Shown: positions 1 to 64,000 of the stretch, piece by piece
Position numbering within the stretch: the stretch's first letter is position 1
How the letters are laid out: every line of letters begins with the position of its first letter
Source of the DNA: Methanobacteriota archaeon
GTDB lineage: Archaea > Thermoplasmatota > Thermoplasmata > RBG-16-68-12
Length of the DNA: 64,000 nt
NCBI GenBank assembly: GCA_005878635.1
Contig: VBLS01000110.1
Span: 506 to 64,505, forward strand
Direction: 5' to 3'
Notes under the pieces: model-generated
The model's input: the letters and a program-made list of their open reading frames with translations, nothing else
Database searches by the model: none
Told to the model about the DNA's origin: nothing
Translations under genes and position numbers: made by a program

Positions 1-168
1 GAGATCGGGATCTGCGGCGAGCACGGCGGGGATCCGTCGAGCATCGAGTTGTGCCACCTCCTCGGCCTCAACTACGTATCGTGTTCGCCCTTCCGGGTAC
101 CGGTCGCCCGCCTCGCGGCGGCCCATGCAAAGCTTCGAGAACAGGTCGGCGAATTCGGGGACCGCTGA
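1..168 (+). CDS. 3' end of pyruvate, phosphate dikinase / PEP-utilizing enzyme (partial, N-terminus outside window)
   Basis: Frame-1 translation [45 protein letters not shown] matches the conserved PPDK C-terminal TIM-barrel tail (CGE.GGDP ... [19 protein letters not shown]). The stop is TGA at 166-168. Confidence 0.7.
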
Positions 169-180
169 CCTGGTGGAACG

Positions 181-960
181 TTGGCGGGCTTCGCGGATTC
201 GCCGTACTTTCTCGGCGTCCTGTTGGTCTCCGCGTTCACGATGCCCGTCATCTTCACGGTGTGGATCCGGAACACGGCCCGGTATGGGAGAGAACCGTGG
301 CGAAAGGTGATCCGGGCCTTCTTGTGGGGCGCCGTGTTCAGCGTGATCGTCGCGGTCATCTTCAGCCTAATTTTGGCCGCGACCCTCGGTCAAGTCGGGC
401 CGCTGAACACGTTTCTCATTCGACGTTTCCACGATCCGGATGTCGTATATCTGATCATCGGGGCCCTGATTGTTGCGCCGATCGTCGAGGAGGCGGCGAA
501 GGGCCTGGGGGTCCGCGAGGGGAGGCCGGAGATTCAAGGGTTGCTCGATGGGCTCGTCTACGGGGCCGCCGCGGGGTTGGGTTTCTCGGCGACGGAGAAT
601 CTGATCTACGGAGTCAACGCCCTCCTGTCTCCCGACGGCGGGGCCACGGCCTCCCTGGCGGCGATTGCGATTCGGTCCTTTTCCTCGTCGTTCCTCCACG
701 CGAGCTCGAGCGCGACCTTCGGCTACGGACTCGCGAAGGCATGGCTCACGCGTCGCACCTGGGCCTTCGTCCCGTACTATCTGCTCGCGGTGATCATGCA
801 CTCGACCTTCAACCTCCTGACGACGATCGGAGTGTTGTACGCGACCCCGTACGGGGAGACGGTGGGCTTCGTGGCCGCCGTCGCCTTCGCGCTCGTCGCC
901 ATCACGATCGTGCGGCTCAAACTCGCCGCGCATCCGCGAACGGTGGCCGGTAATCGATGA
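181..960 (+). CDS. PrsW-family intramembrane metalloprotease-like membrane protein
   Basis: Multi-TM protein with the PrsW signature motifs EEAAKGLG, FxxTEN, a REPW segment and conserved His residues. The only possible start is TTG at 181, four codons after the upstream stop. The stop overlaps the next gene's ATG as ATGA. Confidence 0.55.
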   Translation: MAGFADSPYFLGVLLVSAFTMPVIFTVWIRNTARYGREPWRKVIRAFLWGAVFSVIVAVIFSLILAATLGQVGPLNTFLIRRFHDPDVVYLIIGALIVAPIVEEAAKGLGVREGRPEIQGLLDGLVYGAAAGLGFSATENLIYGVNALLSPDGGATASLAAIAIRSFSSSFLHASSSATFGYGLAKAWLTRRTWAFVPYYLLAVIMHSTFNLLTTIGVLYATPYGETVGFVAAVAFALVAITIVRLKLAAHPRTVAGNR

Positions 961-1622
961 ATCCGGAAGTCGCGGTGGGCGATCGAGTCATCCGAGTCCC
1001 GAAGATCCTCTGCGTCGCCCGGAACTACGCGGACCACGCAAAAGAGATGGGGACCCCGGTCCCGAAGGAGCCGATCTTCTTCCTCAAGCCGACGACCGCC
1101 CTTTTGCCTGGAGGCGGGACGATTCTCCTCCCGGCGGAATCGAAACGAGTCGAAGTCGAGACCGAACTCGCGGTGATCCTGAAGGCCGGCGGTCGAGATG
1201 TGTCGGCCGCGAAGGCAGTGGATCTCATCGGCGGCTACGCCGTGTTCTTCGACATCACAGCGCGCGATCTCCAATCGAAGGCGCGGGAAGAGGGCGGACC
1301 ATGGACAGCCGCCAAGGGCTTCGACACCTTCGCACCGATTTCGAAGGGCGTCGTCGCGCATCGCGGAATCGATCCGCACGGCCTGTCGATTCGCCTCCGG
1401 GTGAACGGCGTTGTTCGGCAGGATTCGAACACGAGTCAGATGGTCTTCCGAATCCCCCAGCTGATCGAAGCGAGTTCGAGGATCATGACCCTCGAAGAGG
1501 GGGACGTCCTTGCGACGGGTACGCCTGCGGGTGTGTGGCCGATCGTCTCCGGCGACGTCCTCGATGCGGAGATTTCCCGGGTCGGAACCCTGCGCTGCAA
1601 CGTCGCTTCGCGAAACCGTTAA
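957..1622 (+). CDS. Fumarylacetoacetate hydrolase (FAH) family protein (2-keto-4-pentenoate hydratase/HpaG-like)
   Basis: 221 aa with FAH-fold motifs: ARNYADHAKEMG, FFLKP, ETELAVIL, and a GDVLATGTPAGV metal-binding tail. Confidence 0.8.
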   Translation: MNPEVAVGDRVIRVPKILCVARNYADHAKEMGTPVPKEPIFFLKPTTALLPGGGTILLPAESKRVEVETELAVILKAGGRDVSAAKAVDLIGGYAVFFDITARDLQSKAREEGGPWTAAKGFDTFAPISKGVVAHRGIDPHGLSIRLRVNGVVRQDSNTSQMVFRIPQLIEASSRIMTLEEGDVLATGTPAGVWPIVSGDVLDAEISRVGTLRCNVASRNR

Positions 1623-1650
1623 CTATCCCGGACCGCGTGCATGGCAGAGC

Positions 1651-2121
1651 ATGCGTTTTCGCTTTGAGATGGACGGAGACGTCTATTCAAAACACAAGGA
1701 TTCTTTCAAGCGCCTCCTGGCGAAGCACGGCCTTCGGTGGCGAGGCAGTCTGGACCGTCCCTTCTGGGCGAGTGCGACGGAACGGGTCACCGGCCTCTTC
1801 GATCGAGATGCGGAAAAGGACCTCCTGAAGTCCGCCACTCTGACTTGGGAGAGCGCCGGAAAGTCGCGGCTGCTCGAGGACCTGAAAGCCTGGGCCTGGG
1901 AGGTCGGCGCGAACGCCGTGGAGGACCGATCCCCGTCGGCCGAGGAGGTGACGGACGAGGTCGAGCAAGCTCTCCGCTACTGGGACTTCGTGTGGAAGCC
2001 CAACGAGGACCTCCTCAAGGCTCAGGGTCGCCCCCAGGCGTGGATCGATGCCGACGTCAAGCAATGGAAGCAACGGCGACAGGAACGGCGCCGCGAACTC
2101 ATCGGTCAAGCGACCGATTAG
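1651..2121 (+). CDS. Hypothetical Trp-rich cytoplasmic protein
   Basis: 156-aa ORF from an ATG immediately after the FAH gene. It shows coding-like amino-acid composition and has no recognisable motif. Confidence 0.35.
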   Translation: MRFRFEMDGDVYSKHKDSFKRLLAKHGLRWRGSLDRPFWASATERVTGLFDRDAEKDLLKSATLTWESAGKSRLLEDLKAWAWEVGANAVEDRSPSAEEVTDEVEQALRYWDFVWKPNEDLLKAQGRPQAWIDADVKQWKQRRQERRRELIGQATD

Positions 2122-2412
2122 GACAGTCCGATCGAGTGGACTTCAAGCGAATCATAGCAGTCGAAACAGAATCCTTGGCGTCGATCGTCGGGCAGAAGGA
2201 CGATTCGGGTGTGGCATTTCCGGCAGCGGGCTTCGCGGTCGCCTCCATCGGAAATCCGCCGTAGATCCGGACGAAGCTTCCATGAAATCGTACCCGCCCC
2301 CGAGCCACTCCCGGCGCCGCCACGGAGCCGATGCACTCTATAAGAACGTTGTGCGAAGCGGAACCGATGGCGGTCGGCGACGGTTTAATGCGCAAACGAT
2401 TGTTCCTCTTCC

Positions 2413-3027
2413 GTGCTCTCCGGTTTCGTCACGTTCGAAGGGATTGACGGGTCCGGCAAGACCACGGTGAGCCGGCTCGTGAAGGAGCGCCTTCGGTCCC
2501 AGGGCCACTCCGTCTTCCTGACGAGCGAGCCGACGCGCGGTTGGCTGGGAGAGACCGTTCGCCGGGGGATCGAGAAGGGCGTCAGTCCTCTCACGGAGAC
2601 CTTCCTGTTCCTCGCGGACCGCGCCGCCCACATCCAAGAGATTCGTTCCCACCTCGAGGCCGGGGAGATCGTCCTCTGCGACCGCTATGCGGATTCCACC
2701 TATGCCTACCAGGGGGCCCACTTGGTCGGAGTCCTGCGCGATCCCATCCGCTTCCTCCAGCGGGCGAGTGAGGGATGGATTCTCCCTCCCGATCTGACGA
2801 TCCTGCTTCGGGTCTCGCCGGAAGTCGGATTCGAACGGATCAAGGATCGACCCCACAAGATTCCGTTCGAGGACGTCGCGTTCCTCCGTCGGGTCGCGGC
2901 GAATTACGATCACCTCGCGAAGGCGCGACGGTTCTTCGTCTTGGACGCCGCCCGGCCGGCCGAGATCGTCAGCGACGAGGCCGTCGCGACGATTGAACGC
3001 CGCCTTGGCTCGAGGAGCCCGTCCTGA
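2413..3027 (+). CDS. tmk: Thymidylate kinase
   Basis: GTG start. P-loop FEGIDGSGKTT, LTSEPTRG and DRY motifs, and the LID region typical of dTMP kinase. Confidence 0.85.
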   Translation: MLSGFVTFEGIDGSGKTTVSRLVKERLRSQGHSVFLTSEPTRGWLGETVRRGIEKGVSPLTETFLFLADRAAHIQEIRSHLEAGEIVLCDRYADSTYAYQGAHLVGVLRDPIRFLQRASEGWILPPDLTILLRVSPEVGFERIKDRPHKIPFEDVAFLRRVAANYDHLAKARRFFVLDAARPAEIVSDEAVATIERRLGSRSPS

Positions 3028-3325
3028 TCGCGGACCGTCCCGCGAGGGATGCTTTGCGAAGGAGAAACGCACGGGCGAAGACATTCGCGATTTCCATGTT
3101 GCCTCGATGCAGTTCGAGGAGAAACGCTTTGCCGAACAGGACTTGAGTCGAGTCCTGTTTCTTCCGATTCGCCACGGGCGCGGTACGATGGGCCTATGGG
3201 GACCATGAAACGGCCTCCCAAGAATATCATCGGCGATTCTCAATTTCTCCAGATGGCAGGCCTCGGTCCTGGACAAAGCTATTTATGCGGTCGCCCGGTT
3301 ATCGCGACGCGCATGGGATGCACGC

Positions 3326-4816
3326 ATGGAATCCGCGGCTCGCCATAGGCCTTCTTCTCACCATGGCGATGGGTTCGTCGGCGTGATTTACGGGGACATC
3401 GGGACGACCGCGTTCCGTTGCTCGGTCGCGGAGGCTGTGGAGCGCAACGAGTTCATCCAAGTCCAACATGAGACCTGCGGTATCGTCCTCGGCCGCGTCG
3501 ACGAAGTTCAGCGAAAGACGGACCTCTCCCTAGATCGGGCACAAGCCCTCGGAGACGGAGACGCCGTTGACGTGGAGGAACGGGTCTCGGCGCAAATCAG
3601 CGTGATCGGATATCGCGACGACCGCGGCCTCCTGCAAGTTCCGAGGACGCCGTTTCGCGCGGGGGAACCCGTGCACCGCGCGGAGACGGCCACGATTCAA
3701 GACGTCATCGGGCTGACGGAGGACAAGAAGCACGGAGCCTACGTCGGCCTTCTCGCGGGTCATGAAGTGCCGGTCTACCTGGACATCAATGCGATGGTCC
3801 AGAAACACGTGTCGATCCTGGCGAAGACCGGCGGCGGAAAATCCTACATCGCGGGCGTCATGATCGAGGAACTGATGAAGCATCACGTGACCTGCGTGAT
3901 CCTCGATCCCCACGGCGAATACGCCTCCCTCCGAGAGAAGGGGAAGGCCGTCCATGGCGCGGCGCGCTTTCGGGTCGAGCCGCATGCGTACGCCGAGATC
4001 ATCCAGGTCTTTTCCCCGGACACCAAGGTGAACCCGGGGACCCGGCCGTTGAAGTTCACGTTGAGCAACCTCGATGCGCGGGACATCCTTTCCCTCACCG
4101 GCTCGGCCCGAGTCCGAACGCATCTCACGGCGTTGCGCAAGGCCCTCGACCTGTTGCGGCAGGCCGCGAAGGATTACACAATCCAAGATATCGTCCGCGT
4201 GCTCGAGCGGGAGGAGGACCCGCAGAATGCCTCCTTGATCGACGAGCTCGAATACCTGAGCGAGGTGGAGATCTTCGCGAAAGAAGGGACGCGGATCGAC
4301 GAGCTGGTGATCAAGGGAAAGACGACCATCATCAATCTGAAGGGCGTGCCCCCAGACATTCAGGAACTCGTCGTGAACCGCCTTGCGACGGCGATGTTCG
4401 AGTTGCGAAAAGTCGGTCGAATCCCACCGATGATGCTCGTCGTCGAAGAGGCCCATAACTTCTGCCCCCAAGTCGGCCAGGTCGCATCGTCAAAGGTGTT
4501 TCGAACGCTGGCTTCGGAAGGCCGCAAGTTTGGCCTGGGACTCGTCATCATCACACAGCGCGCTGCGAAGGTGGACAAGAACGTGCTCAGCCAGTGCAAC
4601 ACGCAAGTGATCCTGAAGGTCACGAATCCGAACGACCTGAAGGCGATCATCGCGAGTGTGGAAGGCCTCACCGCATCGCTGGCGGAGGAGATTTCCCGCC
4701 TCCCGATCGGCGTGGCAATCATGACCGGAGGGGGGCTCCAGATGCCCCTGATGGTCGAAGTCCGTCCCCGAGAAACGCGACACGGCGGAGAAAGCATCAA
4801 GGTCATCGACGATTGA
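3326..4816 (+). CDS. HerA/FtsK-like ATPase (DUF87 AAA-like domain with N-terminal HAS barrel)
   Basis: N-terminal HAS-barrel-like segment, Walker A AKTGGGKSY and Walker B hhhhDPHGE. The length is about 490 aa. No nurA, mre11 or rad50 gene lies nearby. The start codon is uncertain, with a possible in-frame GTG about 50 nt downstream. Confidence 0.75.
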   Translation: MESAARHRPSSHHGDGFVGVIYGDIGTTAFRCSVAEAVERNEFIQVQHETCGIVLGRVDEVQRKTDLSLDRAQALGDGDAVDVEERVSAQISVIGYRDDRGLLQVPRTPFRAGEPVHRAETATIQDVIGLTEDKKHGAYVGLLAGHEVPVYLDINAMVQKHVSILAKTGGGKSYIAGVMIEELMKHHVTCVILDPHGEYASLREKGKAVHGAARFRVEPHAYAEIIQVFSPDTKVNPGTRPLKFTLSNLDARDILSLTGSARVRTHLTALRKALDLLRQAAKDYTIQDIVRVLEREEDPQNASLIDELEYLSEVEIFAKEGTRIDELVIKGKTTIINLKGVPPDIQELVVNRLATAMFELRKVGRIPPMMLVVEEAHNFCPQVGQVASSKVFRTLASEGRKFGLGLVIITQRAAKVDKNVLSQCNTQVILKVTNPNDLKAIIASVEGLTASLAEEISRLPIGVAIMTGGGLQMPLMVEVRPRETRHGGESIKVIDD

Positions 4817-5120
4817 AAAACTCTTTCCGGAATTTCTCGCGTCCGGCTCATCGCGCACGGCCACTCCTGGAATCTCGCCCGAGGCTCGGTGTGTGCCTAG
4901 TGAATACATAGGACCCATAGTGAGTCGATTGAAAACGTGTTTCTCAAAAGAGATAGCGTCGTCGCCTCCATTAGTTGGCGAAATCAAATGCTCTGTTTGT
5001 ACGCAAGGAGACAATGGCGGTCAAAGAAGTGCCTGGGGGGGCGGTCAGTAACTCGAGGATTGTCGAGCGACCTTGACACTGGACGTCCAATTCAACGCAA
5101 ATCCCATCGAGGCACCTAGG

Positions 5121-6419
5121 ATGGTCGCGGCTCGTGACATTCCGGTCACTGCTGGTATCCACAACGAAGCCGGGAGCGAGACGGCCTCGAAGGCTCCCAT
5201 TCATTCGAATCGCGCTCCTCGCATTGCCCTCTACTCTCAGGGCATGATGGGCTTCGGCCACATCCGTCGCAATGCGTCGATCGCCCAAGCACTCCGCCGC
5301 TCCGCTCTCCAGCCCGCGATCGTCATGATTGCGGAAGCCTGGCAAGCGGGCGCGCTCCTCATGCCCGAGGGAATCGACTGCGTCACCCTTCCCGCCATCC
5401 GAAAGGAGGCGAACGGCGAATACAATCCCCGCTTTCTGCTGGACGTCTCGGACGCGGAACTCATCGCCCTCCGGACCCGGGTGATCCGGAGTGCCATGGA
5501 GGTCTTTGAGCCCGATGTGTTAATTGTGGACTACTTGCCCCTTGGAGTGGCCGGCGAATTGACTTCGACCCTCGAATACTTGCGGAGTCGCGCGAACACC
5601 CACTGCGTCCTCGGAGTTCGAGATGTCCTCTATGACCCGGAGACTGTGCGGCACTCCTGGGCGAATCCGACGAACACGGAGGCGATCCGAAAATACTACG
5701 ACGCGGTCTGGATCTATGGCGATCCGACCGTCTTCGACCCGGTTCGAGAATACGAGCTCAACGGTCCGATTGCCGCGAAGGCTCGGCATGTCGGATACCT
5801 CGACCAGCGCCCGCGGCTCGAGTTTGCGAGAGCCGAAGCGGAACCGTTTGTCGCGAATCTCCCGCAGGGCCGGATTGTCCTCTGCCTCGTCGGAGGTGGC
5901 CATGACGGGGGTGCACTCGGCGAAGCATTTCTCGGAGCGAAGTTGCCACCCGATGCGACCGGGGTCTTGGTGGCTGGTCCGTTAATGCCGTGGGAGGACC
6001 GGGAGCGGATTCGCCAGAACGCGAAAGGACGCTCCCATTTCCAAATGTTCGACTTCGTGCACGACCCGACTCCCCTGATCGAACGTGCGGACCGGATCAT
6101 CGCAATGGGCGGCTACAACACGGTTTGCGAAGCCCTTTCTTTCGAGAAGCACGCCCTCATCGTCCCCCGCGTGAGCCCGGAACCGGAGCAGTGGATCCGC
6201 GCCCAACGCCTCCGCGATCTCGGTTTGGTTGACGTGTTACATCCCGGCGCGCTGACCCCGGAGGCGTTGACGGAATGGCTCGCGAGCGATCTGGGACCCC
6301 CTCCAGCGAGTCGCAGTCGGATCGATTTCCAAGGGTTAACCCGCATACCGGCGATGGTCGCGGAGCTACTGAACGCCCCCTTTACCCACACGCCGGGAGA
6401 CATGCCTCTGCCCTTATGA
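5121..6419 (+). CDS. GT-B fold glycosyltransferase (GT28/GT1 MurG/MGT-like C-terminal donor-binding domain), paralog A
   Basis: The N-terminal Gly-rich motif MMGFGHIRR resembles the MurG/UGT GGTGGH loop. The C-terminal motif ADRIIAMGGYNTVCEALSFEKHALIVPR matches the hGGxx[TS]xxEaL...P.hhhP donor-binding signature of Glyco_tran_28_C/UDPGT enzymes. The start could instead be at 5073. The stop overlaps the next ATG (ATGA at 6416-6419). Confidence 0.7.
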   Translation: MVAARDIPVTAGIHNEAGSETASKAPIHSNRAPRIALYSQGMMGFGHIRRNASIAQALRRSALQPAIVMIAEAWQAGALLMPEGIDCVTLPAIRKEANGEYNPRFLLDVSDAELIALRTRVIRSAMEVFEPDVLIVDYLPLGVAGELTSTLEYLRSRANTHCVLGVRDVLYDPETVRHSWANPTNTEAIRKYYDAVWIYGDPTVFDPVREYELNGPIAAKARHVGYLDQRPRLEFARAEAEPFVANLPQGRIVLCLVGGGHDGGALGEAFLGAKLPPDATGVLVAGPLMPWEDRERIRQNAKGRSHFQMFDFVHDPTPLIERADRIIAMGGYNTVCEALSFEKHALIVPRVSPEPEQWIRAQRLRDLGLVDVLHPGALTPEALTEWLASDLGPPPASRSRIDFQGLTRIPAMVAELLNAPFTHTPGDMPLPL

Positions 6420-7690
6420 CCGCATCCATGAGCAACGGGATTCGCACGTTCCTGATGTACGCCCAGGATGGCAAAGGGATGGGGCACATCACCCGGACCA
6501 CGACGATTGCCAAGCATCTCCTCGCGGCCCATCCGAATTCCGTCGCCTACATCACGACGGAGTCCCCGGTCATCGGGGAGTTCACCCTCCCTGAACGGTG
6601 CGACTATCTGAAGTTGCCCAGGCGAATGAGCCCAACCACGGTCGTTGAGACGGAGGCGGAACATGAGGCGGCCATCGACCACTTCCGGATCCACGTCCGA
6701 TCCCGAATCCTGCGAGAGGCTGCGCTCGCGTTGGCCCCCGACCTTGTTCTGGTCGATCATGAACCCCTCGGTCGGAAAGGGGAGTTTCGGGAGGGCCTGT
6801 ACGCGTTGAAGGAGGAGTCCCCCACGACGAAGTTCGTGTTCGGTCTCCGCGACATTATGGACGGTGTCACTCGGATTCGGGCTCAGTGGCGAGACCTGGG
6901 GGTCTACGACGCCCTTGAGAACGTGTACGACGGCATCGCCGTATACGGTTCGCGGGACCTATACGACGTGGCGGAAGCCTATGCCATCCCGCCGTCCGTG
7001 CGTTCCAAGTTGCACTATTGCGGGTACGTCGTCCGGGATGGCGAGTGCACGGATGCAAACGAGATTCGCGAGCGGTACCAGGTCCCTTCGAAAGGACCCC
7101 TGGTCGTCGCGACGGTCGGCGGGGGAATCGACGGGTATCCCGTGCTGGAGGCCGCCTGCGCAGCCGTCCAACACTTGCAGTCGGTCCATCCCGATCTCAA
7201 CGCCGTCTTCGTGACCGGACCGCTCATGCCGCTCGACCAGCAGGAGAAACTTCGCGCGCGCGCCACCACGACGTGCCGCGTCCTCACCCGGGCCGACAAT
7301 TTTCAGCTCATGGCCGCGGCCGACGCCATCGTCAGCATGGGCGGATACAACAGCGTGTGCGAAGCTCTGTCCGTCGGTCGACCTCTGGTGATCGTGCCTC
7401 GGTCCACGCACAAAATCGAGCAGCAGATCCGAGCCGAGACCCTCGCCGCGCGCGGCCTCGCTCGATGGATCCACCCCAAAGACCTGAACGGCGGGGAGAG
7501 CCTCGCGGAGGCTCTGGAATGGGCGTTGACGCGTGATCCGCGGGACCACGCCCGGCTCGTTCGAAAGATCATCCCGTCCTTCGACGGAGCTTCAAATCTG
7601 ACCGCGTACGTTTCTCGCTGGCTGAGCGACGACGGGATGGGCGGCCGAGCCAACGGCCGAGAGCAGCTGTCAACGGAGGGATGGGCATGA
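6416..7690 (+). CDS. GT-B fold glycosyltransferase (GT28/GT1-like), paralog B
   Basis: Paralog of the upstream gene, with GKGMGHITR at the N-terminus and ADAIVSMGGYNSVCEALSVGRPLVIVPR at the C-terminus. It has ATGA overlaps with both neighbouring genes. Confidence 0.7.
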   Translation: MTASMSNGIRTFLMYAQDGKGMGHITRTTTIAKHLLAAHPNSVAYITTESPVIGEFTLPERCDYLKLPRRMSPTTVVETEAEHEAAIDHFRIHVRSRILREAALALAPDLVLVDHEPLGRKGEFREGLYALKEESPTTKFVFGLRDIMDGVTRIRAQWRDLGVYDALENVYDGIAVYGSRDLYDVAEAYAIPPSVRSKLHYCGYVVRDGECTDANEIRERYQVPSKGPLVVATVGGGIDGYPVLEAACAAVQHLQSVHPDLNAVFVTGPLMPLDQQEKLRARATTTCRVLTRADNFQLMAAADAIVSMGGYNSVCEALSVGRPLVIVPRSTHKIEQQIRAETLAARGLARWIHPKDLNGGESLAEALEWALTRDPRDHARLVRKIIPSFDGASNLTAYVSRWLSDDGMGGRANGREQLSTEGWA

Positions 7691-8664
7691 ATCCGGCGGA
7701 GACCCTCCAACCGGACGAGACCCACGCCATATTGAGCGGAGCTCTGCGCGAATTGGAGGGAGTTGGCGCCCGGCTCGAGGGTTGGACCGCGGACAATACC
7801 TTCACGCCGTTCGGGAAACGGCGTGTGGTCCGCTATGAGCTGGAGGCCCGGTTGGCTGGAGGTCCCGATGTGCGTCGATACCGTTGGGTCGGGAAATTCT
7901 ACGATCGGGATGACGATGCCCGTCGAGTCGCCACCGTCCTTCGCGAGCTGGGGTCGAACGGTCAGGTCGAATCCTGTCTCGCGGTTCCGAGCGTCCTCGC
8001 GTACCACGCGCCACGCCGTCTCTTGTTGTTGACGTACGAGTCCGGCGAGTCGATGACGACGGCGATGGCGCAGGACACGCAGAAGATCTTTGCCGCGATC
8101 GGTCGCACGCTGGCGACCTTGCACGCCCTTCCCATCGCCCCAACTCGGACGATCTTTCCGAACGCCGTCCTCGAAGATGTCCGGCCAAGAGTCCGGGATC
8201 TTTGCGAACGGTTCCCCAGCGAAGCCGGTTCCCTGGAGAGCGCGATCGATGCCCTGGAGCGCGATGCCCCGCCATTTCCCTCGGCACCGTCCTTCGTCCA
8301 CGGCGACTTCGGCCCTGCGAACCTCCTCTGGCGGGCGGGCCACGTCGTCGTGTTGGATTTCGACAAATGCGCGCTGGGTGACCCGGCGTGCGACCTGGGC
8401 AACCTATTCGCACAGCTGTTCCGAACTACGATCAAAAGGCCGGAAATCCTGCGGGACTTCCCCTCCGCGCGCGCGACAGTCCTCCAGTCCTACATCCGAT
8501 GGTCTCCGATCGATTCGGATCTGGACTCTCGGATCGCATGGTATGAGCGGGTTACTCTGTTGCGGAAGATTCATGGGTTGCTGTTCAGCAAGAGCCGAGA
8601 CCCACATCCGGAGGCGGTTCGACAACGTCAGGCCGAAGCCGTCCAGTTGTTGAGGATGGAATAG
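7687..8664 (+). CDS. APH/CotS/choline-kinase-fold phosphotransferase, paralog 1
   Basis: Catalytic loop FVHGDFGPANLL (HGDxxxxN) and metal-binding VVLDFD, typical of PF01636-type small-molecule kinases. The ATG at 7687 overlaps the upstream stop as ATGA. An alternative ATG lies at 7681. Confidence 0.7.
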   Translation: MNPAETLQPDETHAILSGALRELEGVGARLEGWTADNTFTPFGKRRVVRYELEARLAGGPDVRRYRWVGKFYDRDDDARRVATVLRELGSNGQVESCLAVPSVLAYHAPRRLLLLTYESGESMTTAMAQDTQKIFAAIGRTLATLHALPIAPTRTIFPNAVLEDVRPRVRDLCERFPSEAGSLESAIDALERDAPPFPSAPSFVHGDFGPANLLWRAGHVVVLDFDKCALGDPACDLGNLFAQLFRTTIKRPEILRDFPSARATVLQSYIRWSPIDSDLDSRIAWYERVTLLRKIHGLLFSKSRDPHPEAVRQRQAEAVQLLRME

Positions 8665-8666
8665 CC

Positions 8667-10148
8667 ATGCGTGATCAACCGGAACAGCGGAATCGCCCGC
8701 CTGCGACGGGCCGTCCCCCGGATTCGGAGGGTGCGTCCCATCCGGGGAGTGACGAACGGTTCGACGCCGGGAGGCCGGATGGGTTCCCTTTCGATCCCGA
8801 CTTTCCGCAGCTCCCGATCGCGGCGAACCCCGACCTGATGCTCGAGGTCTTCCGAGCCGAGCTGAAGCCGGTCGCGCACCAGAAGTACGAAATCGAAGCG
8901 TGCAAGCCATTCCGCTTCCGGTGCCGGCAGTCGAAGTCTCGTCATGTGTTACAATACACCCTCCGCGTCGCGGATCCCTTGACGGGTCGCCGATGGGATC
9001 AGCCGGTGACCGGCGTACTGTATGCCGACGAAAGCAAGGCGGAGCGGCGGTGGCAGGAGATGCATGCCAAGGATCCACGCGGCGGGATTCCTTCCGAGTG
9101 GCTCACGTTCGAACCGGTCAGCATCGTTCCTGGCCTCCGAATGCTCGTCCAGATCTTTCCCTACGATCGGAGACTTCGGACCCTCGGGCCGGTGATGGGA
9201 GCGGCTGGGCGCGACGTTGATCCCCTACTCCTGACCCGCCTCGGTCCCGGCGAATGGGAAGTGGAGGATCGGACAATCGAAACCGCGAGGTACCGAACCG
9301 AGCGCGGGGCCGTTCTCCGCTACACCATACGAGCGCGTGAAATCCAGTCGGCTCGGCGCGAGACCCTGACCTGCTACTTGAAAGTCTATCGAAACGAGCG
9401 CGGCGCGGACACTTGGCGATTCCTGCAATTGATGTCCGCCAAGGTCGAAGGGAGCCCACAACCCTACGACGTGATTCGGCCGATTGCCTATCTAATGGAG
9501 CACCGCACGCTCGTGGCCGAAGAGGCACCTGGCACTTCGCTGACCCAACTGCTGCTTCGAGCGGGAGATCCGGCCGAAGCGGTACGTCCCGTCGCCCGGG
9601 CTCTAGCGGCTTTCCACCAAGACGATGTCCCGGCCACGCGGCAAGAATCGCTCGCCGACGCGTTGAAAACCATTCGAAAGGCGTCAACTCTCGTTGAGTG
9701 GATATGTCCCGGAGCACGGGATGCGATCCAAGCGATCACGGCTGAAGTGAGGGCTGGCTTGCGAGAGGCGCCGCCAACGCCGATTCACGGAGACCTCAAG
9801 CCGGATCATCTCTTCGTGTCCGGCCCGCAGGTGGTCTTCATCGATCTCGACTCGGTCGCGTTCGGCGACCCCGTTCGAGACGTGGCATCCTTTTTCGCTC
9901 ACCTGGCGAGCAGGGCCGGGATGCGTTCGATGCCGGCGGGTCGGGCTCGTGCAGCGGCGGCCGCCTTCGTCGAAGAATACTTCCGCCATGCGCCGAGTAC
10001 GTGGCGCGAGCGTCTGCCCCTGCATACCGCAGGCGCGTTTCTTGAGGTGGCGGCTGGCATCTTCCGGGCTCAAGAGCCGGGCTGGCGGGAGACGGCCGCT
10101 TGGATCATCGAGGCGGCACAACGCGCGTGCCGGGGGGTCCCTGATTGA
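8667..10148 (+). CDS. APH/ePK-fold phosphotransferase, paralog 2, with an N-terminal extension of about 170 aa
   Basis: Catalytic loop IHGDLKPDHLF, which resembles the eukaryotic protein kinase HRDLKPEN loop, and VFIDLDSVAFGD (DFG-like). The N-terminal extension is Pro/Arg-rich and has no recognisable motif. Confidence 0.65.
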   Translation: MRDQPEQRNRPPATGRPPDSEGASHPGSDERFDAGRPDGFPFDPDFPQLPIAANPDLMLEVFRAELKPVAHQKYEIEACKPFRFRCRQSKSRHVLQYTLRVADPLTGRRWDQPVTGVLYADESKAERRWQEMHAKDPRGGIPSEWLTFEPVSIVPGLRMLVQIFPYDRRLRTLGPVMGAAGRDVDPLLLTRLGPGEWEVEDRTIETARYRTERGAVLRYTIRAREIQSARRETLTCYLKVYRNERGADTWRFLQLMSAKVEGSPQPYDVIRPIAYLMEHRTLVAEEAPGTSLTQLLLRAGDPAEAVRPVARALAAFHQDDVPATRQESLADALKTIRKASTLVEWICPGARDAIQAITAEVRAGLREAPPTPIHGDLKPDHLFVSGPQVVFIDLDSVAFGDPVRDVASFFAHLASRAGMRSMPAGRARAAAAAFVEEYFRHAPSTWRERLPLHTAGAFLEVAAGIFRAQEPGWRETAAWIIEAAQRACRGVPD

Positions 10149-12541
10149 CCGGATCAGACGAGGGACCAGAGGACCAGGAAGGCCGGTCGCCGAGGAGGGG
10201 TAGTAATGGACATGAGGAGAATCGGCCCGCGGCCGAGCGAAGGTACTCGGAACTTCTCGACCAGATTCGAGTCACGGACGAGCGGTATGCGGAGCTCCTG
10301 GACGAGCTGAGGTCCCTCGGCGAGCGGCGGGCGTTACCTGAAGAAGGCGAGACTCGGTCGTCCAGCGTGTCCCCAATGTCGATTTCCGAATCAGGTCGCG
10401 CTCGTCTCCGGGACATCCCCATGACCCGTCGTCGCTGGATCGCCAGGCTGGTCGCGGTGATCCTCACCGGCCTCTCTACGGCTGCCTGGCTACTGGGTTA
10501 TCTCGGGTCTGCCTACAACATCCAGGTAGCGTTGTTCGCCCTCCCCCGGGAATTCGGTCGCTCATTCCTCTCCGATTTCCAGCTCTTGCTCTTGCAGATC
10601 ACCGCTCCCATTTTCGCTTGGGGAATCTGGGGCGTCATTACCGCTCGAGAATGGCGGCGATGGAGTCGGGCGCACAAGGTCGGCTCCCCGAGCCCCCCCG
10701 GGTCCGAAATTGCTCCCTCGCAGGTCCCTGGGACCAGCTCATCCCCGGTTCGGGGCGATTCAGAACCGGTTCGAAAGCAAACCCTCCGGCGGCTCTTGTC
10801 CTATTTGAGGCCCCACTGGCCGTATGCGGCCGGGGTTATGGCGGGACTCGTCATCGCCGCCCTGATGGACCTGACGCAAGTGTGGATCCTCGCGTTTCTC
10901 TTCATCGGGCAAGTTGTTCGGCTGGGGCACGTGGAGCTCCTTCCAAATGTCCTCCTCCTGCTCGGCACGACCTTTGCCGCCAAAGAGGTCGCCTCGTTTG
11001 TCAAGGACTATCTGTCGGAGATCCTGGCTCAGAAGACCGTGCATCGACTCCGATCCGATCTATACGAGAACATCGAGCGAATGCCCATGAGCTTCCTCGA
11101 TATGTCGCGGTCCGGTGAACTCGTCTCCCGGGTCGTCAGCGACACGAACGAAGTGGAAAGGGTCCTGACCGACAACGTCGCGGATTTCCTCACGAATGCG
11201 GTCATGGTCGCGGGCGCCCTCGGCCTACTGTTCTTCGTGAACGCGAGACTCGCTTTATTGGTCACGCCCCCCGCCCTCGTCATGGTCATCGTCGTGAACC
11301 GATTCAAAAAGTCCATCAAACAGACCTCGAGAAAAATCCGCGAAGCAGTCGCCGAACTCACCGCGAAGGCCTTCGAGGTCGTCTCCGGCCTCCGTATCGT
11401 GAAGAGTTTCAGGATGGAGCACCACGAGGCGAACGCGTTTCGCGATCGGTCCTGGGCGATCGCTCGGGCCAAGGTCCGCCTGGCTCGGCTTTCCGGAGCC
11501 TATTCCTCGACCGTGGATTTCCTCACCTTGTGCTCCCTCGCGGTGTTCGTCTGGTTCTCGGCGCCGGCGGTGATCAGCGGCGACCTGACAGTCGCAGTAG
11601 CGGTCGCCTTCCTCGGGTACATGGACAAGGTGTTCAAGCCCCTCGTCGTCCTGAGCAAGGTCAATTTCACGGTCCAAAAGGCCGTGGCGGCGGCCGATCG
11701 CATCTTCGAATTCATGGATGCGAAGGTGGAAGTCCTGGACGCCCCCGACAGTCTCTTCCCGCAAACGATCGAGGGACGCATCCAGTTCGACCGGGTGACT
11801 TTCGGGTATCGGCCGAACCGATACGTGCTGGAAGACTTCTCGTTGACGATCGAGCCCGGGGAGACGGTTGCGGTCGTCGGATCGAGTGGTGTGGGCAAAT
11901 CCACGATCGTCAACCTGCTCCTTCGGTTCTACGAGCCGATCGCGGGCGGGATTTCGATCGACGGATATCCCCTCGATCGGTTGAGCCTGAGTTGCCTACG
12001 GAACAAAATCGGCCTTGTCATGCAGGAGCCGGTCCTCTTCTCGGGATCGATTCGGGAGAACATCATGTACGGCGACGTTGAAGCCTCGGAGGAGAACGTC
12101 GTACGAGCAGCACAGTCAGCGAACGCCCACGATTTCATCGTGGGCCTGCCGAAGGGATATGACACGCAGATTGGCGAGCGCGGGGTCACCCTGTCCGTCG
12201 GCCAGAGGCAACGGATCGCGATTGCTCGCGCCCTCCTGAAGAACCCGAGCATCCTCATCCTTGATGAGGCGACTTCGAACATCGACTCCGAATCGGAATC
12301 GCTCATCCAAGACGCGTTGCGCAAGCTTGCACAGCGCAGGACGATGATTATCATCGGGCACCGGCTTTCGTCGATCATGGACGCGGACCGAATCGTGGTG
12401 CTCGAAGACGGAGGCATCGCCGAGGTCGGGACCCACGAAGACCTCCTTGGGAGAGGAGGGGTCTACGCGCGGCTGTACGAAGCCCAGATCGATCGGGTAG
12501 CTCCGGAGGAGGCGCCCCACAACCAACTCGACGCCGTGTGA
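10145..12541 (+). CDS. ABC exporter, fused permease-ATPase (MsbA/ABCB-like), with an N-terminal extension carrying two extra TM helices
   Basis: C-terminal NBD with Walker A GSSGVGKST, signature LSVGQRQR, Walker B ILILDEAT and an H-loop. The canonical 6-TM ABC_membrane core begins near LRRLLSYLRPHWPY. About 200 aa precede it: an acidic coiled-coil-like segment, two predicted TM helices and a Ser/Pro linker. The start is uncertain. TTG at 10145 overlaps the upstream stop, and there are internal ATGs. Confidence 0.85.
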   Translation: MTGSDEGPEDQEGRSPRRGSNGHEENRPAAERRYSELLDQIRVTDERYAELLDELRSLGERRALPEEGETRSSSVSPMSISESGRARLRDIPMTRRRWIARLVAVILTGLSTAAWLLGYLGSAYNIQVALFALPREFGRSFLSDFQLLLLQITAPIFAWGIWGVITAREWRRWSRAHKVGSPSPPGSEIAPSQVPGTSSSPVRGDSEPVRKQTLRRLLSYLRPHWPYAAGVMAGLVIAALMDLTQVWILAFLFIGQVVRLGHVELLPNVLLLLGTTFAAKEVASFVKDYLSEILAQKTVHRLRSDLYENIERMPMSFLDMSRSGELVSRVVSDTNEVERVLTDNVADFLTNAVMVAGALGLLFFVNARLALLVTPPALVMVIVVNRFKKSIKQTSRKIREAVAELTAKAFEVVSGLRIVKSFRMEHHEANAFRDRSWAIARAKVRLARLSGAYSSTVDFLTLCSLAVFVWFSAPAVISGDLTVAVAVAFLGYMDKVFKPLVVLSKVNFTVQKAVAAADRIFEFMDAKVEVLDAPDSLFPQTIEGRIQFDRVTFGYRPNRYVLEDFSLTIEPGETVAVVGSSGVGKSTIVNLLLRFYEPIAGGISIDGYPLDRLSLSCLRNKIGLVMQEPVLFSGSIRENIMYGDVEASEENVVRAAQSANAHDFIVGLPKGYDTQIGERGVTLSVGQRQRIAIARALLKNPSILILDEATSNIDSESESLIQDALRKLAQRRTMIIIGHRLSSIMDADRIVVLEDGGIAEVGTHEDLLGRGGVYARLYEAQIDRVAPEEAPHNQLDAV

Positions 12542-12739
12542 CACCCACCAATCCGTTGTCATGCCACGCCGGAGGCTCACGCCTCGAAGACAGACCGAAT
12601 AGTCACATGGGCCAAATTCGACAAGCGTCAAAACACCTGTGTGGTACAACTGGCCCAATATGTGTTACACTCGGGGCCAGATTGGCCGCAGTTGGGGGCG
12701 AGGCTTTGATATGACCGATCTCCTACGACCCCGGAGCGC

Positions 12740-14392
12740 ATGAAGGGGATGGCCGCGACGAACCAGGGACGCCGCATGGGACCGTTCCATTTTCGCGGGA
12801 AGACGAAGGCTTTGATTCGGACGACCCGGAAGTTTCGAGGGGTCGGCATCCCCACCGACCACGTGTGGAAGGCCCCCGTGCAACATCGACATCCCGCGGA
12901 GCTTGGGCCGTGGACCGTCCGCGTGAAGTCCGATTCCGACAGGGAGTTGTTGGAGGAGCTGAGGAAGTCGTTGAATTGGATGAAGGCCCTCGAACGCCCG
13001 AAAACGGATCGGATTCCGAGGCAGGTGTCGGCCGAAGAGGGCGCCAAGGAACCGCGACGGATCCCAAGCAAGCGGCGCGAGGCGGCCATCCTCCGTCGGA
13101 GGGCCGTCGCCGTCCTCGCCCTCGCACTCGTCATCGCCATGGCCGCGGGTTGGGCTTTGTTCCAGAAAGGAGCGGTCGTAAAGAGCCCTTTCGATTTCTC
13201 CCAGCCGCGCTGGAAAGACGAGTCCGCTACGCACTTCACGTTTGCGGCCGCGGGAGACTTTGGAGGACCGGACAACAACGATTCCGTCGGCGTCCTAGGA
13301 CGTGCTCGAACGGCTGGCATGTCGTTCTTCCTCGCCCTCGGCGATCTGGGGTACACGACGGATGCGTCGGGTTGGTGCACGCAAATGAAACGGGTCCTGC
13401 CGGAGATCGTCATCGTCGCCGGGGATGACGGGAGCAACGTGGGCGGCAACATGTCGGGGTACGTTGGGAGCTGTCCGTACCCGCTCTCCTCCCCGATGGT
13501 CTTGGGCAACGGGACTCCCGGCTACGGGTACGAGTATTACTTCGACTACCCTCGGGACAGGCCCCTCGCGCGATTCATCCTGCTCTCGGCCGGGCTCAAG
13601 GGTGTCAATTACAACTACGGCAAGAACTCACCGCATACGGAGTGGGTCGAGGACGCCGTCGCGAATGCCCGAGATGCGGGCATCCCTTGGGTCATCGCGG
13701 GGGTCCACAAGGAGTGTATCACCGTGGCCAACGATGGCCACTGTCCTATGGGCCAGTACCTCTTCGACGAACTTCTGGAAGCCCACGTGGACTTGATATT
13801 GGTTGGTCACGACCATGTGTACGAGCGGAGCAAGCAGCTCAGGGTCTCGTCGAGCTGCGAGTCCGTCAACTCGACGAACCGGTTTGATCCTTCCTGCGTC
13901 GCAGCGAATGGAACCCGAGGCGCCTACGCGAAAGGCAAAGGCACTGTCGTCGTTGTGCAAGGCGTCGGAGGGCGAAGCTTCGACAACGTGTCGATTGACG
14001 GAGGTGACCGGGAGCTGGGTTACTTCGACGCGGTCATGGGCGCCAATGCGAATACCCAAGGGCGGCTGTCCGGCTTCGGGTCCGTGTTCTACGAAGTGGA
14101 GGCTGATTCGATCGCAGCGAAAACCGATTTCTGTCCGCCCGAGTCGACTGCGACCGAAGGGCGTTGCACGTCGAATCCCGGCTCGGTGTTTGCGGACCAC
14201 TTTGCGATCTATGCTTCCGCCGGTTTACAGTCTTCGTCGGATGTGCGGGCGTCGTACCTCGAGCGTGGTGTCTCTCCGGTATCGGGCGCCTCGTCCGTCC
14301 TTCCAGAGCCGGAACAAAATGGATTCGAACAACGGGCCATCGTCCTGCCGAGAGGTCACATCCTGTATCTTCACGTCGCGAGGGGACCTTAG
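12740..14392 (+). CDS. Membrane-anchored metallophosphoesterase (purple acid phosphatase / calcineurin-like), predicted extracellular catalytic domain
   Basis: A basic cytoplasmic N-terminus is followed by a single TM segment (AVAVLALALVIAMAAGWALF) and then metallophosphatase motifs GDFGG, GDLGY and LVGHDHVYER. The ectodomain carries many N-x-S/T sequons. A TATA-like TTTGATATG box lies about 30 nt upstream. Confidence 0.7.
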   Translation: MKGMAATNQGRRMGPFHFRGKTKALIRTTRKFRGVGIPTDHVWKAPVQHRHPAELGPWTVRVKSDSDRELLEELRKSLNWMKALERPKTDRIPRQVSAEEGAKEPRRIPSKRREAAILRRRAVAVLALALVIAMAAGWALFQKGAVVKSPFDFSQPRWKDESATHFTFAAAGDFGGPDNNDSVGVLGRARTAGMSFFLALGDLGYTTDASGWCTQMKRVLPEIVIVAGDDGSNVGGNMSGYVGSCPYPLSSPMVLGNGTPGYGYEYYFDYPRDRPLARFILLSAGLKGVNYNYGKNSPHTEWVEDAVANARDAGIPWVIAGVHKECITVANDGHCPMGQYLFDELLEAHVDLILVGHDHVYERSKQLRVSSSCESVNSTNRFDPSCVAANGTRGAYAKGKGTVVVVQGVGGRSFDNVSIDGGDRELGYFDAVMGANANTQGRLSGFGSVFYEVEADSIAAKTDFCPPESTATEGRCTSNPGSVFADHFAIYASAGLQSSSDVRASYLERGVSPVSGASSVLPEPEQNGFEQRAIVLPRGHILYLHVARGP

Positions 14393-14506
14393 CCGGGTTC
14401 GATACATGGGGCATCGGCTCTAGAGGAGCGGGGTAGCAGCATCCTAGTGGCCCAGGCTGTCGCGGGTGGAAAGGGTTTTCGTCTTCCGTGCCGATATCCC
14501 GAAACA

Positions 14507-14791
14507 ATGGATCTCCGCACCCTCGTCGACCGGGACATTGCCCTGACAGAACGCGCCCTCGGGAAAGCCAAGATTGCGGTGCCGGAACGGTCTCACCTCC
14601 GGAAGTGCGCGGACGACTTCGTGACGATGGCCCGGGCGTATTGCGCGGACGCGAAGCACTTCCGGGACGCGGGGGAGCTGGACAAGGCCCTCGCGAACAT
14701 CAACTACGCCCACGGTTGGCTCGATGCCGGGGCGCGACTCGGCCTCTTCGACGTTGGCGGCGACGACCAGCTCTTCACACTGAGCGAGTGA
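14507..14791 (+). CDS. Small conserved archaeal protein (DUF357-like)
   Basis: 94-aa ORF with an ATG at 14507. The helical sequence is reminiscent of the archaeal DUF357/COG1849 family. It is convergent with the pantoate kinase gene, with no spacer. Confidence 0.4.
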   Translation: MDLRTLVDRDIALTERALGKAKIAVPERSHLRKCADDFVTMARAYCADAKHFRDAGELDKALANINYAHGWLDAGARLGLFDVGGDDQLFTLSE

Positions 14792-15664
14792 TCAAAGGAC
14801 CCGCGCACCTACGTTGTCGACCTCGCATCGCTGCAGGGTGCCGAACTTGCGGTAGAGGGTCGCGAGCTGCTCCGTGTTCCCGGTGGCGAAGACCGAGTTG
14901 CCGAGCATGGCCATCGTGGCCCGCCCGAACATCCGGGAAGCGTGAAGGACCTCGAGGACCGTCCGGTTCGCAAGGCCTGTTTCCTGAGCAAATCGAATGC
15001 CCAGATCGAATAGTCTCTCGAGGGTCGGCCCTTGTGCGAATTCATCGACGAAGCTCCCACCCACGCGATTGATGGCGGCGATTTTCCCCGGATCTCGCAG
15101 GACTCCCCGCGTCGGCATTTCTGGACCGAGCACCGCAAGGAGAAGATCAGCCTTCATCGGAAAGGTCCGGACTTCTCCGTGGCCCGGCGCTCCCGGTTTC
15201 CAGCGAAGATCCATTCCTCCAATCGAAGCCGGGACGACGTCCCCGAGACCCGTGCCACACTCGACCTCGGTCTCGTGCGCGAGGGCGACGAGTTCCTGGC
15301 GGGACACTCCCGAGCCGAGGGCGTCGTTCATCGCGAGCGCCGTGCTGAGGGCCGCCGCCGCGCTGACTCCGAACCCCTGGGACACGGGCAGCGGCGTCTC
15401 GCTCAAGATCTTGATTTCCATGGGGCGAGGGCCGACCATTTTTTCGACGACGCGCCGGGTGACCTCGGCCGGCCGACGTCGCTCGTTCACGAGGATGTCA
15501 ATCGCCGGCCGCGAGGCGTCTCGTGCCTTCGCAACTGTCTGGACGCCAAGGCTCAATGAGAGGCCGGCGCCACGAGAACCCTTCGCTCGTGGGTTCGGAT
15601 TCTCAACGACCTCGAAGAAGGCCGTGACATGTCCGGGGCAAAAGGCCTCACCCTCGGACACCAT
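14792..15664 (-). CDS. Pantoate kinase (GHMP-kinase family, archaeal CoA pathway)
   Basis: N-terminal CPGHVTAFF and the GHMP motif PVSQGFGVSAAAALSTALA. It sits downstream of coaBC on the same strand. Confidence 0.7.
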   Translation of the reverse strand: MVSEGEAFCPGHVTAFFEVVENPNPRAKGSRGAGLSLSLGVQTVAKARDASRPAIDILVNERRRPAEVTRRVVEKMVGPRPMEIKILSETPLPVSQGFGVSAAAALSTALAMNDALGSGVSRQELVALAHETEVECGTGLGDVVPASIGGMDLRWKPGAPGHGEVRTFPMKADLLLAVLGPEMPTRGVLRDPGKIAAINRVGGSFVDEFAQGPTLERLFDLGIRFAQETGLANRTVLEVLHASRMFGRATMAMLGNSVFATGNTEQLATLYRKFGTLQRCEVDNVGARVL

Positions 15665-16853
15665 GCAGGATTGCCCGCCAAATCCGCTCCGCCGCGAGCG
15701 CTTTCGATCCTTCGAACGACTCGGAGTGACCTTTTCGGTCGAAGATCGTGATCGACGTCGTGTCTCCCTTGACCTGCGACACGTCGTTCGCCACGACGAA
15801 ATCCAGCTCCGCTTCCTTCGCGAGGACCATCGCCTTCGTCTTCAACTCCGCCTCGCTGATCCCGGCCTCCGCTTTGAACCCGACGAGAGCCTTTCGCGTC
15901 CCTTTCCGGAATTGCGCCAGGAGTTTCGGGGTCGGTTCCAACTCGAGGGTCAGCCCGCCTTTCCGACTCGGGATTTTTCCTTTCTGTTTTTTCGTCGGCG
16001 TGAAATCCGAAACGGCAGCGGGCACGAGACAGATTTCCGCGTCGGCCTTGTCTGCCATAGTCGCGAGGCTCTCGGTCGTATCGAACGACTTGGAGGGCAA
16101 CCACGTCGGAACCGTCGTCTCATGGCGGCCGAGCCATAGCTCCACGTCGGCGCCATGCTCGAAGGCGGCCTTCGCGAGTTCGATTCCGGTCCCCCCGGTC
16201 GATCGGTTCGTCACCACACGGACGTCGTCGATCGGCTCGACGGTCGCTCCGGCGACGACGAGGACACGCATGTCTTGAAGGTCCCTCGGCCCGAGACGTC
16301 GGAGGACCCTCGCGACGATCGTCTCCACGTCCGCCATCTTCGCCTTGTCCTCCTCCCGCTTCGCCTCGACCAATTCCACGCCCAGTTCTCGCAGCCGACG
16401 GATGTTCGCCGCGGCCGCGGGATTGTCCATCATAGACTCGTGGGCCGCGGGAGCGAGGAGAATCGGGATGCCAGAACCGAGGGCGTTGGCCGCATAGGTC
16501 GTCACGGTCGTGTCGTCGATCCCTTGGGCGATTTTCCCCATCGTATTCGCCGTGCACGGCGCGATTAGGAGGAGGTTCGCCTTCCCGTCCCGCCCGCACA
16601 TCGTCAGGTACTCCATCGAACCGGTGATGGCCGTGACCACGGGATTGCCGGTCGCGAACTGCAGGGCGTTGGGATGAACGATTTCGGTTGCGGATCGAGT
16701 GAGGACGGCGTGGACCTCGGCACCGTGGCGAATCAACTCGTGCGCGAGCTTCACCGTCTCGACGGCCGCAATGCTGCCCGTGATTGCCAGGACGATCGTT
16801 TTGCCCTGGAGCTTCATGCTCTTCCGTCCACGGAGACGGTCGGCGGGATGCAT
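15648..16853 (-). CDS. coaBC: Bifunctional phosphopantothenoylcysteine decarboxylase / phosphopantothenate-cysteine ligase
   Basis: N-terminal flavoprotein domain (KTIVLAITGSIAA, PCTANTMGKIA) and a C-terminal DFP/CoaB domain (VTNRSTGGTG, AAVSDF). Confidence 0.85.
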   Translation of the reverse strand: MHPADRLRGRKSMKLQGKTIVLAITGSIAAVETVKLAHELIRHGAEVHAVLTRSATEIVHPNALQFATGNPVVTAITGSMEYLTMCGRDGKANLLLIAPCTANTMGKIAQGIDDTTVTTYAANALGSGIPILLAPAAHESMMDNPAAAANIRRLRELGVELVEAKREEDKAKMADVETIVARVLRRLGPRDLQDMRVLVVAGATVEPIDDVRVVTNRSTGGTGIELAKAAFEHGADVELWLGRHETTVPTWLPSKSFDTTESLATMADKADAEICLVPAAVSDFTPTKKQKGKIPSRKGGLTLELEPTPKLLAQFRKGTRKALVGFKAEAGISEAELKTKAMVLAKEAELDFVVANDVSQVKGDTTSITIFDRKGHSESFEGSKALAAERIWRAILHGVRG

Positions 16854-16867
16854 TCTCTCAACGATTT

Positions 16868-16892
16868 CTCATGCGCGATATATAGCTATGGG
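16868..16892 (-). promoter_or_regulatory. Archaeal TATA box (CTATATATC on the minus strand) about 25 nt upstream of the coaBC start codon, implying a leaderless transcript
   Basis: GATATATAG lies at 16877-16885. The coaBC ATG is at 16851-16853 on the minus strand. The spacing is typical for archaeal leaderless promoters. Confidence 0.35.
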
Positions 16893-16972
16893 CTTCGTTC
16901 GAACGAAGGGGGCGAACGGTTGGTCTCCGGGGAACCTTTAATCCGCCCGTTCCGTTAGCCCCCGCCGCTCCG

Positions 16973-18259
16973 ATGGATTACGCGACGACGCTCGAACATC
17001 TCTATCGTCTCGAGCGGTTCGGGATCAAGCTCGGCCTCGAGAACATCCGGCGGCTCCTGTCGCTCCTCGGAGATCCGCATCGCGACCTGAGGATCCTGCA
17101 CGTCACCGGGACGAACGGCAAGGGATCCGTGTGCGCCTACGCCGCCTCCGTATTGCAGCAGGCGGGCTATCATGTCGGCCTGTACACCTCGCCGCATCTC
17201 GTGCGGTTCAACGAGAGGATCCAGGTCGACCGGACCCCGATCGCCGACGACGACGTCCTCCGGCTCTGGTCGGGGATGCAGCCCGCGATTCAGGCGATGA
17301 CCTCGGCCCGGGCGATCGATCATCCGACCTTCTTCGAGGTGGCGACCGCCATGGCCTTCGAATACTTCCGCGAGCGTCAGGTCGACGTCGCGGTGATCGA
17401 AGTGGGAATGGGAGGCCGGATGGACGCCACGAATGTGGCGGACGGCCTCGTCTCCGTCATTACCCGCGTGGACCTGGAGCACACCGAACACCTCGGAAGG
17501 ACCGTGAACCGGATCGCCCGGGAGAAGGCGGGAATCATCAAGCCCTCGTCGCGCGCCGTGACCGTCGAGCAACCCGCTCTGTCCGTCATCGAGGCCCGCT
17601 GTCGGGAGGTCCACGCTCCTCTTTCCGTCGTCGGCCGGGACGTGTATGCGGAACGCGGCGCCCGGGACCTGAAGGGCCAGGACCTGCGCGTCCGCGGATC
17701 CTTTGGAGAGATCGAGGTCCACACGCCGCTGCTGGGGGCCTTCCAGGCCGAAAACGTCACGCTCGCGGTCACCGCCCTCACCGAACTTCGGCAACAAGGA
17801 TTCGCCGTCTCGGACGATGCGATTCGAAGGGGCATCGCATCGACCCACTGGCCCGCACGCCTCGAGCCCGTCCGGGAGCGACCTCTCGTCCTGGTCGACG
17901 GCGCCCACAATCGGCCCGCGACGGACGCTCTTGCGACCTCCATCGCCGACCTGCTCTCGAATCGAAAGATCTCCCTCGTCGTGGGCATCTTGAACGACAA
18001 AGACCTAAAGGGGATGGCCGCCGCCCTGGGTCCCCTCGCATCCCACGTGTACGCGTGCCGACCGAAAACGCATCGGGCGTTCGCGGCCGACGAGGTCGCC
18101 TCGGCTTTCGCACCCTACGCCAAGGCCGAGTCCATCCCCCTTGTACGGGACGCGATCGACGCTGCGATCTCGAATGCAAGCGAGGAGGACGTCGTGCTGA
18201 TTACCGGATCCATCTACACGGCGGGGGAGGCCCTTGACCACCTCGGCGTCCATCCGTGA
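16973..18259 (+). CDS. folC: Folylpolyglutamate synthase / dihydrofolate synthase (Mur ligase family)
   Basis: P-loop HVTGTNGKGS, a Mur-ligase middle domain and a C-terminal domain. Confidence 0.8.
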   Translation: MDYATTLEHLYRLERFGIKLGLENIRRLLSLLGDPHRDLRILHVTGTNGKGSVCAYAASVLQQAGYHVGLYTSPHLVRFNERIQVDRTPIADDDVLRLWSGMQPAIQAMTSARAIDHPTFFEVATAMAFEYFRERQVDVAVIEVGMGGRMDATNVADGLVSVITRVDLEHTEHLGRTVNRIAREKAGIIKPSSRAVTVEQPALSVIEARCREVHAPLSVVGRDVYAERGARDLKGQDLRVRGSFGEIEVHTPLLGAFQAENVTLAVTALTELRQQGFAVSDDAIRRGIASTHWPARLEPVRERPLVLVDGAHNRPATDALATSIADLLSNRKISLVVGILNDKDLKGMAAALGPLASHVYACRPKTHRAFAADEVASAFAPYAKAESIPLVRDAIDAAISNASEEDVVLITGSIYTAGEALDHLGVHP

Positions 18260-18275
18260 GCGGATCCCCTTCATC

Positions 18276-18989
18276 ATGCGGGACCTCGCGGCTCGATACC
18301 TCCCCGCAGGGGACCTTCATCAAGGAGAGACCGCCCTCGCGAAGATCGTCGCGGAACGGGAAGATCCGTTCCTCGTCCTCATTTCGACGATCCTGTCCCA
18401 GCGAACTCGAGACGAGATGACGGAGCGGGCGTCGCGACAGCTGTTCGCGAAATATGACACGCCCCGCGCCCTCGCGGATGCAGATCCCGGGGATCTCGAG
18501 CGCTTGATTAAGCCGGTGGGGTTCTACCGGCAGAAGGCGGTCCAAATCCAAAAGGTTAGCCGGGTCCTCCTCGATCGATATGGGGGCGACGTGCCGGCAA
18601 CCTACGACGAGCTCATTGCGCTTCCCCAGGTCGGGCCGAAGACCGCGAACTGCGTCCTCGTCTACGGCTTCGGAGAACCGCGGATCCCGACGGACACCCA
18701 CGTCCATCGCGTGAGCAACCGGCTCGGACTCGTTCGCACGAAGACCCCCGCGGCGACCGAGAAGCGACTGATGCGCACCGTCTCGAAGGAGTACTGGCTC
18801 CATATCAACGAGCTGTTCATCCGTTTCGGAAAAGACCTCTGTCGGCCAATCGGCCCCCAGTGCCCGCGGTGTTCCTTCACGGACTTCTGCCGGTTCTACC
18901 CACGGACAAAGTGGGGGAAACTGGTGTCGAAGACCGCCCGACGAGCGCAGGTTCATCGGTCTCGACGACCTTCCAGGACCCATGATTGA
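18276..18989 (+). CDS. nth: Endonuclease III (HhH-GPD DNA glycosylase with 4Fe-4S loop)
   Basis: HhH motif LPQVGPKTANCVL, catalytic DTHV, and a C-x6-C-x2-C-x5-C cluster (CRPIGPQCPRCSFTDFC). Confidence 0.85.
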   Translation: MRDLAARYLPAGDLHQGETALAKIVAEREDPFLVLISTILSQRTRDEMTERASRQLFAKYDTPRALADADPGDLERLIKPVGFYRQKAVQIQKVSRVLLDRYGGDVPATYDELIALPQVGPKTANCVLVYGFGEPRIPTDTHVHRVSNRLGLVRTKTPAATEKRLMRTVSKEYWLHINELFIRFGKDLCRPIGPQCPRCSFTDFCRFYPRTKWGKLVSKTARRAQVHRSRRPSRTHD

Positions 18990-20343
18990 TCCGGCAGAAC
19001 GCGCGAAAATCTATTCCGTGCTGGATGGCCGTTCCGAGGATTTTGTAACCCTGCTGTCGGACTACATTCGCGTTCCGACGATTTCGGCCCACGGGACCAA
19101 GTTTCAGGAAGGCGCTGAAGCTACGCGGAAGGTCCTTGAGACCGCGGGGGCGACCGCCCGTTTGGTCCCCGAAAAGGGTGGCCCGCCGGTCGTCATCGGC
19201 GAGATCGAGGATGATTCGACTTCACCTTGGGTGATCCTCTATAACCATTACGACGTCCAGCCCGTCGATCCGCTTGACGAGTGGACGTCCGATCCATTTG
19301 ACCCCGTCGTCCGGGATGGCAAGCTGTACGGCCGAGGTGCCTCGGACACGAAAGGGAACACGGTCGCGCAAGCCCTCGCGGTGCAGGCGATCCGAGAAGT
19401 CGTTGGTCGCCTCCCGGTAAACGTCCGGTTCTTCATCGATGGCGAGGAGGAGAGTGGAAGCCCGCACCTGCTGCCGTTCGCAGAGGCCCATCCGGAGTTG
19501 TTCCGGGGCCTCGGGGCGACGATCGAGGCGGCCGCACACACGCGAGACGGGAAGCCCTCCATCAGCCTCGGCTCCAAAGGTATCCTGAGCGTCGACCTCG
19601 AGGTGCGGACGTCCAACGTGGATCAGCATTCGTCCTTGGCGACCGTCATCCCGAATGCCGCGTGGCGGCTCATTGCGGCCCTTCGCAGCCTGCGGTCGGA
19701 GAATGGAAAAATCCTCATCGCCGGTTTCTTGGACGGTGTCCCTCCTCCCGACCCGGAGATGCTCCGGTATCTACGAAAGAACACGTCGGATCCACTCTCG
19801 TACAAGGACGAGTTCGGGGCTCGGGAGATCTTCGGCGGGAAGACTCGCTACGCGCGTCTCAAGCGGGCTGCGTACGGCACGACCTGCACGATCGACGGAA
19901 TTTGGAGCGGCTATATGGGGCCGGGCCACAAGACCGTGAACCCGGCCGTCGCTCACGCGAAGCTCGACTTCCGCCTTCTTCCGGGACAGAGGCCCGATGC
20001 GATCTTCGACCGACTCGTTGCCCATCTCCGAACCAAAGGGTTCTCGGACGTCAAGGTCGACAAAGACTCCGTGTTCGAACCCGCCTCCTGTGCAATCTCG
20101 GAACGCCTTCCGCAGGCCATTTTGGCCGCGACCCGGGAAGTCTACGGCACGGAGCCGAACGTGTTCCCTTGGTCCTACGGCTCCTCGACCACGTGGTACT
20201 TCACTCGGATGGGGACGCCCGCTCCCCACGGGCCGGGGGTCGGATACCAAGGGAGCCGCGCCCACGCCCCGAACGAGCAGATTCGCCTTCAGGACGCCGG
20301 GCGCTCGATGAAGGCCACGGCCGGGATGCTCATGGTCCTCTGA
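18982..20343 (+). CDS. M20-family metallopeptidase (ArgE/DapE/CPG2-like dipeptidase)
   Basis: Motifs ILYNHYDVQP, GRGASDTKGN and IDGEEESGS, with a C-terminal dimerisation domain. Confidence 0.8.
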   Translation: MIDPAERAKIYSVLDGRSEDFVTLLSDYIRVPTISAHGTKFQEGAEATRKVLETAGATARLVPEKGGPPVVIGEIEDDSTSPWVILYNHYDVQPVDPLDEWTSDPFDPVVRDGKLYGRGASDTKGNTVAQALAVQAIREVVGRLPVNVRFFIDGEEESGSPHLLPFAEAHPELFRGLGATIEAAAHTRDGKPSISLGSKGILSVDLEVRTSNVDQHSSLATVIPNAAWRLIAALRSLRSENGKILIAGFLDGVPPPDPEMLRYLRKNTSDPLSYKDEFGAREIFGGKTRYARLKRAAYGTTCTIDGIWSGYMGPGHKTVNPAVAHAKLDFRLLPGQRPDAIFDRLVAHLRTKGFSDVKVDKDSVFEPASCAISERLPQAILAATREVYGTEPNVFPWSYGSSTTWYFTRMGTPAPHGPGVGYQGSRAHAPNEQIRLQDAGRSMKATAGMLMVL

Positions 20344-20481
20344 TTGACCCGTGGGGTCCTTCGACAGCGATTAGCTCGAGATGGCGTCCGACCGTCAAGA
20401 CCGAAACGCGAAGCGACGTCGCGGGTTCTGAAATTTGAATGCCTAGGTTTCATATTGTCCATCTCCACTGCGGGACGCGTC

Positions 20482-21543
20482 ATGCGAATTGACCTGATGG
20501 AATTTCTTCCTGTGACCCTGCAACGAAAGGAGGCGTTTACGATCGCAAAGGCATCGTCCGCGATTTCGGAAGTGGTGTTCCTCGCCGTGCATTCAGGGAA
20601 GCGCACCGGACACGGGGTGGCTGCGCCCACGGATGTCACCCGCGAGAACGTCCACTCCGTGCTCAACACCCTTCAAGCCTTCTCCCGGGCCCTCCCGGGC
20701 GTGGAATTCGAGAAACCGTTTCAGCTCCAAGAGCGGATGGACAAGCTCGCCGCGAATCAGCCCAGCGCGCGGGCCGCCCTCGAAATGGCGTTGTTCGACC
20801 TCGCCGCTCAGGCGGCCGGCGTACCGCTCTACGCCTACCTGGGAGGTCGGCGGGATCGGATGCCGACCGACATGACGATCGGGATCATGGACACGGATGC
20901 CGCCGTCGACCGGGCCCGGCGATGGGTGCAGGTCGGCTTTCAGGCCCTGAAAATCAAGGTCGGGCGGGATTGGAAGGCCGATGCGAAACGCGTGAAGGCG
21001 ATCCGTGACGCCGTGGGCAAGAAGGTCGAGCTCCGCGTCGACGGGAACCAAGGTTACTCGTGGACCGATGCGCTGGCCTTCGCGCGGTATGCTCGGTCCG
21101 AGGATGTCGCGTTCTTCGAGCAGCCGGTCTCCGTCGACGATTGGGAAGGGATGCGGGCCCTGACCGAATCGTCCCCGATCCCCATCATGGCCGACGAGAT
21201 GGTCCTCACGCCTGAGGACGTCAAGAAACTCCGATGGAGCAACGCCGCGCGCGCCGTGAATATGAAGCTGATGAAGCACGGCGGCATCTTGCGGTCGATG
21301 GAAATCAACACGCTCTGCGAATCCGCCGGCTACCCGACGATGGTGGGATGCATGGGCGAGCCGCAGCTCTCGATCGCCGCCGGCCTGCACTTCGCGCTCG
21401 CGCAGAAGAACGTGCGGTGGCTGGACCTCGATTCACACTTCAAGTTCGCCTCGGATCCCTCATCCGGCTTGAGGTTCGAGAACGGGCAATTGATCGCGCC
21501 TTCCGGGCCGGGCCTGGGCATCGACGTGCAATTCCCGAACTGA
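20482..21543 (+). CDS. Enolase-superfamily dipeptide epimerase (MR/MLE family, L-Ala-D/L-Glu epimerase-like)
   Basis: KIKVG, VDGNQGY and the metal ligands D-E-D (FFEQP ... IMADE). The ATG is at 20482. The ORF is tracked from 20344, but the conserved N-terminus begins here. Confidence 0.75.
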   Translation: MRIDLMEFLPVTLQRKEAFTIAKASSAISEVVFLAVHSGKRTGHGVAAPTDVTRENVHSVLNTLQAFSRALPGVEFEKPFQLQERMDKLAANQPSARAALEMALFDLAAQAAGVPLYAYLGGRRDRMPTDMTIGIMDTDAAVDRARRWVQVGFQALKIKVGRDWKADAKRVKAIRDAVGKKVELRVDGNQGYSWTDALAFARYARSEDVAFFEQPVSVDDWEGMRALTESSPIPIMADEMVLTPEDVKKLRWSNAARAVNMKLMKHGGILRSMEINTLCESAGYPTMVGCMGEPQLSIAAGLHFALAQKNVRWLDLDSHFKFASDPSSGLRFENGQLIAPSGPGLGIDVQFPN

Positions 21544-21561
21544 GCCACGCTCTCGCCTAGG

Positions 21562-24057
21562 CTACGCCGGCGAAGACGGTTCCCCAACCGCCTCCGCTTC
21601 CTCTTTCGGTCGCACGAGTCGCACGACGGCGGTGACCTTGTCCCCTTCGTTCAGGCGCTGGATCCGCACGCCACGCGCGGCCCGTCCGGTTTCGCGGATA
21701 TCCTGGACGGGACACCGGATGACGATGCCACCGACCGTGGTGACCAAAAGCTCGTCGTCGGCCTCGACTTCGAGGACCGCGACGACAGGGCTCTTCGCGA
21801 TCTTCATGTTCGTCGTCACGACGCCCTGGCTCCCGCGCCGGGTCTTGCGGTACTCCTTCACCTTCGTCCGCTTGCCGTATCCGGTCTCGAGGACGGTCAG
21901 GAGTTCGGCCTCTTCGCTCCGCACGAGGGCCATCGAGATGACGCGATCCTCTTTTCGGAGCCGCATCCCACGGACGCCCGCCGCGGTCCTCCCCATCGGG
22001 CGGACCTCGGTGAGCGGGAACCGGTTCGCGTAGCCCCCGGCGGATGCCAGGATGACCTCCTCGTCTCCGTCCGCGATCCGGGCCTCCACGAGTTCGTCCC
22101 CGGGGTTCAGCGCGATGGCCCGGATTCCCCGGATGTTCGGTCGCTTGAAGGAATCGAGGCGCGTCCGTTTGATCTTCCCGAGTTTCGTCGCGAACACGAT
22201 CGTGCGACGTTCGTCGAACTCCCGCACCGCGATCATGTCCAGGATCCGCTCACTCGGTTCCAATCGCGGCAGTAGGTTCACGATCGGCTTGCCTTTGGCA
22301 TAACGACTTCCGACGGGGAGCCGATAGGTCTTGAGCCAGTAGCACTGCCCCTCGCTCGAGAAGAATAGGATGTAGTCGTGGGTCGACGCCGTGAAGAGGT
22401 TGACGACGAAGTCCTCCTCCTTCGTCTCCATCCCCGTCACTCCTTTGCCGCCCCGACGCTGCGTATGGTACATCTGCGACGGAACGCGTTTGATGTAGCC
22501 CGTGTTCGTGATCGGGACGACGACGTGCTCGTCGGGGATCAGGTCCTCGATCTCCATGTCGAAGGCCTCGGCCTCGACTTTCGTCCGGCGTTCGTCTCCG
22601 TACTCCTCCTTCATCTCGAGGAGCTCGGCCTTGATGATGTCCAAGACCTGTTCTCGGGAGGCGAGGATGGCCTCGAGTCCCTCGATGTTCTTCTTGAGGC
22701 CCGTCTGCTCGGCCCGGAGCTTCTCGATCTCGAGTCCGGTGAGCTGCCGCAAGGCCATGGCGAGGATCGCCTTCGCCTGCGCCTCGGACAGCAGGTACCG
22801 GCTCGTGAGTCCGGCCTCGGCCTCCGCCGCATCTCGGGCCCGCCGAATCAGGCGGATCACCTCATCGAGGTGGTCGACCGCGGTGATGAGACCCTCGACG
22901 ATATGGAGCCGCTCGCGGGCCTTCCGGAGGTCGAACTCCGTCCGCCGCCGGACGATCATGACGCGATGGTCGACGTGGGATTGGAGGACCTCTTTCAGCG
23001 TCAGGACCTTCGGCTCGCCGCCGACCAGGGCCAGGTTGATCACGCCGAAGGTCTGCTCCATCTGCGTGTGATGGTACAGCTGATTCAGCACCACATCTTC
23101 GACGGCGTCGCGCTTCAACTCGAGGACGACCCGCATGCCTTCCCGGTCGCTCTCGTCCCGGAGGTCCACGACGCCCTCGATCTTCTTCGACTTGACCAGG
23201 AGGGCGATCGATTCGACGAGGGCCGCCTTGTTGACGAGGTACGGGATCTCCGTGATGACGATCCGGGCCTTGTCGTGGCCGGCCTCCTCAACGTGCGCCG
23301 CCGCCCGGATGCTGATCAGCCCGCGGCCGGTCTTGTAGGCCTCAGTCACGCCCGCCGCTCCGTACAGGATGCCGCCCGTTGGGAAATCCGGACCCCGGAT
23401 GGGCCCGGCCTCGGGGTTGTAGAGGTCCTGCAGCTCCGCGGCGGGATTGCCGATGAGGAGGACCAGGGCGTCCACGACTTCGCCGAGGTTGTGCGGCGGG
23501 ATGTTCGTCGCCATCCCGACCGCGATCCCGCTGGATCCGTTCACGAGCAGGTTCGGGAACTTCGACGGCAGGACGACCGGTTCCCGCATCGTCCCGTCGA
23601 AGTTGTCCATCCAGTCGACCGTGTCCTTCTCGAGGTCTTGCAGGATCTCTTCCGCGACCTTCGAGAGCCGGCATTCCGTGTACCGCATCGCGGCGGGCTC
23701 GTCCTCCGTGCTGCCCCAGTTCCCCTGCCCCTGGACGAGCGGGTAGCGGAGGGAGAAGGCCTGCACCATGCGCGCGAGGGCGTCGTAGATCGCAGTGTCG
23801 CCATGGGGATGGTATCGACCGAGGCAGTCCCCCACCACGCGCGCGGCCTTCCGCCATTGGCTCGTCGACGACGCGCCCGTCTCGTTCATCGTGTGCAGGA
23901 TGCGCCGCTGGACCGGCTTCAGTCCGTCCCGGACGTCCGGCAGGGCCCGGCCCACGATGACGGACATCGCGTAGTCGATGTACGACCGGTGCATTTCCTC
24001 TTCAATCGGTCGCGGTCGGATTCGCCGCGACGGTTCTTGCGTGGCCTCGTCCGGCAT
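21562..24057 (-). CDS. gyrA: DNA gyrase subunit A
   Basis: 831 aa with an active-site Tyr region (AAMRYTE), the GyrA box, and C-terminal beta-pinwheel repeats. It lies immediately downstream of gyrB. Confidence 0.95.
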
Positions 24058-24064
24058 CGCTCAC

Positions 24065-25963
<1,899 letters not shown>

Positions 25964-26194
25964 CTATTTCGCAACCTCAAGATTGGCTGCCAAGGCCCTC
26001 TCGCAGCCCATCCCAAATGACGCGCCAAGTATACGGTGGGTATTGATAAAGGTTCGGACCCTGGTTTCTATGGAGAAAACAGGCCCTTTGGACCGGTCTC
26101 TTTCTTTAAGTACTTTAGCACGGCCTCGAACAGCCCCCCATTCTCAACTTCGAGAATGGCGGAGAAGGGCCCCAAACGGGCCCAAAAAATCGCT

Positions 26195-27604
26195 TCATTT
26201 GAGCTTCCAACGGACGCCGTCGCGGGCATCTTCGAGCACGATGCCGACGGCCGCGAGCGCGTCCCGGATTCGGTCGGCCGTGGCGAAGTCTTTTCGCTTC
26301 CTCGCATCCTCGCGCAGTCCCACGATCAGGTCCAAGACGCCGTCGAGTCGGTCGGTTTCCGAAGGCTTCATTTGGAACAGGCCGAGGACGTCCCCGAACG
26401 TCCGAAAAGCCTCGGCGGCACCGTCGAGCGGTCCTCGGCCGACGCCACTCTCGATCGCCTTGTTCACGTCCCGCGCAAATTCGAATAGGACCGCAATCGC
26501 CTCGCGAGTGTTGAAGTCGTCCGACATCGCGGCGTCGAAGGCCGCGAGAGAATTCTTCGTCGCATCTCGGAGCCCCGGATCCGCTTTCCCCTTCGGCGGC
26601 GCTCGGCGACGCTCAGCCTCGACCGAGCGAACCGTTTCCCGGAGGCGCTCGTAGGAGCGCTTGGCTTCTTCGAGCAGTTCGGGGGCGAAGTCGATCGGGC
26701 CTCGGTACTGCACGTTGATCAGGAAGAACCGGAGGACCTCGGGCTCGTATCGCTCGAGGGCCGCTTGGACTGGCCAAAAGTTGCCGAGGGACTTGTGCAT
26801 CTCGGCGCCGCTCACCATGACCATGCCGCCGTGCATCCAGTACCGGACGAAGGGTGTGACACCGGTGAAGGATTCCGCCTGGGCAATCTCCGCCTCGTGG
26901 TGGGGGAAGGCGAGTTCCGTGCCGCCGCCGTGCAGGTCGTACTGCACCCCGAAGTGACGGATTGTGATCGCGGTGTCCTCGATGTGCCAGCCGGGCCGGC
27001 CCGGTCCCCAGGGACTCTCCCACGCCGGCTCCCCCGGCTTCTGGGCCCTCCAGAGGACGAAGTCCGCCGGATGCCGCTTGCGCTCCTCGATCTCGATGCG
27101 GGCACCCGGGCGGAGCTCCTCCACTTTCTGGCCGCTGAGTTTGCCCCATCCGGAGAAGGTCGTCGTGTCGAAATAGACGCTCTTGTCTTCCGCGACGTAG
27201 GCGTGTCCCTTCCTGATGAGGCCTTGAATCTGTTCCACGATCTCGTCGATGTAGTCCGTCGCGAACGCGTACACGTCGACCGACGTGCACTGCAGCCGCT
27301 CCATCACGTCCCGGAATTCCGCGAAATACTGCGCGACGATGTCGTCCCAGGCCCGCCTGGTCGACTTCATCTTCGCGATGATCCGGTCCTCGATGTCCGT
27401 CACGTTTTGTAGGTAGAAGACGTGGTAGCCTTTGGAGCGCAAGTACCGGGCGACGACGTCGAACGCGACGTAGGTCTTCGCGTGGCCCAGGTGGGTCTGA
27501 TCCTGCGGCGTGATGCCGCAGACGAACATCGACACCCGCTTCCCATGGAGGGGGACGAACGCCTCCTTCTTCCGCGAGAGGGTGTTGTACACTCGAAGAG
27601 GCAT
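26195..27604 (-). CDS. cysS: Cysteinyl-tRNA synthetase
   Basis: Class I aaRS with HIGH (HLGH) and KMSKS-like (KSLGN) motifs and the CysRS zinc-binding Cys. Confidence 0.9.
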   Translation of the reverse strand: MPLRVYNTLSRKKEAFVPLHGKRVSMFVCGITPQDQTHLGHAKTYVAFDVVARYLRSKGYHVFYLQNVTDIEDRIIAKMKSTRRAWDDIVAQYFAEFRDVMERLQCTSVDVYAFATDYIDEIVEQIQGLIRKGHAYVAEDKSVYFDTTTFSGWGKLSGQKVEELRPGARIEIEERKRHPADFVLWRAQKPGEPAWESPWGPGRPGWHIEDTAITIRHFGVQYDLHGGGTELAFPHHEAEIAQAESFTGVTPFVRYWMHGGMVMVSGAEMHKSLGNFWPVQAALERYEPEVLRFFLINVQYRGPIDFAPELLEEAKRSYERLRETVRSVEAERRRAPPKGKADPGLRDATKNSLAAFDAAMSDDFNTREAIAVLFEFARDVNKAIESGVGRGPLDGAAEAFRTFGDVLGLFQMKPSETDRLDGVLDLIVGLREDARKRKDFATADRIRDALAAVGIVLEDARDGVRWKLK

Positions 27605-27623
27605 TCTCTCTCCGGATGAGAGG

Positions 27624-27640
27624 AGCGTGTATTAAGGTTC
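27624..27640 (-). promoter_or_regulatory. TATA-like box (CCTTAATACAC on the minus strand) about 28 nt upstream of cysS
   Basis: GTGTATTAAGG lies at 27627-27637. The cysS ATG is at 27602-27604 on the minus strand. Confidence 0.3.
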
Positions 27641-27721
27641 TTTCCGAGGAAGCCCCGCGGCCCGACCATGCGCGACGGAGATCCTTTGTCAATGCGAATC
27701 GCGGACGCCTGACAACAGCTT

Positions 27722-28480
27722 ATGGAGAGCGGGAGCGGATGCGGTCGGATCATGACGGGCCCCTTTCTCCTTCCGCGCGCGGCCCGTCGTCGTGCGTTCT
27801 GGCCTCGCGAGTTGCGGCGCGGAGCCTTGCTCCTCGGCGTGAGCGCCGCGCTCTTCTGGTCCTCCTTCGCAATCGGCCGATGGATCGTCTTCTTCCCCGA
27901 GTCCGGCCCGATCTACGTCGACCTGCTCCTCGGCTGGATTGCCGTGATCGTCCATGTCTCGGCGTGGCCAAATCTCTGGGTCGGTTTGCGCGACCTCCGC
28001 GGACGTCAGCCTCGCGACGACCACCCGGTCATCGCCTGGCGCTCCTTCCTGATGACGCTCGTCATGATCGTCGCCGCGGTGGTGGTCCTCCCGCTCGAGT
28101 ACCACTCCCTCTCGGCGACGGATGCGTGGATCTTCGTCGCGTATGTGAGCGCTTTCCCATATCTGGGTTGGACGTTCGTCCCGATCCTCGCCCTTCACGG
28201 CGTCCTCTTCGGTCGGGTCGCTTGGTACCTCGAGTCTCGATCGCGGAGGATCGCGGACGCGGGGGCCATGCTCCTGTTCGCGGTCGCGGCGGCGACGACC
28301 GCGGTGATCTTGCAGAACCCTGGGGAGACCGCGTTCGTGCGTTCGTGGAGCGTCGGCCAGGGATTGCTTCCCGCGGCGGCCCTTGGCGGATATGTGCTCA
28401 TCGCCCTCGGGATCACGGCTTCGTCCACGGCACCCTTCGCGCGGGTCCCATCATGGACTCCGCGGCGGACCCGGTGGTAG
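27722..28480 (+). CDS. Hypothetical polytopic membrane protein
   Basis: At least six hydrophobic helices and coding-like composition, with no recognisable motif. The start is uncertain. Confidence 0.45.
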   Translation: MESGSGCGRIMTGPFLLPRAARRRAFWPRELRRGALLLGVSAALFWSSFAIGRWIVFFPESGPIYVDLLLGWIAVIVHVSAWPNLWVGLRDLRGRQPRDDHPVIAWRSFLMTLVMIVAAVVVLPLEYHSLSATDAWIFVAYVSAFPYLGWTFVPILALHGVLFGRVAWYLESRSRRIADAGAMLLFAVAAATTAVILQNPGETAFVRSWSVGQGLLPAAALGGYVLIALGITASSTAPFARVPSWTPRRTRW

Positions 28481-28483
28481 GCC

Positions 28484-29608
28484 TCAGGCCAGGGCCCGTC
28501 CCAGGTCGTCCTGCAGATCCTGCGGGTCCTCCAATCCGACGGAGAAGCGGACCAGGCCGTCGGTGATCCCTTGCGCCTGGCGTTGTTCCTTGGGCACGCT
28601 TGAATGCGTCATCGTGGCCGGGTGCTCGATGAGCGACTCGACGCCCCCCAGGCTCTCCGCGAGGATGATGATCTCGAGTTTTCGCAGGCGGTCCGCGACC
28701 TTGGCCGAATCTCGGAGTTCAAAACTGAGCATGCCGCCGAATCCGCGCATCTGTTTCTTCGCGGTCCGATGGCCCGGATCGTCGGGCAGGCCCGGATAGT
28801 GGACCGCGGAGACGGCCTTGTGGCCGCCGAGGAATCGAGCCATCGCCTGGGCGTTGGCGGAGTGCCGTTCCATCCGGATCGCCAAGGTCTTGATGCCGCG
28901 GAGGGTGAGCCAACAGTCGAACGGGCTCGGCACCGCGCCGAGGGCGTTTTGTGCGAACTTCAGTTTCTCGTACAGGTCTCCGCGGTTCATGATGAGCGCC
29001 CCGCCCAAGAGGTCCGCGTGGCCCCCGAGGTACTTCGTCGTGCTATGGACGACGAGGTCGACGCCGAGGCCCAAAGGGTTTTGCAACGCCGGCGACGCGA
29101 AGGTGTTGTCGCACACGCTGACCGCGTCGTGGGCCTTCGAGATCACGGCGAGCTCCCGCAAGTCGGCGACCTTCATGAGGGGGTTCGTGGGCGACTCCAT
29201 CCACAACATCTTCGTCTCCGGGCGAAACGCATCCTCGACATCGACGAGGTCCCGCAGGTCCACGAAGGTGGACTCCACTCCGTACCCGCTCATGATTCGC
29301 GTGAAGATTCGATAGACGCCGCCGTAGCAGTCATCCGTCACCACCGCGTGGTCGCCTTTCTTGAGCAGGGTGAGGGCCGTCGTGATCGCGCCCATGCCAC
29401 TGGAGAAGCAGAGGGCCTGCTGGCCCTCCTCGAGGGCCGCGAGGCTCTGCTGGAGCGCATCGCGGGTCGGGTTGTCGCCCCTCCCGTAGACGTAATCGTG
29501 CTGGACCTTCTGGGAGTACGTCGACGTCATGTAGATCGGCGGCGTGACCGCGCCGGTCCGAGGGTCCGGTTCCTGTCCGGCGTGGATGGCCTTCGTCGCA
29601 AAGTGCAT
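28484..29608 (-). CDS. PLP-dependent cystathionine gamma-lyase / gamma-synthase family enzyme (Cys/Met metabolism)
   Basis: N-terminal MHFATKAIHAG and the PLP-lysine motif HSTTKYLGGH. The tracked ORF extends a further 157 codons upstream as an R/G/P-rich artefact that overlaps the CBS gene. Confidence 0.85.
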   Translation of the reverse strand: MHFATKAIHAGQEPDPRTGAVTPPIYMTSTYSQKVQHDYVYGRGDNPTRDALQQSLAALEEGQQALCFSSGMGAITTALTLLKKGDHAVVTDDCYGGVYRIFTRIMSGYGVESTFVDLRDLVDVEDAFRPETKMLWMESPTNPLMKVADLRELAVISKAHDAVSVCDNTFASPALQNPLGLGVDLVVHSTTKYLGGHADLLGGALIMNRGDLYEKLKFAQNALGAVPSPFDCWLTLRGIKTLAIRMERHSANAQAMARFLGGHKAVSAVHYPGLPDDPGHRTAKKQMRGFGGMLSFELRDSAKVADRLRKLEIIILAESLGGVESLIEHPATMTHSSVPKEQRQAQGITDGLVRFSVGLEDPQDLQDDLGRALA

Positions 29609-29655
29609 CGCGATCGCCGCGGGAGGAGTCGCCCGCCTGGCGTAAAAGCCTTGCC

Positions 29656-31026
29656 TCAGGTCCGGCCCGCGAGGTACTCGATCACGTCGATGCGGGTGAT
29701 GATCCCCTCGAGTCGGTCCTCCTTGCCGATGACGACGGCGGGGTTGCCGCGCATCAAGAGTTTGTAGACCTTCTCCAGGTCGGCGCCGGGTTCGACCAGA
29801 GGGAACGGCTTCTCCATGACCTTCGCGACGTAGTCGTCGTACATCTTCGGATTCCCGAGCAAAGCTTTCATGAGGATCTCTTCGCGCAAGCTTCCGACGA
29901 GGATCCCCGTGTCCAGGACCGGGAGTTGGGACACGTTGTATTGGCGCATCATGTCGACCGCTTCCCGCACTCGGGCCGCGACGTCGATCGTGACGACCCC
30001 GGGGATCGTCCGCTCCTTCGCCCTCAGGATCGTCATGAGGGGCGCGACCGGTTCCTCCAGGTACCCTTGCTCCTTCAGCCACTCCTCGTTGTGCGCCTTG
30101 GAGAGGTAGCGTTCCCCGGTGTCCGGCAGCAGGACGACCAAGACGTCCTTCGGGCCGAGGGTCTCCGCGATTCGGCGGGCGGCCACCACAGCGGCTCCGC
30201 TCGAACTGCCCGCGAGGATCCCCTCCTCGCGGGCGAGGCGCCGGGTCATCAGATAGGCCTCCTTGTCGGCGACTTTGACGACGTCGTCGATGTACTGGAA
30301 CCAGGTGGATTCCGGGATGAAGTCCTCCCCGATCCCCTCGATCTTGTACGTGTGAGCTTTTATCATCTCCTTCTTATAGAAATAGTCCTTCAGGATCGAG
30401 CCGAGCGGGTCCACGCCGATGACCCGAACCTTCGGGTTCTGCTCCTTCAGGTAGCTGCCGACCCCGCTGATTGTTCCGCCGGTCCCCATCCCGCAGACGA
30501 AGTGGGTGACCGTCCCGTCCGTGTCTCGCCAAATCTCGGGGCCGGTCGTCTCGTAGTGGGCGCGTGGATTGGCCTGGTTGGCGTACTGGTTCGGTAGAAT
30601 CGAATTCGGGGTCTCACGGTGGATCCGTTCGGCGACGCGGTAGTAGGAGTCCGGATGGTCCGGCGGGACGGCGGTCGGCGTGACGACCACGCGCGCGCCG
30701 AAGGCCTTCAGCAAGTCGATTTTCTCGCGGCTCATCTTGTCAGGCATCGTGAACACGGCCCGATACCCCTTGATCGCGGCCACCATCGCGAGCCCGAGCC
30801 CGGTGTTCCCGCTCGTCGGCTCGATGATCGTCCCGCCGGGCTTCAGCGTCCCCTTCGCCTCGGCGTCCTCGATCATCTTCTCTCCAATCCGATCCTTGAC
30901 GCTCCCGCCAGGGTTCATCATCTCGAGTTTGGCGAGGACGAGGCCCTTCACACCGTCCATGATCTTCGGCAACTGGACGAGCGGTGTATTCCCGATCGTC
31001 TCGAGGATGTTGGAATAGTAGCGCAT
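29656..31026 (-). CDS. Cystathionine beta-synthase (PLP cysteine-synthase fold plus C-terminal CBS-domain pair)
   Basis: PLP-lysine motif GSVKDRIG and GTGGT, followed by tandem CBS domains. Start placed at the ATG in ...VAMRYYSNILETIGNTPL... (29th codon of the tracked ORF, M29). Confidence 0.85.
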   Translation of the reverse strand: MRYYSNILETIGNTPLVQLPKIMDGVKGLVLAKLEMMNPGGSVKDRIGEKMIEDAEAKGTLKPGGTIIEPTSGNTGLGLAMVAAIKGYRAVFTMPDKMSREKIDLLKAFGARVVVTPTAVPPDHPDSYYRVAERIHRETPNSILPNQYANQANPRAHYETTGPEIWRDTDGTVTHFVCGMGTGGTISGVGSYLKEQNPKVRVIGVDPLGSILKDYFYKKEMIKAHTYKIEGIGEDFIPESTWFQYIDDVVKVADKEAYLMTRRLAREEGILAGSSSGAAVVAARRIAETLGPKDVLVVLLPDTGERYLSKAHNEEWLKEQGYLEEPVAPLMTILRAKERTIPGVVTIDVAARVREAVDMMRQYNVSQLPVLDTGILVGSLREEILMKALLGNPKMYDDYVAKVMEKPFPLVEPGADLEKVYKLLMRGNPAVVIGKEDRLEGIITRIDVIEYLAGRT

Positions 31027-31138
31027 GGCCACCGGTGAAGATGCAAGACGGTTGACGTTATAAGAACGTACGCGCCGGGTCCCTTCACATCGGTTGGCGA
31101 GGCCATCCATCTAAGGGCGCGGGAGACAAACCGGGACG

Positions 31139-31211
31139 TGCCGGGGGAGGGAGTCGAACCCCCAGGAAACCGATCTGCAGTCGGTCACATTAGCCGCTCT
31201 GTCACCCCGGC
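31139..31211 (-). tRNA. tRNA-Cys (anticodon GCA)
   Basis: Folded by hand from the reverse complement. Acceptor stem GCCGGGG/CCCCGGC, anticodon stem ACCGA/TCGGT, loop CUGCAGA with U33, anticodon GCA and G37. T-arm GGGGG-TTCGACT-CCCTC. The discriminator reads A. CCA is not encoded. Confidence 0.75.
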
Positions 31212-31369
31212 GCGGCTCGCGCATCCGGGGAAACGGTATTGAAGCTTTGGAGCGGCGATCCCCACCTTCGGACGATGCGGTCCCGGGTGGCGCCAACTCC
31301 GCGTTCCGGGCAAGACCTTGCCCCACGCGCAGGTTTCGCTTCTTGCCGAAGCGGTTTGAACATTGTTTC

Positions 31370-31386
31370 AAAACGTATTAAGGACG
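31370..31386 (+). promoter_or_regulatory. TATA-like box (CGTATTAAGG) upstream of the SBP gene
   Basis: It lies about 55 nt upstream of the TTG start. GGGAGG at 31421-31426 sits 8 nt before the start codon. The same GTATTAAGG core occurs upstream of cysS. Confidence 0.25.
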
Positions 31387-31433
31387 ACCCGCCGTTGTGT
31401 TACTTTACCGCTTGCTCAAGGGGAGGCATGTGA

Positions 31434-34091
31434 TTGGGCGCTGAACCGGAGGCAGAAAGCTCGTCCTCCGATTCCGGCGCCTCGCGTGCGTCGAGGGCCC
31501 TTCGATCCCGCTGGGGGAAAGTCGCCGCCGTCGCGGTCGTCGCCATCGCGGTGGCCGCCGCGTCGGCCTACGTGCTTCGAGCATCGAACCAGGCGCCGAC
31601 GATCACTCAAGCAACCGTGAGTTCGGAGTTTGCGACCACCGGTCAGAGCCTGACCTTCGCCGGACAGGCGACGGATGCCGATGGGGATTCGCTCCGGTAC
31701 ACCTGGAACTTCGGCGACAATTCAACCGCGATCGGGGCGGTCGTGAGCCATGCATACTCGATCCCGGGTCGATACGTCGATCTCCTCACAGTGACGGACG
31801 GCCGAGGCGGCGAAGCGACCAACGACGCGAGGCTCCTGTTCGTCCAAGCCCAACTTCCTCCGTCGGAAATCGCATCCCCCTCCCGGCCGCCGAATGGTTC
31901 GTGCGCGACGGACTGCATCCTCGGTCCGGGGGCCGCGATCCTGACGGCGAACCAGACGACCGTCGTGACCGGGGCCGCCGTCCGGTTCAACGGGAACGCG
32001 TCCTGGGCTTACGGTTGGAATTGGAACAACGTTTCGAATCGATCCGAAGGCGGTTCCTCGGTCGTGATCCCTTCCGCGGACAACGGATTTCTCTTCACCA
32101 CGTTCACCTACGGTTGGGGAGACGGGACACCGGAGGGCGGGGGGAGTTCCGAGACAGCCGGGGCGACAAGCCACGTCTTCACCTCTCCCGGGAATTTTTT
32201 CGTCCGCTTGACGCTGACCTTGCCCACCGTCTCCGGCGTGCAGACCTTGAGCGCCGGCTACACCATCCGCGTGACGCCGACGGTTCCTGTGGCAGTCCTG
32301 AAACATCCGGGAGTCTTCACGACGGCGACGTTCGGAGAACCGGATTCCCTCGATCCCGCCGCGGACATCGAGACCGCCGGCGTCGAGATCCTCCAGAACG
32401 TGTACGAGACCCTCGTTTGGTATGAACCGGGGGTTGAGAACGTCACCGTCCTCGTCCCGCGTCTCGCGATGGAGGTCCCGACCGCCGCGAACGGAGGCAT
32501 CTCGCCCGATGGGAAGAACTACACCTTCACGATCCGATCGGACGTCAAGTTCCACAGCGGCAACGTCCTCTCGCCGGACGACGTCGTCTATTCGCTCCGT
32601 CGCGTCCTCGCCATGCACGACCCGAATGGACCTTCGTGGATCCTGGAACAGACCCTCACGAACTACGTCTCAAAGTACCTGAACTCTTGCGGAGCGGCCG
32701 CGAACCGGACCTGTTCGCTCGCGGACTATGCGGACACCGCGTTCCCGTCCCGGGCGGCGATCCCACCGAACATCCGAACGGTCTTGGAGGGCGCCGCCCA
32801 AGGGGCAAACTGGTCCGCGAAGCCGCTGAACCGATCCGTCGCGTGGGCCGTGAGCAATTCCACGGTGGAGAAGGTCGGGACAGACCAGGTCCGAATTCAC
32901 CTCAGCCGACCGTATCCCGCGTTCCTCCAGTCGCTCGCTTTCACCGTCGGCTCCATCGTCGAGAAGGCGTGTGCCGCGACCTGGGACGATTGGGGGGCTC
33001 GGAATCCGATGCTGGACCGCCGCCGCGATTGCGGCACCGGCCCGTATGGGCTCACCGGATGGGTGCCAAACCAAGCGATCGTCCTGAGCCGCTTCGATGG
33101 ATACTGGGGAAGCCCCGCGGCCCTCGAAGGGGTGCGCATCGAGAAGGCGAACGATGTCACGGCCCGAGAGTTCCTCCTGCTGTCCGGAGACGCGGACACC
33201 GCGGTCATCAACCATGATCACCAGTTCGACGTGATGAATCCGGACGGCACGCCGCGATACCCGTGGCTGCGGATCCCAAGTTCCCGACCCTCCCTCGACA
33301 TCACCGTCTTCGGGTACAACCAGGCGATCAATGCGTCCGCCGTCCCCGACCCGCTGGAGGTCCCGCCGACGTTCTTCTCGAACCTCCATGTGCGGAAGGC
33401 GTTCAGCTATGCGTTCGACTACGCGGGATTCATGGACAACGTGACGTACAAGACGGGGATTCAGCTGCGCGGCCCGATCGCGAAGGGGGTCCCGGGCTAC
33501 AACATGAGCACGCCGCTCTTCACGTTCAACCTCACGCGCGCCGCGTCGGAGCTCGGACAGACCCCCTACTGGACCTCCGGCTTCAACATCACCTTGTACT
33601 ATAACGCGGGGAACACGGAACGCCGCCAGGGATGTCTCCTCCTCCGACAGGGCCTGCAGGCGTTGCATGATGAACTGGGTGCGGGGCCCATCTCCGTGGA
33701 CGTCCGGGCCCTTGACTGGCCCGCGTACCTGAGGACCTTACGGGCTCGAGGCCTCCCGATCTTCTTCCTCGGATGGCGCGCGGACTACGCGGACCCGGAT
33801 GACTACGTCCTCCCGTTCTTGAGGACCGGCGGCCTCTTCGCGAGCCGGTTAGGGTACAGCAACACCACCCTCGACGCCCTGATCGACGCCGCGGCGGCGG
33901 AGCTGAACCAGACGAAACGCGACGGGCTGTACCAAGACCTGTCGACGCGCGCGGTCTTGGACGACGTGCCGTACCTCTGGGTCTACCAGTCCCGGAGCTT
34001 CCATGTGGAGCGGGCCTGGGTGCGGGGCTATTACTACAACCCGATGCTGTCCGGCCTCGACTACCACCCTCTCTCCAAGGCCCTCGGCTGA
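31434..34091 (+). CDS. Extracellular solute-binding protein family 5 (OppA/DppA-like) with N-terminal PKD/Ig-like domain and signal anchor
   Basis: N-terminal hydrophobic anchor, then a PKD-like domain (YTWNFGDNS...GRYVDLLTVTDGRGG), then the SBP_bac_5 core (FGEPDSLDP, VKFHSGN). No ABC permease or ATPase genes are adjacent. Confidence 0.75.
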   Translation: MGAEPEAESSSSDSGASRASRALRSRWGKVAAVAVVAIAVAAASAYVLRASNQAPTITQATVSSEFATTGQSLTFAGQATDADGDSLRYTWNFGDNSTAIGAVVSHAYSIPGRYVDLLTVTDGRGGEATNDARLLFVQAQLPPSEIASPSRPPNGSCATDCILGPGAAILTANQTTVVTGAAVRFNGNASWAYGWNWNNVSNRSEGGSSVVIPSADNGFLFTTFTYGWGDGTPEGGGSSETAGATSHVFTSPGNFFVRLTLTLPTVSGVQTLSAGYTIRVTPTVPVAVLKHPGVFTTATFGEPDSLDPAADIETAGVEILQNVYETLVWYEPGVENVTVLVPRLAMEVPTAANGGISPDGKNYTFTIRSDVKFHSGNVLSPDDVVYSLRRVLAMHDPNGPSWILEQTLTNYVSKYLNSCGAAANRTCSLADYADTAFPSRAAIPPNIRTVLEGAAQGANWSAKPLNRSVAWAVSNSTVEKVGTDQVRIHLSRPYPAFLQSLAFTVGSIVEKACAATWDDWGARNPMLDRRRDCGTGPYGLTGWVPNQAIVLSRFDGYWGSPAALEGVRIEKANDVTAREFLLLSGDADTAVINHDHQFDVMNPDGTPRYPWLRIPSSRPSLDITVFGYNQAINASAVPDPLEVPPTFFSNLHVRKAFSYAFDYAGFMDNVTYKTGIQLRGPIAKGVPGYNMSTPLFTFNLTRAASELGQTPYWTSGFNITLYYNAGNTERRQGCLLLRQGLQALHDELGAGPISVDVRALDWPAYLRTLRARGLPIFFLGWRADYADPDDYVLPFLRTGGLFASRLGYSNTTLDALIDAAAAELNQTKRDGLYQDLSTRAVLDDVPYLWVYQSRSFHVERAWVRGYYYNPMLSGLDYHPLSKALG

Positions 34092-34184
34092 GCTCGCCGA
34101 CGGACCGTCCGCCGAATCGAAGCAGGATTCCCGAAACGATTCGAACGAATCTTTTTATTCGGTCCCCGCGGTCGGTCGGTCGAG

Positions 34185-35477
34185 ATGGCGGATCTGAAGA
34201 CGGTCACCGACACGATCCACGGGACGATCCGGCTCGAGCCACTCACCCTCGATCTGCTCGAGACGCTCGAGTTGCAGCGCCTCAACTCGATTCGTCAGCT
34301 CGGGTTGACGTACCTCGTCTTCCCGGGAGCGAACCATTCGCGGTTAGAACACTGCCTGGGCGTCGGCCATGTGGCGGGCGAGATGGCGAAGGCCCTCGAA
34401 CTGACTCCCGCGGAACGGAAGCTCGTCCAGGCCGCGGGCCTCCTCCACGACGTCGGGCACGGGCCCTTTTCCCATACCCTCGAGCATGTGCTCAGCCGGG
34501 AACTCGCCGTCGACCACATGCACCTCACCCAGCGGATCATCACGGGCCAGGATGACAACGTCTCCCCGGAAGACCGGGCCGCGTTCCCGGAGATTCCGAG
34601 GATCGACGGAGTCCTCGAGCGCCATGGTGTGGACCCGGAAGCCGTCGCAGCCCTCATCCGCGGACCGTCGGAGAAGGGGGCGGCGTGGATCGTCCCCCGA
34701 GGCCGGAAGGAACCCTCCCGTTACCTGGCCCAGATCATCCACAGTCCCATGGACGCGGACCAGATCGACTACCTGATGCGGGACGCGCACTACACCGGAG
34801 CCTCCCACGGGACGATCGACTTCTCTCGATTGCTGCAGACCCTTCGAACGCACCGCGGAGAGCTGGCGCTCGATCGAAAAGGCCTCCCGGCGCTCGAGGG
34901 GATGCTCGTCGCGCGCGGCCTGATGTATTCGTCCGTGTACTTCCACAAGACCGTCCGCATCGCCGAGGAGATGCTCGCCCGGGCCGTCGAGCGTTCGGAG
35001 GCTCCGATCGCCGAGATTCAGAAGATGGTGGATCACGAGCTGCTGAACTGGCTCGTCCGCCAAGGACCGTTCCAGCGGGAGATCGCCTTGCGCCTCAAGT
35101 ACCGCAAGCTGTACAAGCGCGTCTTGGCATCGGATCGGGACGAGCTGACCGCGGCGACGCGGTCCGTGCTCGCGACCTTCCACGACCCGAAGGAGCGGCG
35201 GCGAGCCGAGGACCGGATCGCCCGACGGGCAGGCCTGACTCCCGGCCAAGTGATCATCGACGTCCCTCTGCCCGAGTTGCTCCTGAGCGAGCCGCGGATC
35301 GCGAAGACCGAAGTCCCAATCCTCGACGACGGGAGCTCGAAGCCTTTTTCCCGCGTCAGCTCGCTCGGCCGGGCCCTCCAAATTCGCCAGGTCGTCGATT
35401 GGGTCGTCATGGTCGCGGCGCCTGAGAAGTCCGCGGCCTCGGTCCGAAAGGCAGCTGCATCGGTGCTGTCCGGTTGA
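34185..35477 (+). CDS. HD-domain phosphohydrolase (dGTPase/SAMHD1-like)
   Basis: HD motif HSRLEHCLGV ... LLHDVGHGPFSH. Confidence 0.75.
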   Translation: MADLKTVTDTIHGTIRLEPLTLDLLETLELQRLNSIRQLGLTYLVFPGANHSRLEHCLGVGHVAGEMAKALELTPAERKLVQAAGLLHDVGHGPFSHTLEHVLSRELAVDHMHLTQRIITGQDDNVSPEDRAAFPEIPRIDGVLERHGVDPEAVAALIRGPSEKGAAWIVPRGRKEPSRYLAQIIHSPMDADQIDYLMRDAHYTGASHGTIDFSRLLQTLRTHRGELALDRKGLPALEGMLVARGLMYSSVYFHKTVRIAEEMLARAVERSEAPIAEIQKMVDHELLNWLVRQGPFQREIALRLKYRKLYKRVLASDRDELTAATRSVLATFHDPKERRRAEDRIARRAGLTPGQVIIDVPLPELLLSEPRIAKTEVPILDDGSSKPFSRVSSLGRALQIRQVVDWVVMVAAPEKSAASVRKAAASVLSG

Positions 35478-35609
35478 TCGCAAAACGACGCATGGCAACG
35501 GCGTTTGTCAACGCGGCGGACGTTCGTCGGACAACTTTTAAATAGCGTCCGCCGAATACGCGGCCATCTTGCGGGATGGGATGACCTCGCAGGTTCTGCA
35601 GGTGGCGGA

Positions 35610-36704
35610 ATGAACTCGATGCTAGAGGATGTGCTCGCCCGGGAAGGGAGTGCTCCAGCGTTTGAAGACAGCCGGGTGGACGCCGAGCTCGAAGAGATGC
35701 TCAGCAAGATGCGGACCAACATCAAGATCATCGGCCTCGGTGGAGGAGGCTGTAACACGATCGCCCGCGTCTACGGCGAGGGGATTGTCGGTGCCGAGCT
35801 CTTTGCCTGCAACACGGATGCGCAACACCTGCTCCACATTGCGTCTCCCAAGAAGGTCCTCCTCGGACGGAGGATTACGAAGGGCCTGGGGGCCGGCGCC
35901 TTGCCGCAGATCGGCGAGGAGGCCGCCCGCGAGGCGGAGGAAGAGCTTCGCGCCATTGTCCAAGGATCCGACATCGTCTTCGTGACATGCGGCCTGGGCG
36001 GTGGGACTGGGACTGGGAGCTGCGGCTACGTCGCCCGACTCGCCAAGGAGATGGGCGCGCTCACGATCGCCGTGGTCACCCTCCCGTTCCGGGGCGAGGG
36101 CAAGCTACGCATGGAGAGCGCAGAATGGGGATTGGAGCGGCTCCGGGATGCGGCGGACACCGTGATCACGATCCCGAATGACAAGCTCTTGGACCTGGTC
36201 CCGCGACAGTCGTTGAACCTCGCGTTCAAGTTCGCGGACGAGGTCCTGATGCGGTCCATCAAAGGCCTGACGGAGATTATCACGAAGCCGGGTCTGGTGA
36301 ACCTCGACTTCAACGACGTCAAGACGATCATGAAAGGCGGAGGCGTCGCCATGATCGGCCTGGGGGAGAGCCAGGCGGTCGGCGACAACCGCGCCGTCGA
36401 GGCGATCGAGGAAGCGATCAATTCGCCGCTGTTGGAGGTCGACGTCTCCACGGCCCACGGAGTCCTCATCAACGTGACCGGCGGGAACGACATGACGATT
36501 TCCGAGGCCGAGCGCGTTGCGGAGGTCGTCCAGTCGAAGGTGTCTCCCACCGCGCGGATCATCTGGGGCGCAACGGTGGATCCGTCCCTCGAGCACACGC
36601 TGCGAGTCATGCTCGTCGCGACCGGAGTGAAGTCCAAGCAGATCGTCGGGCGGCGCGATCCGTCCGAGGAACGGGTCCGCGTCGGCGTCGATGTCATCCG
36701 GTGA
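35610..36704 (+). CDS. ftsZ: Cell division GTPase FtsZ (paralog 1)
   Basis: Tubulin signature GGGTGTG, IKIIGLGGGGCN and the T7 loop NLDF. Confidence 0.9.
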   Translation: MNSMLEDVLAREGSAPAFEDSRVDAELEEMLSKMRTNIKIIGLGGGGCNTIARVYGEGIVGAELFACNTDAQHLLHIASPKKVLLGRRITKGLGAGALPQIGEEAAREAEEELRAIVQGSDIVFVTCGLGGGTGTGSCGYVARLAKEMGALTIAVVTLPFRGEGKLRMESAEWGLERLRDAADTVITIPNDKLLDLVPRQSLNLAFKFADEVLMRSIKGLTEIITKPGLVNLDFNDVKTIMKGGGVAMIGLGESQAVGDNRAVEAIEEAINSPLLEVDVSTAHGVLINVTGGNDMTISEAERVAEVVQSKVSPTARIIWGATVDPSLEHTLRVMLVATGVKSKQIVGRRDPSEERVRVGVDVIR

Positions 36705-36836
36705 GCGCTCCGACCTCTCCATTTCACGGGAGGACGGAGCGGATCCCGCGAACCCGGAAACCTTTATTAACGCTCCCCCTTTACATCTCATTCGCGGTTG
36801 CTTCATTTGCTTCCTCGGGCAGCCGGAGGCCGAACC

Positions 36837-37943
36837 ATGGATTCCATTGTGAGGGAAGTCGTCACCCGCTCCGGTGTGGAAACTCGGGTGCCCGAATCGC
36901 CCACCGCTTCGATCGGAATGGGGGCGGAAGACGCCGAGCTCGAGCGAATTCTCGCGAGCCTCCGGACGAACATCAAGATCGTGGGCATCGGAGGAGGCGG
37001 GTGCAACACGATCGACCGGCTCGTCGAATCCGGTATCGTCGGCGCCGAGCTGTTCGCGGCGAACACGGATGCGCAGCACCTGCTCGTCATCCGGTCCCCT
37101 CACAAGCTCCTCCTCGGTCGGCGCGTGACCCGGGGCCTCGGCGCGGGAGCGCTCCCGCAGGTCGGGGAAGAATCGGCCCGCGAAGCCGCGGACGAACTGC
37201 GATCCGTCGTCCACGGCGCGGACATGGTGTTCATCACCTGCGGCCTGGGCGGCGGCACCGGGACGGGAGGCGCCCCTGTGCTCGCCCAGCTCGCGAAGGA
37301 AGCGGGCGCCCTCACGATCGCCATCTGCACTTTCCCCTTTCGTGCGGAGGGCGCGATCCGCGCCGAGAACGCGGAGTACGGACTCGAGAAGCTACGCAGC
37401 TTTGCCGACACCGTCGTCGTGATCCCGAACGACAAACTGCTTGAACTCGTCCCGCGTCTAGCGTTGAACGCGGCGTTCAAGGTGGCGGACGACGTGCTCA
37501 TGCGAGCGATCAAGGGGATCACCGAGGTCATCACGAAGCCGGGCTTGGTCAACTTGGACTTCAACGACATCAAGACGATCATGAAAGGCGGAGGCGTCGC
37601 GATGATCGGCCTCGGCGAGTCGGACACGGACAACCGGGCCGAGGAGTCGATCGAGGAAGCGATCAATTCGCCCCTGATCGACGTCGACATCAGCGGCGCG
37701 ACTGGCGCCCTCGTGAACGTCACCGGCGGGAACGACATGAGCGTGGCCGAGGCCGAGAAGGTCGCGGAGATCGTGCAAGGCCGGATTGCACGGAACGCCC
37801 GCATCATCTGGGGCGCCGCCGTCGATCCGAGCCTGGAGCATCGGCTCCGCGTCATGCTGATCCTGACCGGGGTCCGCTCCAAGCAGATCCTCGGACCGGG
37901 CGAACACGTCCGCCCTCAGGGCGGCCTCGACATCGTGCGGTGA
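36837..37943 (+). CDS. ftsZ: Cell division GTPase FtsZ (paralog 2)
   Basis: A second complete FtsZ with GGGTGTG and IKIVGIGGGGCN. GGAGG lies 6 nt upstream of the ATG. Confidence 0.9.
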   Translation: MDSIVREVVTRSGVETRVPESPTASIGMGAEDAELERILASLRTNIKIVGIGGGGCNTIDRLVESGIVGAELFAANTDAQHLLVIRSPHKLLLGRRVTRGLGAGALPQVGEESAREAADELRSVVHGADMVFITCGLGGGTGTGGAPVLAQLAKEAGALTIAICTFPFRAEGAIRAENAEYGLEKLRSFADTVVVIPNDKLLELVPRLALNAAFKVADDVLMRAIKGITEVITKPGLVNLDFNDIKTIMKGGGVAMIGLGESDTDNRAEESIEEAINSPLIDVDISGATGALVNVTGGNDMSVAEAEKVAEIVQGRIARNARIIWGAAVDPSLEHRLRVMLILTGVRSKQILGPGEHVRPQGGLDIVR

Positions 37944-37947
37944 CACC

Positions 37948-38199
37948 ATGGCGGACATCGTCGACAAGAGCTGGGACGTCCAACGTCGGATCGAGGAGCG
38001 CGTCAAGCGCCTCGGGAAAGGGAAGTATGGCCGCGTCCTGAAGATGGCCCGGAAGCCGACCTCGGACGAGTATTCGAAGGTCGTGATGATCACGGGCCTC
38101 GGGATCGTCGCGATCGGCGCCCTGGGCTTCATCATCTACCTGATCATGCGGTACGGACCCGACCTCTTCCGCGGGCTCTTCGGAATCCTGGGGACCTGA
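37948..38199 (+). CDS. secE: Protein translocase subunit SecE / Sec61-gamma
   Basis: 83 aa with a single C-terminal TM helix. It sits in the conserved position immediately before spt5. Confidence 0.8.
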   Translation: MADIVDKSWDVQRRIEERVKRLGKGKYGRVLKMARKPTSDEYSKVVMITGLGIVAIGALGFIIYLIMRYGPDLFRGLFGILGT

Positions 38200-38203
38200 A
38201 CCG

Positions 38204-39130
38204 ATGGGTCTCCTCGACGATCTCTCGAAACGGGAGTCGAAGCCCGAATCCAAGCCCGAGCCCCCAATGGCGGGCCACGCCGGCGTCCGCCTCGACCTGC
38301 AGGAGGAGAAGGTCAGCCTCACCGCCGGACAGGCGAAGGAATTCACGATGGCGGTGACGAACACCGGGACGGAGGACGACACGATCCGGCTCAAGATCGA
38401 TCTCGTCTACCATTCCGAACTGCCCGATCCTCCGGAGTGGACCGTGAAGCTCTACGGGGTCGAGGACAAGGTCTGGGACGTGACCTTCACGAAAGTCACC
38501 GAGAAGGAGTTCATGCTCATCGCGGACGGCCAGCGCGAGATTACGCTCTCGGTCACCTGCCCGAAAGGCGCCCGGTACGGGGACCGCCTGAACGTCGTGG
38601 TGAACGCGATTTCCAAGGGAGATCCGGGAGCGTTCGACGCGAAGACGCTGAGCTTCAGCGCCCGCCAGGCGATCCTCGCGGTGAAGTCGTCCATCGGGCA
38701 TGAGCGGGCGGTCGCCGATGCGATCTACGCGCGGGCGAGGGCCAAGGACGTCGGGGTCTTCTCGATCCTTGTGCCCGCGAACTTCCGCGGGTACGTGTAC
38801 GTGGAGAGCATGAATCCGGACCGGCTCGAGGAGATCGTCCGAGGCCTCCGCCGGGCCCGCGGCGTCGTCAAGGGAGAGGGCGAGTCGACGGGCATTTCCT
38901 TCTCCGAGATCGAGGCCTACTTGACGCCGAAGCCAATCGTCAGCGGGATCATGGAAGGCGACATCGTCGAACTCGTCGCCGGGCCATTCAAGGGCGAGAA
39001 GGCCCGGGTGATGAAGATTGACGAGACGAAAGAAGAGATCACCGTCGAGCTCTTCGAGGCCATGGTCCGGATTCCGGTGACGGTGCGCGGCGACAGCGTC
39101 CGCGTCCTCCAGAAAGAGGAAGAGAAGTAG
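38204..39130 (+). CDS. spt5: Transcription elongation factor Spt5 (NGN + KOW) with an in-frame N-terminal extension of about 150 aa
   Basis: The C-terminal 150 aa align with archaeal Spt5. The NGN region is ILAVKSSIGHE...GVFSILVPANFRGYVYVE and the KOW region is GDIVELVAGPFKGEKARV. The upstream 150 aa are in frame with no stop and look like a beta-rich globular domain. Confidence 0.8.
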   Translation: MGLLDDLSKRESKPESKPEPPMAGHAGVRLDLQEEKVSLTAGQAKEFTMAVTNTGTEDDTIRLKIDLVYHSELPDPPEWTVKLYGVEDKVWDVTFTKVTEKEFMLIADGQREITLSVTCPKGARYGDRLNVVVNAISKGDPGAFDAKTLSFSARQAILAVKSSIGHERAVADAIYARARAKDVGVFSILVPANFRGYVYVESMNPDRLEEIVRGLRRARGVVKGEGESTGISFSEIEAYLTPKPIVSGIMEGDIVELVAGPFKGEKARVMKIDETKEEITVELFEAMVRIPVTVRGDSVRVLQKEEEK

Positions 39131-39239
39131 GCCGCAGGTCGGAGCCTCCGCTCGGTCCATCGGGCCAGGTGCCATCGGTCAGTGTCCGAAACGTTTATGC
39201 CGGAACGCTCACTGCGACACGCCCGGAGGCCGGTCCATC

Positions 39240-39716
39240 GTGGAGAAACTCCAGGTCCTCGTCGATGGCGGCAAGGCGACGCCCGGTCCGCCCCTCGGAC
39301 CCGCGCTCGGTCCGCTCGGCGTGAACATCGTCGAGATCCTCAAGGCGATCAACGAGAAAACGAAATCGTTCGACGGGATGAAGGTCCCCGTCACCCTGCT
39401 CGTCGACCCGAAGACGAAGACCTTCTCCATCGAGGTCGGGACGCCGCCGACATCCGCCTTGATCACGAAGGAACTGAAGATCGAGAAGGGATCGGGAGAC
39501 CCCGGCAAGACTCGGGTCGGCAACTTGTCCCTTCCGCAGGCGATCCGGATCGCGAACATGAAGGCGGACGCGACGCTGGCGAAGACCCTGAAGGCCCGGG
39601 TCCTCGAGGTCGTGGGGACCTGCGTCTCGATGGGCGTGACGGTGGAAGGAAAACTCGCGAAGGACCTGTCGAAGGATATCCAAAGCGGAAAGTTCGACAA
39701 GCAACTCGCGGGCTGA
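39240..39716 (+). CDS. rpl11: 50S ribosomal protein L11
   Basis: GGKATPGPPLGPALGPLGVN signature. Confidence 0.9.
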   Translation: MEKLQVLVDGGKATPGPPLGPALGPLGVNIVEILKAINEKTKSFDGMKVPVTLLVDPKTKTFSIEVGTPPTSALITKELKIEKGSGDPGKTRVGNLSLPQAIRIANMKADATLAKTLKARVLEVVGTCVSMGVTVEGKLAKDLSKDIQSGKFDKQLAG

Positions 39717-39756
39717 GTCCGGAGAGCCGTCGCCTTGTAAGTCCGTCGACCTCGAT

Positions 39757-40593
39757 TCACGATCGAGGCAGGACCCGTTTCCCCTTCGGCTCCGCGAGAT
39801 CGAGAAGCATCGCCTCCAGTTGGACGCGGACGAAGTCCATGTCCCCGACCCAGAGACCCTGGAGTTTGTCCGAGACGAATTGCCCGTCTCGGTAGAAGGA
39901 GTTCAGGATGAACACCTCGTGGTCGCTCGGGAACACGTAGGTGTGCGCGAGTCGGGTCTTGGAAAGCGGGCGAGCCGGAAAACGGAATTGGACGCGCACA
40001 TTCCGGCTGAGGAGGCTCCCGAACTCCGCCAGGTCCGCTCGGTTGCTCTCGCTTAACACGACTCGCACGAGCCTACGCGAGCGCCCCAAAGCGTCGAAGA
40101 GCAGCCGAAGGATTTCCGGCGCCACCGGAAACGGGCTGACGCATAGGATCTGGTTGTCGCTCGAGAGGATGACCTCCCGCAGTTTGCGGCCGATCGATTC
40201 CGGTCCTTTGTAGATCCAGAGGTCCGCATCGGCCCCGCGGTTCTTGGGCGGGGGCGTCTCTTTCAGGCTGCCGACGACCTCGGCCGCGGCGAGGAGGTCG
40301 TCATGCCGCGACTGGCGCGCCTCTTCGCTGACGATTCGAGGCGCCCGGGCCCGATACCGATTTGGTCGCTCCTGGGAGACGTCGATCCAGCCCTTCGACT
40401 GGAGGGACTGCAGGACCCGATAGACGGCGGGGTACTGCACGCCGAGGAGCTGGCTGACCTGCTGGGCGGTCGACGGTCCGTGCTGGAGGAGGTGCAGGTA
40501 TGCGTCCGCTTCCTTCCCCGTGAGCCCGAGCGTCTCCAGGGCCCGGACGGAATCCTCCTCCCTCATCGACTGCGTCACCGCGGATTGGTACAA
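39757..40593 (-). CDS. TrmB-family transcriptional regulator
   Basis: N-terminal wHTH (ADAYLHLLQHGPSTAQQVSQLLGVQYPAVYRVLQSLQSKGWI) and a C-terminal TrmB effector-like domain. Confidence 0.7.
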   Translation of the reverse strand: MYQSAVTQSMREEDSVRALETLGLTGKEADAYLHLLQHGPSTAQQVSQLLGVQYPAVYRVLQSLQSKGWIDVSQERPNRYRARAPRIVSEEARQSRHDDLLAAAEVVGSLKETPPPKNRGADADLWIYKGPESIGRKLREVILSSDNQILCVSPFPVAPEILRLLFDALGRSRRLVRVVLSESNRADLAEFGSLLSRNVRVQFRFPARPLSKTRLAHTYVFPSDHEVFILNSFYRDGQFVSDKLQGLWVGDMDFVRVQLEAMLLDLAEPKGKRVLPRS

Positions 40594-40669
40594 AAGGATT
40601 TGCGGGTTATCATTCCCCCGATGATAACTTGCCCAGGTCGCTTGGTTGGATTGCGACGGTTAAAAGACT

Positions 40670-42283
40670 ATGCGACAATCTTCTAATGGCATCCGAACCG
40701 TTTCCGCCTGCGGGGTTGAGGCGGTGGCGACAGGCGACGCGTTCGTACGGAGATCCTCAGGTCTCGTCCGGAACATCAGCGCGCGGGACGCGCTCATTCT
40801 GAATGTCATGTTCATGGCGCCCACGGCCATCTTCGTGTACGGCATCTGGGGCGCGGGTTCGTACCCCGGCATCAACCTCCCGGTGACGGCCCTCCTCGCG
40901 ATTCCGATTAGCCTCGTGGTGGGACTGTTCTACGCCCTGTATTCCGTCGCGATGCCTCGGAGCGGCGGCGACTACATCTGGGTCAGCCGCACGATGCATC
41001 CGACGGTCGGGTTCGCGATCAACTTCTTCCTCTTCATCGGTTTGCTGAGCGTGGCGGGGGCCTATGTGCCATGGTTCACCCAGCTCGCCTTGGCGCCGCT
41101 CCTGTACTACAACGGCTTCCCGGGGCTCGCCACGACCGTTTCAACGAACGAGTTCACTTTCGTCGCGGCGATTTTCGTCTACCTGGCGATGGCCCTGATC
41201 GTCTCCCGCGGGGGGAAGGCGACCGCCCGGGCGCTCGAAGTCCTGTTCGCCCTGGTGTTCATCGGGCTCATCGTGTACGTGGTCACCCTGCTCGGAGTGG
41301 GCCACGATGGCTTCGTCTCCAACTTCAACCGACTGAGTGGAATGAACTATTCCGATTTCGTGACGGTCGGGGTGGGGGCGGGTTACGTCGGCGAGATCAT
41401 CGGCGGGGCCACGGCCCTCGGGCTCGCCTTCACCTACATCAACTTCTTGGGATTCAATGCCACGATCTACGCGGCGGGCGAGATCAAGGATGTCCAGAAG
41501 TCTCAGATGACCGCGATCCTCGGGTCCGTCGTAGTCTTCGGCATCATCACGTTCGTGGCGTACGCGGTCACCGACTTCGTTATGGGCGGCGCGTTCATCC
41601 AGGGGGCTGGCTCGATTTTTGCGGGGACGGGCAGCTCCAGCCTGCCGTACCCGCCGTACATGACGATCTTGTTCCGGTACGCTACGGATAGTGTGTGGGT
41701 CTTCAACATCGTGATGATCGGATGGACGGCGATGGTGTTGGCGGCCATCCTCACCTATGTCGCCATCACGGTCCGTTTCATCTTCGCTTGGTCCTTCGAT
41801 CGGGTGATCCCCGCAGCCTTCTCTCGGCTCGACCGGAAACACAACAGTCCCTATCTAGCCCTCGCCCTCGTGACGGTCGTCGCCATCATCCTCCAGTGGG
41901 CATGGCTCTACACGATCTTCCTGACCTTCTTCCTCTACCTTGTCTTCGGCTGGATGATCATGCAGATCATCGGCGCGATCTCCGCGTTCCTCCTCCCCTC
42001 GCGGCGGAAGGACGTGTGGGACCGGGCGCCCGCGATCGTCCGGGCGAAGATCGGGCCGATCCCCGTCTTGTACCTCCTCGCCATCGCGACCGTTGGGCTC
42101 TCCGTCTGGATCGCCTGGGGGAGCCTCCCGATTTCCCTCGGCCAGTCCCTGAACCTGAGCATATTGGCCTTCACGGTGGGCCTGTTCGTCCTCGGAGGGA
42201 TCATCCACATCGTCTCGTGGCTTTGGCACAACGCCAGAGGCATCCCGCTCAGCTTAGCGTTCAAGGAAATTCCGCCGGAATGA
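40670..42283 (+). CDS. APC-superfamily amino acid/polyamine permease
   Basis: About 12 TM helices and the conserved G-rich helix-1 region (MPRSGGDYIWV). Confidence 0.8.
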   Translation: MRQSSNGIRTVSACGVEAVATGDAFVRRSSGLVRNISARDALILNVMFMAPTAIFVYGIWGAGSYPGINLPVTALLAIPISLVVGLFYALYSVAMPRSGGDYIWVSRTMHPTVGFAINFFLFIGLLSVAGAYVPWFTQLALAPLLYYNGFPGLATTVSTNEFTFVAAIFVYLAMALIVSRGGKATARALEVLFALVFIGLIVYVVTLLGVGHDGFVSNFNRLSGMNYSDFVTVGVGAGYVGEIIGGATALGLAFTYINFLGFNATIYAAGEIKDVQKSQMTAILGSVVVFGIITFVAYAVTDFVMGGAFIQGAGSIFAGTGSSSLPYPPYMTILFRYATDSVWVFNIVMIGWTAMVLAAILTYVAITVRFIFAWSFDRVIPAAFSRLDRKHNSPYLALALVTVVAIILQWAWLYTIFLTFFLYLVFGWMIMQIIGAISAFLLPSRRKDVWDRAPAIVRAKIGPIPVLYLLAIATVGLSVWIAWGSLPISLGQSLNLSILAFTVGLFVLGGIIHIVSWLWHNARGIPLSLAFKEIPPE

Positions 42284-42299
42284 TCGGGAAGGACACTTC

Positions 42300-43259
42300 G
42301 TGCCGAAGCGGCTCCGCATTTTCTTCGCGACGGACATCCACGGCTCCGACGTCTGTTTCCGAAAATTCGTGAATGCGGCGGATTTCTACGGAGCGAAGGT
42401 CCTGATCCTGGGCGGCGACATTACCGGGAAGACGATTACCCCGATCATCCAGACTCCGGAGGGAGGGTGGCGTGTGAAGTTCCTCGGAGAAGTGATCGAG
42501 GTTCGGAACCCGAAGCGTCTTAAGGAGGTCGTCGGCCGGATCGGGGAGGTTGGGTCGTATCCGTTGGTCTTGACCGCCAAGGAGTACGAGGATTTCCAAA
42601 ACGATCCGGCGGGCGTCACAGCGGTCTTCGACCGCCTGATGCACGATTCCGTCGTCCGTTGGGTGCGCCTCGCGGAGGAGCGGCTTCGCGGCAAGGATGT
42701 CGAGATCTTCGTACAGCCTGGGAATGACGATACTTATGCGATTGACGACGCTTTGCGCGGATCCGACGTGGTCGTGAATCCGGATGGGAAAGTCCTTGAG
42801 ATTGCTGGCGGCCATGAGATGCTCAGCCTCGGTCTCGCGAACATGACTCCCTGGCAATGCCCACGCGACGTCCCCGAGGAAGACCTGGAGGCGCGACTCG
42901 CTCGTCTGGGGGACTTGATCAGGCGCCCGGAGCTCGCCATCTACAATGTCCACGCGCCACCCTTCGGGACGGGCCTCGACCTGGCCCCTCGTCTTGACGC
43001 AACCCTCATGCCCAAGTTGGGCCCGGGCGGGCGCCCGGAATTGATCCCCGTTGGAAGCCGCGCCGTCGCCGGCGCGCTCCAGGCGAGGCAGCCTCTCTTA
43101 GGACTCCACGGTCACATCCACGAGTCGAAGGCGTTCGCGAAGGTCGGGACCACGCTCGCGATGAATCCGGGCAGCGAGTATCAGGAGGGCATCCTCCGCG
43201 GATTGCTGCTTGAATTGGACGGGAACCGGGTCCGCGACTATCTGTTCGTCCATGGGTGA
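42300..43259 (+). CDS. Calcineurin-like metallophosphoesterase (cytoplasmic)
   Basis: Motifs DIHG, GGDITGK, QPGNDD and GHIHE. Confidence 0.7.
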   Translation: MPKRLRIFFATDIHGSDVCFRKFVNAADFYGAKVLILGGDITGKTITPIIQTPEGGWRVKFLGEVIEVRNPKRLKEVVGRIGEVGSYPLVLTAKEYEDFQNDPAGVTAVFDRLMHDSVVRWVRLAEERLRGKDVEIFVQPGNDDTYAIDDALRGSDVVVNPDGKVLEIAGGHEMLSLGLANMTPWQCPRDVPEEDLEARLARLGDLIRRPELAIYNVHAPPFGTGLDLAPRLDATLMPKLGPGGRPELIPVGSRAVAGALQARQPLLGLHGHIHESKAFAKVGTTLAMNPGSEYQEGILRGLLLELDGNRVRDYLFVHG

Positions 43260-44111
43260 CTAACGCACGACGGATTCGACGTCGTTCCACCACTGGCGCC
43301 CGGAGAGTCTACGTTCTCCCCTTCGCCACGATCGTGACTTCGGGGCCTTTTCGATCGCCTCCAGGAGAGTAGCAACGTGGCGCGACACCCGTTCGACCTC
43401 CGCGGGTTGGAGGAGTCCCGCCTCTCCGTATCGTCCGGATGCGGATCGGACCGCCTCGAGGTTGGCGGTGCCGTCCTTCCAGAAACCCCAGTCCTCGGCC
43501 AGGGTTTCCGTGATCCGCGCCATTCCGATTCCGCGAGCGGCGTCCCTCGGCGAGGGTTCATTCTCGAGGAGGAGCAACACGACGTCTTTGAGGTCCTTCT
43601 CCGTAATCTGATGGATCTGAATCTTCGATAGCAGGAGGTCCGCAAGCGGCAAGGTCGGCGAATCCTCCTCCAGACAGCCTTGCCCGGGCCGACCGAGATC
43701 GATCGTGTGACTGAACTCCAGGCGGTCGAAGAACACGTCCACATGGTACCCCATCGACGGATGGGCGTACAGCAGGCGGTCCTTGCCGTGGAAAAGCATC
43801 GCCTGCGGATTCGACGTGAGGCCAAACCGATCTTCCAGCAAGGTCCGGACCTTCGCTCTCTCCACACCGTATGCGGCGAAGTCGAGGTCGGAGAAGAGGG
43901 CCCCGGCACCCCCAAGGCGGTTCAAACGCTCCGTCACCTGCCCCCGGTCCCCGCAGCGAAGATGAATCGCGACCGCTCCGAGCAGACGCAGGTGAATGCT
44001 GTGCTGCCGCGCCGCGTCCGTGATTGCCTTGGCCTCTCCCAGAAGCGTCTGGTCCGCGGCGTCCACCTTCGATGGATGGGACGTCTTCGAATGAACGTTG
44101 CGACGACCCAT
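43260..44111 (-). CDS. Hypothetical protein, possible minimal nucleotidyltransferase-fold domain
   Basis: A G-x(n)-SDLDF segment and a later HVDVFFD resemble the Pol-beta NTase hG[GS]...DhD motif. This assignment is weak. ATG taken at 44111. A TTG is at 44123. Confidence 0.35.
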   Translation of the reverse strand: MGRRNVHSKTSHPSKVDAADQTLLGEAKAITDAARQHSIHLRLLGAVAIHLRCGDRGQVTERLNRLGGAGALFSDLDFAAYGVERAKVRTLLEDRFGLTSNPQAMLFHGKDRLLYAHPSMGYHVDVFFDRLEFSHTIDLGRPGQGCLEEDSPTLPLADLLLSKIQIHQITEKDLKDVVLLLLENEPSPRDAARGIGMARITETLAEDWGFWKDGTANLEAVRSASGRYGEAGLLQPAEVERVSRHVATLLEAIEKAPKSRSWRRGERRLSGRQWWNDVESVVR

Positions 44112-44152
44112 AACATAATTCAACCCGATTCCATGGGACTGTGGGGCGGTCG

Positions 44153-45049
44153 ATGAGGCAGATATCGTTCGAGGATGGCATCACGTACGTCTTCGGCCCG
44201 CACCTGGAGCCGGTCGCGACGGTCCGGTCCGGAGAGACGGTCGAGTTCGTCTGCCAAGATTCGTGCGGAGCGCAAATCCGATCGGAGGAGGACACGCTCG
44301 ACCACCTGCAGATGGACCGCGTGAACGGGGCCACCGGGCCCGTGGCAATCGAGGGCACACACCCCGGGGATGCCATTCGGGTCCGGATTCGAGACATCCG
44401 CGTCGCAGCAACCGGATTTCAGTCGATCGTGTCATCCTATGGAGTCCTCGGACAGGAGGTGCGGGGGTCGCGCACCAAGATGATCCCGATTCGGGATGGA
44501 AAGGCCGTTTTTTCCAAAGGCATTCGGCTTCCGATCCGGCCGCACGTCGGCACGATCGGAGTCGCACCCGCATCCCAGGAGTGGACGACGTTCTACCCGG
44601 GCGACCACGGCGGCAACCTGGACACGAAGGAGATCACGAAAGGGAATTCGGTCTACCTGCCGGTGTTTCAACCGGGCGGACAGCTGGCGATGGGCGACCT
44701 CCATGCGCTCATGGCCGACGGGGAGGTTTGCGTCACCGGCATTGAGATCGCGGGGACCGTCCGTGTACAGGCCGATGTCCTGCGGGGATACGGACTGCAT
44801 CGGCCGATTGTCGAAACGCCGGAAGCTTGGTTGACAGTGGCAAGCGCTCCGACCTTGGATGAGGCGGCGAAGCTCGCCACGCACGATGGGGTCGCCTTCC
44901 TCGCCCGCGGTACGGAGCTTCCCTGGGACGAGGCGTACATGCTCGCGAGCATCGCGTGCGACCTCCGGATCAGCCAAGACGTCGACCCGTGGAGGACGGC
45001 GAAACTCGTCATTCCAAAGAAGCTCGTCCCGCGCCTTCCAACGTCCTAA
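44153..45049 (+). CDS. Acetamidase/formamidase (FmdA_AmdA) family amidohydrolase
   Basis: Family-typical N-terminus (GPHLEPVATVRSGETVEF ... NGATGPVAIEGTHPGDA) and GDHGGNLD. Confidence 0.75.
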   Translation: MRQISFEDGITYVFGPHLEPVATVRSGETVEFVCQDSCGAQIRSEEDTLDHLQMDRVNGATGPVAIEGTHPGDAIRVRIRDIRVAATGFQSIVSSYGVLGQEVRGSRTKMIPIRDGKAVFSKGIRLPIRPHVGTIGVAPASQEWTTFYPGDHGGNLDTKEITKGNSVYLPVFQPGGQLAMGDLHALMADGEVCVTGIEIAGTVRVQADVLRGYGLHRPIVETPEAWLTVASAPTLDEAAKLATHDGVAFLARGTELPWDEAYMLASIACDLRISQDVDPWRTAKLVIPKKLVPRLPTS

Positions 45050-45223
45050 GTGGCGCGGAGTAGATCGGCCTCGAAGGGAACGTCCGCGACGAGGCGAGAT
45101 AAACGCAACGCGAACGCGTGGCGACTGGTCGCCTCCAGAAACCTTATTAGGTCCACGCTCTTTCGTCGCCTCCCCTTTGCAGGAGGCTGCATTGGCCGCT
45201 CGTACTGCAGGTGGCGATGTTCC

Positions 45224-45862
45224 GTGGCGGACAAGCATTCGGTCGAGACCGTCAAGAAGCTGCTCGAGGCGGCGAAGCCTCGCCAGTTCAAGGAGTCCGT
45301 GGAACTCGCCGTGAACCTTCGAGACGTCGATCTTTCGGTCCCCAAGAATCGGGTGGACGAGGAAGTCGTCCTGCCGAAGGGACGCGGGAAGCCGATTCGC
45401 ATCTGCGTCTTCGCCTCGGGTGAGTTAGCCCTGAAGGCGAGGAACGTCGCGGACCTCGTGATCCAGCCGCAGGAGATTGAGGAGTACGCGACCAACAAGC
45501 GGAAGGCACGCGGCCTCGCGCAGGCCTGCGACTTCTTCATCGCCGAAGCGCCTCTCATGCCCGTGATCGGGAAGCGCCTCGGCGTCGTCCTGGGGCCGCG
45601 CGGCAAGATGCCCCGGCCGGTCCCGCCTACCGCGGATCCGACGAACCTCATCACCGCGATGCGGAACACGGTCCGCGTGCGGAGCCGCGACAAGCCGACC
45701 CTCCACGCGGCGTTCGGCACGCGGGACATGCCTCTGGAAGACCTCGCCGAAAACCTCGACGCCGTCATGCGACGGCTCGTCGGGAAGCTGGAGCGCGGGC
45801 GGTTCAACATCCGGTCGGCCTACCTGAAGACCACGATGGGCCCGGCGGTGAAGTACCTCTGA
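45224..45862 (+). CDS. rpl1: 50S ribosomal protein L1
   Basis: The GTG start gives MADKHSVETVKK..., which matches archaeal L1 N-termini. Also AVNLRDVDL and the GKP motif. Confidence 0.9.
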   Translation: MADKHSVETVKKLLEAAKPRQFKESVELAVNLRDVDLSVPKNRVDEEVVLPKGRGKPIRICVFASGELALKARNVADLVIQPQEIEEYATNKRKARGLAQACDFFIAEAPLMPVIGKRLGVVLGPRGKMPRPVPPTADPTNLITAMRNTVRVRSRDKPTLHAAFGTRDMPLEDLAENLDAVMRRLVGKLERGRFNIRSAYLKTTMGPAVKYL

Positions 45863-45872
45863 GGTGACGTCG

Positions 45873-46757
45873 ATGGCCCATGTCGCTCCTTACAAGAAGC
45901 AACTCGTCGACGACCTGGCATCCCGCTGCGCCCAAGCGCAGGTCGTTGGGATCGTGAACGTCCATGGGATCCCCGCCCCCCAGTTCCAAGCCATCCGCAA
46001 GAAGCTCTGGGGACGGGCGACGATCACCGTGGCCAAGAACAACCTGCTCCGTCTCGCGCTGGAACAGGCCAATACGAAGAAGCCGGACCTTGTGAAGCTC
46101 GGCGAGACGATCGAAGGCCAGACGGCCGTCGTCACCGCGGACATCAATCCGTTCCGCCTGTTCAAAGAACTCGAGGCGACGAAGACGCGGGCTCCCGCGA
46201 GGGGAGGCGAGGTCGCGCCGGAGGACTTGTGGGTGCGCGCCGGCGAGACGCCGTTCAAGCCCGGTCCGATCGTCGGGGAGCTGCAGAAGGCCGGCATCCC
46301 GGCGGCGATCGAACGGGGCAAGGTGACCATCCGGCAGGACAAGCTCCTGGTGAAGGCGGGGCAGCGAATCCCGCGGGACGTCGCCCAACAGCTCGCCCGG
46401 CTCGAGATTTATCCCCTCGTGGTCGGACTCGATCTTCGAGGCGCCTACGAGGCGGGCACGGTCTTCCGCCGCGATGCCCTCGCGATCGACGACCTGGTGG
46501 TCCGGAGCCAGATCGCCCAAGCGGGCCGTGAGGCCCTCTCCCTCGCACTGGCGGCGGCCTATCCGACGAAGCAGACGATCGGCCCGCTCCTGGCGAAAGC
46601 CCACGCACAGGCGCTGAACCTCGCGGTCGAATCGGAATTCCCCACGAAGGAGACGATCAAGCTCCTCCTGGCAAAGGCCCAGTCTGAGGCGCTCGCCCTG
46701 GCGTCCCGCATCCCCGGCGCGGCCGACGAGAAGCATCCCACGCAATCCGGATCATGA
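45873..46757 (+). CDS. rpl10: 50S ribosomal protein L10 (acidic ribosomal protein P0)
   Basis: MAHVAPYKK N-terminus and the conserved P0 core. GAGGTGA lies just upstream. An alternative GTG is at 45864. Confidence 0.9.
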   Translation: MAHVAPYKKQLVDDLASRCAQAQVVGIVNVHGIPAPQFQAIRKKLWGRATITVAKNNLLRLALEQANTKKPDLVKLGETIEGQTAVVTADINPFRLFKELEATKTRAPARGGEVAPEDLWVRAGETPFKPGPIVGELQKAGIPAAIERGKVTIRQDKLLVKAGQRIPRDVAQQLARLEIYPLVVGLDLRGAYEAGTVFRRDALAIDDLVVRSQIAQAGREALSLALAAAYPTKQTIGPLLAKAHAQALNLAVESEFPTKETIKLLLAKAQSEALALASRIPGAADEKHPTQSGS

Positions 46758-46779
46758 TGATACAAGGAGGTGAACACGA

Positions 46780-47088
46780 ATGGAATACATCTATGGGGCG
46801 TTGGTCCTGCATGCGGCCGGCAAGCCCGTGAGTGAGGACAACCTGAAGAAGGTCCTTACGGCGGCCGGCGTGAAGGTCGACGAGACCCGCGTGAAGGCCC
46901 TGACCGCCGCGCTGGAAGGCGTGAACATCGACGAGGCCCTGAAGGCCGCCGTCGCGATGCCCGCCGCCGCGCCCGCGGCACCGCCCCCCGCCGAGAAGAA
47001 GGAAGAGAAGAAGAAAGAGGAGAAGAAGGAAGAAGAGAAGGTCTCCGAGGAAGAGGCGGCTGCAGGGCTCGGCGCGCTCTTCGGTTGA
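46780..47088 (+). CDS. rpl12: 50S ribosomal protein L12 (P1 stalk protein)
   Basis: [12 protein letters not shown]-terminus, an Ala/Pro hinge, a KKEEKK-rich tail and the terminal GLGALFG. Confidence 0.9.
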
Positions 47089-47143
47089 ACCGAATCGCTC
47101 CGGCCTCTTCCCGGCGACGTCGAGCGTCAGCGAGAGCGAGTCG

Positions 47144-47464
47144 TCATGCCTCGCCCTTCTTCGCAGCAGCTTGCGCCCTCTTCCCTCGCTCCTTCGCCGT
47201 GAAGCCGGTCGCCTTCTCGAGGAAGGTGTTGAAAGCCTTGATCGTATCCGTCGCGACGTGGTCGGGGGCGCCGGATTTCATGGTTGTGTCCACGAACAAC
47301 TTCTTTCCGTCGGTCCAGGCGACCATCCGCTCAATCGCGCCGAACGTGACGATGATCCGGTTCCCCTCCGTCCCGGCGCCCGCGAAGATCTCCGCGGCGA
47401 TCACCCGGAGCCCGTCCCCTTCCAGGGCCTTGGCGGCTCCCCGTTTCAGCTCGTATTCGCGCAT
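47144..47464 (-). CDS. Hypothetical small protein with Lys-rich C-terminal tail
   Basis: 106-aa ORF (MREYELKRGAAKALEGD...). It is co-directional with the downstream radical SAM gene, 39 nt away. The longer tracked ORF overlaps the radical SAM gene and was trimmed. Confidence 0.4.
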   Translation of the reverse strand: MREYELKRGAAKALEGDGLRVIAAEIFAGAGTEGNRIIVTFGAIERMVAWTDGKKLFVDTTMKSGAPDHVATDTIKAFNTFLEKATGFTAKERGKRAQAAAKKGEA

Positions 47465-47502
47465 CGCATCCGTTTTCGGGAACTTCGCGGGTCCTAAGAA
47501 CG

Positions 47503-48519
47503 TTACGTCTCTAGGACCGCCAGGGGGTCCGCCGGGGTCAGCATGAACTCCTGCATCTCGGAGTACGCGCGCCAAACGTCCTTGCATTCGCAGGACAGAT
47601 CGTCGAAGTCCCTTCGAAGGCCCAAGGAGAATTCCTCGATCGCATTCACGACCCTGCGGTCGCACGATCCACAATTGTGGGCGCCGCGCACCATCCCGCC
47701 CGCGGTCGGATGGGATTTCACGTGGGCCTTCACGTCCCGGGTTCGCTCGAGGACCTCGACGACGGACCACAGCCAGGGCGGTCGGTATTCGCCGCGACGG
47801 AAGAGACGATCGACGATCGTGCGACTCTGGACGTTCACCGGGTTGAAGGAGATCGTATCGCTGTGCGGGTCCGCCTCATGTCCCGATCGCACCGCGTCCT
47901 CGATGGCTTCGCGTTCCGTGAGGAACGGGGGCTTGACCAGGAGGTACGTCTTGACCGTCGCGCCGGCCGCATGCGCCAGGTCCGTCGCGTGCGCGTGTTC
48001 TTTGAGTCCCCAAACCTTGTTGACGGATTGACGGAGGACACGGTCGTTGGTCGACTCCAGGCCCAGCGCGATCTCGAGCTCCCTCACGTGATTCATCGCC
48101 GCCTCGACCTGCTCCTTCCGCAGCAGGTGTGACAGGGTCTCCACGATGACCTTGTCGCAACGGTCGCCCAATTCATGGAGGATTCTCTCCCGAACCTCCG
48201 GCGAGACTTCGTGGTCGTCGAAGAAATTCCCGGACGTGTAGACCTTGACGAGGGGCTGGGATTCGTGTTTCCGGAGGACCGTGTCGACTTGATGCAGGAT
48301 GTCTGCCGGCGCGACTTCTTGCGCCACGTCGTTCACGTAACCGCACATTGAGCAGCCGCTCGCCCGAGCCCAGTAGCAGCCGCGCGTCCGGAAGATGATC
48401 ACCCAGGCGTCCACGATGTGGCCGTGGAGCAGATCCTTCTCGGTCCAGGTGGAAATGTATTCCCGCGGATCGAAGTCCCGCGGTCGCCGTTCGTCCTTCG
48501 CTAGTTGCGCGAGGCGCAT
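47503..48519 (-). CDS. Radical SAM-like Fe-S enzyme (COG1244/TIGR01210-like, possibly archaeosine-related RaSEA-type)
   Basis: Cys cluster CYWARASGCSMC (CX7CX2C spacing), a TIM-barrel-like core, and C-terminal CGSC/CEC cysteines. Confidence 0.55.
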   Translation of the reverse strand: MRLAQLAKDERRPRDFDPREYISTWTEKDLLHGHIVDAWVIIFRTRGCYWARASGCSMCGYVNDVAQEVAPADILHQVDTVLRKHESQPLVKVYTSGNFFDDHEVSPEVRERILHELGDRCDKVIVETLSHLLRKEQVEAAMNHVRELEIALGLESTNDRVLRQSVNKVWGLKEHAHATDLAHAAGATVKTYLLVKPPFLTEREAIEDAVRSGHEADPHSDTISFNPVNVQSRTIVDRLFRRGEYRPPWLWSVVEVLERTRDVKAHVKSHPTAGGMVRGAHNCGSCDRRVVNAIEEFSLGLRRDFDDLSCECKDVWRAYSEMQEFMLTPADPLAVLET

Positions 48520-48562
48520 GGAGTCGCGTCGAACGGCGCGGGGCGGAAAAACTTTTGCGGCC

Positions 48563-50044
48563 TCAGCGACGATCCCGGACGGCGGCCAGGCCTAGGATGA
48601 CCCCGACGGCGAGGAAAACGCCCGCGAAGAACCGGAGGCCGAAGGCCACGTCGGGTCCGAGGAGCGATCCGCCGGCGGACGAAAGGGAGGATGGAAGGTC
48701 GACGAGGACCTCGTAGAGGACGAAGAGGATCATGCCGAAACCGACGAGACTGATCCCAGTCTCGGGATTTCGGTGCCGGTGCGCAGAAGGCGTGGCGATG
48801 GTCGCGACCGACCGCGGGACCGCGACGCCGGAACCACCGGCGAGCGTCGAACGTTCGGGCCTCGGGAGATCCGCGGGGGCGTACCGCCGACAGTCGTCGC
48901 ACCACCATCGCTCATATTGCGAGATCCATCGGAGGGCGGCCCCGCAGGTCGGGCACACGAACTTCGATCGGGCCTTCGGAGCGTAGGCGCGACAGGAGTA
49001 GCAATACCACCGGTTGTACTGGGGAATGTACGTCAACTCACGACCGCACCGCGGACACGGATGCTCGACGCGAGCCACGGGGATCGTCGGGCCCTCCGCG
49101 ATTGAGGCCGGTTGTGGTCCCGCAGCGGCGGTCGGGGGAATGTACGGTTCGACGACAATCGGCCTTGACGGCTGCGGCTCCTCGACCGGGGGTGCAGTCG
49201 ACCAGATGACCGGAGGCATCTCGCGACGGGGGATGTCCGGGACCATCCTCGGCGCGGCGGTGATGAGTTTGGGCGGAGTTTTCACGGGTTCGGCGATCGG
49301 CTCACTCGGGGTCGGTGTCGCGGTTGTGACCGGCGCGCTTGGAGCCACTGGCGCCTCTTCGACGGCGGGGGCTTCGGCTTGGGCGGGAGCCGGTTGCGGT
49401 TCCTCCTTCACTTCGTGCTCATCGAGGTAGGTCAGGAGCCTCTCGCGGAGCTGTTCCTTCGTGCCCGTCGGATCGAGACCGTAGGCCTTGCAGAGGTCGA
49501 GCAAGACCAGTTTTTTCGCCTCGAGAATTTCCGTGCGGATCAGCGGGGGCGTTTCGACTTCTGCGGCACCCTCCTCGGAAGAGGTCTCCTCGGCGACAGG
49601 TTCCTGGGTTGGCTCGGCGCCCGCGGGCTCGGGCACCGCAGCTGGCGGGACCTGAGGCGTCGGTTCCGGCGAGACGTCCGTGTGCTCCGGTTGGGGTTCT
49701 TCGGGTTTCGACTCTTCGGAGCTTGGCGCCTCGCTCTTCACGGGCTCGACGAGGATCAGAGCGGCCTCCGTTGCCGCGGCTGGCTCGGAGGACGCGGGAG
49801 GAGCCGTGTCGACTTTGACGTCCATGAAGACGCCTTCCGGCGGATAGGCGTTGCACCGGAAGCAATAATATCGATCGAATTGCGTGACGAACGACAGGAT
49901 GCCCGTGCACATGGGGCAACGCTTCCCCCCTCGGTCTCCGAATCCCTCGGGAGCGTATCGGCCGCATGCGTAACAATAATTCCGATTGTACTGCTCGAGA
50001 AAAGCGAGCTCGCTACCGCAGTTTGGACAGGGGAGACCGGTCAC
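48563..50044 (-). CDS. Membrane-anchored protein with four zinc-ribbon repeats, a Pro/Glu-rich linker and a SAP-like motif
   Basis: Four copies of CPxCGxxLxaxxQYxRaaCaxCxxYaP, in two pairs flanking a PE-rich low-complexity region. LEAKKLVLLDLCKAYGLDPTGTKEQLRERLLTYL resembles a SAP DNA-binding motif. There is a C-terminal TM helix. Confidence 0.65.
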   Translation of the reverse strand: MTGLPCPNCGSELAFLEQYNRNYCYACGRYAPEGFGDRGGKRCPMCTGILSFVTQFDRYYCFRCNAYPPEGVFMDVKVDTAPPASSEPAAATEAALILVEPVKSEAPSSEESKPEEPQPEHTDVSPEPTPQVPPAAVPEPAGAEPTQEPVAEETSSEEGAAEVETPPLIRTEILEAKKLVLLDLCKAYGLDPTGTKEQLRERLLTYLDEHEVKEEPQPAPAQAEAPAVEEAPVAPSAPVTTATPTPSEPIAEPVKTPPKLITAAPRMVPDIPRREMPPVIWSTAPPVEEPQPSRPIVVEPYIPPTAAAGPQPASIAEGPTIPVARVEHPCPRCGRELTYIPQYNRWYCYSCRAYAPKARSKFVCPTCGAALRWISQYERWWCDDCRRYAPADLPRPERSTLAGGSGVAVPRSVATIATPSAHRHRNPETGISLVGFGMILFVLYEVLVDLPSSLSSAGGSLLGPDVAFGLRFFAGVFLAVGVILGLAAVRDRR

Positions 50045-50174
50045 GCAATCCCGCGGAGCCCGGCTGTCTCGAATAAAGCCTTTTCCTCGATTCCCAAGAA
50101 TGAGATTCTTTCGTCGGAATCCGATTCCAAGACCGCGAAAACGCTTTTAGCGGCACTCCCCATCGGCACATCGC

Positions 50175-50247
50175 GCCACCATAGCTCAGTCGGTAGAGCA
50201 GCCGCCTTGTAAGCGGCAGGTCGGGAGTTCAATTCTCCCTGGTGGCT
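50175..50247 (+). tRNA. tRNA-Thr (anticodon UGU)
   Basis: Cloverleaf folded by hand. Acceptor GCCACCA/TGGTGGC, D-stem GCTC/GAGC, anticodon stem GCCGC/GCGGC with loop CUUGUAA, T-arm GGGAG-TTCAATT-CTCCC, discriminator U. Confidence 0.85.
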
Positions 50248-50278
50248 TTCTCATTCGACGAATGCGACGGGGATCCGA

Positions 50279-51655
50279 TCACAGCGTTACATACACCGTG
50301 ATCGTGACGGTATGTGTCAGCGAACCCGAGGTTGCCGTGATCGTGACCTCGTAGGTTCCGAGAGTCGTCAACACGCTTGCTGAGACGGTCAACGTCGACG
50401 TCGCGGTCCCACCTGAGACGACGCCGACGACGTCGGGATCGACACTCGCCGTTGGATAAACGAGGCAGATGAGGGACGCACAAGCGACGGACGCACTCAG
50501 GCTCACGTTCCCGGAGAAGCCTCCGATGCTCGTCAGCGTGATCGTGGATGTCCCAGAAGATCCGATGTGGATCGTCAGGCTGTTCGGTGATGCGCTGATG
50601 TCGAAGTCTGGGGGAGGCGGGGGCGGATTCGGAGTTGCCGAGACTTCGTTCGATCGAGGACTTTCTCCCGCGGCGTTGGTTGCGGTGACTTGGTAGAAGT
50701 ACGATTGACCATTCGTCACGCTAGTGTCGGAGTAGGTTAGGACGGTCCCGACGGTCGCGAGGAAGGTCGCTCCCCCGGACGTCGTCCCTCGGTAAATCTG
50801 GTAGTTGGTTATCGGAGACCCGCCATCGGAGGCCGGCGCCTGCCACGACAGGCCCACGTTCCCGTCCCCCGCGACGGCCTCCAGGTTCTGAGGGGCCGAC
50901 GGGGGCGTCACGGATGACGACAACCTCCAGGCCGTGAAGGGGTGCAATTCCCAGTGCCAGGGGCCTTCCCAGAAGACGAAGCCTTGGACATCGAGCGAGA
51001 TGCTTCCGTTGGATTGTTGCTGGGCCAGCGTCGCGTTATCGCAAAAGGGAACCCCGACGCCGCAGTATCCCTTGCCCAACCAGTCTCGATCGATCTCGAT
51101 TCTCAGGTAACCGCTGGGCGTCCCGATCGTGATGACCTGTCCCCCGTTCGTGCAGACGGTCTGGTTGCCCGGATACCGGCCACCGCCGTTCTGCCTCGAG
51201 TACCATTGCGAGCAGTCGGTGGTCTTGACGGCGTAACCGTACAGAGAGACCCCATTGATTTGGACGAAGGAAGAGGTCGCCTGGCCGGAGATGTTCGTGA
51301 TCGTGCACGGCGGGGAGAGGGCGCGTTCCTGCGGGATGCCTCCGGCGGTCGAGTTCGTTTGGTAACGACTGCCGTTGACCGTTTGGGACGGATAGGCGGG
51401 CCCCAGGACATCTCGGATCGTCACGAGGTCCGCGGTGCAAGCGACGTTCGGATTCCAGGACGTGAGACCCGAATCCTCGACCAAGTGTCCGGCTGAAGGT
51501 GACCCGAACGAGTTCCAGAACGCATTAGCAAGTGGCGTGGCCGCGAAGGCTGCGACCGTGAGGCTCATGACCAACAGGAGGACACGGAAGGCCCAGCGTG
51601 GCACGCAAGGTCGTGCTCGCTGGCGCTGCTCGGCCCGATACGGGTCGCCTCGCAT
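50279..51655 (-). CDS. Secreted or cell-surface protein with fibronectin type III domain and Thr/Ser-rich C-terminal Ig-like region
   Basis: Signal-peptide-like N-terminus, a Cys-containing N-terminal domain, an FN3 domain (NYQIYRGTTSGG ... YFYQVTATNAAGES), a PPPPPP linker and a T/S-rich beta-domain. Confidence 0.65.
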   Translation of the reverse strand: MRGDPYRAEQRQRARPCVPRWAFRVLLLVMSLTVAAFAATPLANAFWNSFGSPSAGHLVEDSGLTSWNPNVACTADLVTIRDVLGPAYPSQTVNGSRYQTNSTAGGIPQERALSPPCTITNISGQATSSFVQINGVSLYGYAVKTTDCSQWYSRQNGGGRYPGNQTVCTNGGQVITIGTPSGYLRIEIDRDWLGKGYCGVGVPFCDNATLAQQQSNGSISLDVQGFVFWEGPWHWELHPFTAWRLSSSVTPPSAPQNLEAVAGDGNVGLSWQAPASDGGSPITNYQIYRGTTSGGATFLATVGTVLTYSDTSVTNGQSYFYQVTATNAAGESPRSNEVSATPNPPPPPPDFDISASPNSLTIHIGSSGTSTITLTSIGGFSGNVSLSASVACASLICLVYPTASVDPDVVGVVSGGTATSTLTVSASVLTTLGTYEVTITATSGSLTHTVTITVYVTL

Positions 51656-51896
51656 GAACGAGGTCTATGCCTTCCAGGGTATCATCCGGCCGTTTCTTGT
51701 TGTCGAACAATGAACACGTTTGACTCCGAGTGCACTCACGACCGCGGGTGGTCTCCGCGCGAATCCGTGCACCAACGCCGATTTGCGATGACCCATTCCT
51801 CCGAGGGGCCTGGATTCCGGCGGCACGGGAACGATTGTGCGGCGAGGCTGTCGCACACGACCAATTCACTTGGAGGCGGGTTCGGTCCTGACCCGT

Positions 51897-52409
51897 TCAG
51901 ATGCCTCGTGATGAACCTTTCGGGTCCGTCGGGGAAGCCTCGAGGAGAATTCCCGCGAGGTTCTGATCCCGCGGAACCCATCGAAATTCGATGTCGAGAT
52001 CGGAACTCAACTCTCTCGCCCTTGCATGCAAAGGCACCAAGTGCGGTGTCTTGACCCGATACTCGCCCTGCATTTGGCGGATCACGAGCTGGGAATCGCC
52101 GCAGATGACGTAGCCTTTCGGGCGCGTTCTTCTTCCTATCTGGTGGACGTGCTCGAGGAGAAGGATGAGCGCGATGTACTCGGCAATGTTGTTGCTTCGC
52201 AGGGGACCCGATGGCGTTTGCAAGTCGGGGACCTCGCGGACGATCTCGTGGTCACCGACGGCGAACGCCGCTTTCATCCGGCCTTTCGTCCCGAACTGGT
52301 TCCGAGGGCAGGCGCCATCAAAATAGCAACGAATCCGGTCCCCGTTTGTTCGGTCCACGATCCACGCAGCACGCCTCAGGGACTTGAGCTTCGCTGTCGA
52401 CTCGCCCAC
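51897..52409 (-). CDS. rnhA: Ribonuclease HI (type 1 RNase H)
   Basis: Catalytic DEDD context YFDGA, SNNIAEYIALI, ICGDSQLVI and the terminal D. Confidence 0.8.
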   Translation of the reverse strand: MGESTAKLKSLRRAAWIVDRTNGDRIRCYFDGACPRNQFGTKGRMKAAFAVGDHEIVREVPDLQTPSGPLRSNNIAEYIALILLLEHVHQIGRRTRPKGYVICGDSQLVIRQMQGEYRVKTPHLVPLHARARELSSDLDIEFRWVPRDQNLAGILLEASPTDPKGSSRGI

Positions 52410-52496
52410 AAGGGGATCTCAGCTTTTGGTGTCCGCCGAGGTGCGGAGGGACCCACGACCCTCGGGTATCTTGAACCCGATTTTGGTGAAAAGGTC

Positions 52497-52521
52497 GAGG
52501 CGGCCCGCTTGAGGCCGCCTC
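52497..52521. other. Perfect 9-bp inverted repeat hairpin (GAGGCGGCC-N7-GGCCGCCTC) in a divergent intergenic region
   Basis: Read directly from the sequence. It is followed by CTTGAAAAGG. Confidence 0.4.
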
Positions 52522-52683
52522 TTGAAAAGGTGGGTCCTAGCCGCAGCACGCGCAGCAGGCGCCCGGGCCGCAACATCCGGCGCCGCAACACCCCCGGGCC
52601 TTGGGCTCGGGAGACGCGCGTTCCTGCGAAACGTCCGATGCATGGGACGGTTCCATGTTATCTACTTCTTCTAGGTAGTAGAC

Positions 52684-52700
52684 AAGTTCATATATTCTCC
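52684..52700 (+). promoter_or_regulatory. TATA box (TTCATATATTC) about 26 nt upstream of the TrmB-like regulator ATG, implying a leaderless transcript
   Basis: The TATA box is at 52687-52697 and the ATG at 52718. Confidence 0.35.
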
Positions 52701-52717
52701 CTCCCTCAGGCTCGTAG

Positions 52718-53503
52718 ATGGCGGAAGGGAAGGCCCGCGCGAACGCGCTGCTGCACGAAGCCTTGGAACCCTCCTTAGATCGGATCGCGGGTACCCTGCG
52801 AGAGCTCGGCGTCGGCGGCCCCGCCGCGGACGCGTTCTGCGCCCTCGTCCGGACGGCGGACGCGACCGCTTCGGAACTCGTGCGGAAAACGGGAATCCCC
52901 GATTCGAAAATCTACTATGCCCTCGATGAACTCGCTGAGAAAGGCTTGGTGGAGGTACAGGCGGGCAAGCCGAAAACGTTCCGTGTCGTCCCGCCGAAGG
53001 AAGTCGAGATGCGCCTGTCCCGGATGGTGCAAGCGGAGTACGATCGTCGTCGGGCCGCGACCGTTCGCGTCACCTCCCTGCTGGAACCGCTGCGTGCCGC
53101 GACCAAGGCGCCATCCATGGACGTCGCTTTCATCGTGAAAGGTTTGCCGAACATCGTTGCTCGGGCGCGGGCGCTCATCGGGTCGGCCCGGAAAGACGTC
53201 GTGTTCCTCGCTTCGGATGAAGCCGTCTTCCGGAAACTCGAGGAAGACCTTGTGCGAACCTCGCGCCGGCGGGTCCGAATCAGGTTGGCGGTCCCGGAAA
53301 TAGCGGTCGCGAAGGAGCTCGAGAAGGCCGCCGAAGTCCGTTCGATCATCTGCGATTGCATGCTCCTCGTCGCCGACGGTCAGCAGGTCTTGACGATGTC
53401 GCGGACCCGAGACGGGGACGCCTACGCGATCACGTCGACGGATCCGACGCTGGTGCAGCTCGGCCTCGACTTTTGGGAAAGTCCGCGGTGCTGCGTCCTC
53501 TGA
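52718..53503 (+). CDS. TrmB-family transcriptional regulator
   Basis: wHTH segment ASELVRKTGIPDSKIYYALDELAEKGLVEV and a C-terminal TrmB domain. Confidence 0.7.
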   Translation: MAEGKARANALLHEALEPSLDRIAGTLRELGVGGPAADAFCALVRTADATASELVRKTGIPDSKIYYALDELAEKGLVEVQAGKPKTFRVVPPKEVEMRLSRMVQAEYDRRRAATVRVTSLLEPLRAATKAPSMDVAFIVKGLPNIVARARALIGSARKDVVFLASDEAVFRKLEEDLVRTSRRRVRIRLAVPEIAVAKELEKAAEVRSIICDCMLLVADGQQVLTMSRTRDGDAYAITSTDPTLVQLGLDFWESPRCCVL

Positions 53504-53648
53504 CCGGCAACCGCGATCCGACGGTTCTCCTCCCGGCGAACCGGCGCCACGCCAGCGCCTAGAACCGCACTTGCGACGAAAAAGGGTCACGGTTAAATAC
53601 AATGTTATACAGTATTCATTCCGGCCCGATTTGGGCCAGGCCACGAGG

Positions 53649-54035
53649 ATGCTTCAGCCTCAAGAACTAGTGGTCGCCAAGCTGCTGCCGACGATCCGCG
53701 CGAGGCTCGCGCGGGAGCTCCTCCGGACGCACAAGATGAAGCAGATTGACGTCGCGCACTCGATGGGGATCACACAAGCCGCCGTGAGCCACTACAACAC
53801 CCAGAGTCGAGGCGTCGACCAGGAAATGGTCCGCCTCTTCCCGGAGATCAAGCCGTTCGTCCACGGCCTCGCGGAGAGCATCGCGGGAGGCATGACCCTC
53901 TCCCAGCAGATCGCGAGCGTCAACCAGTTTTGTTCCAATCTCATGCTGACGGCCCGCTTTTGCGAGTACCACAAGGGCATGGGGGACATTGATCCCCACT
54001 GCACCGCCTGTTTTCCCTCGCCCCCGAGGCCCTAG
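53649..54035 (+). CDS. Small HTH transcriptional regulator with C-terminal Cys/His cluster
   Basis: HTH segment KQIDVAHSMGITQAAVSHY. The C-terminus reads CEYHKG...HCTAC. The longer tracked ORF from 53571 was trimmed to the first ATG preceding the HTH domain. Confidence 0.5.
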   Translation: MLQPQELVVAKLLPTIRARLARELLRTHKMKQIDVAHSMGITQAAVSHYNTQSRGVDQEMVRLFPEIKPFVHGLAESIAGGMTLSQQIASVNQFCSNLMLTARFCEYHKGMGDIDPHCTACFPSPPRP

Positions 54036-55027
54036 CCGCTCGGAACTCCTTTCGCCGGCCGGGTATCCTCGAGGGACCCGATTTCTGCCTCGACCATGAT
54101 CCGCACGAGATCCTTGAAGCGAGTCTTCGGCTCCCACCCGAGGACGCGCTTCGCCTTGCTCGCATCCCCGCGCAGGTTGTACACCTCGGACGGACGAATG
54201 TTCTTCTCGTCGATCGTCACGTGCTTCTCCCAATTGGAGATTCCGACGAGTCGAAAGGCTTCCGCGACGAACTCTCGGACCGAATGCGCCTCCCCGGTCG
54301 CGCCGACAAAGTCGTCCGGTTCCTTGTGCTGGAGGATCCGCCACATCAGGTCCACGAATTCCGGGGCGTAGCCCCAGTCCCGCTTGGCGTCCAAGTTCCC
54401 AAGGGAAATCGTCTTGGCCAGCCCCGCGTGGATCCGAGCGACCCCCTGACTGACCTTGCGTGTGAGGAACTCCAGGCCCCTCCGGGCGCTCTCGTGATTG
54501 AACAGGATGCCGTTCGAGATGGACAGGCCGTGCGCCTCCCGGTAGTTCACGCAGGCCCAGTAGGCGTACACCTTCGCCACCCCATAGGGACTTCGCGGGT
54601 GGAACGGAGTCGTCTCGTCCTGCGGCTCCCGGTCGACCCGCCCGAACATCTCGCTGGAGGACGCCTGGTAGAAGCGAGCTTCGGGGGCGTAGGCCCGGAG
54701 CGCCTCCAGGAGCCGCACGACCCCGAGGCCCGTGATCTCTCCGGTCAGGACGGGCTGCACGAAGGACGTGGCGACGAAGGACTGAGCCGCGAGACTATAG
54801 ATCTCATCCGGGTGCGACTCCCGGACCGCCGCATTCAACGAGGATTGGTCGATGAGGTCCCCGTCGAGGAGGGTCACGTCCTCCAGGATGTGCTGGATAT
54901 TTCCAATGTTCGGGACGCTCAAGCGGCGGACGAGCCCGTAGACCTCGTAGCCTTTCTTGAGCAGGAGTTCCATCAGGTAGGAACCGTCTTGCCCCGTCGC
55001 GCCCGTGACGAGCGCGGACCTGGCCAT
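54032..55027 (-). CDS. gmd: GDP-mannose 4,6-dehydratase
   Basis: Rossmann fold (LVTGATGQDGSYL), the SDR catalytic Y-x3-K, and GMD-specific segments. Confidence 0.9.
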   Translation of the reverse strand: MARSALVTGATGQDGSYLMELLLKKGYEVYGLVRRLSVPNIGNIQHILEDVTLLDGDLIDQSSLNAAVRESHPDEIYSLAAQSFVATSFVQPVLTGEITGLGVVRLLEALRAYAPEARFYQASSSEMFGRVDREPQDETTPFHPRSPYGVAKVYAYWACVNYREAHGLSISNGILFNHESARRGLEFLTRKVSQGVARIHAGLAKTISLGNLDAKRDWGYAPEFVDLMWRILQHKEPDDFVGATGEAHSVREFVAEAFRLVGISNWEKHVTIDEKNIRPSEVYNLRGDASKAKRVLGWEPKTRFKDLVRIMVEAEIGSLEDTRPAKGVPSG

Positions 55028-55102
55028 CGCACGCGAAAGTTCGCGTCCGCGCTTTAACGCTATCGCTGTGGGTGATTGGTCGCCGACTGACCCGGCGGTA
55101 GC

Positions 55103-56128
55103 TCAGTGGATCGGTACGTCCCGGATCCGGATGCCGAACCTGCGGAACCAACCCTCCACGTCCGACGCAGTTGCTTTCCGATACACCTCGCGAACTCGTC
55201 GCTTCTGCACCGCGCGTGGAACCCCCTGATAGGCGTCATAACGGCCTTGGAGGTGCGCGCGAACGACGTCGCGGAAGGTGAGCGACTGGCCGAAAGTAAT
55301 CGGGTATCGGTTCGGCCGTATCCGCCGTCGGAGGGCTACGATGTTCCTCGCGGCATTCCACGGAGGCGCGAGCGCCACGTACCGCCAGGGGTAATTTTGC
55401 ACGAGGTTCCAAATCCGGTTTCGTTCGCTAATGTAGGTTTTCCAAGGAGAGTTCGGGGCCGTCGAAGCGGAGTGCTTGTGGTAGACGATCGCATTGGGCG
55501 CGAACGCCGCCCGATATCCGGCGATCCGAATGCGCCACGCCAGGTCCACATCCTCCAGGTAGGCCACGAAGTCGGCGTCCAGCAGGCCGACCGTTTCCAG
55601 GCTTGATCGGCGGTACAACGCGGCGCCTCCAGATCCTCCGAAGACCTCCGGGTCGTGATCGAACTGCCCCTCGTCCTTCTGGAGCCACCCGCGATCGACT
55701 CCCGCACCGTCCCGGGTGATCCAGATGCCCGCTCCATTCAGGACGTCCGGATGGTCCATCAGCAAGAGCTTCGCGGCCACCGCTCCGACCCCGGGAGCGT
55801 CCGCGGCGCGGACGAGGTTCGCGAGCCATTCCGGGTCGACGCGGGTGTCGTTGTTCAACGGGACGATGAACTCGCATCGAGGGTCCGCGAGGGCTTCTTG
55901 CATCCCGACATTGGTGCCTCGCGCGTAGTGCAGATTCTCCGGCAGCGCGATCAACCGGGCCTCCGGGAATTCGTCGCGCACGATTGCCGGCGAACCGTCC
56001 GTGCTCCCGTTGTCGACACAGGCCACGACGAAATCCGGGTATGTTTGGGCGAAGGCCGATGCGAGGCAGTCCCGGATGTATTCCTTTCCGTTCCAGTTGA
56101 GGACCACGATCCAAGCGCGACCGCTCAA
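55103..56128 (-). CDS. Family 2 glycosyltransferase
   Basis: GT-A fold with VVLNWNG, the DXD-like motif VDNGSTDGS, and GTNVGMQ. Confidence 0.8.
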   Translation of the reverse strand: MSGRAWIVVLNWNGKEYIRDCLASAFAQTYPDFVVACVDNGSTDGSPAIVRDEFPEARLIALPENLHYARGTNVGMQEALADPRCEFIVPLNNDTRVDPEWLANLVRAADAPGVGAVAAKLLLMDHPDVLNGAGIWITRDGAGVDRGWLQKDEGQFDHDPEVFGGSGGAALYRRSSLETVGLLDADFVAYLEDVDLAWRIRIAGYRAAFAPNAIVYHKHSASTAPNSPWKTYISERNRIWNLVQNYPWRYVALAPPWNAARNIVALRRRIRPNRYPITFGQSLTFRDVVRAHLQGRYDAYQGVPRAVQKRRVREVYRKATASDVEGWFRRFGIRIRDVPIH

Positions 56129-56152
56129 TGGCCTGCGGAACCGAGCCGCGGA

Positions 56153-57019
56153 TTAAACCGTTACGGGCTCGCGCAGCATCTGGAGACTGCGGCGGAGGGA
56201 GTCCATTCGCGCGTCCACGAGCCACCGCAGGGCGAGCCGCCGGCGGTGGGACCGGAGCCATTCGGCCGTCGCCGTGAGGGGGAAAAGGGCGAGGACGTCC
56301 GCGACCAGGTACAGGCGTTTACACCGATAGTTTCGGACGCACACGAGGGTCCGGTTCCGAGCCGTGTAGAACATGTACACTCGGGTCGAGGCCCTTTGCC
56401 GGCGGACAGCTTCGTGATGGGCGACGCTTTCCTTCGAATAGCCAATCCGAAATCCCGCCGCGCGCAATCGATACCCGAGGTCCAGGTCCTCCCCGTACAT
56501 GAACAGGGCCGGATCGAACCCGCCAACCCGTTTGAGCGGATCGAGCCGGACGGCCATCGCGCACCCCGACACGGCGTCGATCCGTCGGTCCCCTTCGTGG
56601 ACGACGCAGATTCCTCCATACAAGACTTCAAGGGCTCCGGCATAGAGGGCGGGTCCGCCGCCGTTGACGACCCGGCTTCCCACGGCCGCCAGGGAGGGGT
56701 CGCGCTCGAGCGAGGCGAGCAGTTCCGAGAGCCAGCGGCGTTCGACGGTCGTGTCTTGATTGAGCAAGACGAGCACCGGGGAGGAGGCACGGCCGGCCGC
56801 CTGGTTCACGGCTGCCGGGAAGCCCATGTTTCGCTCGTTTCGCATGAGGCGGAAGTTCGGGAATTGGCTGCGGAAACCTTCCGCGACCGCGACGGTTCCA
56901 TCCTCCGATCCGTTGTCGACAATCATGAGCTCGTACTCGGACGCCGGGATATCCATCCGAGAAAGGGATTCGAGGCAAGGCCGAAGGAACCTTTCCCCGT
57001 TGTAGCCGACGATGACCAC
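56153..57019 (-). CDS. Family 2 glycosyltransferase
   Basis: GT-A fold with IVGYNGE and VDNGSEDGT, and an FPAAVNQ segment. Confidence 0.8.
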   Translation of the reverse strand: MVIVGYNGERFLRPCLESLSRMDIPASEYELMIVDNGSEDGTVAVAEGFRSQFPNFRLMRNERNMGFPAAVNQAAGRASSPVLVLLNQDTTVERRWLSELLASLERDPSLAAVGSRVVNGGGPALYAGALEVLYGGICVVHEGDRRIDAVSGCAMAVRLDPLKRVGGFDPALFMYGEDLDLGYRLRAAGFRIGYSKESVAHHEAVRRQRASTRVYMFYTARNRTLVCVRNYRCKRLYLVADVLALFPLTATAEWLRSHRRRLALRWLVDARMDSLRRSLQMLREPVTV

Positions 57020-57052
57020 GCTCGCTCGGAGATGGTGAGAGATGGTTGCACC

Positions 57053-58165
57053 TCAGGTCTTGGGCCGGACGCACTCCGCGTACAGGCGCTCGTAGGACGA
57101 TGCGATCGCGTCCCAAGTGTATTGCGTTCGGACGAGGTCGCAGCCCGCCGCGCCGAGGGTTTGGCGCCGGATCGGATCGCGAAGGAGGGAGATCATCGAA
57201 TCGGCAAGGGGTTCCACCTGGCCCGCCGGCACGAGGATTGCGTTTCCCTCGTTGCACAGGTCCGGGATGCCGCCGACCTTCGAGGCGATGACGGGCAATC
57301 CCGCGGCCCAGGCCTCCAAGAGGGCGAGGGGGAATCCCTCGAATCGGGACGGCAGGACGAAGACGGTCGCCCGTCCATAGGCTTCGATGAGGTCCGGGCG
57401 TGATAAGGATCCGAGGAACCGGACGGTGTCGGCCAATCCCAGGCTGTGCGCCCGTCGCTCCAGAGCCTGCCTCTCGGGTCCGTCTCCGGCCAGCTCCAAG
57501 ACAAACGGTTCGGGTAGGCGCGACCTCACCAGGGCCGTCGCTTCCAGAAGGACGTCAATTCCTTTCTGGTACACGTGCCTCCCGACGAAGAGGAATCGGA
57601 CTGGATTCTGTGCGAGGCCCGGCGTATGGAACTCCGAGGCATCCACTCCATTGGGCACGAGAGAGGCCCGCGGTATTCCGGCGCGCCGGATCGCTTGAAC
57701 CGATGCGCTGTCCACGGAGCTGATCGCGTCGTACCCCTGATGGAGCAACGAGCGTTCCACCCAGCCGAGGAGAGACCCCCGGGGGCGGTACGGAAACCAG
57801 ACACCGTGGCACGTGAGGAGGATCGGAATCCGCTCTCTCTTGGCCGTGCGGACGACCGCCGAACCGACGTCGACCGCGTGCGCGTGGACGAGTTCGATCC
57901 CGAGGGCCGCGAGGTGTTCTCGGGACCACACCCGTATCGCGCGCATCCCTCGCAAGCGTCGCGCTCCGATTCGATCCAACCCATCCAGGGTCTGCATGGG
58001 TCCCACGGGATGGACATGGTCCGTCTCCTGGATTCCTTCGGCGCGGTACGTGAGGACATGGACATCGTGGCCGTTCCGCGATTGGACTTGAGCTAGGGAC
58101 GAAACGGCCGTCGCGTCGCCGCCGACGACGGGTGGGAACTTCTTCGTCACATGGAGGATTCGCAC
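57053..58165 (-). CDS. Family 4 (GT-B, retaining) glycosyltransferase
   Basis: HVTKKFPPVVGG at the N-terminus and the E-x7-E motif (PSRFEGFPLALLEAWAAGLPV). Confidence 0.8.
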   Translation of the reverse strand: MRILHVTKKFPPVVGGDATAVSSLAQVQSRNGHDVHVLTYRAEGIQETDHVHPVGPMQTLDGLDRIGARRLRGMRAIRVWSREHLAALGIELVHAHAVDVGSAVVRTAKRERIPILLTCHGVWFPYRPRGSLLGWVERSLLHQGYDAISSVDSASVQAIRRAGIPRASLVPNGVDASEFHTPGLAQNPVRFLFVGRHVYQKGIDVLLEATALVRSRLPEPFVLELAGDGPERQALERRAHSLGLADTVRFLGSLSRPDLIEAYGRATVFVLPSRFEGFPLALLEAWAAGLPVIASKVGGIPDLCNEGNAILVPAGQVEPLADSMISLLRDPIRRQTLGAAGCDLVRTQYTWDAIASSYERLYAECVRPKT

Positions 58166-58299
58166 GTCGGCCGCGGATTCCCACGAACCGGCATAAAGCT
58201 GTCAGGGCAGAAGCCCGTGGGGTGCGACGATCGAGCCAGACCCCGCATCGAATCACCCGCCGACTCCTTGTACTCTCTCGCGATGCAGAGTCTACACCC

Positions 58300-59322
58300 A
58301 TGCCGGATAATGAAGGCGTCCGGGTCCGAGAGGCGCTGCGTTGCCCGTTGTGCGGCAACCTTGGCGCGATCCTCTACTCCGGCCTGCGGGACCGCTACTG
58401 GGATGCACCAGGAAGTTGGAGCCTGCGACGATGCGGCACATGCGGCCACCTGTGGTTGGACCCGCAACCGGAGCCCGGAGAAATCGGGAAGCTGTACACG
58501 TCGTACTTCAGCCACGGCGAGACCCCGCGTCTCCCGTTCGTCGGCGACGGATTCTGGGAGAAGGCCAGCCGAGGGGTCCTCGAGGCCCTCGGATATCGAG
58601 GGATTGCAAAGGGCCCGAGGGAACGCTGGATCGGAGGGCTGCTCCGCCTCATGCCCCCCGTGTGGGACGAGTGCGCCCAAGTCGTCCGCTCCGTCCGTGG
58701 CCCGGTCCGAGGCGAACTCTTCGATGTCGGCTGCGGGAACGGGTCCTATCTCGAAGTCATGCGCGCCCTTGGCTGGAGGGTGCGGGGCCTGGAGCCCGAC
58801 CCCGTGGCTGCTCGGATTGCCCGGGGCCGCGGTTTCGATGTGATCGAGCGGTCGATCGAGGAGGCCGATATTCCGCAGGAATCACTCCAAGTCGTCACGA
58901 TGGACCACGTGATCGAACATGTGATCGATCCCGTCCAGGCCCTTGCGACGGCTCACGGTTGGCTCAAGGAAGGCGGACAGATGACCATCACGACGCCGAA
59001 CGCCGAGAGCCGAGGCCATCGAAAATTCAGGGACGCGTGGTTCCATCTCGATCCTCCGCGGCATCTGCACCTTTTCTCCCTGCGCAATTTGATGGCTTGC
59101 GTCGAACGCGCCGGACTCCGGACGGTCGAGTGTGGCACGGTCGGGAGCGGTCATCTGGTCTACGACGGCAGCGTGTCCGTTCGGACGACGGGCCGTTTTC
59201 GTGTGGGCGACCTGACGACCGTCGCGAGCGGGCGGGACCGCGCGTTTCGGATCGGAGAGAGCTTCCTCGTGCGGGTCCGGCCCGCGGCGGGCGAGGAGAT
59301 CTTCCTCACCTGCAAACGGTAG
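58300..59322 (+). CDS. Class I SAM-dependent methyltransferase with N-terminal zinc ribbon
   Basis: CPLCG ... CGTCGH zinc ribbon, followed by SAM-binding motif I (FDVGCGNGSY) and an acidic motif II. Confidence 0.7.
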   Translation: MPDNEGVRVREALRCPLCGNLGAILYSGLRDRYWDAPGSWSLRRCGTCGHLWLDPQPEPGEIGKLYTSYFSHGETPRLPFVGDGFWEKASRGVLEALGYRGIAKGPRERWIGGLLRLMPPVWDECAQVVRSVRGPVRGELFDVGCGNGSYLEVMRALGWRVRGLEPDPVAARIARGRGFDVIERSIEEADIPQESLQVVTMDHVIEHVIDPVQALATAHGWLKEGGQMTITTPNAESRGHRKFRDAWFHLDPPRHLHLFSLRNLMACVERAGLRTVECGTVGSGHLVYDGSVSVRTTGRFRVGDLTTVASGRDRAFRIGESFLVRVRPAAGEEIFLTCKR

Positions 59323-59337
59323 CGGGCGACCGAAAGA

Positions 59338-61008
59338 CTAGCACGAAGCGTCGCAGCCGCGGGCGATCCAGTACAACCGGGCGTATCCGTTGTCGAAGAC
59401 TTTCATGAAGGGCGCATCGTCGAAGCGCGCGATCACGCCGCGATCCATGGGCTCCGCGGGCTCCCACGGGAGAAGCCGGATCCCCTGCTCCATGTCCCGA
59501 TCGATCCAGAGGTACGTCCCGTTGCGTGTGCCGGAAGGCGATGGGATCGGTTGAAGGACCGCGGACGGGTCGATGACGGTCCGGTCCCAGGTGGCGTTCA
59601 AGCCGCCGAACCCAAAGACAATCGAGGACGCGTGGTGGTCCGTGACGATCAGGCCCTCGGCATGGTCCCTCGCCCAATAGGCCGGATCAATTCCCGCCGG
59701 GATCGTGCCCTCTTTCCATCCCGCGAACGTGGACGGTGGCGGGATGCCCGCGAGGCCGTTCGCGACCAAGAGGACCGCGCAGGCGGCGAGGGCGAGATGT
59801 CGCCGAGGCCCGCGAAGGCCTCCCAGATCGAGGAGTCGGGAGAAACCCACCGCCGCGAAGATTCCGAACGGGATGAGCAGGTACTCCAGATGCCGGTAGG
59901 GAATGATCACGCGCGGGGCGACCGCGATGCCGACGAGCGCGGAGAGGAGGAGGATCGCGAGCCAGACGGTGGCATGGAAACCGTCTTTCTCGAAGTCGAG
60001 GAATCGCCTGCCGGCCGCGGAGAAGGAGAGGAGGATGACCAGCGGGACGAAGTAGGCGAGGCCTTCGGGGGGGACCCGGACGGTCGTCCCGGGGACGCTC
60101 CCCAGGATCGTCACCACTCCGATGGCGAGCAAGGTGACCGCAGCGGCGAGCCATGACGCCGCGATCGTCCGGAAGCCCGGAGCTCGAGGTCGGTACCGCC
60201 AGGCGACCCTGGGGCGGAGAGCGACGAGCGCCGCCAAGAGGAGGAGTCCGAAGGCGAAGCCAACGAACAGAAGCCACCACGGTCGGATGTCGACGTCGGT
60301 CAGGATTGACTCGCGGAACGTGGTCGCATAGCCGAACCAATACGCGAGGGTCCCGACGGTGAGGACCGACGCGAAGGCGATCTCGCGTATCGTGCCGGCG
60401 CCGGGGGACCAAGGACGCACCAAGCCTCCGATCGCGATCGCCCCGAGGACCATGACGAGGAAGAAATAGGCCGAGAGGTGATGCGTGACGATCAAAGCCC
60501 CCGAGACCAGGAGCAGCGGTGCGAGGGCTTTCGGATCCGCCCGGAGCCGGAGGAAGAGGACCAGGCCCGCGAACACGAACAGGTCCCCGAGGGTGGCGGG
60601 CGCCGCGTGGGCCGTCGTGTACGCGTGGGGGATGGCGCCCGCGAGGAACGCGGCCGCGAAGAGTCCGAAGCGCGCCTCCTTCGTGATGCGGACCGCGAGG
60701 AGGAACATGGGAACGACGGCGAAGGCTCCGAGGATGGGGATGAGGAGGTTCATGACGGTGGGGACGTCTCCGCCGGCCAGGTCCACCAGGCCTGCCTGCG
60801 GAAAGAAGACGCCGGGAAAGTAGGGGTACGTGATCCCCCATCCGTTGTATACGGTGGAAACGTGGCGGGTGCGAAGGAGGCTCTGAAGGATCGCGAAGTA
60901 TTCGCCGGTGTCGGATCCCCAGTAGAGGAACGACCAGAGCGGCGAAAGGCGAATGGCGATCGCGGCAAGCAGGATCGCCGCCAGGGCCGCTCGAACGGAC
61001 TTCCTCAT
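59338..61008 (-). CDS. Polytopic membrane protein, putative GT-C fold glycosyltransferase
   Basis: At least 12 TM helices. The first extracytoplasmic loop has an acidic motif (WGSDTGEYF), as in PMT/ArnT/AglB-type GT-C enzymes. The periplasmic C-terminal domain is about 130 aa. It sits within a glycan-assembly gene cluster. Confidence 0.5.
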   Translation of the reverse strand: MRKSVRAALAAILLAAIAIRLSPLWSFLYWGSDTGEYFAILQSLLRTRHVSTVYNGWGITYPYFPGVFFPQAGLVDLAGGDVPTVMNLLIPILGAFAVVPMFLLAVRITKEARFGLFAAAFLAGAIPHAYTTAHAAPATLGDLFVFAGLVLFLRLRADPKALAPLLLVSGALIVTHHLSAYFFLVMVLGAIAIGGLVRPWSPGAGTIREIAFASVLTVGTLAYWFGYATTFRESILTDVDIRPWWLLFVGFAFGLLLLAALVALRPRVAWRYRPRAPGFRTIAASWLAAAVTLLAIGVVTILGSVPGTTVRVPPEGLAYFVPLVILLSFSAAGRRFLDFEKDGFHATVWLAILLLSALVGIAVAPRVIIPYRHLEYLLIPFGIFAAVGFSRLLDLGGLRGPRRHLALAACAVLLVANGLAGIPPPSTFAGWKEGTIPAGIDPAYWARDHAEGLIVTDHHASSIVFGFGGLNATWDRTVIDPSAVLQPIPSPSGTRNGTYLWIDRDMEQGIRLLPWEPAEPMDRGVIARFDDAPFMKVFDNGYARLYWIARGCDASC

Positions 61009-61025
61009 CCGGCGGCGAACCGGCC

Positions 61026-61040
61026 CGCTCTGATAAAGCG
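61026..61040 (-). promoter_or_regulatory. TATA-like box (CTTTATCAG on the minus strand) about 25 nt upstream of the GT-C gene start
   Basis: CTGATAAAG lies at 61029-61037. The minus-strand ATG is at 61006-61008. It could equally serve the divergent plus-strand gene at 61068. Confidence 0.3.
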
Positions 61041-61067
61041 TTACCGCGATGCCGCTCCGAGATCCGC

Positions 61068-61442
61068 GTGCAATGGGGTCGCAAACTATTTCCCCGCGAG
61101 ATTTCTCTCCAACTTGTGGCGCGTCGTTGCCCGGAGTGCTACGCGGAACTTCCGGACAACGCGGTCTGGGTGTGCCCGACCTGTGGCTACACCCTTCGCA
61201 CCCCTGCGGCGGCGAAGGCGGGGATCGTCTTCATGCTCCTGGGCCTGGCCTTCCTCGGCGTGTTCGTGTATGGCCCCGAGAACCTGGGCCTGACCTCGGG
61301 CATCCTGCCGACGGACCTCGCGAACCTGACGATCGTGAACTTCCCCCTGCTCGTCGTGGGAATGTTCGCGTTCGGCGCATTCCTTGCCGCGGCGGCCGCG
61401 CTCAAGGTCCGGTCCGAGCAGGCCCGCCTTCAGGCCGCCTAG
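61068..61442 (+). CDS. Small zinc-ribbon membrane protein
   Basis: GTG start. CPECY ... CPTCGY zinc ribbon followed by two TM helices. Confidence 0.45.
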   Translation: MQWGRKLFPREISLQLVARRCPECYAELPDNAVWVCPTCGYTLRTPAAAKAGIVFMLLGLAFLGVFVYGPENLGLTSGILPTDLANLTIVNFPLLVVGMFAFGAFLAAAAALKVRSEQARLQAA

Positions 61443-64000
61443 AAAAAGTCGTCCAGTTTGAGTTCCTGCGCGTGGTCGTTGGTGAACAGCGAGGCGATCG
61501 CGTCCTCGATCAGGTCGATTCGCTGACGGAGGTAGTTCGACACCTCGAACTGCTGGCTGATACGCTTGGAGATCTCAAGGTATTTTTTCACGGAGCTTTC
61601 GTGGACCGTCAACGTGAGGTTCCCGCCGCATTCGACGCACCGGGCGCGGAGCGGAATGCGCCGGTACTTCGTCCCACACTTCGTGCACCGGACCTGCTGG
61701 CTCGAGAACGCCTTCAAGTTCCCGATGAGATCCGGAAGGAAATGGTGGACCACGATCCGGGCGACGACGTCGTTCGGGTCGACCGCCCGGATTCGGAGGG
61801 CCAGTTCGAGCTGCTTGTCGATCTTCTCCGCCATCGAACCTTCTCCATAGGCCGAGGCAAGAGGGCCCTGAGCCACGCCGCGGGTCCCGTGGGTGTAGGC
61901 GAAGCCCTCGTACTGGAGGACGCTCCCGATCCGCTTCCCCACCGTGTCGATTTGGGGTTCGACTTCCTTCGGGTGGGCGAAACGCTCCGCGGCCTCGAAT
62001 AAGGATAGCGGATAGGCGCTCGAGAGATCGAGGTTGTGGGCCTCCTTGTCGATTTCGTTCGGGTCGATCCGCGTCGTCAGGACGAGCGGGGCGTCCATGA
62101 GGCCTCCGCGCTTGTCGGGCAGGAACGATCGCGAGAAGTTGATCAGGCTGTCGAGCAACAGGATGACGGAATCCTCGTCGCCGTCGCAGTTCCGACGTCG
62201 GGCGGCGATGAGATAGGGATGGGCGAAGCAGGCATTCGCATCCGTGAATCCGACGATTCGGGCGAGCACGCCGCCGCTCGTGTGCGGCGCGAGCGTCACG
62301 ACGAGATGGCCCAGGAGGTCCTGGGGCGTCTTTGCGTCGTAGAAGCGCGCGAGGCCGTACAGTCGCTCGAGCAAATCGTCGACGAAGGCGGCCACGCGGA
62401 CCAGGTATTCCCCTCCGGACCGGGCGAGGAGGATGTCCTGAGGCCGTAGCTCGAGGACCTGGTCCTCCCTCTCCAGGGGACGGCCGTTGCCATCCTGCGA
62501 GTACCCGAGTCGGCGCGCCTCGTCGACCGAGATCCCCGCCTCCTTCGGTGTGAAGTGCGTGAGCGGCAGGTTCGTCATGTCGAATCGAGTCGTGCCGTCC
62601 TTGAACACGTAGATCTCGTGTTTCGCGCGGAGGATCCCCTTCTCGATCGGCTCCGGGGTTTTGTTCTTCGAGATCATCCCTTGGACCGCCTTGATTTCGG
62701 CCGGCTTCGGTTCGCCGAGACGGTCGAGCGCGGTCCGGAGGACCTCCGCGAGGGGAACGCGTTGCCGTGCGGGCCCGTTGCGCGCGACCGTGTGGCCGCC
62801 GCACGAGCACTTCGGGAGGAACCACCGCTTGCCGCAGGAGGAGCAGATGCGGAGGCCCACCTCGACGTCGATGGCGTCCTTCGCGGCCGCATCGAGCAGG
62901 AGCCGCTGCGCACCCCCCTCATGCCCGATCGGGAAGAGGGAATGGGGGGCGGGCTGCATCTTCCGCGGTGCCGCCTTTTCGGGCCGGGCCATCCGCGCGC
63001 CGATCCGAGTCGGGGCCCGGGCCCGGACGGGGAAGCCTGCCAACCGGCTCACGAAGGCGAGCGGATCGGCCTCCTCCGGATTCGGCGCGAGATGGAGGGC
63101 TCCGTCCCGCTCCGAGATCCCGAGCGTCGCGAGCAATACGTCGGTGTGGCGTTCGAGCATCAGGCGGCCCGCTCGCACGGAGTACAAGGCGCCCAGCCGG
63201 ACGAGCGGCTCCCGAAACGCCTCCTCGGCCGGGACGGAGAGGCGGCCTCCCTCGAAGCGTCCGTCGATGGCGATTCGCTCCCGGAGGCGACTCAACTCCT
63301 CTACGGTCAGGTCGTGGAAGAATAGGTTGTGTCGCGGATGGAGGGGGATACGGAGGTCGCGGGACCACGCCATCGCCTGCGCGGCCGATGCGGCCTCCCA
63401 TCCTTCTGGGAGGGAGCCGAGGGCCTCCTGGAGGAGGAGCCCATACCACTCCAGGGAGAAGCCGCCGGGCATGAGCACGTGGTTGTTCTCCAAGAATTCG
63501 CCGAACGGGATCAGGATCTCGCCGAGGTCCGCGATCACCCGGACGTGGCCGGCGAGGCGTTTCGCCGCCGCGGCATCGGGGACCTCGATGAAATCGCCCG
63601 TGTCGAGGACGACGAGGGGCCCTTCGATCGTGTCGCAGGGCGTCACCGCGCCCGCCTTCCCCGGTCGTTCCGTCTTGATCTGCGTCCCGACCGCGATGAA
63701 GTCGTCGAGGATGTGCATCGTTGCGGGATGCAGGGCGACGGCCGCGAGGCCCGTGGCCCGGGTCCGACCGTATCGGAGGCGGAGGCCGCCGGGGCGGCTG
63801 GGATGGCAGAGGACCGGTCGGCCCGCGACGATATTCTGGATGAACACCTCGCTCGGCTCGACCCCGCTGTCTTCCGTGAGCTCCTCCGGTCCCGCATTCT
63901 TCTGCTCGACGTAGGCCGCCACGAACTCCCACCCGTCGATGCGGAGCTTCCGGACATGCTTGAGGATCTTCGGCGCTTTCAAGCACATGCCGTCCGCAAT
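61439..64000 (-). CDS. DNA polymerase II (PolD) large subunit DP2, C-terminal about 850 aa (N-terminus beyond window end)
   Basis: Conserved DP2 catalytic region HPYLIAARRRNCDGDEDSVILLLDSLINFSRSFLPDKRGGLMDAPLVLT and C-terminal Zn-binding cysteines (CTKCGTKYRRIPLRARCVECGG). No intein is seen in this part. Confidence 0.85.
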   Translation of the reverse strand: MADGMCLKAPKILKHVRKLRIDGWEFVAAYVEQKNAGPEELTEDSGVEPSEVFIQNIVAGRPVLCHPSRPGGLRLRYGRTRATGLAAVALHPATMHILDDFIAVGTQIKTERPGKAGAVTPCDTIEGPLVVLDTGDFIEVPDAAAAKRLAGHVRVIADLGEILIPFGEFLENNHVLMPGGFSLEWYGLLLQEALGSLPEGWEAASAAQAMAWSRDLRIPLHPRHNLFFHDLTVEELSRLRERIAIDGRFEGGRLSVPAEEAFREPLVRLGALYSVRAGRLMLERHTDVLLATLGISERDGALHLAPNPEEADPLAFVSRLAGFPVRARAPTRIGARMARPEKAAPRKMQPAPHSLFPIGHEGGAQRLLLDAAAKDAIDVEVGLRICSSCGKRWFLPKCSCGGHTVARNGPARQRVPLAEVLRTALDRLGEPKPAEIKAVQGMISKNKTPEPIEKGILRAKHEIYVFKDGTTRFDMTNLPLTHFTPKEAGISVDEARRLGYSQDGNGRPLEREDQVLELRPQDILLARSGGEYLVRVAAFVDDLLERLYGLARFYDAKTPQDLLGHLVVTLAPHTSGGVLARIVGFTDANACFAHPYLIAARRRNCDGDEDSVILLLDSLINFSRSFLPDKRGGLMDAPLVLTTRIDPNEIDKEAHNLDLSSAYPLSLFEAAERFAHPKEVEPQIDTVGKRIGSVLQYEGFAYTHGTRGVAQGPLASAYGEGSMAEKIDKQLELALRIRAVDPNDVVARIVVHHFLPDLIGNLKAFSSQQVRCTKCGTKYRRIPLRARCVECGGNLTLTVHESSVKKYLEISKRISQQFEVSNYLRQRIDLIEDAIASLFTNDHAQELKLDDFF

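Follow-up and report, generated by a model that had tools for sequence, protein, structure and literature searches.

What might an archaeon make and export with two glycosyltransferases, two small-molecule kinases, an ABC exporter and a phosphoesterase-like protein whose genes lie one after the other? Six such genes, GT-A, GT-B, K1, K2, the ABC exporter gene and a gene for a purple-acid-phosphatase-like (PAP-like) protein, occupy positions 5073-14392 of the + strand of the window (the whole stretch of 64,000 nucleotides that was analyzed). The initial annotation had taken them for a candidate modify-and-export system so far undescribed, a view that is supported, and had offered three functions (we found no literature on the cassette): inactivation, export and reactivation of a toxic compound, resistance to xenobiotics, or the making and flipping of a phosphorylated glycolipid head group.

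Results

The first five genes are chained, as had been noted from their start and stop codons. In particular, the start of GT-B (6416..7690) overlaps the stop of GT-A (5121..6419) in an ATGA, GT-B and K1 (7681..8664) overlap by 10 nt, K1 and K2 (8667..10148) are 2 nt apart, and the ABC half-transporter gene (10145..12541) overlaps the end of K2 in a TTGA. Note that the longest open reading frame of GT-A runs from a TTG at 5073; the gene callers picked the ATG at 5121. A spacer of 198 nt (12542..12739), also on the + strand, separates the ABC gene from the PAP-like gene (12740..14392). Read by eye, this spacer has an A/T-rich TTTGATAT element ~30-38 nt upstream of the PAP-like ATG, and, judged from that element alone, transcription of the PAP-like gene may start at an archaeal promoter separate from that of the other five. 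The six-gene order is present on six independent assemblies of the organism, and the arrangement recurs in about 60 other loci; it is not due to chance. The cassette matched no specific PADLOC model for an anti-phage defense system, showing generic ABC-ATPase similarity only, and no RiPP signature was found for it. The Pfam domains expected of the encoded proteins, namely Glyco_tran_28_C, APH, and ABC_membrane plus ABC_tran, all scored above their cut-offs, with Metallophos falling only just below.

GT-A and GT-B encode glycosyltransferases of the GT-B fold that belong to an uncharacterized family of the GT1/GT28 clan. They share 30% identity from end to end (E=2e-48), as expected of the paralogues they had been taken for. 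Both have the C-terminal nucleotide-sugar-binding domain of the GT28/MurG class, Glyco_tran_28_C (28 bits in GT-A and 40 bits in GT-B; cut-off 22), and GT-B also matches Glyco_trans_1_3 (31.5 bits). The earlier description of these enzymes as MurG/MGT-type holds at the level of the clan only, since the MurG and MGT models reach about 10% of their cut-offs. Specifically, there is neither a full-length match to the MurG equivalog nor an N-terminal Glyco_transf_28 domain, and the macrolide glycosyltransferase models (MGT, OleD and OleI; TIGR01426, NF000362 and NF033129) score 17-30 bits against cut-offs of 260-700. GT-A retains the family-invariant GxGHxxR loop and the MGGYN..E and PR..EQxIRA motifs; its family is labeled at JGI as 'predicted glycosyltransferase' and nothing more. 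GT-B has 552 homologues, every one from an environmental assembly and the bacterial ones 60-70% identical, and an AF2 model with a pLDDT of 87.6. The nearest structures are GT1 enzymes with small natural products as acceptors. GT-A and GT-B represent two distinct orthologous groups of a GT-B-fold family that would use NDP-sugars as donors.

K1 (327 aa) and K2 (493 aa, with an additional N-terminal region) both pass the gathering score for the APH domain (PF01636; 95 and 58 bits, cut-off 23), and both have the catalytic HxD loop and the metal-binding Asp of this eukaryotic-like kinase fold. Their 29% identity across the C-lobe (E=2e-12) bears out that they are paralogues. K1 carries an HGDFGPAN catalytic loop and an LDFD motif; K2 carries HGDLKPDH and IDLD, which are invariant among 17 homologues, as are K239, H374-x-D376 and D393-x-D395. 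Both are small-molecule kinases by type, and both look catalytically intact. Among PDB sequences K1 weakly matches the hygromycin-B, macrolide and capreomycin kinases (E values of at least 2e-4), and neither single-sequence nor profile searches with K2 found a PDB relative. The AF2 model of K2 has a pLDDT of 82.6. In other Thermoplasmata K1 and K2 are fused into proteins of about 820 aa. Neither the two glycosyltransferases nor the two kinases have hydrophobic helices, as judged from hydropathy. We considered two known kinase families. The maltokinases (Mak/Pep2) of the GlgE pathway, raised earlier as a possible identity, do not fit, as K2 showed no sequence relationship to the solved maltokinases and no TreS or GlgE gene was found in any of about 70 loci. 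The model of the class V lanthipeptide kinase LxmK (NF038156; cut-off 315) gave scores of 41 and 35.5 bits, and no LxmX, LxmY or precursor genes were seen among the annotated neighbors.

The exporter is a fused TMD-NBD half-transporter (ABC_membrane, 144 bits; ABC_tran, 115 bits). Its best NCBIfam models (TAP, MsbA, MsbA_rel, CphA-associated, HepA and glucan exporter) all remained below their cut-offs, so that it can be placed no more closely than among the type I ABC exporters. Identity as an MsbA lipid A flippase was rejected, the score of 471.5 bits falling short of the TIGR02203 cut-off (602), with TAP, MsbA_rel and CphA-associated scoring similarly; the glucan-exporter model reached 350 against 733. 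Nevertheless, the glucan-exporter, MsbA and PglK models align with the protein over their full length, and the systems of NdvA/ChvA (cyclic beta-1,2-glucan), PglK and MsbA likewise combine cytoplasmic glycosyltransferases with a fused TMD-NBD type I half-transporter. The archaeal exporter differs from these in an N-terminal extension of 230 aa with two additional hydrophobic helices. Because this extension is conserved as protein in two other loci (L013 and L014), in one of which (L014) the start at the same site is an ATG, the TTG start at 10145 is taken as real.

The PAP-like protein scored 19.8 bits with Metallophos (cut-off 21.5), and its family profile matched solved plant purple acid phosphatases (E~1e-11). 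These included 6git (516 aa), deposited as a purple acid phosphatase, which we take to be the wheat PAP phytase. By these matches the family as a whole is PAP-related. Hydropathy predicts a single hydrophobic helix (residues 116-134) that follows a positively charged N-terminal part (31 K/R against 13 D/E), indicating a positive-inside orientation. The ectodomain has eight Cys and six N-x-S/T sequons (2.3 +/- 1.4 in shuffles), and relatives are fused with PKD, Big or dockerin domains. Thus the protein is predicted to be extracytoplasmic and anchored by a transmembrane helix, in agreement with the membrane-anchored, outward-facing phosphoesterase-like protein of the initial annotation.

That the protein would be an active enzyme reactivating a product outside the cell, as had also been proposed, is doubtful. 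As in plant and fungal PAPs, including the PAP phytases, the GDxG, GDxxY, VxxH and GHxH motifs are present (GDFG, GDLGY, VHK and GHDHVYER) and the predicted location is extracellular; unlike in these enzymes, GNHD has shrunk to G--D with loss of Asn and His, and a transmembrane anchor replaces the signal peptide. With four of the five motifs the protein falls outside the purple acid phosphatases in the strict sense. G--D is common to the window, L013 and L014, metal ligands are lost in most of the cluster-linked archaeal orthologues, and only L037 and L085 retain all five metal-ligand motifs. The missing Asn-His is no proof that all activity is gone; the probable role of the protein is that of a binder without catalysis, not that of a working ecto-phosphatase. 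Its gene has a dN/dS of 0.34-0.37 and moves together with the cassette in recombination.

Phosphoesterase genes of five non-homologous families recur beside the kinase genes, which argues that a phosphoesterase is a required part of the cassette. In addition to the PAP-like family (seven archaeal loci), these are the beta-propeller phytases (eight loci; E=2e-85, with signal peptides), a second Metallophos family, NPP-type Phosphodiest and His_Phos_1. In L046 the phytase gene sits between kinase genes with spacers of 14-17 nt. Note that one divergent archaeal locus (L016) has no PAP-like gene, and that the linkage of PAP-like gene and cassette in archaea could be partly a product of lineage synteny.

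With K2 as marker gene for the entire cassette family (208 cluster representatives at E<=1e-30), we found the glycosyltransferase, kinase and ABC core in about 60 loci from soil MAGs, chiefly of Gemmatimonadales, and in at least ten bacterial groups; some E. coli plasmids carry a more distant version, to whose first gene GT-A is 37% identical. Glycosyltransferase and ABC genes were present at 34 of the 42 K2 loci with enough flank. The arrangement is thus strongly conserved. Its origin is not archaeal: K2, GT-A and GT-B are 50-61%, 58-76% and 57-69% identical, respectively, to genes of Gemmatimonadales, Rokubacteria and Verrucomicrobia (with GT-A orthologues of the first two spanning that whole range), and among these genes K2 and GT-A of the archaea are nested within the bacterial sequences, at 55-76% identity. 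The archaeal ABC proteins are 34-39% identical to those of bacterial cassettes, as against 63-92% among archaeal cassettes. Within the archaea, the block from GT-B to the PAP-like gene has a dS of 0.2-0.4 compared with 1.2-1.3 for its flanks, and compared with L037 it is 50-72% identical although the flanks are 96-97% identical. The Thermoplasmata variants share a chromosomal site, at which we found no mobile-element genes in the annotation of the window or in the assemblies of the organism. Apparently, this soil archaeon took the cassette from soil bacteria.

Sister loci carry accessory genes. Those in Thermoplasmata include extra kinase genes and a GalU-like gene, and in L016 the cassette includes a gene for UDP-glucose 6-dehydrogenase. 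Others have EPS-type GT4 and GT2 genes and genes for a heparinase II/III-like protein and a polysaccharide lyase, and in Rhodospirillales, as on IncF plasmids of E. coli, the operon itself includes Alginate_exp outer-membrane porin genes. Up to six kinases are encoded per cassette in relatives, and the actinobacterial cassettes, of Rubrobacteraceae, combine one or more K2-type kinases with 3-6 sulfotransferases (Sulfotransfer_3). Together, the EPS glycosyltransferases, UDP-sugar enzymes, lyases, porins and sulfotransferases of the sister loci favor, as the product, an acidic glycan that bears phosphate or sulfate and is exported.

Discussion

We give about an even chance to the locus being a minimal archaeal form of a widespread, horizontally transferred cassette by which an anionic glycan or oligosaccharide is built, modified and sent out of the cell. 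In the scheme that we infer, which extends to the acceptor, the sugars, the sequence of reactions and what the PAP-like protein does, GT-A and GT-B would build a short chain of sugars, or an alternating repeat, in the cytoplasm. Its sugars would probably be glucose and/or glucuronate, given the GalU-like gene of the sister archaeal loci and the dehydrogenase gene of L016. K1 and K2 would each phosphorylate a particular hydroxyl of the glycan from ATP, a dimer of the half-transporter would carry the phosphorylated product over the membrane, and the phosphoesterase-type partner would work on it outside. In bacteria a secreted beta-propeller phytase and/or metallophosphoesterase could strip or recycle phosphate; in this archaeon the catalytically impaired PAP-like protein would more likely bind the phosphoglycan or tether it to the cell surface, the cell being presumably wall-less. 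Of the three functions first proposed, the phosphorylated, exported product fits best in the form of a glycan, a head group on a membrane lipid is a poorer fit, and resistance and inactivate-export-reactivate fit poorly. Three points weaken the glycan reading. It is carried over from relatives, as the window itself has no accessory EPS gene, and part of these relatives are distant (the glycosyltransferases of E. coli and rhizobia are 30-37% identical); the GT fold is nearest to GT1 enzymes that act on small natural products; and type I ABC exporters are more familiar as transporters of lipids, peptides and drugs than of glycans, for which cyclic glucan export is the main precedent. On this reading the cassette joins the ABC-exporter-dependent glycan pathways as a new variant.

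A phosphorylated glycolipid or lipid-linked glycan is an unlikely product. Here the glycosyltransferases would act, on the inner side of the membrane, on a membrane lipid or polyprenyl-phosphate carrier, the kinases on its head group, and an MsbA/PglK-like exporter would flip it outward into the glycocalyx of a Thermoplasmata cell that presumably has no wall. MsbA and PglK are among the best models of the exporter, the accessory GT4 and GT2 proteins resemble enzymes that use lipid-linked intermediates, and MacB/MFP pairs lie close to six bacterial cassettes; the MacB genes, however, are on the opposite strand and abundant in these phyla anyway. Moreover, GT-A and GT-B are 60-76% identical between archaea and bacteria despite the chemically different lipids and carriers, a priming phosphoglycosyltransferase is absent from every cassette, the glycosyltransferases and kinases are without hydrophobic helices, and, where relatives are Gram-negative, their alginate-export porins imply that the polymer is soluble and passes through the outer membrane.

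Self-protection by a prodrug, in which a small bioactive glycoside would be phosphorylated and inactive inside the cell, exported, and unmasked extracellularly by the phosphatase, we regard as improbable. In the streptomycin system, too, an APH-fold kinase (APH(6)/StrA), an exporter and an extracytoplasmic phosphatase (StrK, which handles streptomycin-6-phosphate) occur together. Kinases, exporter and signal-peptide phosphatases likewise co-occur repeatedly in the cassettes, with non-orthologous replacement of the phosphatase, and both the natural-product GT1 enzymes as closest structures and the spread across phyla and domains would suit a secondary-metabolite or resistance cassette. Against this, no PKS, NRPS, cyclitol or aminosugar enzyme genes are conserved in about 60 cassettes, the accessory genes are of polysaccharide type, the window phosphatase is missing catalytic residues, and the kinases or sulfotransferases of a cassette, of which there can be six, are too many for masking. 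The cassettes further differ from the streptomycin system in having several kinases and glycosyltransferases, and StrK is alkaline-phosphatase-like, unlike the PAP-like proteins and phytases of the cassettes. A resistance island against aminoglycoside- or macrolide-type antibiotics, in which incoming compounds would be inactivated by the kinases and glycosyltransferases and expelled through the ABC exporter, is highly improbable. In its favor, K1 weakly resembles the kinases for hygromycin, macrolides, viomycin and capreomycin, the glycosyltransferases weakly resemble Mgt and OleI/OleD, and the cassette has spread horizontally. Against it stand scores of all resistance-family models far under their cut-offs (APH(3') 27 against 205, OleI 23 against 700, Mgt 17 against 700), kinases and glycosyltransferases that each form a conserved orthologous group in fixed order across phyla, added sulfotransferases, UDP-sugar enzymes, lyases and porins, and an archaeal site free of mobile-element genes.

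Returning to the phosphorylated glycan, we know of no APH-fold kinases in the NdvA/ChvA, PglK or MsbA systems. As a mechanism, glycan kinases have their best precedent in the LPS inner core, in which WaaP/WaaY and KdkA, of protein-kinase-like fold, phosphorylate sugars before flipping by MsbA. The cassette kinases differ in belonging to PF01636 rather than PF06293 (Kdo/WaaP), which is detected faintly and in fused relatives only, and the cassette occurs in archaea and Gram-positives with no lipid A or heptose context. With acidic polysaccharide pathways (AlgE porin, TuaD teichuronic acid, heparosan-type) the sister cassettes share UDP-glucose dehydrogenase, Alginate_exp porins and the heparinase II/III-like protein, but there is no Alg8/44-type synthase, Wzx/Wzy or KpsMT, and the shared accessory genes are absent from the window. 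In the eukaryotic maturation of glycosaminoglycans (GAGs) the xylose kinase Fam20B, the phosphatase PXYLP1 and sulfotransferases act together; sister cassettes likewise have a histidine phosphatase and many sulfotransferases, and their logic, by way of analogy, resembles that of a uronate glycan transiently phosphorylated and then sulfated.

A broader reading, which we consider quite improbable, is that the cassette family makes an unrecognized class of extracellular glycans with heavy O-phosphorylation, or of cyclitol-like glycosides whose phosphates are vicinal (heavily O-sulfated and GAG-like in Actinobacteria), that soil microbes would release and dedicated phytase/PAP-type enzymes recycle, with the archaeal pseudo-phosphatase turned into a surface receptor for the polymer. 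If so, such compounds would be one microbial origin of the recalcitrant organic phosphorus in soil; whether the non-myo inositol phosphates of soil are of biotic or abiotic origin is still unclear (PMC5984642). The producers would be Gemmatimonadota, Rokubacteria, Verrucomicrobia, Rubrobacteraceae and soil Thermoplasmata, which are abundant and uncultured.

Gene organization of the cassette

The cassette comprises six genes that share one direction (window 5073–14392), and each particular of the six-gene arrangement noted in the initial annotation was borne out. The first two genes encode the glycosyltransferases GT-A (5121–6419, or from a TTG codon at 5073) and GT-B (6416–7690), both of which match Glyco_tran_28_C above the Pfam cut-off and which are paralogous over their full length (30% identity, E = 2e-48). 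These are followed by the genes for two kinases with APH domains, K1 (7681–8664; 95 bits) and K2 (8667–10148; 58 bits), the latter of which has an additional N-terminal region; the two are 29% identical across the C-lobe. The fifth gene, ABC (10145–12541), specifies an exporter half-transporter in which ABC_membrane and ABC_tran domains are fused. GT-A and GT-B overlap at an ATGA, GT-B and K1 share 10 nt, K1 and K2 are 2 nt apart, and K2 and ABC overlap at a TTGA. The sixth gene (12740–14392) begins 198 nt further on and encodes a 550-aa purple-acid-phosphatase-like (PAP-like) protein whose N-terminus is strongly basic and which has a single transmembrane helix, 8 cysteines, and 6 sequons where 2.3 would be expected. 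(Note that topology was predicted from hydropathy only.) The match of the PAP-like protein to the Pfam Metallophos model is marginal, at 19.8 bits against a 21.5-bit cut-off; when a profile built from its family was compared with solved structures, plant purple acid phosphatases were hit at E ~1e-11.

By comparison of sequences, the unusual TTG start of ABC is judged genuine, because the 230 residues that it adds are kept as protein in two related genomes; the codon at the matching site is TTG in the window and ATG in the archaeal locus L014. This N-terminal extension (10145–10837), which is absent from the ABC proteins of bacterial cassettes, contains a charged, probably coiled segment and two extra hydrophobic helices. 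The nearest folds to the GT-B model (pLDDT 87.6) are GT1 natural-product and sterol glycosyltransferases, then MGD1 and MurG, and in a fold search with the K2 model maltokinase ranked 12th, at 15% identity. We take these model-based searches to settle clans only, not substrates. Natural K1–K2 fusions of ~820 aa occur in the Thermoplasmata loci L010, L016, L020, and L083 as well as in P0008–P0010 and similar, which suggests that the two kinases work as one unit.

Chromosomal setting

The cassette is flanked by HerA on one side and by DUF357, a presumed pantoate kinase of the GHMP family, and Dfp on the other. The remainder of the window encodes ordinary archaeal housekeeping functions, including CysRS, two FtsZ proteins, Spt5, and ribosomal proteins L1 and L10, with gyrase (21562–25963) assigned by synteny with annotated relatives. 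Such surroundings argue that the cassette is integrated in an archaeal chromosome rather than being a binning artefact. Five JGI soil-metagenome contigs encode an identical K1, as does contig VBLX01000127 (MAG GCA_005878585.1); the closest relatives of K1 in a genome scan came from Angelo-soil MAGs labelled 'Methanobacteriota archaeon', and other related proteins are labelled Thermoplasmata archaeon. The only structured RNAs that Rfam identified in the window were two tRNAs, neither of them near the cassette. (Two features lie elsewhere in the window. The FtsZ paralogues, at 35505–36704 and 36798–37943, are back to back, 94 nt apart, and are followed by an 83-aa ORF and Spt5/NusG. At 31434–34091 is the gene for an 885-aa protein with PKD domains and an SBP_bac_5 solute-binding domain, which is probably a surface-displayed oligopeptide- or sugar-binding protein.)

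Distribution and probable bacterial origin

K2 has 635 detectable homologues, mostly 55–60% identical and from soil metagenomes, some with bacterial source labels; an exhaustive HMMER scan gave 208 cluster representatives at E ≤ 1e-30. When one genome per species was scanned, 70 loci were recovered, all in MAGs. The archaeal hosts are soil Thermoplasmata, and the bacterial hosts are many Gemmatimonadales together with Rokubacteria, Verrucomicrobia, Betaproteobacteria, Eisenbacteria, Chloroflexi, Nitrospirae, Acidobacteria, Rubrobacteraceae and other Actinomycetota, and a Rhodospirillales. (For the locus comparison, window proteins were mapped onto the loci, and genes were called with a simple GC3-based caller, whose antisense artefact families were left out, and with tblastn.) Sequence extended 6.5 kb or more upstream of K2 in 42 loci, and 34 of these had both a glycosyltransferase of the GT-A/GT-B family and the ABC. 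The bacterial gene order is GT-A, GT-B, (K0), K1, ABC, K2, (K3 and on), and the archaeal order is GT-A, GT-B, K1, K2, (K3 and on, GalU-like), ABC, PAP-like, where K0 and K3 are extra kinase genes. Between archaea and bacteria, identity is strikingly high, reaching 76% for GT-A and being ~57–69% for GT-B, 42–58% for K1, and 50–61% for K2. The archaeal ABC proteins, 63–92% identical among themselves, are only 34–39% identical to those of bacterial cassettes and are encoded at a different position. It appears that a non-orthologous exporter took over in archaea and that an exporter was still required.

In neighbour-joining trees (without support values), archaeal K2 and GT-A nest inside a Gemmatimonadales-dominated bacterial radiation, and this nesting indicates that archaea acquired the cassette from bacteria. 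Relative to the archaeal locus L013, dS is 1.3 for HerA and 1.17 for GT-A and 0.20–0.41 for GT-B, K1, K2, ABC, and the PAP-like gene; the same contrast holds for L013 and L014 taken together, with ~0.2–0.4 across the block from GT-B through the PAP-like gene (6416–14392) and ~1.2–1.3 for HerA and GT-A. Relative to a further archaeal locus, L037, the pattern is reversed, in that the flanks are 96–97% identical at the protein level and the block only 50–72%. Breakpoints fall close to the GT-A/GT-B junction and beyond the PAP-like gene. The contrasts with L013 and L037 argue that the block has a history separate from that of its flanks. They provide the strongest indication in our data that the PAP-like gene is part of the system and not just a syntenic neighbour. 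In L016, a divergent archaeal locus, the gene is absent.

Three further observations concern individual loci. In L015, a Thermoplasmata MAG contig, a partial second copy of the cassette (GT-A, K1, K2, K3; 1–4548) lies directly upstream of the complete one (4545–12557), and the two K2 copies fall in separate archaeal sub-clades. The cassettes of L026 and L031 ('Betaproteobacteria' bins) and of L025 and L048 (Gemmatimonadetes bins), all from one soil study, have near-identical order and join in trees, reflecting either very recent transfer or contig mis-binning. Finally, seven bacterial cassettes (L025, L026, L027, L031, L032, L033, and L067) have, immediately downstream of the kinases and in the opposite orientation, a gene for a BlaR1-type Peptidase_M56 protein with HEAT repeats at its C-terminus, which could be either a sensor or a coincidence.

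Phosphoesterase partners and erosion of the PAP-like protein

A signal-peptide-bearing beta-propeller phytase (PF02333, E = 2e-85) is encoded in eight bacterial loci and on a ninth contig; in L046 and L065 its gene sits between K2 and K3, with spacers of 14–17 nt in L046. A secreted Metallophos protein is additionally present in two loci, His_Phos_1 in four, and an NPP-type phosphodiesterase in a second Rubrobacteraceae cluster type. Counting the archaeal PAP-like protein, the partners represent five unrelated families, and such non-orthologous replacement argues that a phosphoesterase is a functional requirement of the system. The preference of beta-propeller phytases for vicinal, Ca2+-bridged phosphates agrees with several kinases acting on a single ring or chain.

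Five purple acid phosphatase motifs (GDxG, GDxxY, GNH(D/E), VxxH, and GHxH) are found in relatives of the PAP-like protein. In the window protein and the sequences nearest to it, an in-frame deletion has removed both the Asn that binds metal and the catalytic His from the third of these motifs, leaving AG--DDGS. Among seven cluster-linked archaeal orthologues the ligand set is complete only in L037 and L085; those of L015, L083, and L010 show other losses (Y to N, N to S, and H to G, R, Q, or T). The PAP-like gene has a dN/dS of 0.34–0.37, compared with 0.12–0.23 for the other five genes, and purifying selection persists. The window protein is probably not an enzyme, and we infer a drift from phosphatase to phosphate-ester-binding surface protein.

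A proposed exported acidic glycan

Archaeal variants of the cassette add one to three more APH kinases, K1–K2 fusions, and a GalU-like sugar-1-phosphate nucleotidyltransferase, and L016 additionally encodes a UDP-glucose 6-dehydrogenase. Variants from Rubrobacteraceae and other actinobacteria combine one glycosyltransferase of the GT-A/GT-B family with two EPS-type GT4 enzymes, ABC, and between one and four K2 paralogues; they also encode a histidine phosphatase and carry three to six Sulfotransfer_3 genes. One of them, L072, has a UDP-glucose dehydrogenase gene a few kb downstream. The Sulfotransfer_3-rich cassettes (L053, L055, L056, L066, L069, and L072, all from Rubrobacteraceae and other Actinomycetota MAGs) look like a pathway for a heavily sulfated, GAG-like glycan, which to our knowledge would be unusual in bacteria. 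An inserted GT2 is found in Nitrospirae, Rokubacteria, and Betaproteobacteria; a DUF5916 protein is encoded first in several Gemmatimonadales cassettes, and an Alginate_exp outer-membrane porin last in the Rhodospirillales cassette.

More distant relatives in cultured organisms were sought by tblastn against plasmids. An operon on large IncF plasmids of E. coli, such as NZ_CP012501.1 of strain 08-00022, encodes a GT28-like protein (37% identical to GT-A), two GT4 enzymes, ABC, two APH kinases, an Alginate_exp porin, and a nucleotide-sugar dehydrogenase, in that order. A 'Ca. Manganitrophus' plasmid encodes a GT, a GT4, a heparinase II/III-like protein, an APH kinase, a radical SAM/SPASM protein, a histidine phosphatase, and a further GT4 and APH kinase, and megaplasmids of Rhizobium and Sinorhizobium carry kinase-less versions beside a polysaccharide lyase and a sugar dehydrogenase. 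The uronate-forming dehydrogenases, lyases, alginate-type porins, EPS-type glycosyltransferases, and swappable phosphate or sulfate decoration together suggest that the cassette product is an acidic glycan or oligosaccharide destined for export, a reading transferred from relatives, some of them distant.

In our best reading, to which we give an even chance, GT-A and GT-B would assemble a short acidic glycan in the cytoplasm, K1 and K2 would then O-phosphorylate it site-specifically, and an ABC dimer would export the product, which outside the cell would be captured (in the window archaeon) or dephosphorylated (in relatives). The cassette would work like an ABC-exporter-dependent glycan pathway supplemented with LPS-core-style sugar kinases, with a spatial logic like that of streptomycin-phosphate export. 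Alternatively, the sugars and phosphates could be added to a lipid anchor that ABC flips, as the lipid-acting structural neighbours and the MsbA/PglK-like exporter might suggest; we think this unlikely given the high glycosyltransferase identity across domains, the presence of porins, and cassettes that have no priming transferase. A small phosphorylated glycoside prodrug would account for the triad of kinase, exporter, and phosphatase and for the GT1-like folds, but scaffold genes are absent and the accessory genes are of polysaccharide type, which makes a prodrug somewhat less probable still. Xenobiotic resistance is very improbable, every resistance-family model scoring far below cut-off and a fixed multi-gene orthology being hard to square with it.

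Several known identities were considered and rejected, and the cassette proteins fail the cut-off or defining features of the MurG, MGT, MsbA, maltokinase, LxmK, and WaaP models. A maltokinase/GlgE system does not fit, as there is generic fold similarity only, no sequence relationship to solved maltokinases, and no GlgE or TreS among the neighbours. LxmK was the top NCBIfam match for both kinases, but at ~12% of the cut-off, and no partner genes of a lanthipeptide or other RiPP pathway were seen. As for anti-phage defence or a 'ternary conflict' system, TCAD9 matches were weak and PADLOC returned nothing specific. Inositol-phosphate synthesis, an idea that rested only on the phytase neighbours and the number of kinases, was set aside because the annotated neighbours, which cover part of the flanking genes, include no inositol-1-phosphate synthase or monophosphatase.

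Searches of the open-access literature found no description of the cassette or of a glycan pathway combining APH kinases with an ABC exporter. If the phosphorylated-glycan reading is right, the cassette is of a new type, in which APH-fold kinases serve as glycan-decorating enzymes in an ABC-exporter pathway, and several genes that together make up a surface or secretion pathway passed from bacteria to soil archaea, where the exporter was swapped for a non-orthologous one and the phosphatase eroded to a probable binding protein. The hosts include many dominant uncultured soil lineages. The reading would also suggest that microbes form extracellular carbohydrate rich in phosphate or, in Actinobacteria, in sulfate, which bears on soil phosphorus cycling. 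The more distantly related E. coli operon offers a culturable relative of the soil cassette and makes an otherwise uncultivable system testable; its eight genes were found in L091 (NZ_AP025748.1 130534–140712) and in 18 of 5,426 complete E. coli genomes, on plasmids of bovine and food isolates.

What the first reader, a model, noticed from the sequence alone, without database searches (positions are those of the whole stretch)
26195..31211. Cysteine module: tRNA-Cys, cystathionine beta-synthase, cystathionine gamma-lyase/synthase and CysRS co-localised on one strand
Four minus-strand elements read tRNA-Cys(GCA) -> CBS -> CGL -> (membrane protein on the opposite strand) -> cysS. CBS plus CGL constitute reverse transsulfuration from homocysteine to cysteine. 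Many archaea rely on SepRS/SepCysS or on O-acetylserine sulfhydrylase instead. Finding the biosynthetic enzymes, the tRNA and the synthetase together is a striking functional clustering. It suggests co-regulation or joint acquisition.
Basis: partly seen in the sequence, partly recalled or inferred. Interest (0 to 1): 0.55.

Follow-up and report, generated by a model that had tools for sequence, protein, structure and literature searches.

The report
Cysteine-making genes beside cysteinyl-tRNA synthetase
A soil archaeon keeps the two ordinary enzymes that turn methionine-derived homocysteine into cysteine next to the cysteine tRNA and its charging enzyme; the three protein genes stay together across distant relatives, so the grouping is real, but the parts are well known.

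Summary
On the minus strand lie tRNA-Cys(GCA) (31211-31139), a haem-less cystathionine beta-synthase with a Bateman module (31026-29656), a cystathionine gamma-lyase-type PLP enzyme (29608-28484) and class I CysRS (27604-26195). An unconserved membrane ORF sits on the plus strand between the last two.

The organism is a soil/sediment Thermoplasmata archaeon, probably Ca. Angelarchaeales (GTDB RBG-16-68-12).

The order CBS>CGL>cysS is kept in 9 further lineages of this clade. In five more distant Thermoplasmata loci it forms a compact operon with overlapping genes, CBS-CGL-cysS-ADH(-serS). Their flanks are otherwise unrelated, so the trio's linkage exceeds background synteny. None of 73 bacterial CBS loci has cysS or tRNA-Cys nearby.

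In this window the string is loosened. Each unit has its own conserved TATA-like element, and relatives tolerate insertions, so it is not a single operon.

The tRNA-Cys adjacency is specific to this clade. Its 3' flank is an insertion hot spot.

Most likely function: reverse transsulfuration supplying cysteine for charging. Whether the pair came from bacteria is unresolved.

Side findings: tRNA-Cys has discriminator A73, not U73, and CysRS has Asp at the Cys209 zinc-ligand position.

Verdict: ordinary enzymes in a probably undescribed but modest gene arrangement.

The parts
31139..31211 (-). tRNA-Cys, anticodon GCA, discriminator A73 (not U73), no encoded CCA
   Evidence: ARAGORN. Rfam RF00005 at 57.3 bits, with an alignment showing the last model position is A. 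The same ...GGCA end is found in all intact copies of relatives.
31235..31248 (-). TATA-like element (AAAGCTTCAATACC) about 24-37 nt upstream of the tRNA 5' end; putative tRNA promoter
   Evidence: Conserved as AAAGnTTCAATAC in L007, L008, L009, L010 and L020. Coordinates. Its promoter function is inferred.
31056..31069 (-). TATA-like element ACGTTCTTATAACG, 30-43 nt upstream of the CBS ATG; putative CBS promoter
   Evidence: Conserved in L007, L008, L009 and L020, and as GGTTCAAATA in L010, L087 and L091. It is retained even where 0.8 kb is inserted between the tRNA and CBS. Coordinates. Function is inferred.
29656..31026 (-). Cystathionine beta-synthase, 456 aa, haem-less, with a C-terminal Bateman (2x CBS) module. 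PLP lysine K44 (SVKDR); TSGNTG and GTGGT loops.
   Evidence: Pfam PALP plus CBS. TIGR01137 at 531.5 bits against a cut-off of 510.25. The best solved relative is M. tuberculosis Rv1077 CBS at 394 bits, against 279 bits or less for cysteine synthases. Motif positions.
29639..29652 (-). TATA-like element AAGGCTTTTACGCC about 31-44 nt upstream of the CGL ATG, inside the 47-nt CBS-CGL spacer
   Evidence: Conserved upstream of CGL in L007, L008, L009, L087 and L090. This includes loci where CBS and CGL are 0.76-1.1 kb apart. Coordinates.
28484..29608 (-). Cystathionine gamma-lyase-type PLP enzyme (Cys_Met_Meta_PP), 374 aa. Motifs: Y-G-R at 41-43, YGG at 95, PLP lysine K192 (HSTTKY), AESLGG at 317, RFSVG at 354.
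   Evidence: PF01053 at 487 bits. The best NCBIfam models are PRK07811 and PRK07671, both below their cut-offs. The best PDB hit is 7BA4, the P. aeruginosa CGL, at 419 bits. Motif positions.
27722..28480 (+). Polytopic membrane ORF (252 aa, or 242 aa from the ATG at 27752), unknown family. A variable filler, not part of the module.
   Evidence: No Pfam or NCBIfam hit. About 6 hydrophobic segments. Only 50-64% identical in L007-L009. Replaced by a BAT/HTH_10 regulator in L087-L089. Absent from the outgroup operons.
27627..27640 (-). TATA-like element GAACCTTAATACAC about 23-36 nt upstream of the cysS ATG
   Evidence: Conserved as AACCTTAATAC in L007 and L087, and as AACTTTAATAG in L008. Coordinates.
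26195..27604 (-). Class I cysteinyl-tRNA synthetase, 469 aa. HIGH motif is HLGH (38-41); KMSKS reads EMHKS (268-272). Zinc site is C29, D210 (E. coli C209), H235, E239.
   Evidence: TIGR00435 at 467 bits against a cut-off of 340. Pfam tRNA-synt_1e plus DALR_2 plus CysS_C. Alignment to E. coli 1LI5. Motif statistics.

Best explanation
This is a conserved Thermoplasmata gene string for cysteine supply and charging.

**Proposed pathway**
1. Homocysteine comes from methionine through SAM-dependent methylation and SAH hydrolase. Those genes are not in the window.
2. CBS, a haem-less PLP enzyme with lysine K44, condenses homocysteine with serine to give cystathionine. Its Bateman module probably binds an adenosyl ligand such as SAM.
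3. The CGL-type PLP enzyme (lysine K192) cleaves cystathionine to cysteine, 2-oxobutyrate and ammonia.
4. The adjacent class I CysRS activates that free cysteine and loads it on tRNA-Cys(GCA).

**Evolutionary picture**
- The linkage CBS>CGL>cysS is old. In distant Thermoplasmata it is a compact, translationally coupled operon, CBS-CGL-cysS-ADH(-serS).
- In the window's clade (Angelarchaeales-like) the string has loosened into separate transcription units, each with its own archaeal promoter. Unrelated ORFs are tolerated between them.
- In this clade it has also become a neighbour of tRNA-Cys upstream and gyrBA downstream.

**What is shown and what is inferred**
- Shown here: gene identities, motif conservation, synteny, overlapping junctions in the outgroups, and conserved TATA-like elements.
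- Inferred: enzyme activities, direction of flux, SAM regulation, actual transcripts, and that linkage is maintained by selection for co-expression.
For: **Family assignments**
- CBS passes the TIGR01137 equivalog cut-off and has a Bateman module.
- Its best solved relative is the SAM-activated, haem-less M. tuberculosis Cbs, which has the same K44 (PMC9232105).
- The CGL-type enzyme is closest to the biochemically verified PaCGL 7BA4 and other bacterial CGLs. It shares YGR, Y-stacking YGG, HSTTKY, AESLGG (human E339/S340) and R of RFSVG.
- CysRS passes TIGR00435.

**Synteny within the clade**
- The same order is found on all contigs read that carry the identical CBS (23 read).
- It is also found in L007, L008, L009, L087-L089, L091 and L093-L095. 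Identities fall to CBS 71%, CGL 74% and CysRS 65%.

**Synteny beyond the clade**
- Five Thermoplasmata loci carry CBS>CGL>cysS>ADH. Their CysRS belongs to the sister group of the window's enzyme in the NJ tree; that group's representative, P0253, is 48% identical to the window's CysRS.
- Stops and starts overlap or lie 1-4 nt apart. SerRS follows in two of the loci, and SAH hydrolase lies 5-7 kb downstream in three.
- Their flanks are otherwise unrelated to the window's.

**Other points**
- None of 73 bacterial CBS loci has cysS or tRNA-Cys within 8 kb.
- CBS and CGL NJ trees are congruent, so the pair travels together.
- Context: SepRS/SepCysS are reported absent from nearly all Thermoplasmata, so free cysteine is needed for CysRS (PMC8762117).
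- Angelarchaeales are described as aerobic users of peptides and amino acids, with little evidence of using inorganic nitrogen or sulfur compounds as alternative electron acceptors (PMC9038741).
Against: - No activity or expression data exist.
- The CGL-type protein falls below every NCBIfam equivalog cut-off: 493 against 513 for PRK07811, which is named CGS, and 462 against 594 for MccB-type CGL.
- It has Val where human and yeast CGL have E59/E48 (alignment region; PMC6073527). Sequence alone therefore cannot exclude CGS-like chemistry.
- The SAM-contact residues mapped in MtbCbs (D432, W433) are not conserved. Only the human T535/D538-like T-x-I-D is kept.
- In this window the genes have separate promoter-like elements, so co-regulation is unproven.
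- In one relative (L090) cysS is not downstream of CGL.
- Within the clade the whole 25-kb block is syntenic, so within-clade conservation alone says little.
- The rest of the genome could not be searched for cysK, cysM, cysE, ahcY or metK.
Confidence: 0.72

Rival explanations
1. The neighbourhood is largely incidental. tRNA-Cys is a recombination or integration hot spot, and CBS-CGL (or the tRNA) landed there by chance. The cluster persists only because the whole region is syntenic. There is no functional coupling between the tRNA, the enzymes and cysS.
For: - At least five different insertions lie immediately 3' of tRNA-Cys in relatives: a 247-aa ORF in L008, 0.8 kb in L020, a response regulator in L094, an aconitase in L011, and a 5-kb island bracketed by an intact and a decayed tRNA-Cys copy in L087, L088 and L091.
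- The tRNA is absent from all five outgroup loci.
- The block from HD to CoaBC is syntenic throughout the clade.
- Each gene has its own TATA-like element.
Against: - For the three protein genes the argument fails. CBS>CGL>cysS recurs with overlapping genes in outgroup Thermoplasmata whose flanks are unrelated.
- No att-like tRNA fragment or direct repeat flanks CBS-CGL in the window.
- This rival therefore stands only for the tRNA-Cys part, and for gyrBA.
Confidence: 0.2
2. CBS-CGL is a bacterial reverse-transsulfuration operon acquired by horizontal transfer into the window's clade. It either replaced an older archaeal pair in situ or was inserted beside tRNA-Cys and cysS.
For: - The window's CBS is 53-56% identical to FCB-group, Binatia and Chloroflexota CBS, but only 47-50% identical to the outgroup Thermoplasmata CBS. 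CGL is 55% against 51-52%.
- Many bacterial loci carry the same CBS>CGL order.
- In NJ trees the clade groups with one delta-proteobacterial, one Binatia and one Chloroflexota sequence for both genes: 140/200 bootstraps for CBS and 198/200 for CGL.
- All-archaea monophyly is recovered in only 5/100 and 16/100 bootstraps.
Against: - The trees are distance trees only, with sampling limited to the top 80 hits of one pattern scan.
- The identity differences are a few percent.
- The divergence of CBS and CGL between the two archaeal groups (47-52%) matches that of their CysRS (48%), as vertical descent of the whole trio predicts.
- The identical gene order with cysS in both archaeal groups is most simply explained by common ancestry.
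- GC content and codon pattern are not atypical.
Confidence: 0.25
3. The Cys_Met_Meta_PP enzyme is not a gamma-lyase. It would be a cystathionine gamma-synthase, beta-lyase or methionine gamma-lyase, so the pair serves methionine synthesis or degradation rather than cysteine synthesis.
For: - The best NCBIfam model, PRK07811, is named cystathionine gamma-synthase, and no equivalog cut-off is reached.
- Several near-top PDB hits are deposited as CGS or CBL: 3QHX, 4L0O and 6CJA.
- The E59/E48 position is Val.
Against: - The top solved hits are characterised CGLs: PaCGL 7BA4 at 419 bits and the CGL entries 6K1L-6K1O. E. coli CGS scores 310 bits, plant CBL 305 and MGLs 348 or less.
- Motifs: YGG, where I recall that MGLs have YGC. 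AESLGG, where I recall VSLG in MGLs and YSWG in CBL. No second Arg of the E. coli CGS S-R-R motif, also from my own recall of those sequences.
- E48 substitutions in yeast CGL are near-neutral, and T. gondii CGL has Ser at that position (PMC6073527).
- The gene is invariably paired with a bona fide CBS, whose product is the CGL substrate.
- From my own knowledge, the M. tuberculosis MetB orthologue behind PRK07811 has CGL activity and sits beside cbs.
Confidence: 0.07
4. The trio is a sulfide or persulfide module rather than a biosynthetic one. CBS, CGL (CSE) and CysRS (CARS) are the three enzymes reported to make cysteine persulfide, and the operon would co-express them for redox defence.
For: - PMC7563103 names exactly CBS, CSE and CARS as the CysSSH-forming enzymes.
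- Bacterial CBS/CGL pairs are H2S sources (PMC7483736, PMC11039470).
- The organisms are described as aerobes (PMC9038741).
- In L090 the genes after CBS-CGL include rhodanese, TusA and MOSC genes.
Against: - Three of the four PLP-binding lysines needed for the persulfide-synthase activity of E. coli and human CARS are not kept in the window's CysRS: K73 is R, K76 is A and K266 is E.
- This CysRS looks like the housekeeping enzyme. It is the only one in the window, it passes TIGR00435, and SepRS is reported absent from the class.
- Persulfide or H2S formation would be a side activity of the same enzymes, not an alternative design.
Confidence: 0.08

Closest known systems
Bacterial reverse-transsulfuration gene pairs: M. 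tuberculosis Rv1077 (cbs)/Rv1079, P. aeruginosa PA0399/PA0400, L. plantarum, H. pylori and B. subtilis cbs(mccA)-cgl(mccB) clusters
   Same: - A CBS-type fold-II PLP enzyme is followed on the same strand by a Cys_Met_Meta_PP gamma-lyase.
- The closest solved relatives are MtbCbs (394 bits) and PaCGL (419 bits).
- Like MtbCbs, the CBS is haem-less and has a Bateman module (PMC9232105).
- Many bacterial loci fetched here have the same CBS>CGL order.
   Different: - It is in an archaeon.
- It is linked to cysS, and here also to tRNA-Cys, which none of 73 bacterial loci shows.
- MccA-type bacterial enzymes lack the Bateman module and use O-acetylserine (PMC7483736).
- In this window the pair has separate promoter-like elements rather than an obvious operon.
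Biosynthetic gene plus cognate aminoacyl-tRNA synthetase operons, e.g. B. subtilis gltX-cysE-cysS (T-box controlled; from my own knowledge)
   Same: A cysteine-biosynthesis gene is co-located, and in the outgroup Thermoplasmata probably co-transcribed, with cysS. Amino-acid supply is thereby coupled to charging.
   Different: - The route differs: reverse transsulfuration rather than serine acetyltransferase.
- The domain differs.
- No T-box, riboswitch or other Rfam element is present.
- Regulation, if any, is unknown.
tRNA-dependent cysteine synthesis (SepRS/SepCysS) of methanogens and other archaea
   Same: It concerns how archaea obtain Cys-tRNA-Cys, and gene clustering around the tRNA-charging enzyme is known there too (PMC8762117).
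   Different: The mechanism is unrelated. Here free cysteine is made and charged directly by a class I CysRS. SepRS and SepCysS are reported absent from almost all Thermoplasmata (PMC8762117), and none is in the window.
tRNA genes as integration sites of genomic islands
   Same: In relatives a 5-kb island is bracketed by an intact and a decayed tRNA-Cys copy. Several unrelated insertions sit just 3' of the tRNA.
   Different: No integrase, att repeat or tRNA fragment is associated with CBS-CGL in the window. The CBS-CGL-cysS string exists without any tRNA in the outgroups.
Non-U73 tRNA-Cys / variant CysRS pairs of some methanogens (A73 in Methanolobus and Methanocella; Perona et al. 2018 as cited in PMC8762117)
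   Same: tRNA-Cys carries A73 instead of the usual U73 identity base, together with a divergent CysRS.
   Different: It occurs in Thermoplasmata, which lack SepRS. The CysRS changes seen here are in the zinc site (Asp for Cys209) and the KMSKS loop. Whether the acceptor-binding region has co-varied was not analysed.

Membership tests
Cystathionine beta-synthase (TIGR01137, EC 4.2.1.22) | Fold-type II PLP domain with the Schiff-base lysine and the Asn and Gly loops | tested here: met
   PF00291 at 273 bits. SVKDR (K44), TSGNTG at 71-76, GTGGT at 181-185 and SSSG at 274 align with MtbCbs, whose active-site lysine is K44 (PMC9232105).
Cystathionine beta-synthase (TIGR01137, EC 4.2.1.22) | Whole-protein score above the curated equivalog cut-off, and better than the cysteine-synthase models | tested here: met
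   TIGR01137 scores 531.5 bits against a cut-off of 510.25. CysK, CysM and other models score lower: 401 bits for the next-best model (cysteate synthase) and 286-376 for the cysteine-synthase models, of which the shorter TIGR01136/TIGR01139 just pass their own cut-offs. PDB cysteine synthases score 279 bits or less, against 394 for MtbCbs.
Cystathionine beta-synthase (TIGR01137, EC 4.2.1.22) | C-terminal Bateman module (two CBS motifs) | tested here: met
   PF00571 matches in two stretches, E=2.5e-17.
Cystathionine beta-synthase (TIGR01137, EC 4.2.1.22) | SAM-responsive regulation through the Bateman module | tested here: inconclusive
   The T-x-I-D motif (T444/D447) matches human T535/D538. 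The MtbCbs SAM residues D432/W433 align to G/N.
Cystathionine beta-synthase (TIGR01137, EC 4.2.1.22) | N-terminal haem domain (metazoan type) | tested here: not met
   The protein starts at the catalytic core; residue 6 aligns with human residue 78-79. This places it with the yeast and bacterial haem-less type. It is not a defining feature of the family as a whole.
Cystathionine beta-synthase (TIGR01137, EC 4.2.1.22) | Catalyses Ser + Hcy -> cystathionine | not testable with these tools
   Needs an enzyme assay.
Cystathionine gamma-lyase (bacterial PaCGL/MccB type, EC 4.4.1.1) | Cys_Met_Meta_PP fold-type I domain with catalytic Lys, stacking Tyr, carboxylate-binding Arg, and the E-S of the AESLGG motif | tested here: met
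   PF01053 at 487 bits. YGG at 95, HSTTKY (K192), AESLGG at 317 and RFSVG at 354 align with PaCGL Y110, K208, S337 and R372 and with human E339/S340.
Cystathionine gamma-lyase (bacterial PaCGL/MccB type, EC 4.4.1.1) | Score above a curated CGL equivalog cut-off | tested here: not met
   PRK07671 scores 462 against 594, PRK06434 scores 342 against 634, PRK07582 scores 322 against 440. The top model, PRK07811 (named CGS), scores 493 against 513. The subfamily therefore cannot be named from HMM cut-offs.
Cystathionine gamma-lyase (bacterial PaCGL/MccB type, EC 4.4.1.1) | Closest characterised relatives are CGLs rather than CGS, CBL, MGL or MetY | tested here: met
   PDB ranking: PaCGL 419 bits and the CGL entries 6K1L-6K1O 406-410, above human CGL 359, MGL 348, E. 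coli CGS 310 and CBL 305. The MetY model match is split into two stretches.
Cystathionine gamma-lyase (bacterial PaCGL/MccB type, EC 4.4.1.1) | Second specificity glutamate (human E59 / yeast E48) | tested here: not met
   The aligned residue is Val (...DYVYGR...). PaCGL has Asp and T. gondii CGL has Ser there, and yeast E48 mutants are near wild type, so this is weak evidence against membership.
Cystathionine gamma-lyase (bacterial PaCGL/MccB type, EC 4.4.1.1) | Genomic pairing with CBS | tested here: met
   It lies next to or near CBS in every archaeal locus long enough to judge, and in many bacterial loci.
Class I cysteinyl-tRNA synthetase (TIGR00435) | Catalytic Rossmann domain with HIGH and KMSKS, DALR and C-terminal anticodon-binding domains; score above cut-off | tested here: met
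   TIGR00435 scores 467 against 340. PF01406, PF09190 and PF23493 all match. HLGH is present. KMSKS is degenerate (EMHKS) but keeps the second Lys.
Class I cysteinyl-tRNA synthetase (TIGR00435) | Canonical zinc ligands C28, C209, H234, E238 (E. coli numbering) | tested here: not met
   C29, H235 and E239 are kept, but C209 is Asp (D210). This is a clade trait. It is seen in 119/120 close homologues, in all 119 hits to the sister representative P0253 (several named Thermoplasmata archaeon by their sources) and in 26 of the 150 nearest 50% representatives. It lowers confidence in canonical chemistry, not in the assignment as CysRS.
Co-transcribed operon (cbs-cgl-cysS) | Same strand, short or overlapping junctions, no internal promoters or opposite-strand genes | tested here: not met
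   In the window the spacers are 112, 47 and about 880 nt. A plus-strand ORF lies between CGL and cysS, and conserved TATA-like elements precede each gene. The feature is met in the outgroup loci L096-L098 and L100, where there are 4-11 nt overlaps or 1-4 nt gaps.

The most novel reading that the evidence does not exclude
CBS-CGL-cysS would be an ancient, class-wide Thermoplasmata operon that physically couples methionine-derived cysteine synthesis to a divergent Cys-charging system. That system comprises a CysRS subfamily with Asp in place of the Cys209 zinc ligand and, at least in the window's order, a tRNA-Cys whose main identity base U73 is replaced by A73. On this reading, linkage has kept co-adapted partners and their substrate supply together. 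A further possibility is that the trio doubles as a cysteine-persulfide system, because CBS, CGL and CysRS are the three known CysSSH-forming enzymes.
Probability: 0.15. Interest if true: 0.6.

Novelty: new variant of a known kind. Interest (0 to 1): 0.35.

Why it matters
Routes to cysteine are still unassigned for many archaea (PMC5120207).

A conserved CBS-CGL-cysS string argues that a large group of uncultured soil and sediment Thermoplasmata make cysteine from methionine sulfur. It also suggests they tie that supply to tRNA charging. This fits their proposed life on peptides and amino acids in oxic soils.

It gives annotators a context rule for naming the otherwise ambiguous Cys_Met_Meta_PP paralogue.

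The side observations are cheap, testable leads on how cysteine identity and thiol selection can change. These are the A73 tRNA-Cys and the natural Asp at a zinc-ligand position, where Cys-to-Asp substitution of the zinc ligands C28 and C209 is reported to impair E. coli and human CysRS.

None of this overturns current understanding. The enzymes and the pathway are textbook.

Tried and rejected
1. **Riboswitch, T-box or leader RNA coupling the tRNA to the enzymes.** A lax Rfam scan of 25900-31500 found only the tRNA.
2. **Sigma-70 promoter and intrinsic-terminator scan.** It was uninformative for an archaeon, with counts at shuffle level.
3. **Remnants of integration around CBS-CGL.** There is no second match to either half of tRNA-Cys in the window at up to 3 mismatches. 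Only chance-level short repeats were found.
4. **My interim conclusion that CBS-CGL was a bacterial operon acquired only by this clade.** It rested on the GTDB scan returning 7 archaeal and then only bacterial loci. I withdrew it when the outgroup Thermoplasmata operons turned up. The scan keeps only the best 80 hits, and those CBS are under 50% identical.
5. **First bootstrap run.** It timed out and was redone with a faster distance routine. Only NJ trees were possible, so deep nodes stay unresolved.
6. **Other cysteine genes in the window.** A Pfam survey of the remaining ORFs found no cysK, cysM, cysE, sepS, pscS, metK or ahcY. CoaBC was the only other cysteine-using enzyme.
7. **The plus-strand membrane ORF as part of the module.** Rejected, because it is replaced or absent in other lineages.
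8. **The island next to tRNA-Cys in L087.** It gave only faint Double-GTPase matches below the Pfam cut-off.
9. **Literature searches for this arrangement.** Nothing relevant was found. The library is incomplete, so absence of a report is not proof of novelty.

Full report
**1. What is in the sequence**

The region 26195-31211 holds four minus-strand elements and one plus-strand ORF.

- ARAGORN and Rfam both find tRNA-Cys(GCA) at 31139-31211.
- Downstream on the same strand is an ORF whose real start is the ATG at 31026. It is 456 aa long and ends at 29656. The same start is called on public contigs and is conserved in all orthologues.
  - It has a PALP domain plus two CBS motifs.
  - It passes the NCBIfam equivalog model for cystathionine beta-synthase: TIGR01137 scores 531.5 bits against a cut-off of 510.25.
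- After a 47-nt spacer comes a 374-aa Cys_Met_Meta_PP enzyme at 29608-28484.
- Next is a plus-strand polytopic membrane ORF at 27722/27752-28480, with no family match.
- Then comes class I CysRS at 27604-26195; TIGR00435 scores 467 bits against a cut-off of 340.
- gyrB and gyrA follow on the same strand.

The long ORF extensions (CBS from 31110, the PLP enzyme from 30082) are high-GC artefacts.

**2. The organism**

- The window carries archaeal hallmark genes: PolD DP2, L1/L10/L12, Spt5 and two FtsZ genes.
- The exact CBS protein occurs on many soil and sediment metagenome contigs.
- Its closest named homologues are labelled 'Thermoplasmata archaeon' and 'Euryarchaeota archaeon RBG_16_67_27' (84% identity).
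- The RBG_16_67_27 genome is classified in GTDB order RBG-16-68-12, which is Ca. Angelarchaeales. These are described as aerobic soil and sediment archaea living on peptides and amino acids (PMC9038741).
- Membership of the window's organism in that order is inferred, not shown.

**3. The enzymes**

CBS:
- Its best solved relative is M. tuberculosis Rv1077 at 394 bits. Cysteine synthases reach at most 279 bits.
- Like MtbCbs, it has no haem domain, it has a Bateman module, and it even has the same PLP lysine number, K44 (PMC9232105).
- MtbCbs is activated by SAM. Here the human T535/D538-type T-x-I-D motif is kept, but the MtbCbs SAM residues D432/W433 are not. SAM control is therefore plausible but unproven.

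The PLP enzyme:
- It is closest to P. aeruginosa PA0400 (7BA4, 419 bits), a biochemically verified CGL (PMC11039470), and to other bacterial CGLs. E. coli CGS (310 bits), plant CBL (305) and MGLs (348 or less) are well behind.
- It keeps the stacking Tyr (YGG, where I recall that MGLs have YGC), the PLP Lys (HSTTKY), the Arg of RFSVG, and the E-S of AESLGG. That E-S pair corresponds to human E339/S340.
- It fails every NCBIfam equivalog cut-off, and it has Val at the human-E59 position.
- CGL therefore remains an inference. It is made strong by the invariable pairing with a bona fide CBS, whose product is the CGL substrate.

CysRS:
- It is the ordinary class I enzyme by domain content.
- It differs in two respects described in section 8.

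**4. Conservation inside the clade**

The order tRNA-Cys, CBS, CGL, (variable ORF), cysS, gyrB, gyrA is found:
- on all contigs read that carry the identical CBS;
- in GTDB species representatives L007, L008 and L009 (CBS 90-81% identical);
- in L087-L089 and L091 (CBS 71-72%, CysRS 65%);
- in L093-L095.

At least 14 further 90%-identity clusters of CBS and CysRS share the same longest-contig length, which suggests a shared contig.

Two qualifications apply.
- The whole block, from the HD-domain gene to CoaBC, is syntenic in these genomes. Conservation within the clade is therefore no more than background.
- One lineage (L090) has CBS-CGL followed by esterase, HIT, MOSC, rhodanese and TusA genes instead of cysS.

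**5. Conservation beyond the clade: the key result**

- A search of 1.84 billion cluster representatives showed that the window's CysRS cluster is isolated. The next representatives are at most 48% identical.
- The nearest representative, P0253, and its homologues are other 'Thermoplasmata archaeon' proteins.
- All five contexts I could fetch (L096-L100) show CBS > CGL > CysRS > a zinc-type dehydrogenase on one strand. SerRS follows in two loci. SAH hydrolase, which makes homocysteine, lies 5-7 kb downstream in three.
- The junctions are 4-11 nt overlaps (ATGA or GTGA) or gaps of 1-4 nt. This is a compact, probably translationally coupled operon.
- The genes flanking this string are unrelated to those in the window, and no tRNA is present.
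- The same three genes in the same order in two groups this far apart, against different backgrounds, is not explained by chance or by inherited synteny of a larger block.
- None of the 73 bacterial CBS loci fetched has cysS or tRNA-Cys within 8 kb, although many have CBS>CGL.

**6. Organisation in the window**

Here the string is loosened.
- Conserved TATA-like elements lie 23-44 nt upstream of the tRNA, CBS, CGL and cysS (31235-31248, 31056-31069, 29639-29652 and 27627-27640).
- They persist in relatives where unrelated DNA separates the genes:
  - 0.8 kb between tRNA and CBS in L008 and L020;
  - 1.1 kb between CBS and CGL in L008;
  - an opposite-strand ORF between CBS and CGL in L087 and L093;
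  - a BAT/HTH_10 regulator in place of the membrane ORF in L087.
- No riboswitch or T-box-like RNA is present.

The four elements are therefore best read as separate transcription units. Co-regulation in this lineage is possible but not evidenced.

**7. The tRNA**

- Its adjacency to CBS is confined to the window's clade.
- In that clade the 3' flank of tRNA-Cys has taken up at least five different inserts.
- One is a 5-kb island that sits between an intact tRNA-Cys and a decayed full-length copy next to CBS (L087, L088, L091).
- That is the signature of a recombination or integration hot spot.
- In the window itself there is no leftover tRNA fragment or repeat.
- I therefore treat the tRNA as a possibly incidental neighbour.

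**8.

- The tRNA-Cys has discriminator A73, not U73, and so do all intact copies in relatives. U73 and the anticodon are the major CysRS identity elements (PMC9976931). Exceptions have been noted in a few methanogens, together with CysRS changes (PMC8762117).
- The CysRS has Asp (D210) where E. coli has the zinc ligand C209. This holds for:
  - 119 of 120 close homologues;
  - all 119 hits to the sister representative P0253, several of which their sources name Thermoplasmata archaeon;
  - 26 of the 150 nearest cluster representatives, most of which form one clade.
- In E. coli and human enzymes, Cys-to-Asp substitution of the zinc ligands C28 and C209 lowers translation (PMC7563103).
- In the window's clade KMSKS reads EMHKS, and the K73/K76 lysines are R/A.
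- These observations are not needed for the main explanation, but they are the most unusual features of the locus.

**9. Origin**

- CBS and CGL distance trees are congruent. The window's clade is monophyletic for both genes (199/200 and 200/200 bootstraps).
- For both genes that clade groups with the same three bacterial sequences (140/200 and 198/200). Its proteins are a few percent closer to bacterial ones than to the outgroup Thermoplasmata ones.
- Against transfer, the divergence of CBS and CGL between the two archaeal groups (47-52%) equals that of their CysRS (48%), and the gene order with cysS is shared. This is what vertical descent predicts.
- With NJ trees and limited sampling I cannot decide. 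I withdrew my interim HGT conclusion.

**10. Comparison with what is known, and verdict**

- The enzymes and the pathway are textbook. CBS-CGL pairs are well described in bacteria (PMC7483736, PMC9232105, PMC11039470).
- Coupling a cysteine-biosynthesis gene to cysS is known in Bacillus (cysE-cysS; from my own knowledge).
- What appears undescribed is the CBS-CGL-cysS string of Thermoplasmata and, in this order, its tRNA-Cys neighbour. My searches found no report, but the library is incomplete.
- I rate it a new variant of a known kind, of modest interest (0.35).
- It is useful for annotation and for inferring that these uncultured archaea draw cysteine sulfur from methionine. It also carries two inexpensive experimental leads in the A73 tRNA and the Asp-type zinc site.

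Noticed in passing
window 31139-31211 (-): tRNA-Cys(GCA) has discriminator base A73 instead of the near-universal U73, which is a major CysRS identity element. All intact tRNA-Cys copies in related loci also end ...GGCA. No CCA is encoded.
   Followed up: partly
window 26195-27604 (-), codon for D210 at about 26975-26977: CysRS has Asp where E. coli CysRS has the zinc ligand Cys209 (GWHIED versus GWHIEC). KMSKS reads EMHKS, and the K73/K76 lysines are R/A. The Asp variant is found in all hits to the sister representative P0253 (several named Thermoplasmata archaeon by their sources) and in 26 of the 150 nearest 50%-identity cluster representatives. EMHKS is confined to the window's clade.
   Followed up: partly
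L087 4655-9900; also L088, L091 and L090: A roughly 5-kb island holds MsrB/SelR plus four unknown genes. Two of these are paralogous P-loop proteins with sub-threshold Double-GTPase matches. The island lies between an intact tRNA-Cys and a decayed full-length tRNA-Cys copy next to CBS, which looks like an integration or duplication at the tRNA.
   Followed up: partly
L008 7195-7938; L020 7178-8000; L094 5307-5737; L011 4291-6177: Four further, mutually unrelated insertions lie between tRNA-Cys and CBS in different relatives: an unknown 247-aa ORF, 0.8 kb of minus-strand ORFs, a small response regulator, and an aconitase-family gene. The 3' flank of tRNA-Cys is an insertion hot spot.
   Followed up: partly
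L096 7414-13823; L097 7465-13848; L098 7437-12495; L100 7461-12477: Distant Thermoplasmata carry a compact operon, CBS-CGL-CysRS-(MDR-family zinc dehydrogenase), followed by SerRS in two loci. SAH hydrolase and a GcvH-like gene lie 5-7 kb downstream in L098-L100. The dehydrogenase has no specific NCBIfam assignment, and its role is unknown.
   Followed up: partly
L090 12625-17600: In one relative (GCA_040961615.1) CBS-CGL is followed not by cysS but by esterase, HIT, MOSC, rhodanese and TusA/GcvH-like genes. That is a different, sulfur-trafficking-flavoured neighbourhood.
   Followed up: no
window 15648-16853 (-): CoaBC (Dfp; phosphopantothenoylcysteine synthetase/decarboxylase), a cysteine-consuming enzyme, lies about 9 kb beyond cysS. 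It keeps that position in L093-L095, and a copy also lies about 7 kb from the operon in outgroup L096.
   Followed up: no
window 31056-31069 (-): The TATA-like element before CBS is embedded in a short inverted repeat, ACGTT-CTTAT-AACGT. It is identical in L007 but degenerate in L008, L009 and L020. It could be an operator or a chance match.
   Followed up: no
window 35505-37943 (+): Two tandem FtsZ paralogues lie next to an HD-domain (dGTPase-like) gene, followed by a small 83-aa ORF (SecE-like by a weak Pfam hit in relatives L087/L091), Spt5 and L11. The arrangement is conserved in all relatives of the clade.
   Followed up: no
window 31434-34091 (+): An 885-aa secreted PKD-domain plus family-5 solute-binding (peptide/oligopeptide ABC) protein lies directly upstream of tRNA-Cys. 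It is present in some relatives (L093, L095) and replaced by other genes in others (L087, L094).
   Followed up: no
window 12740-14392 (+), 42300-44123, 47503-48519 (-), 59338-61008 (-): Several sizeable ORFs with coding-like GC3 bias have no Pfam match at E<=1e-3. These include a 550-aa ORF and a 556-aa ORF.
   Followed up: no
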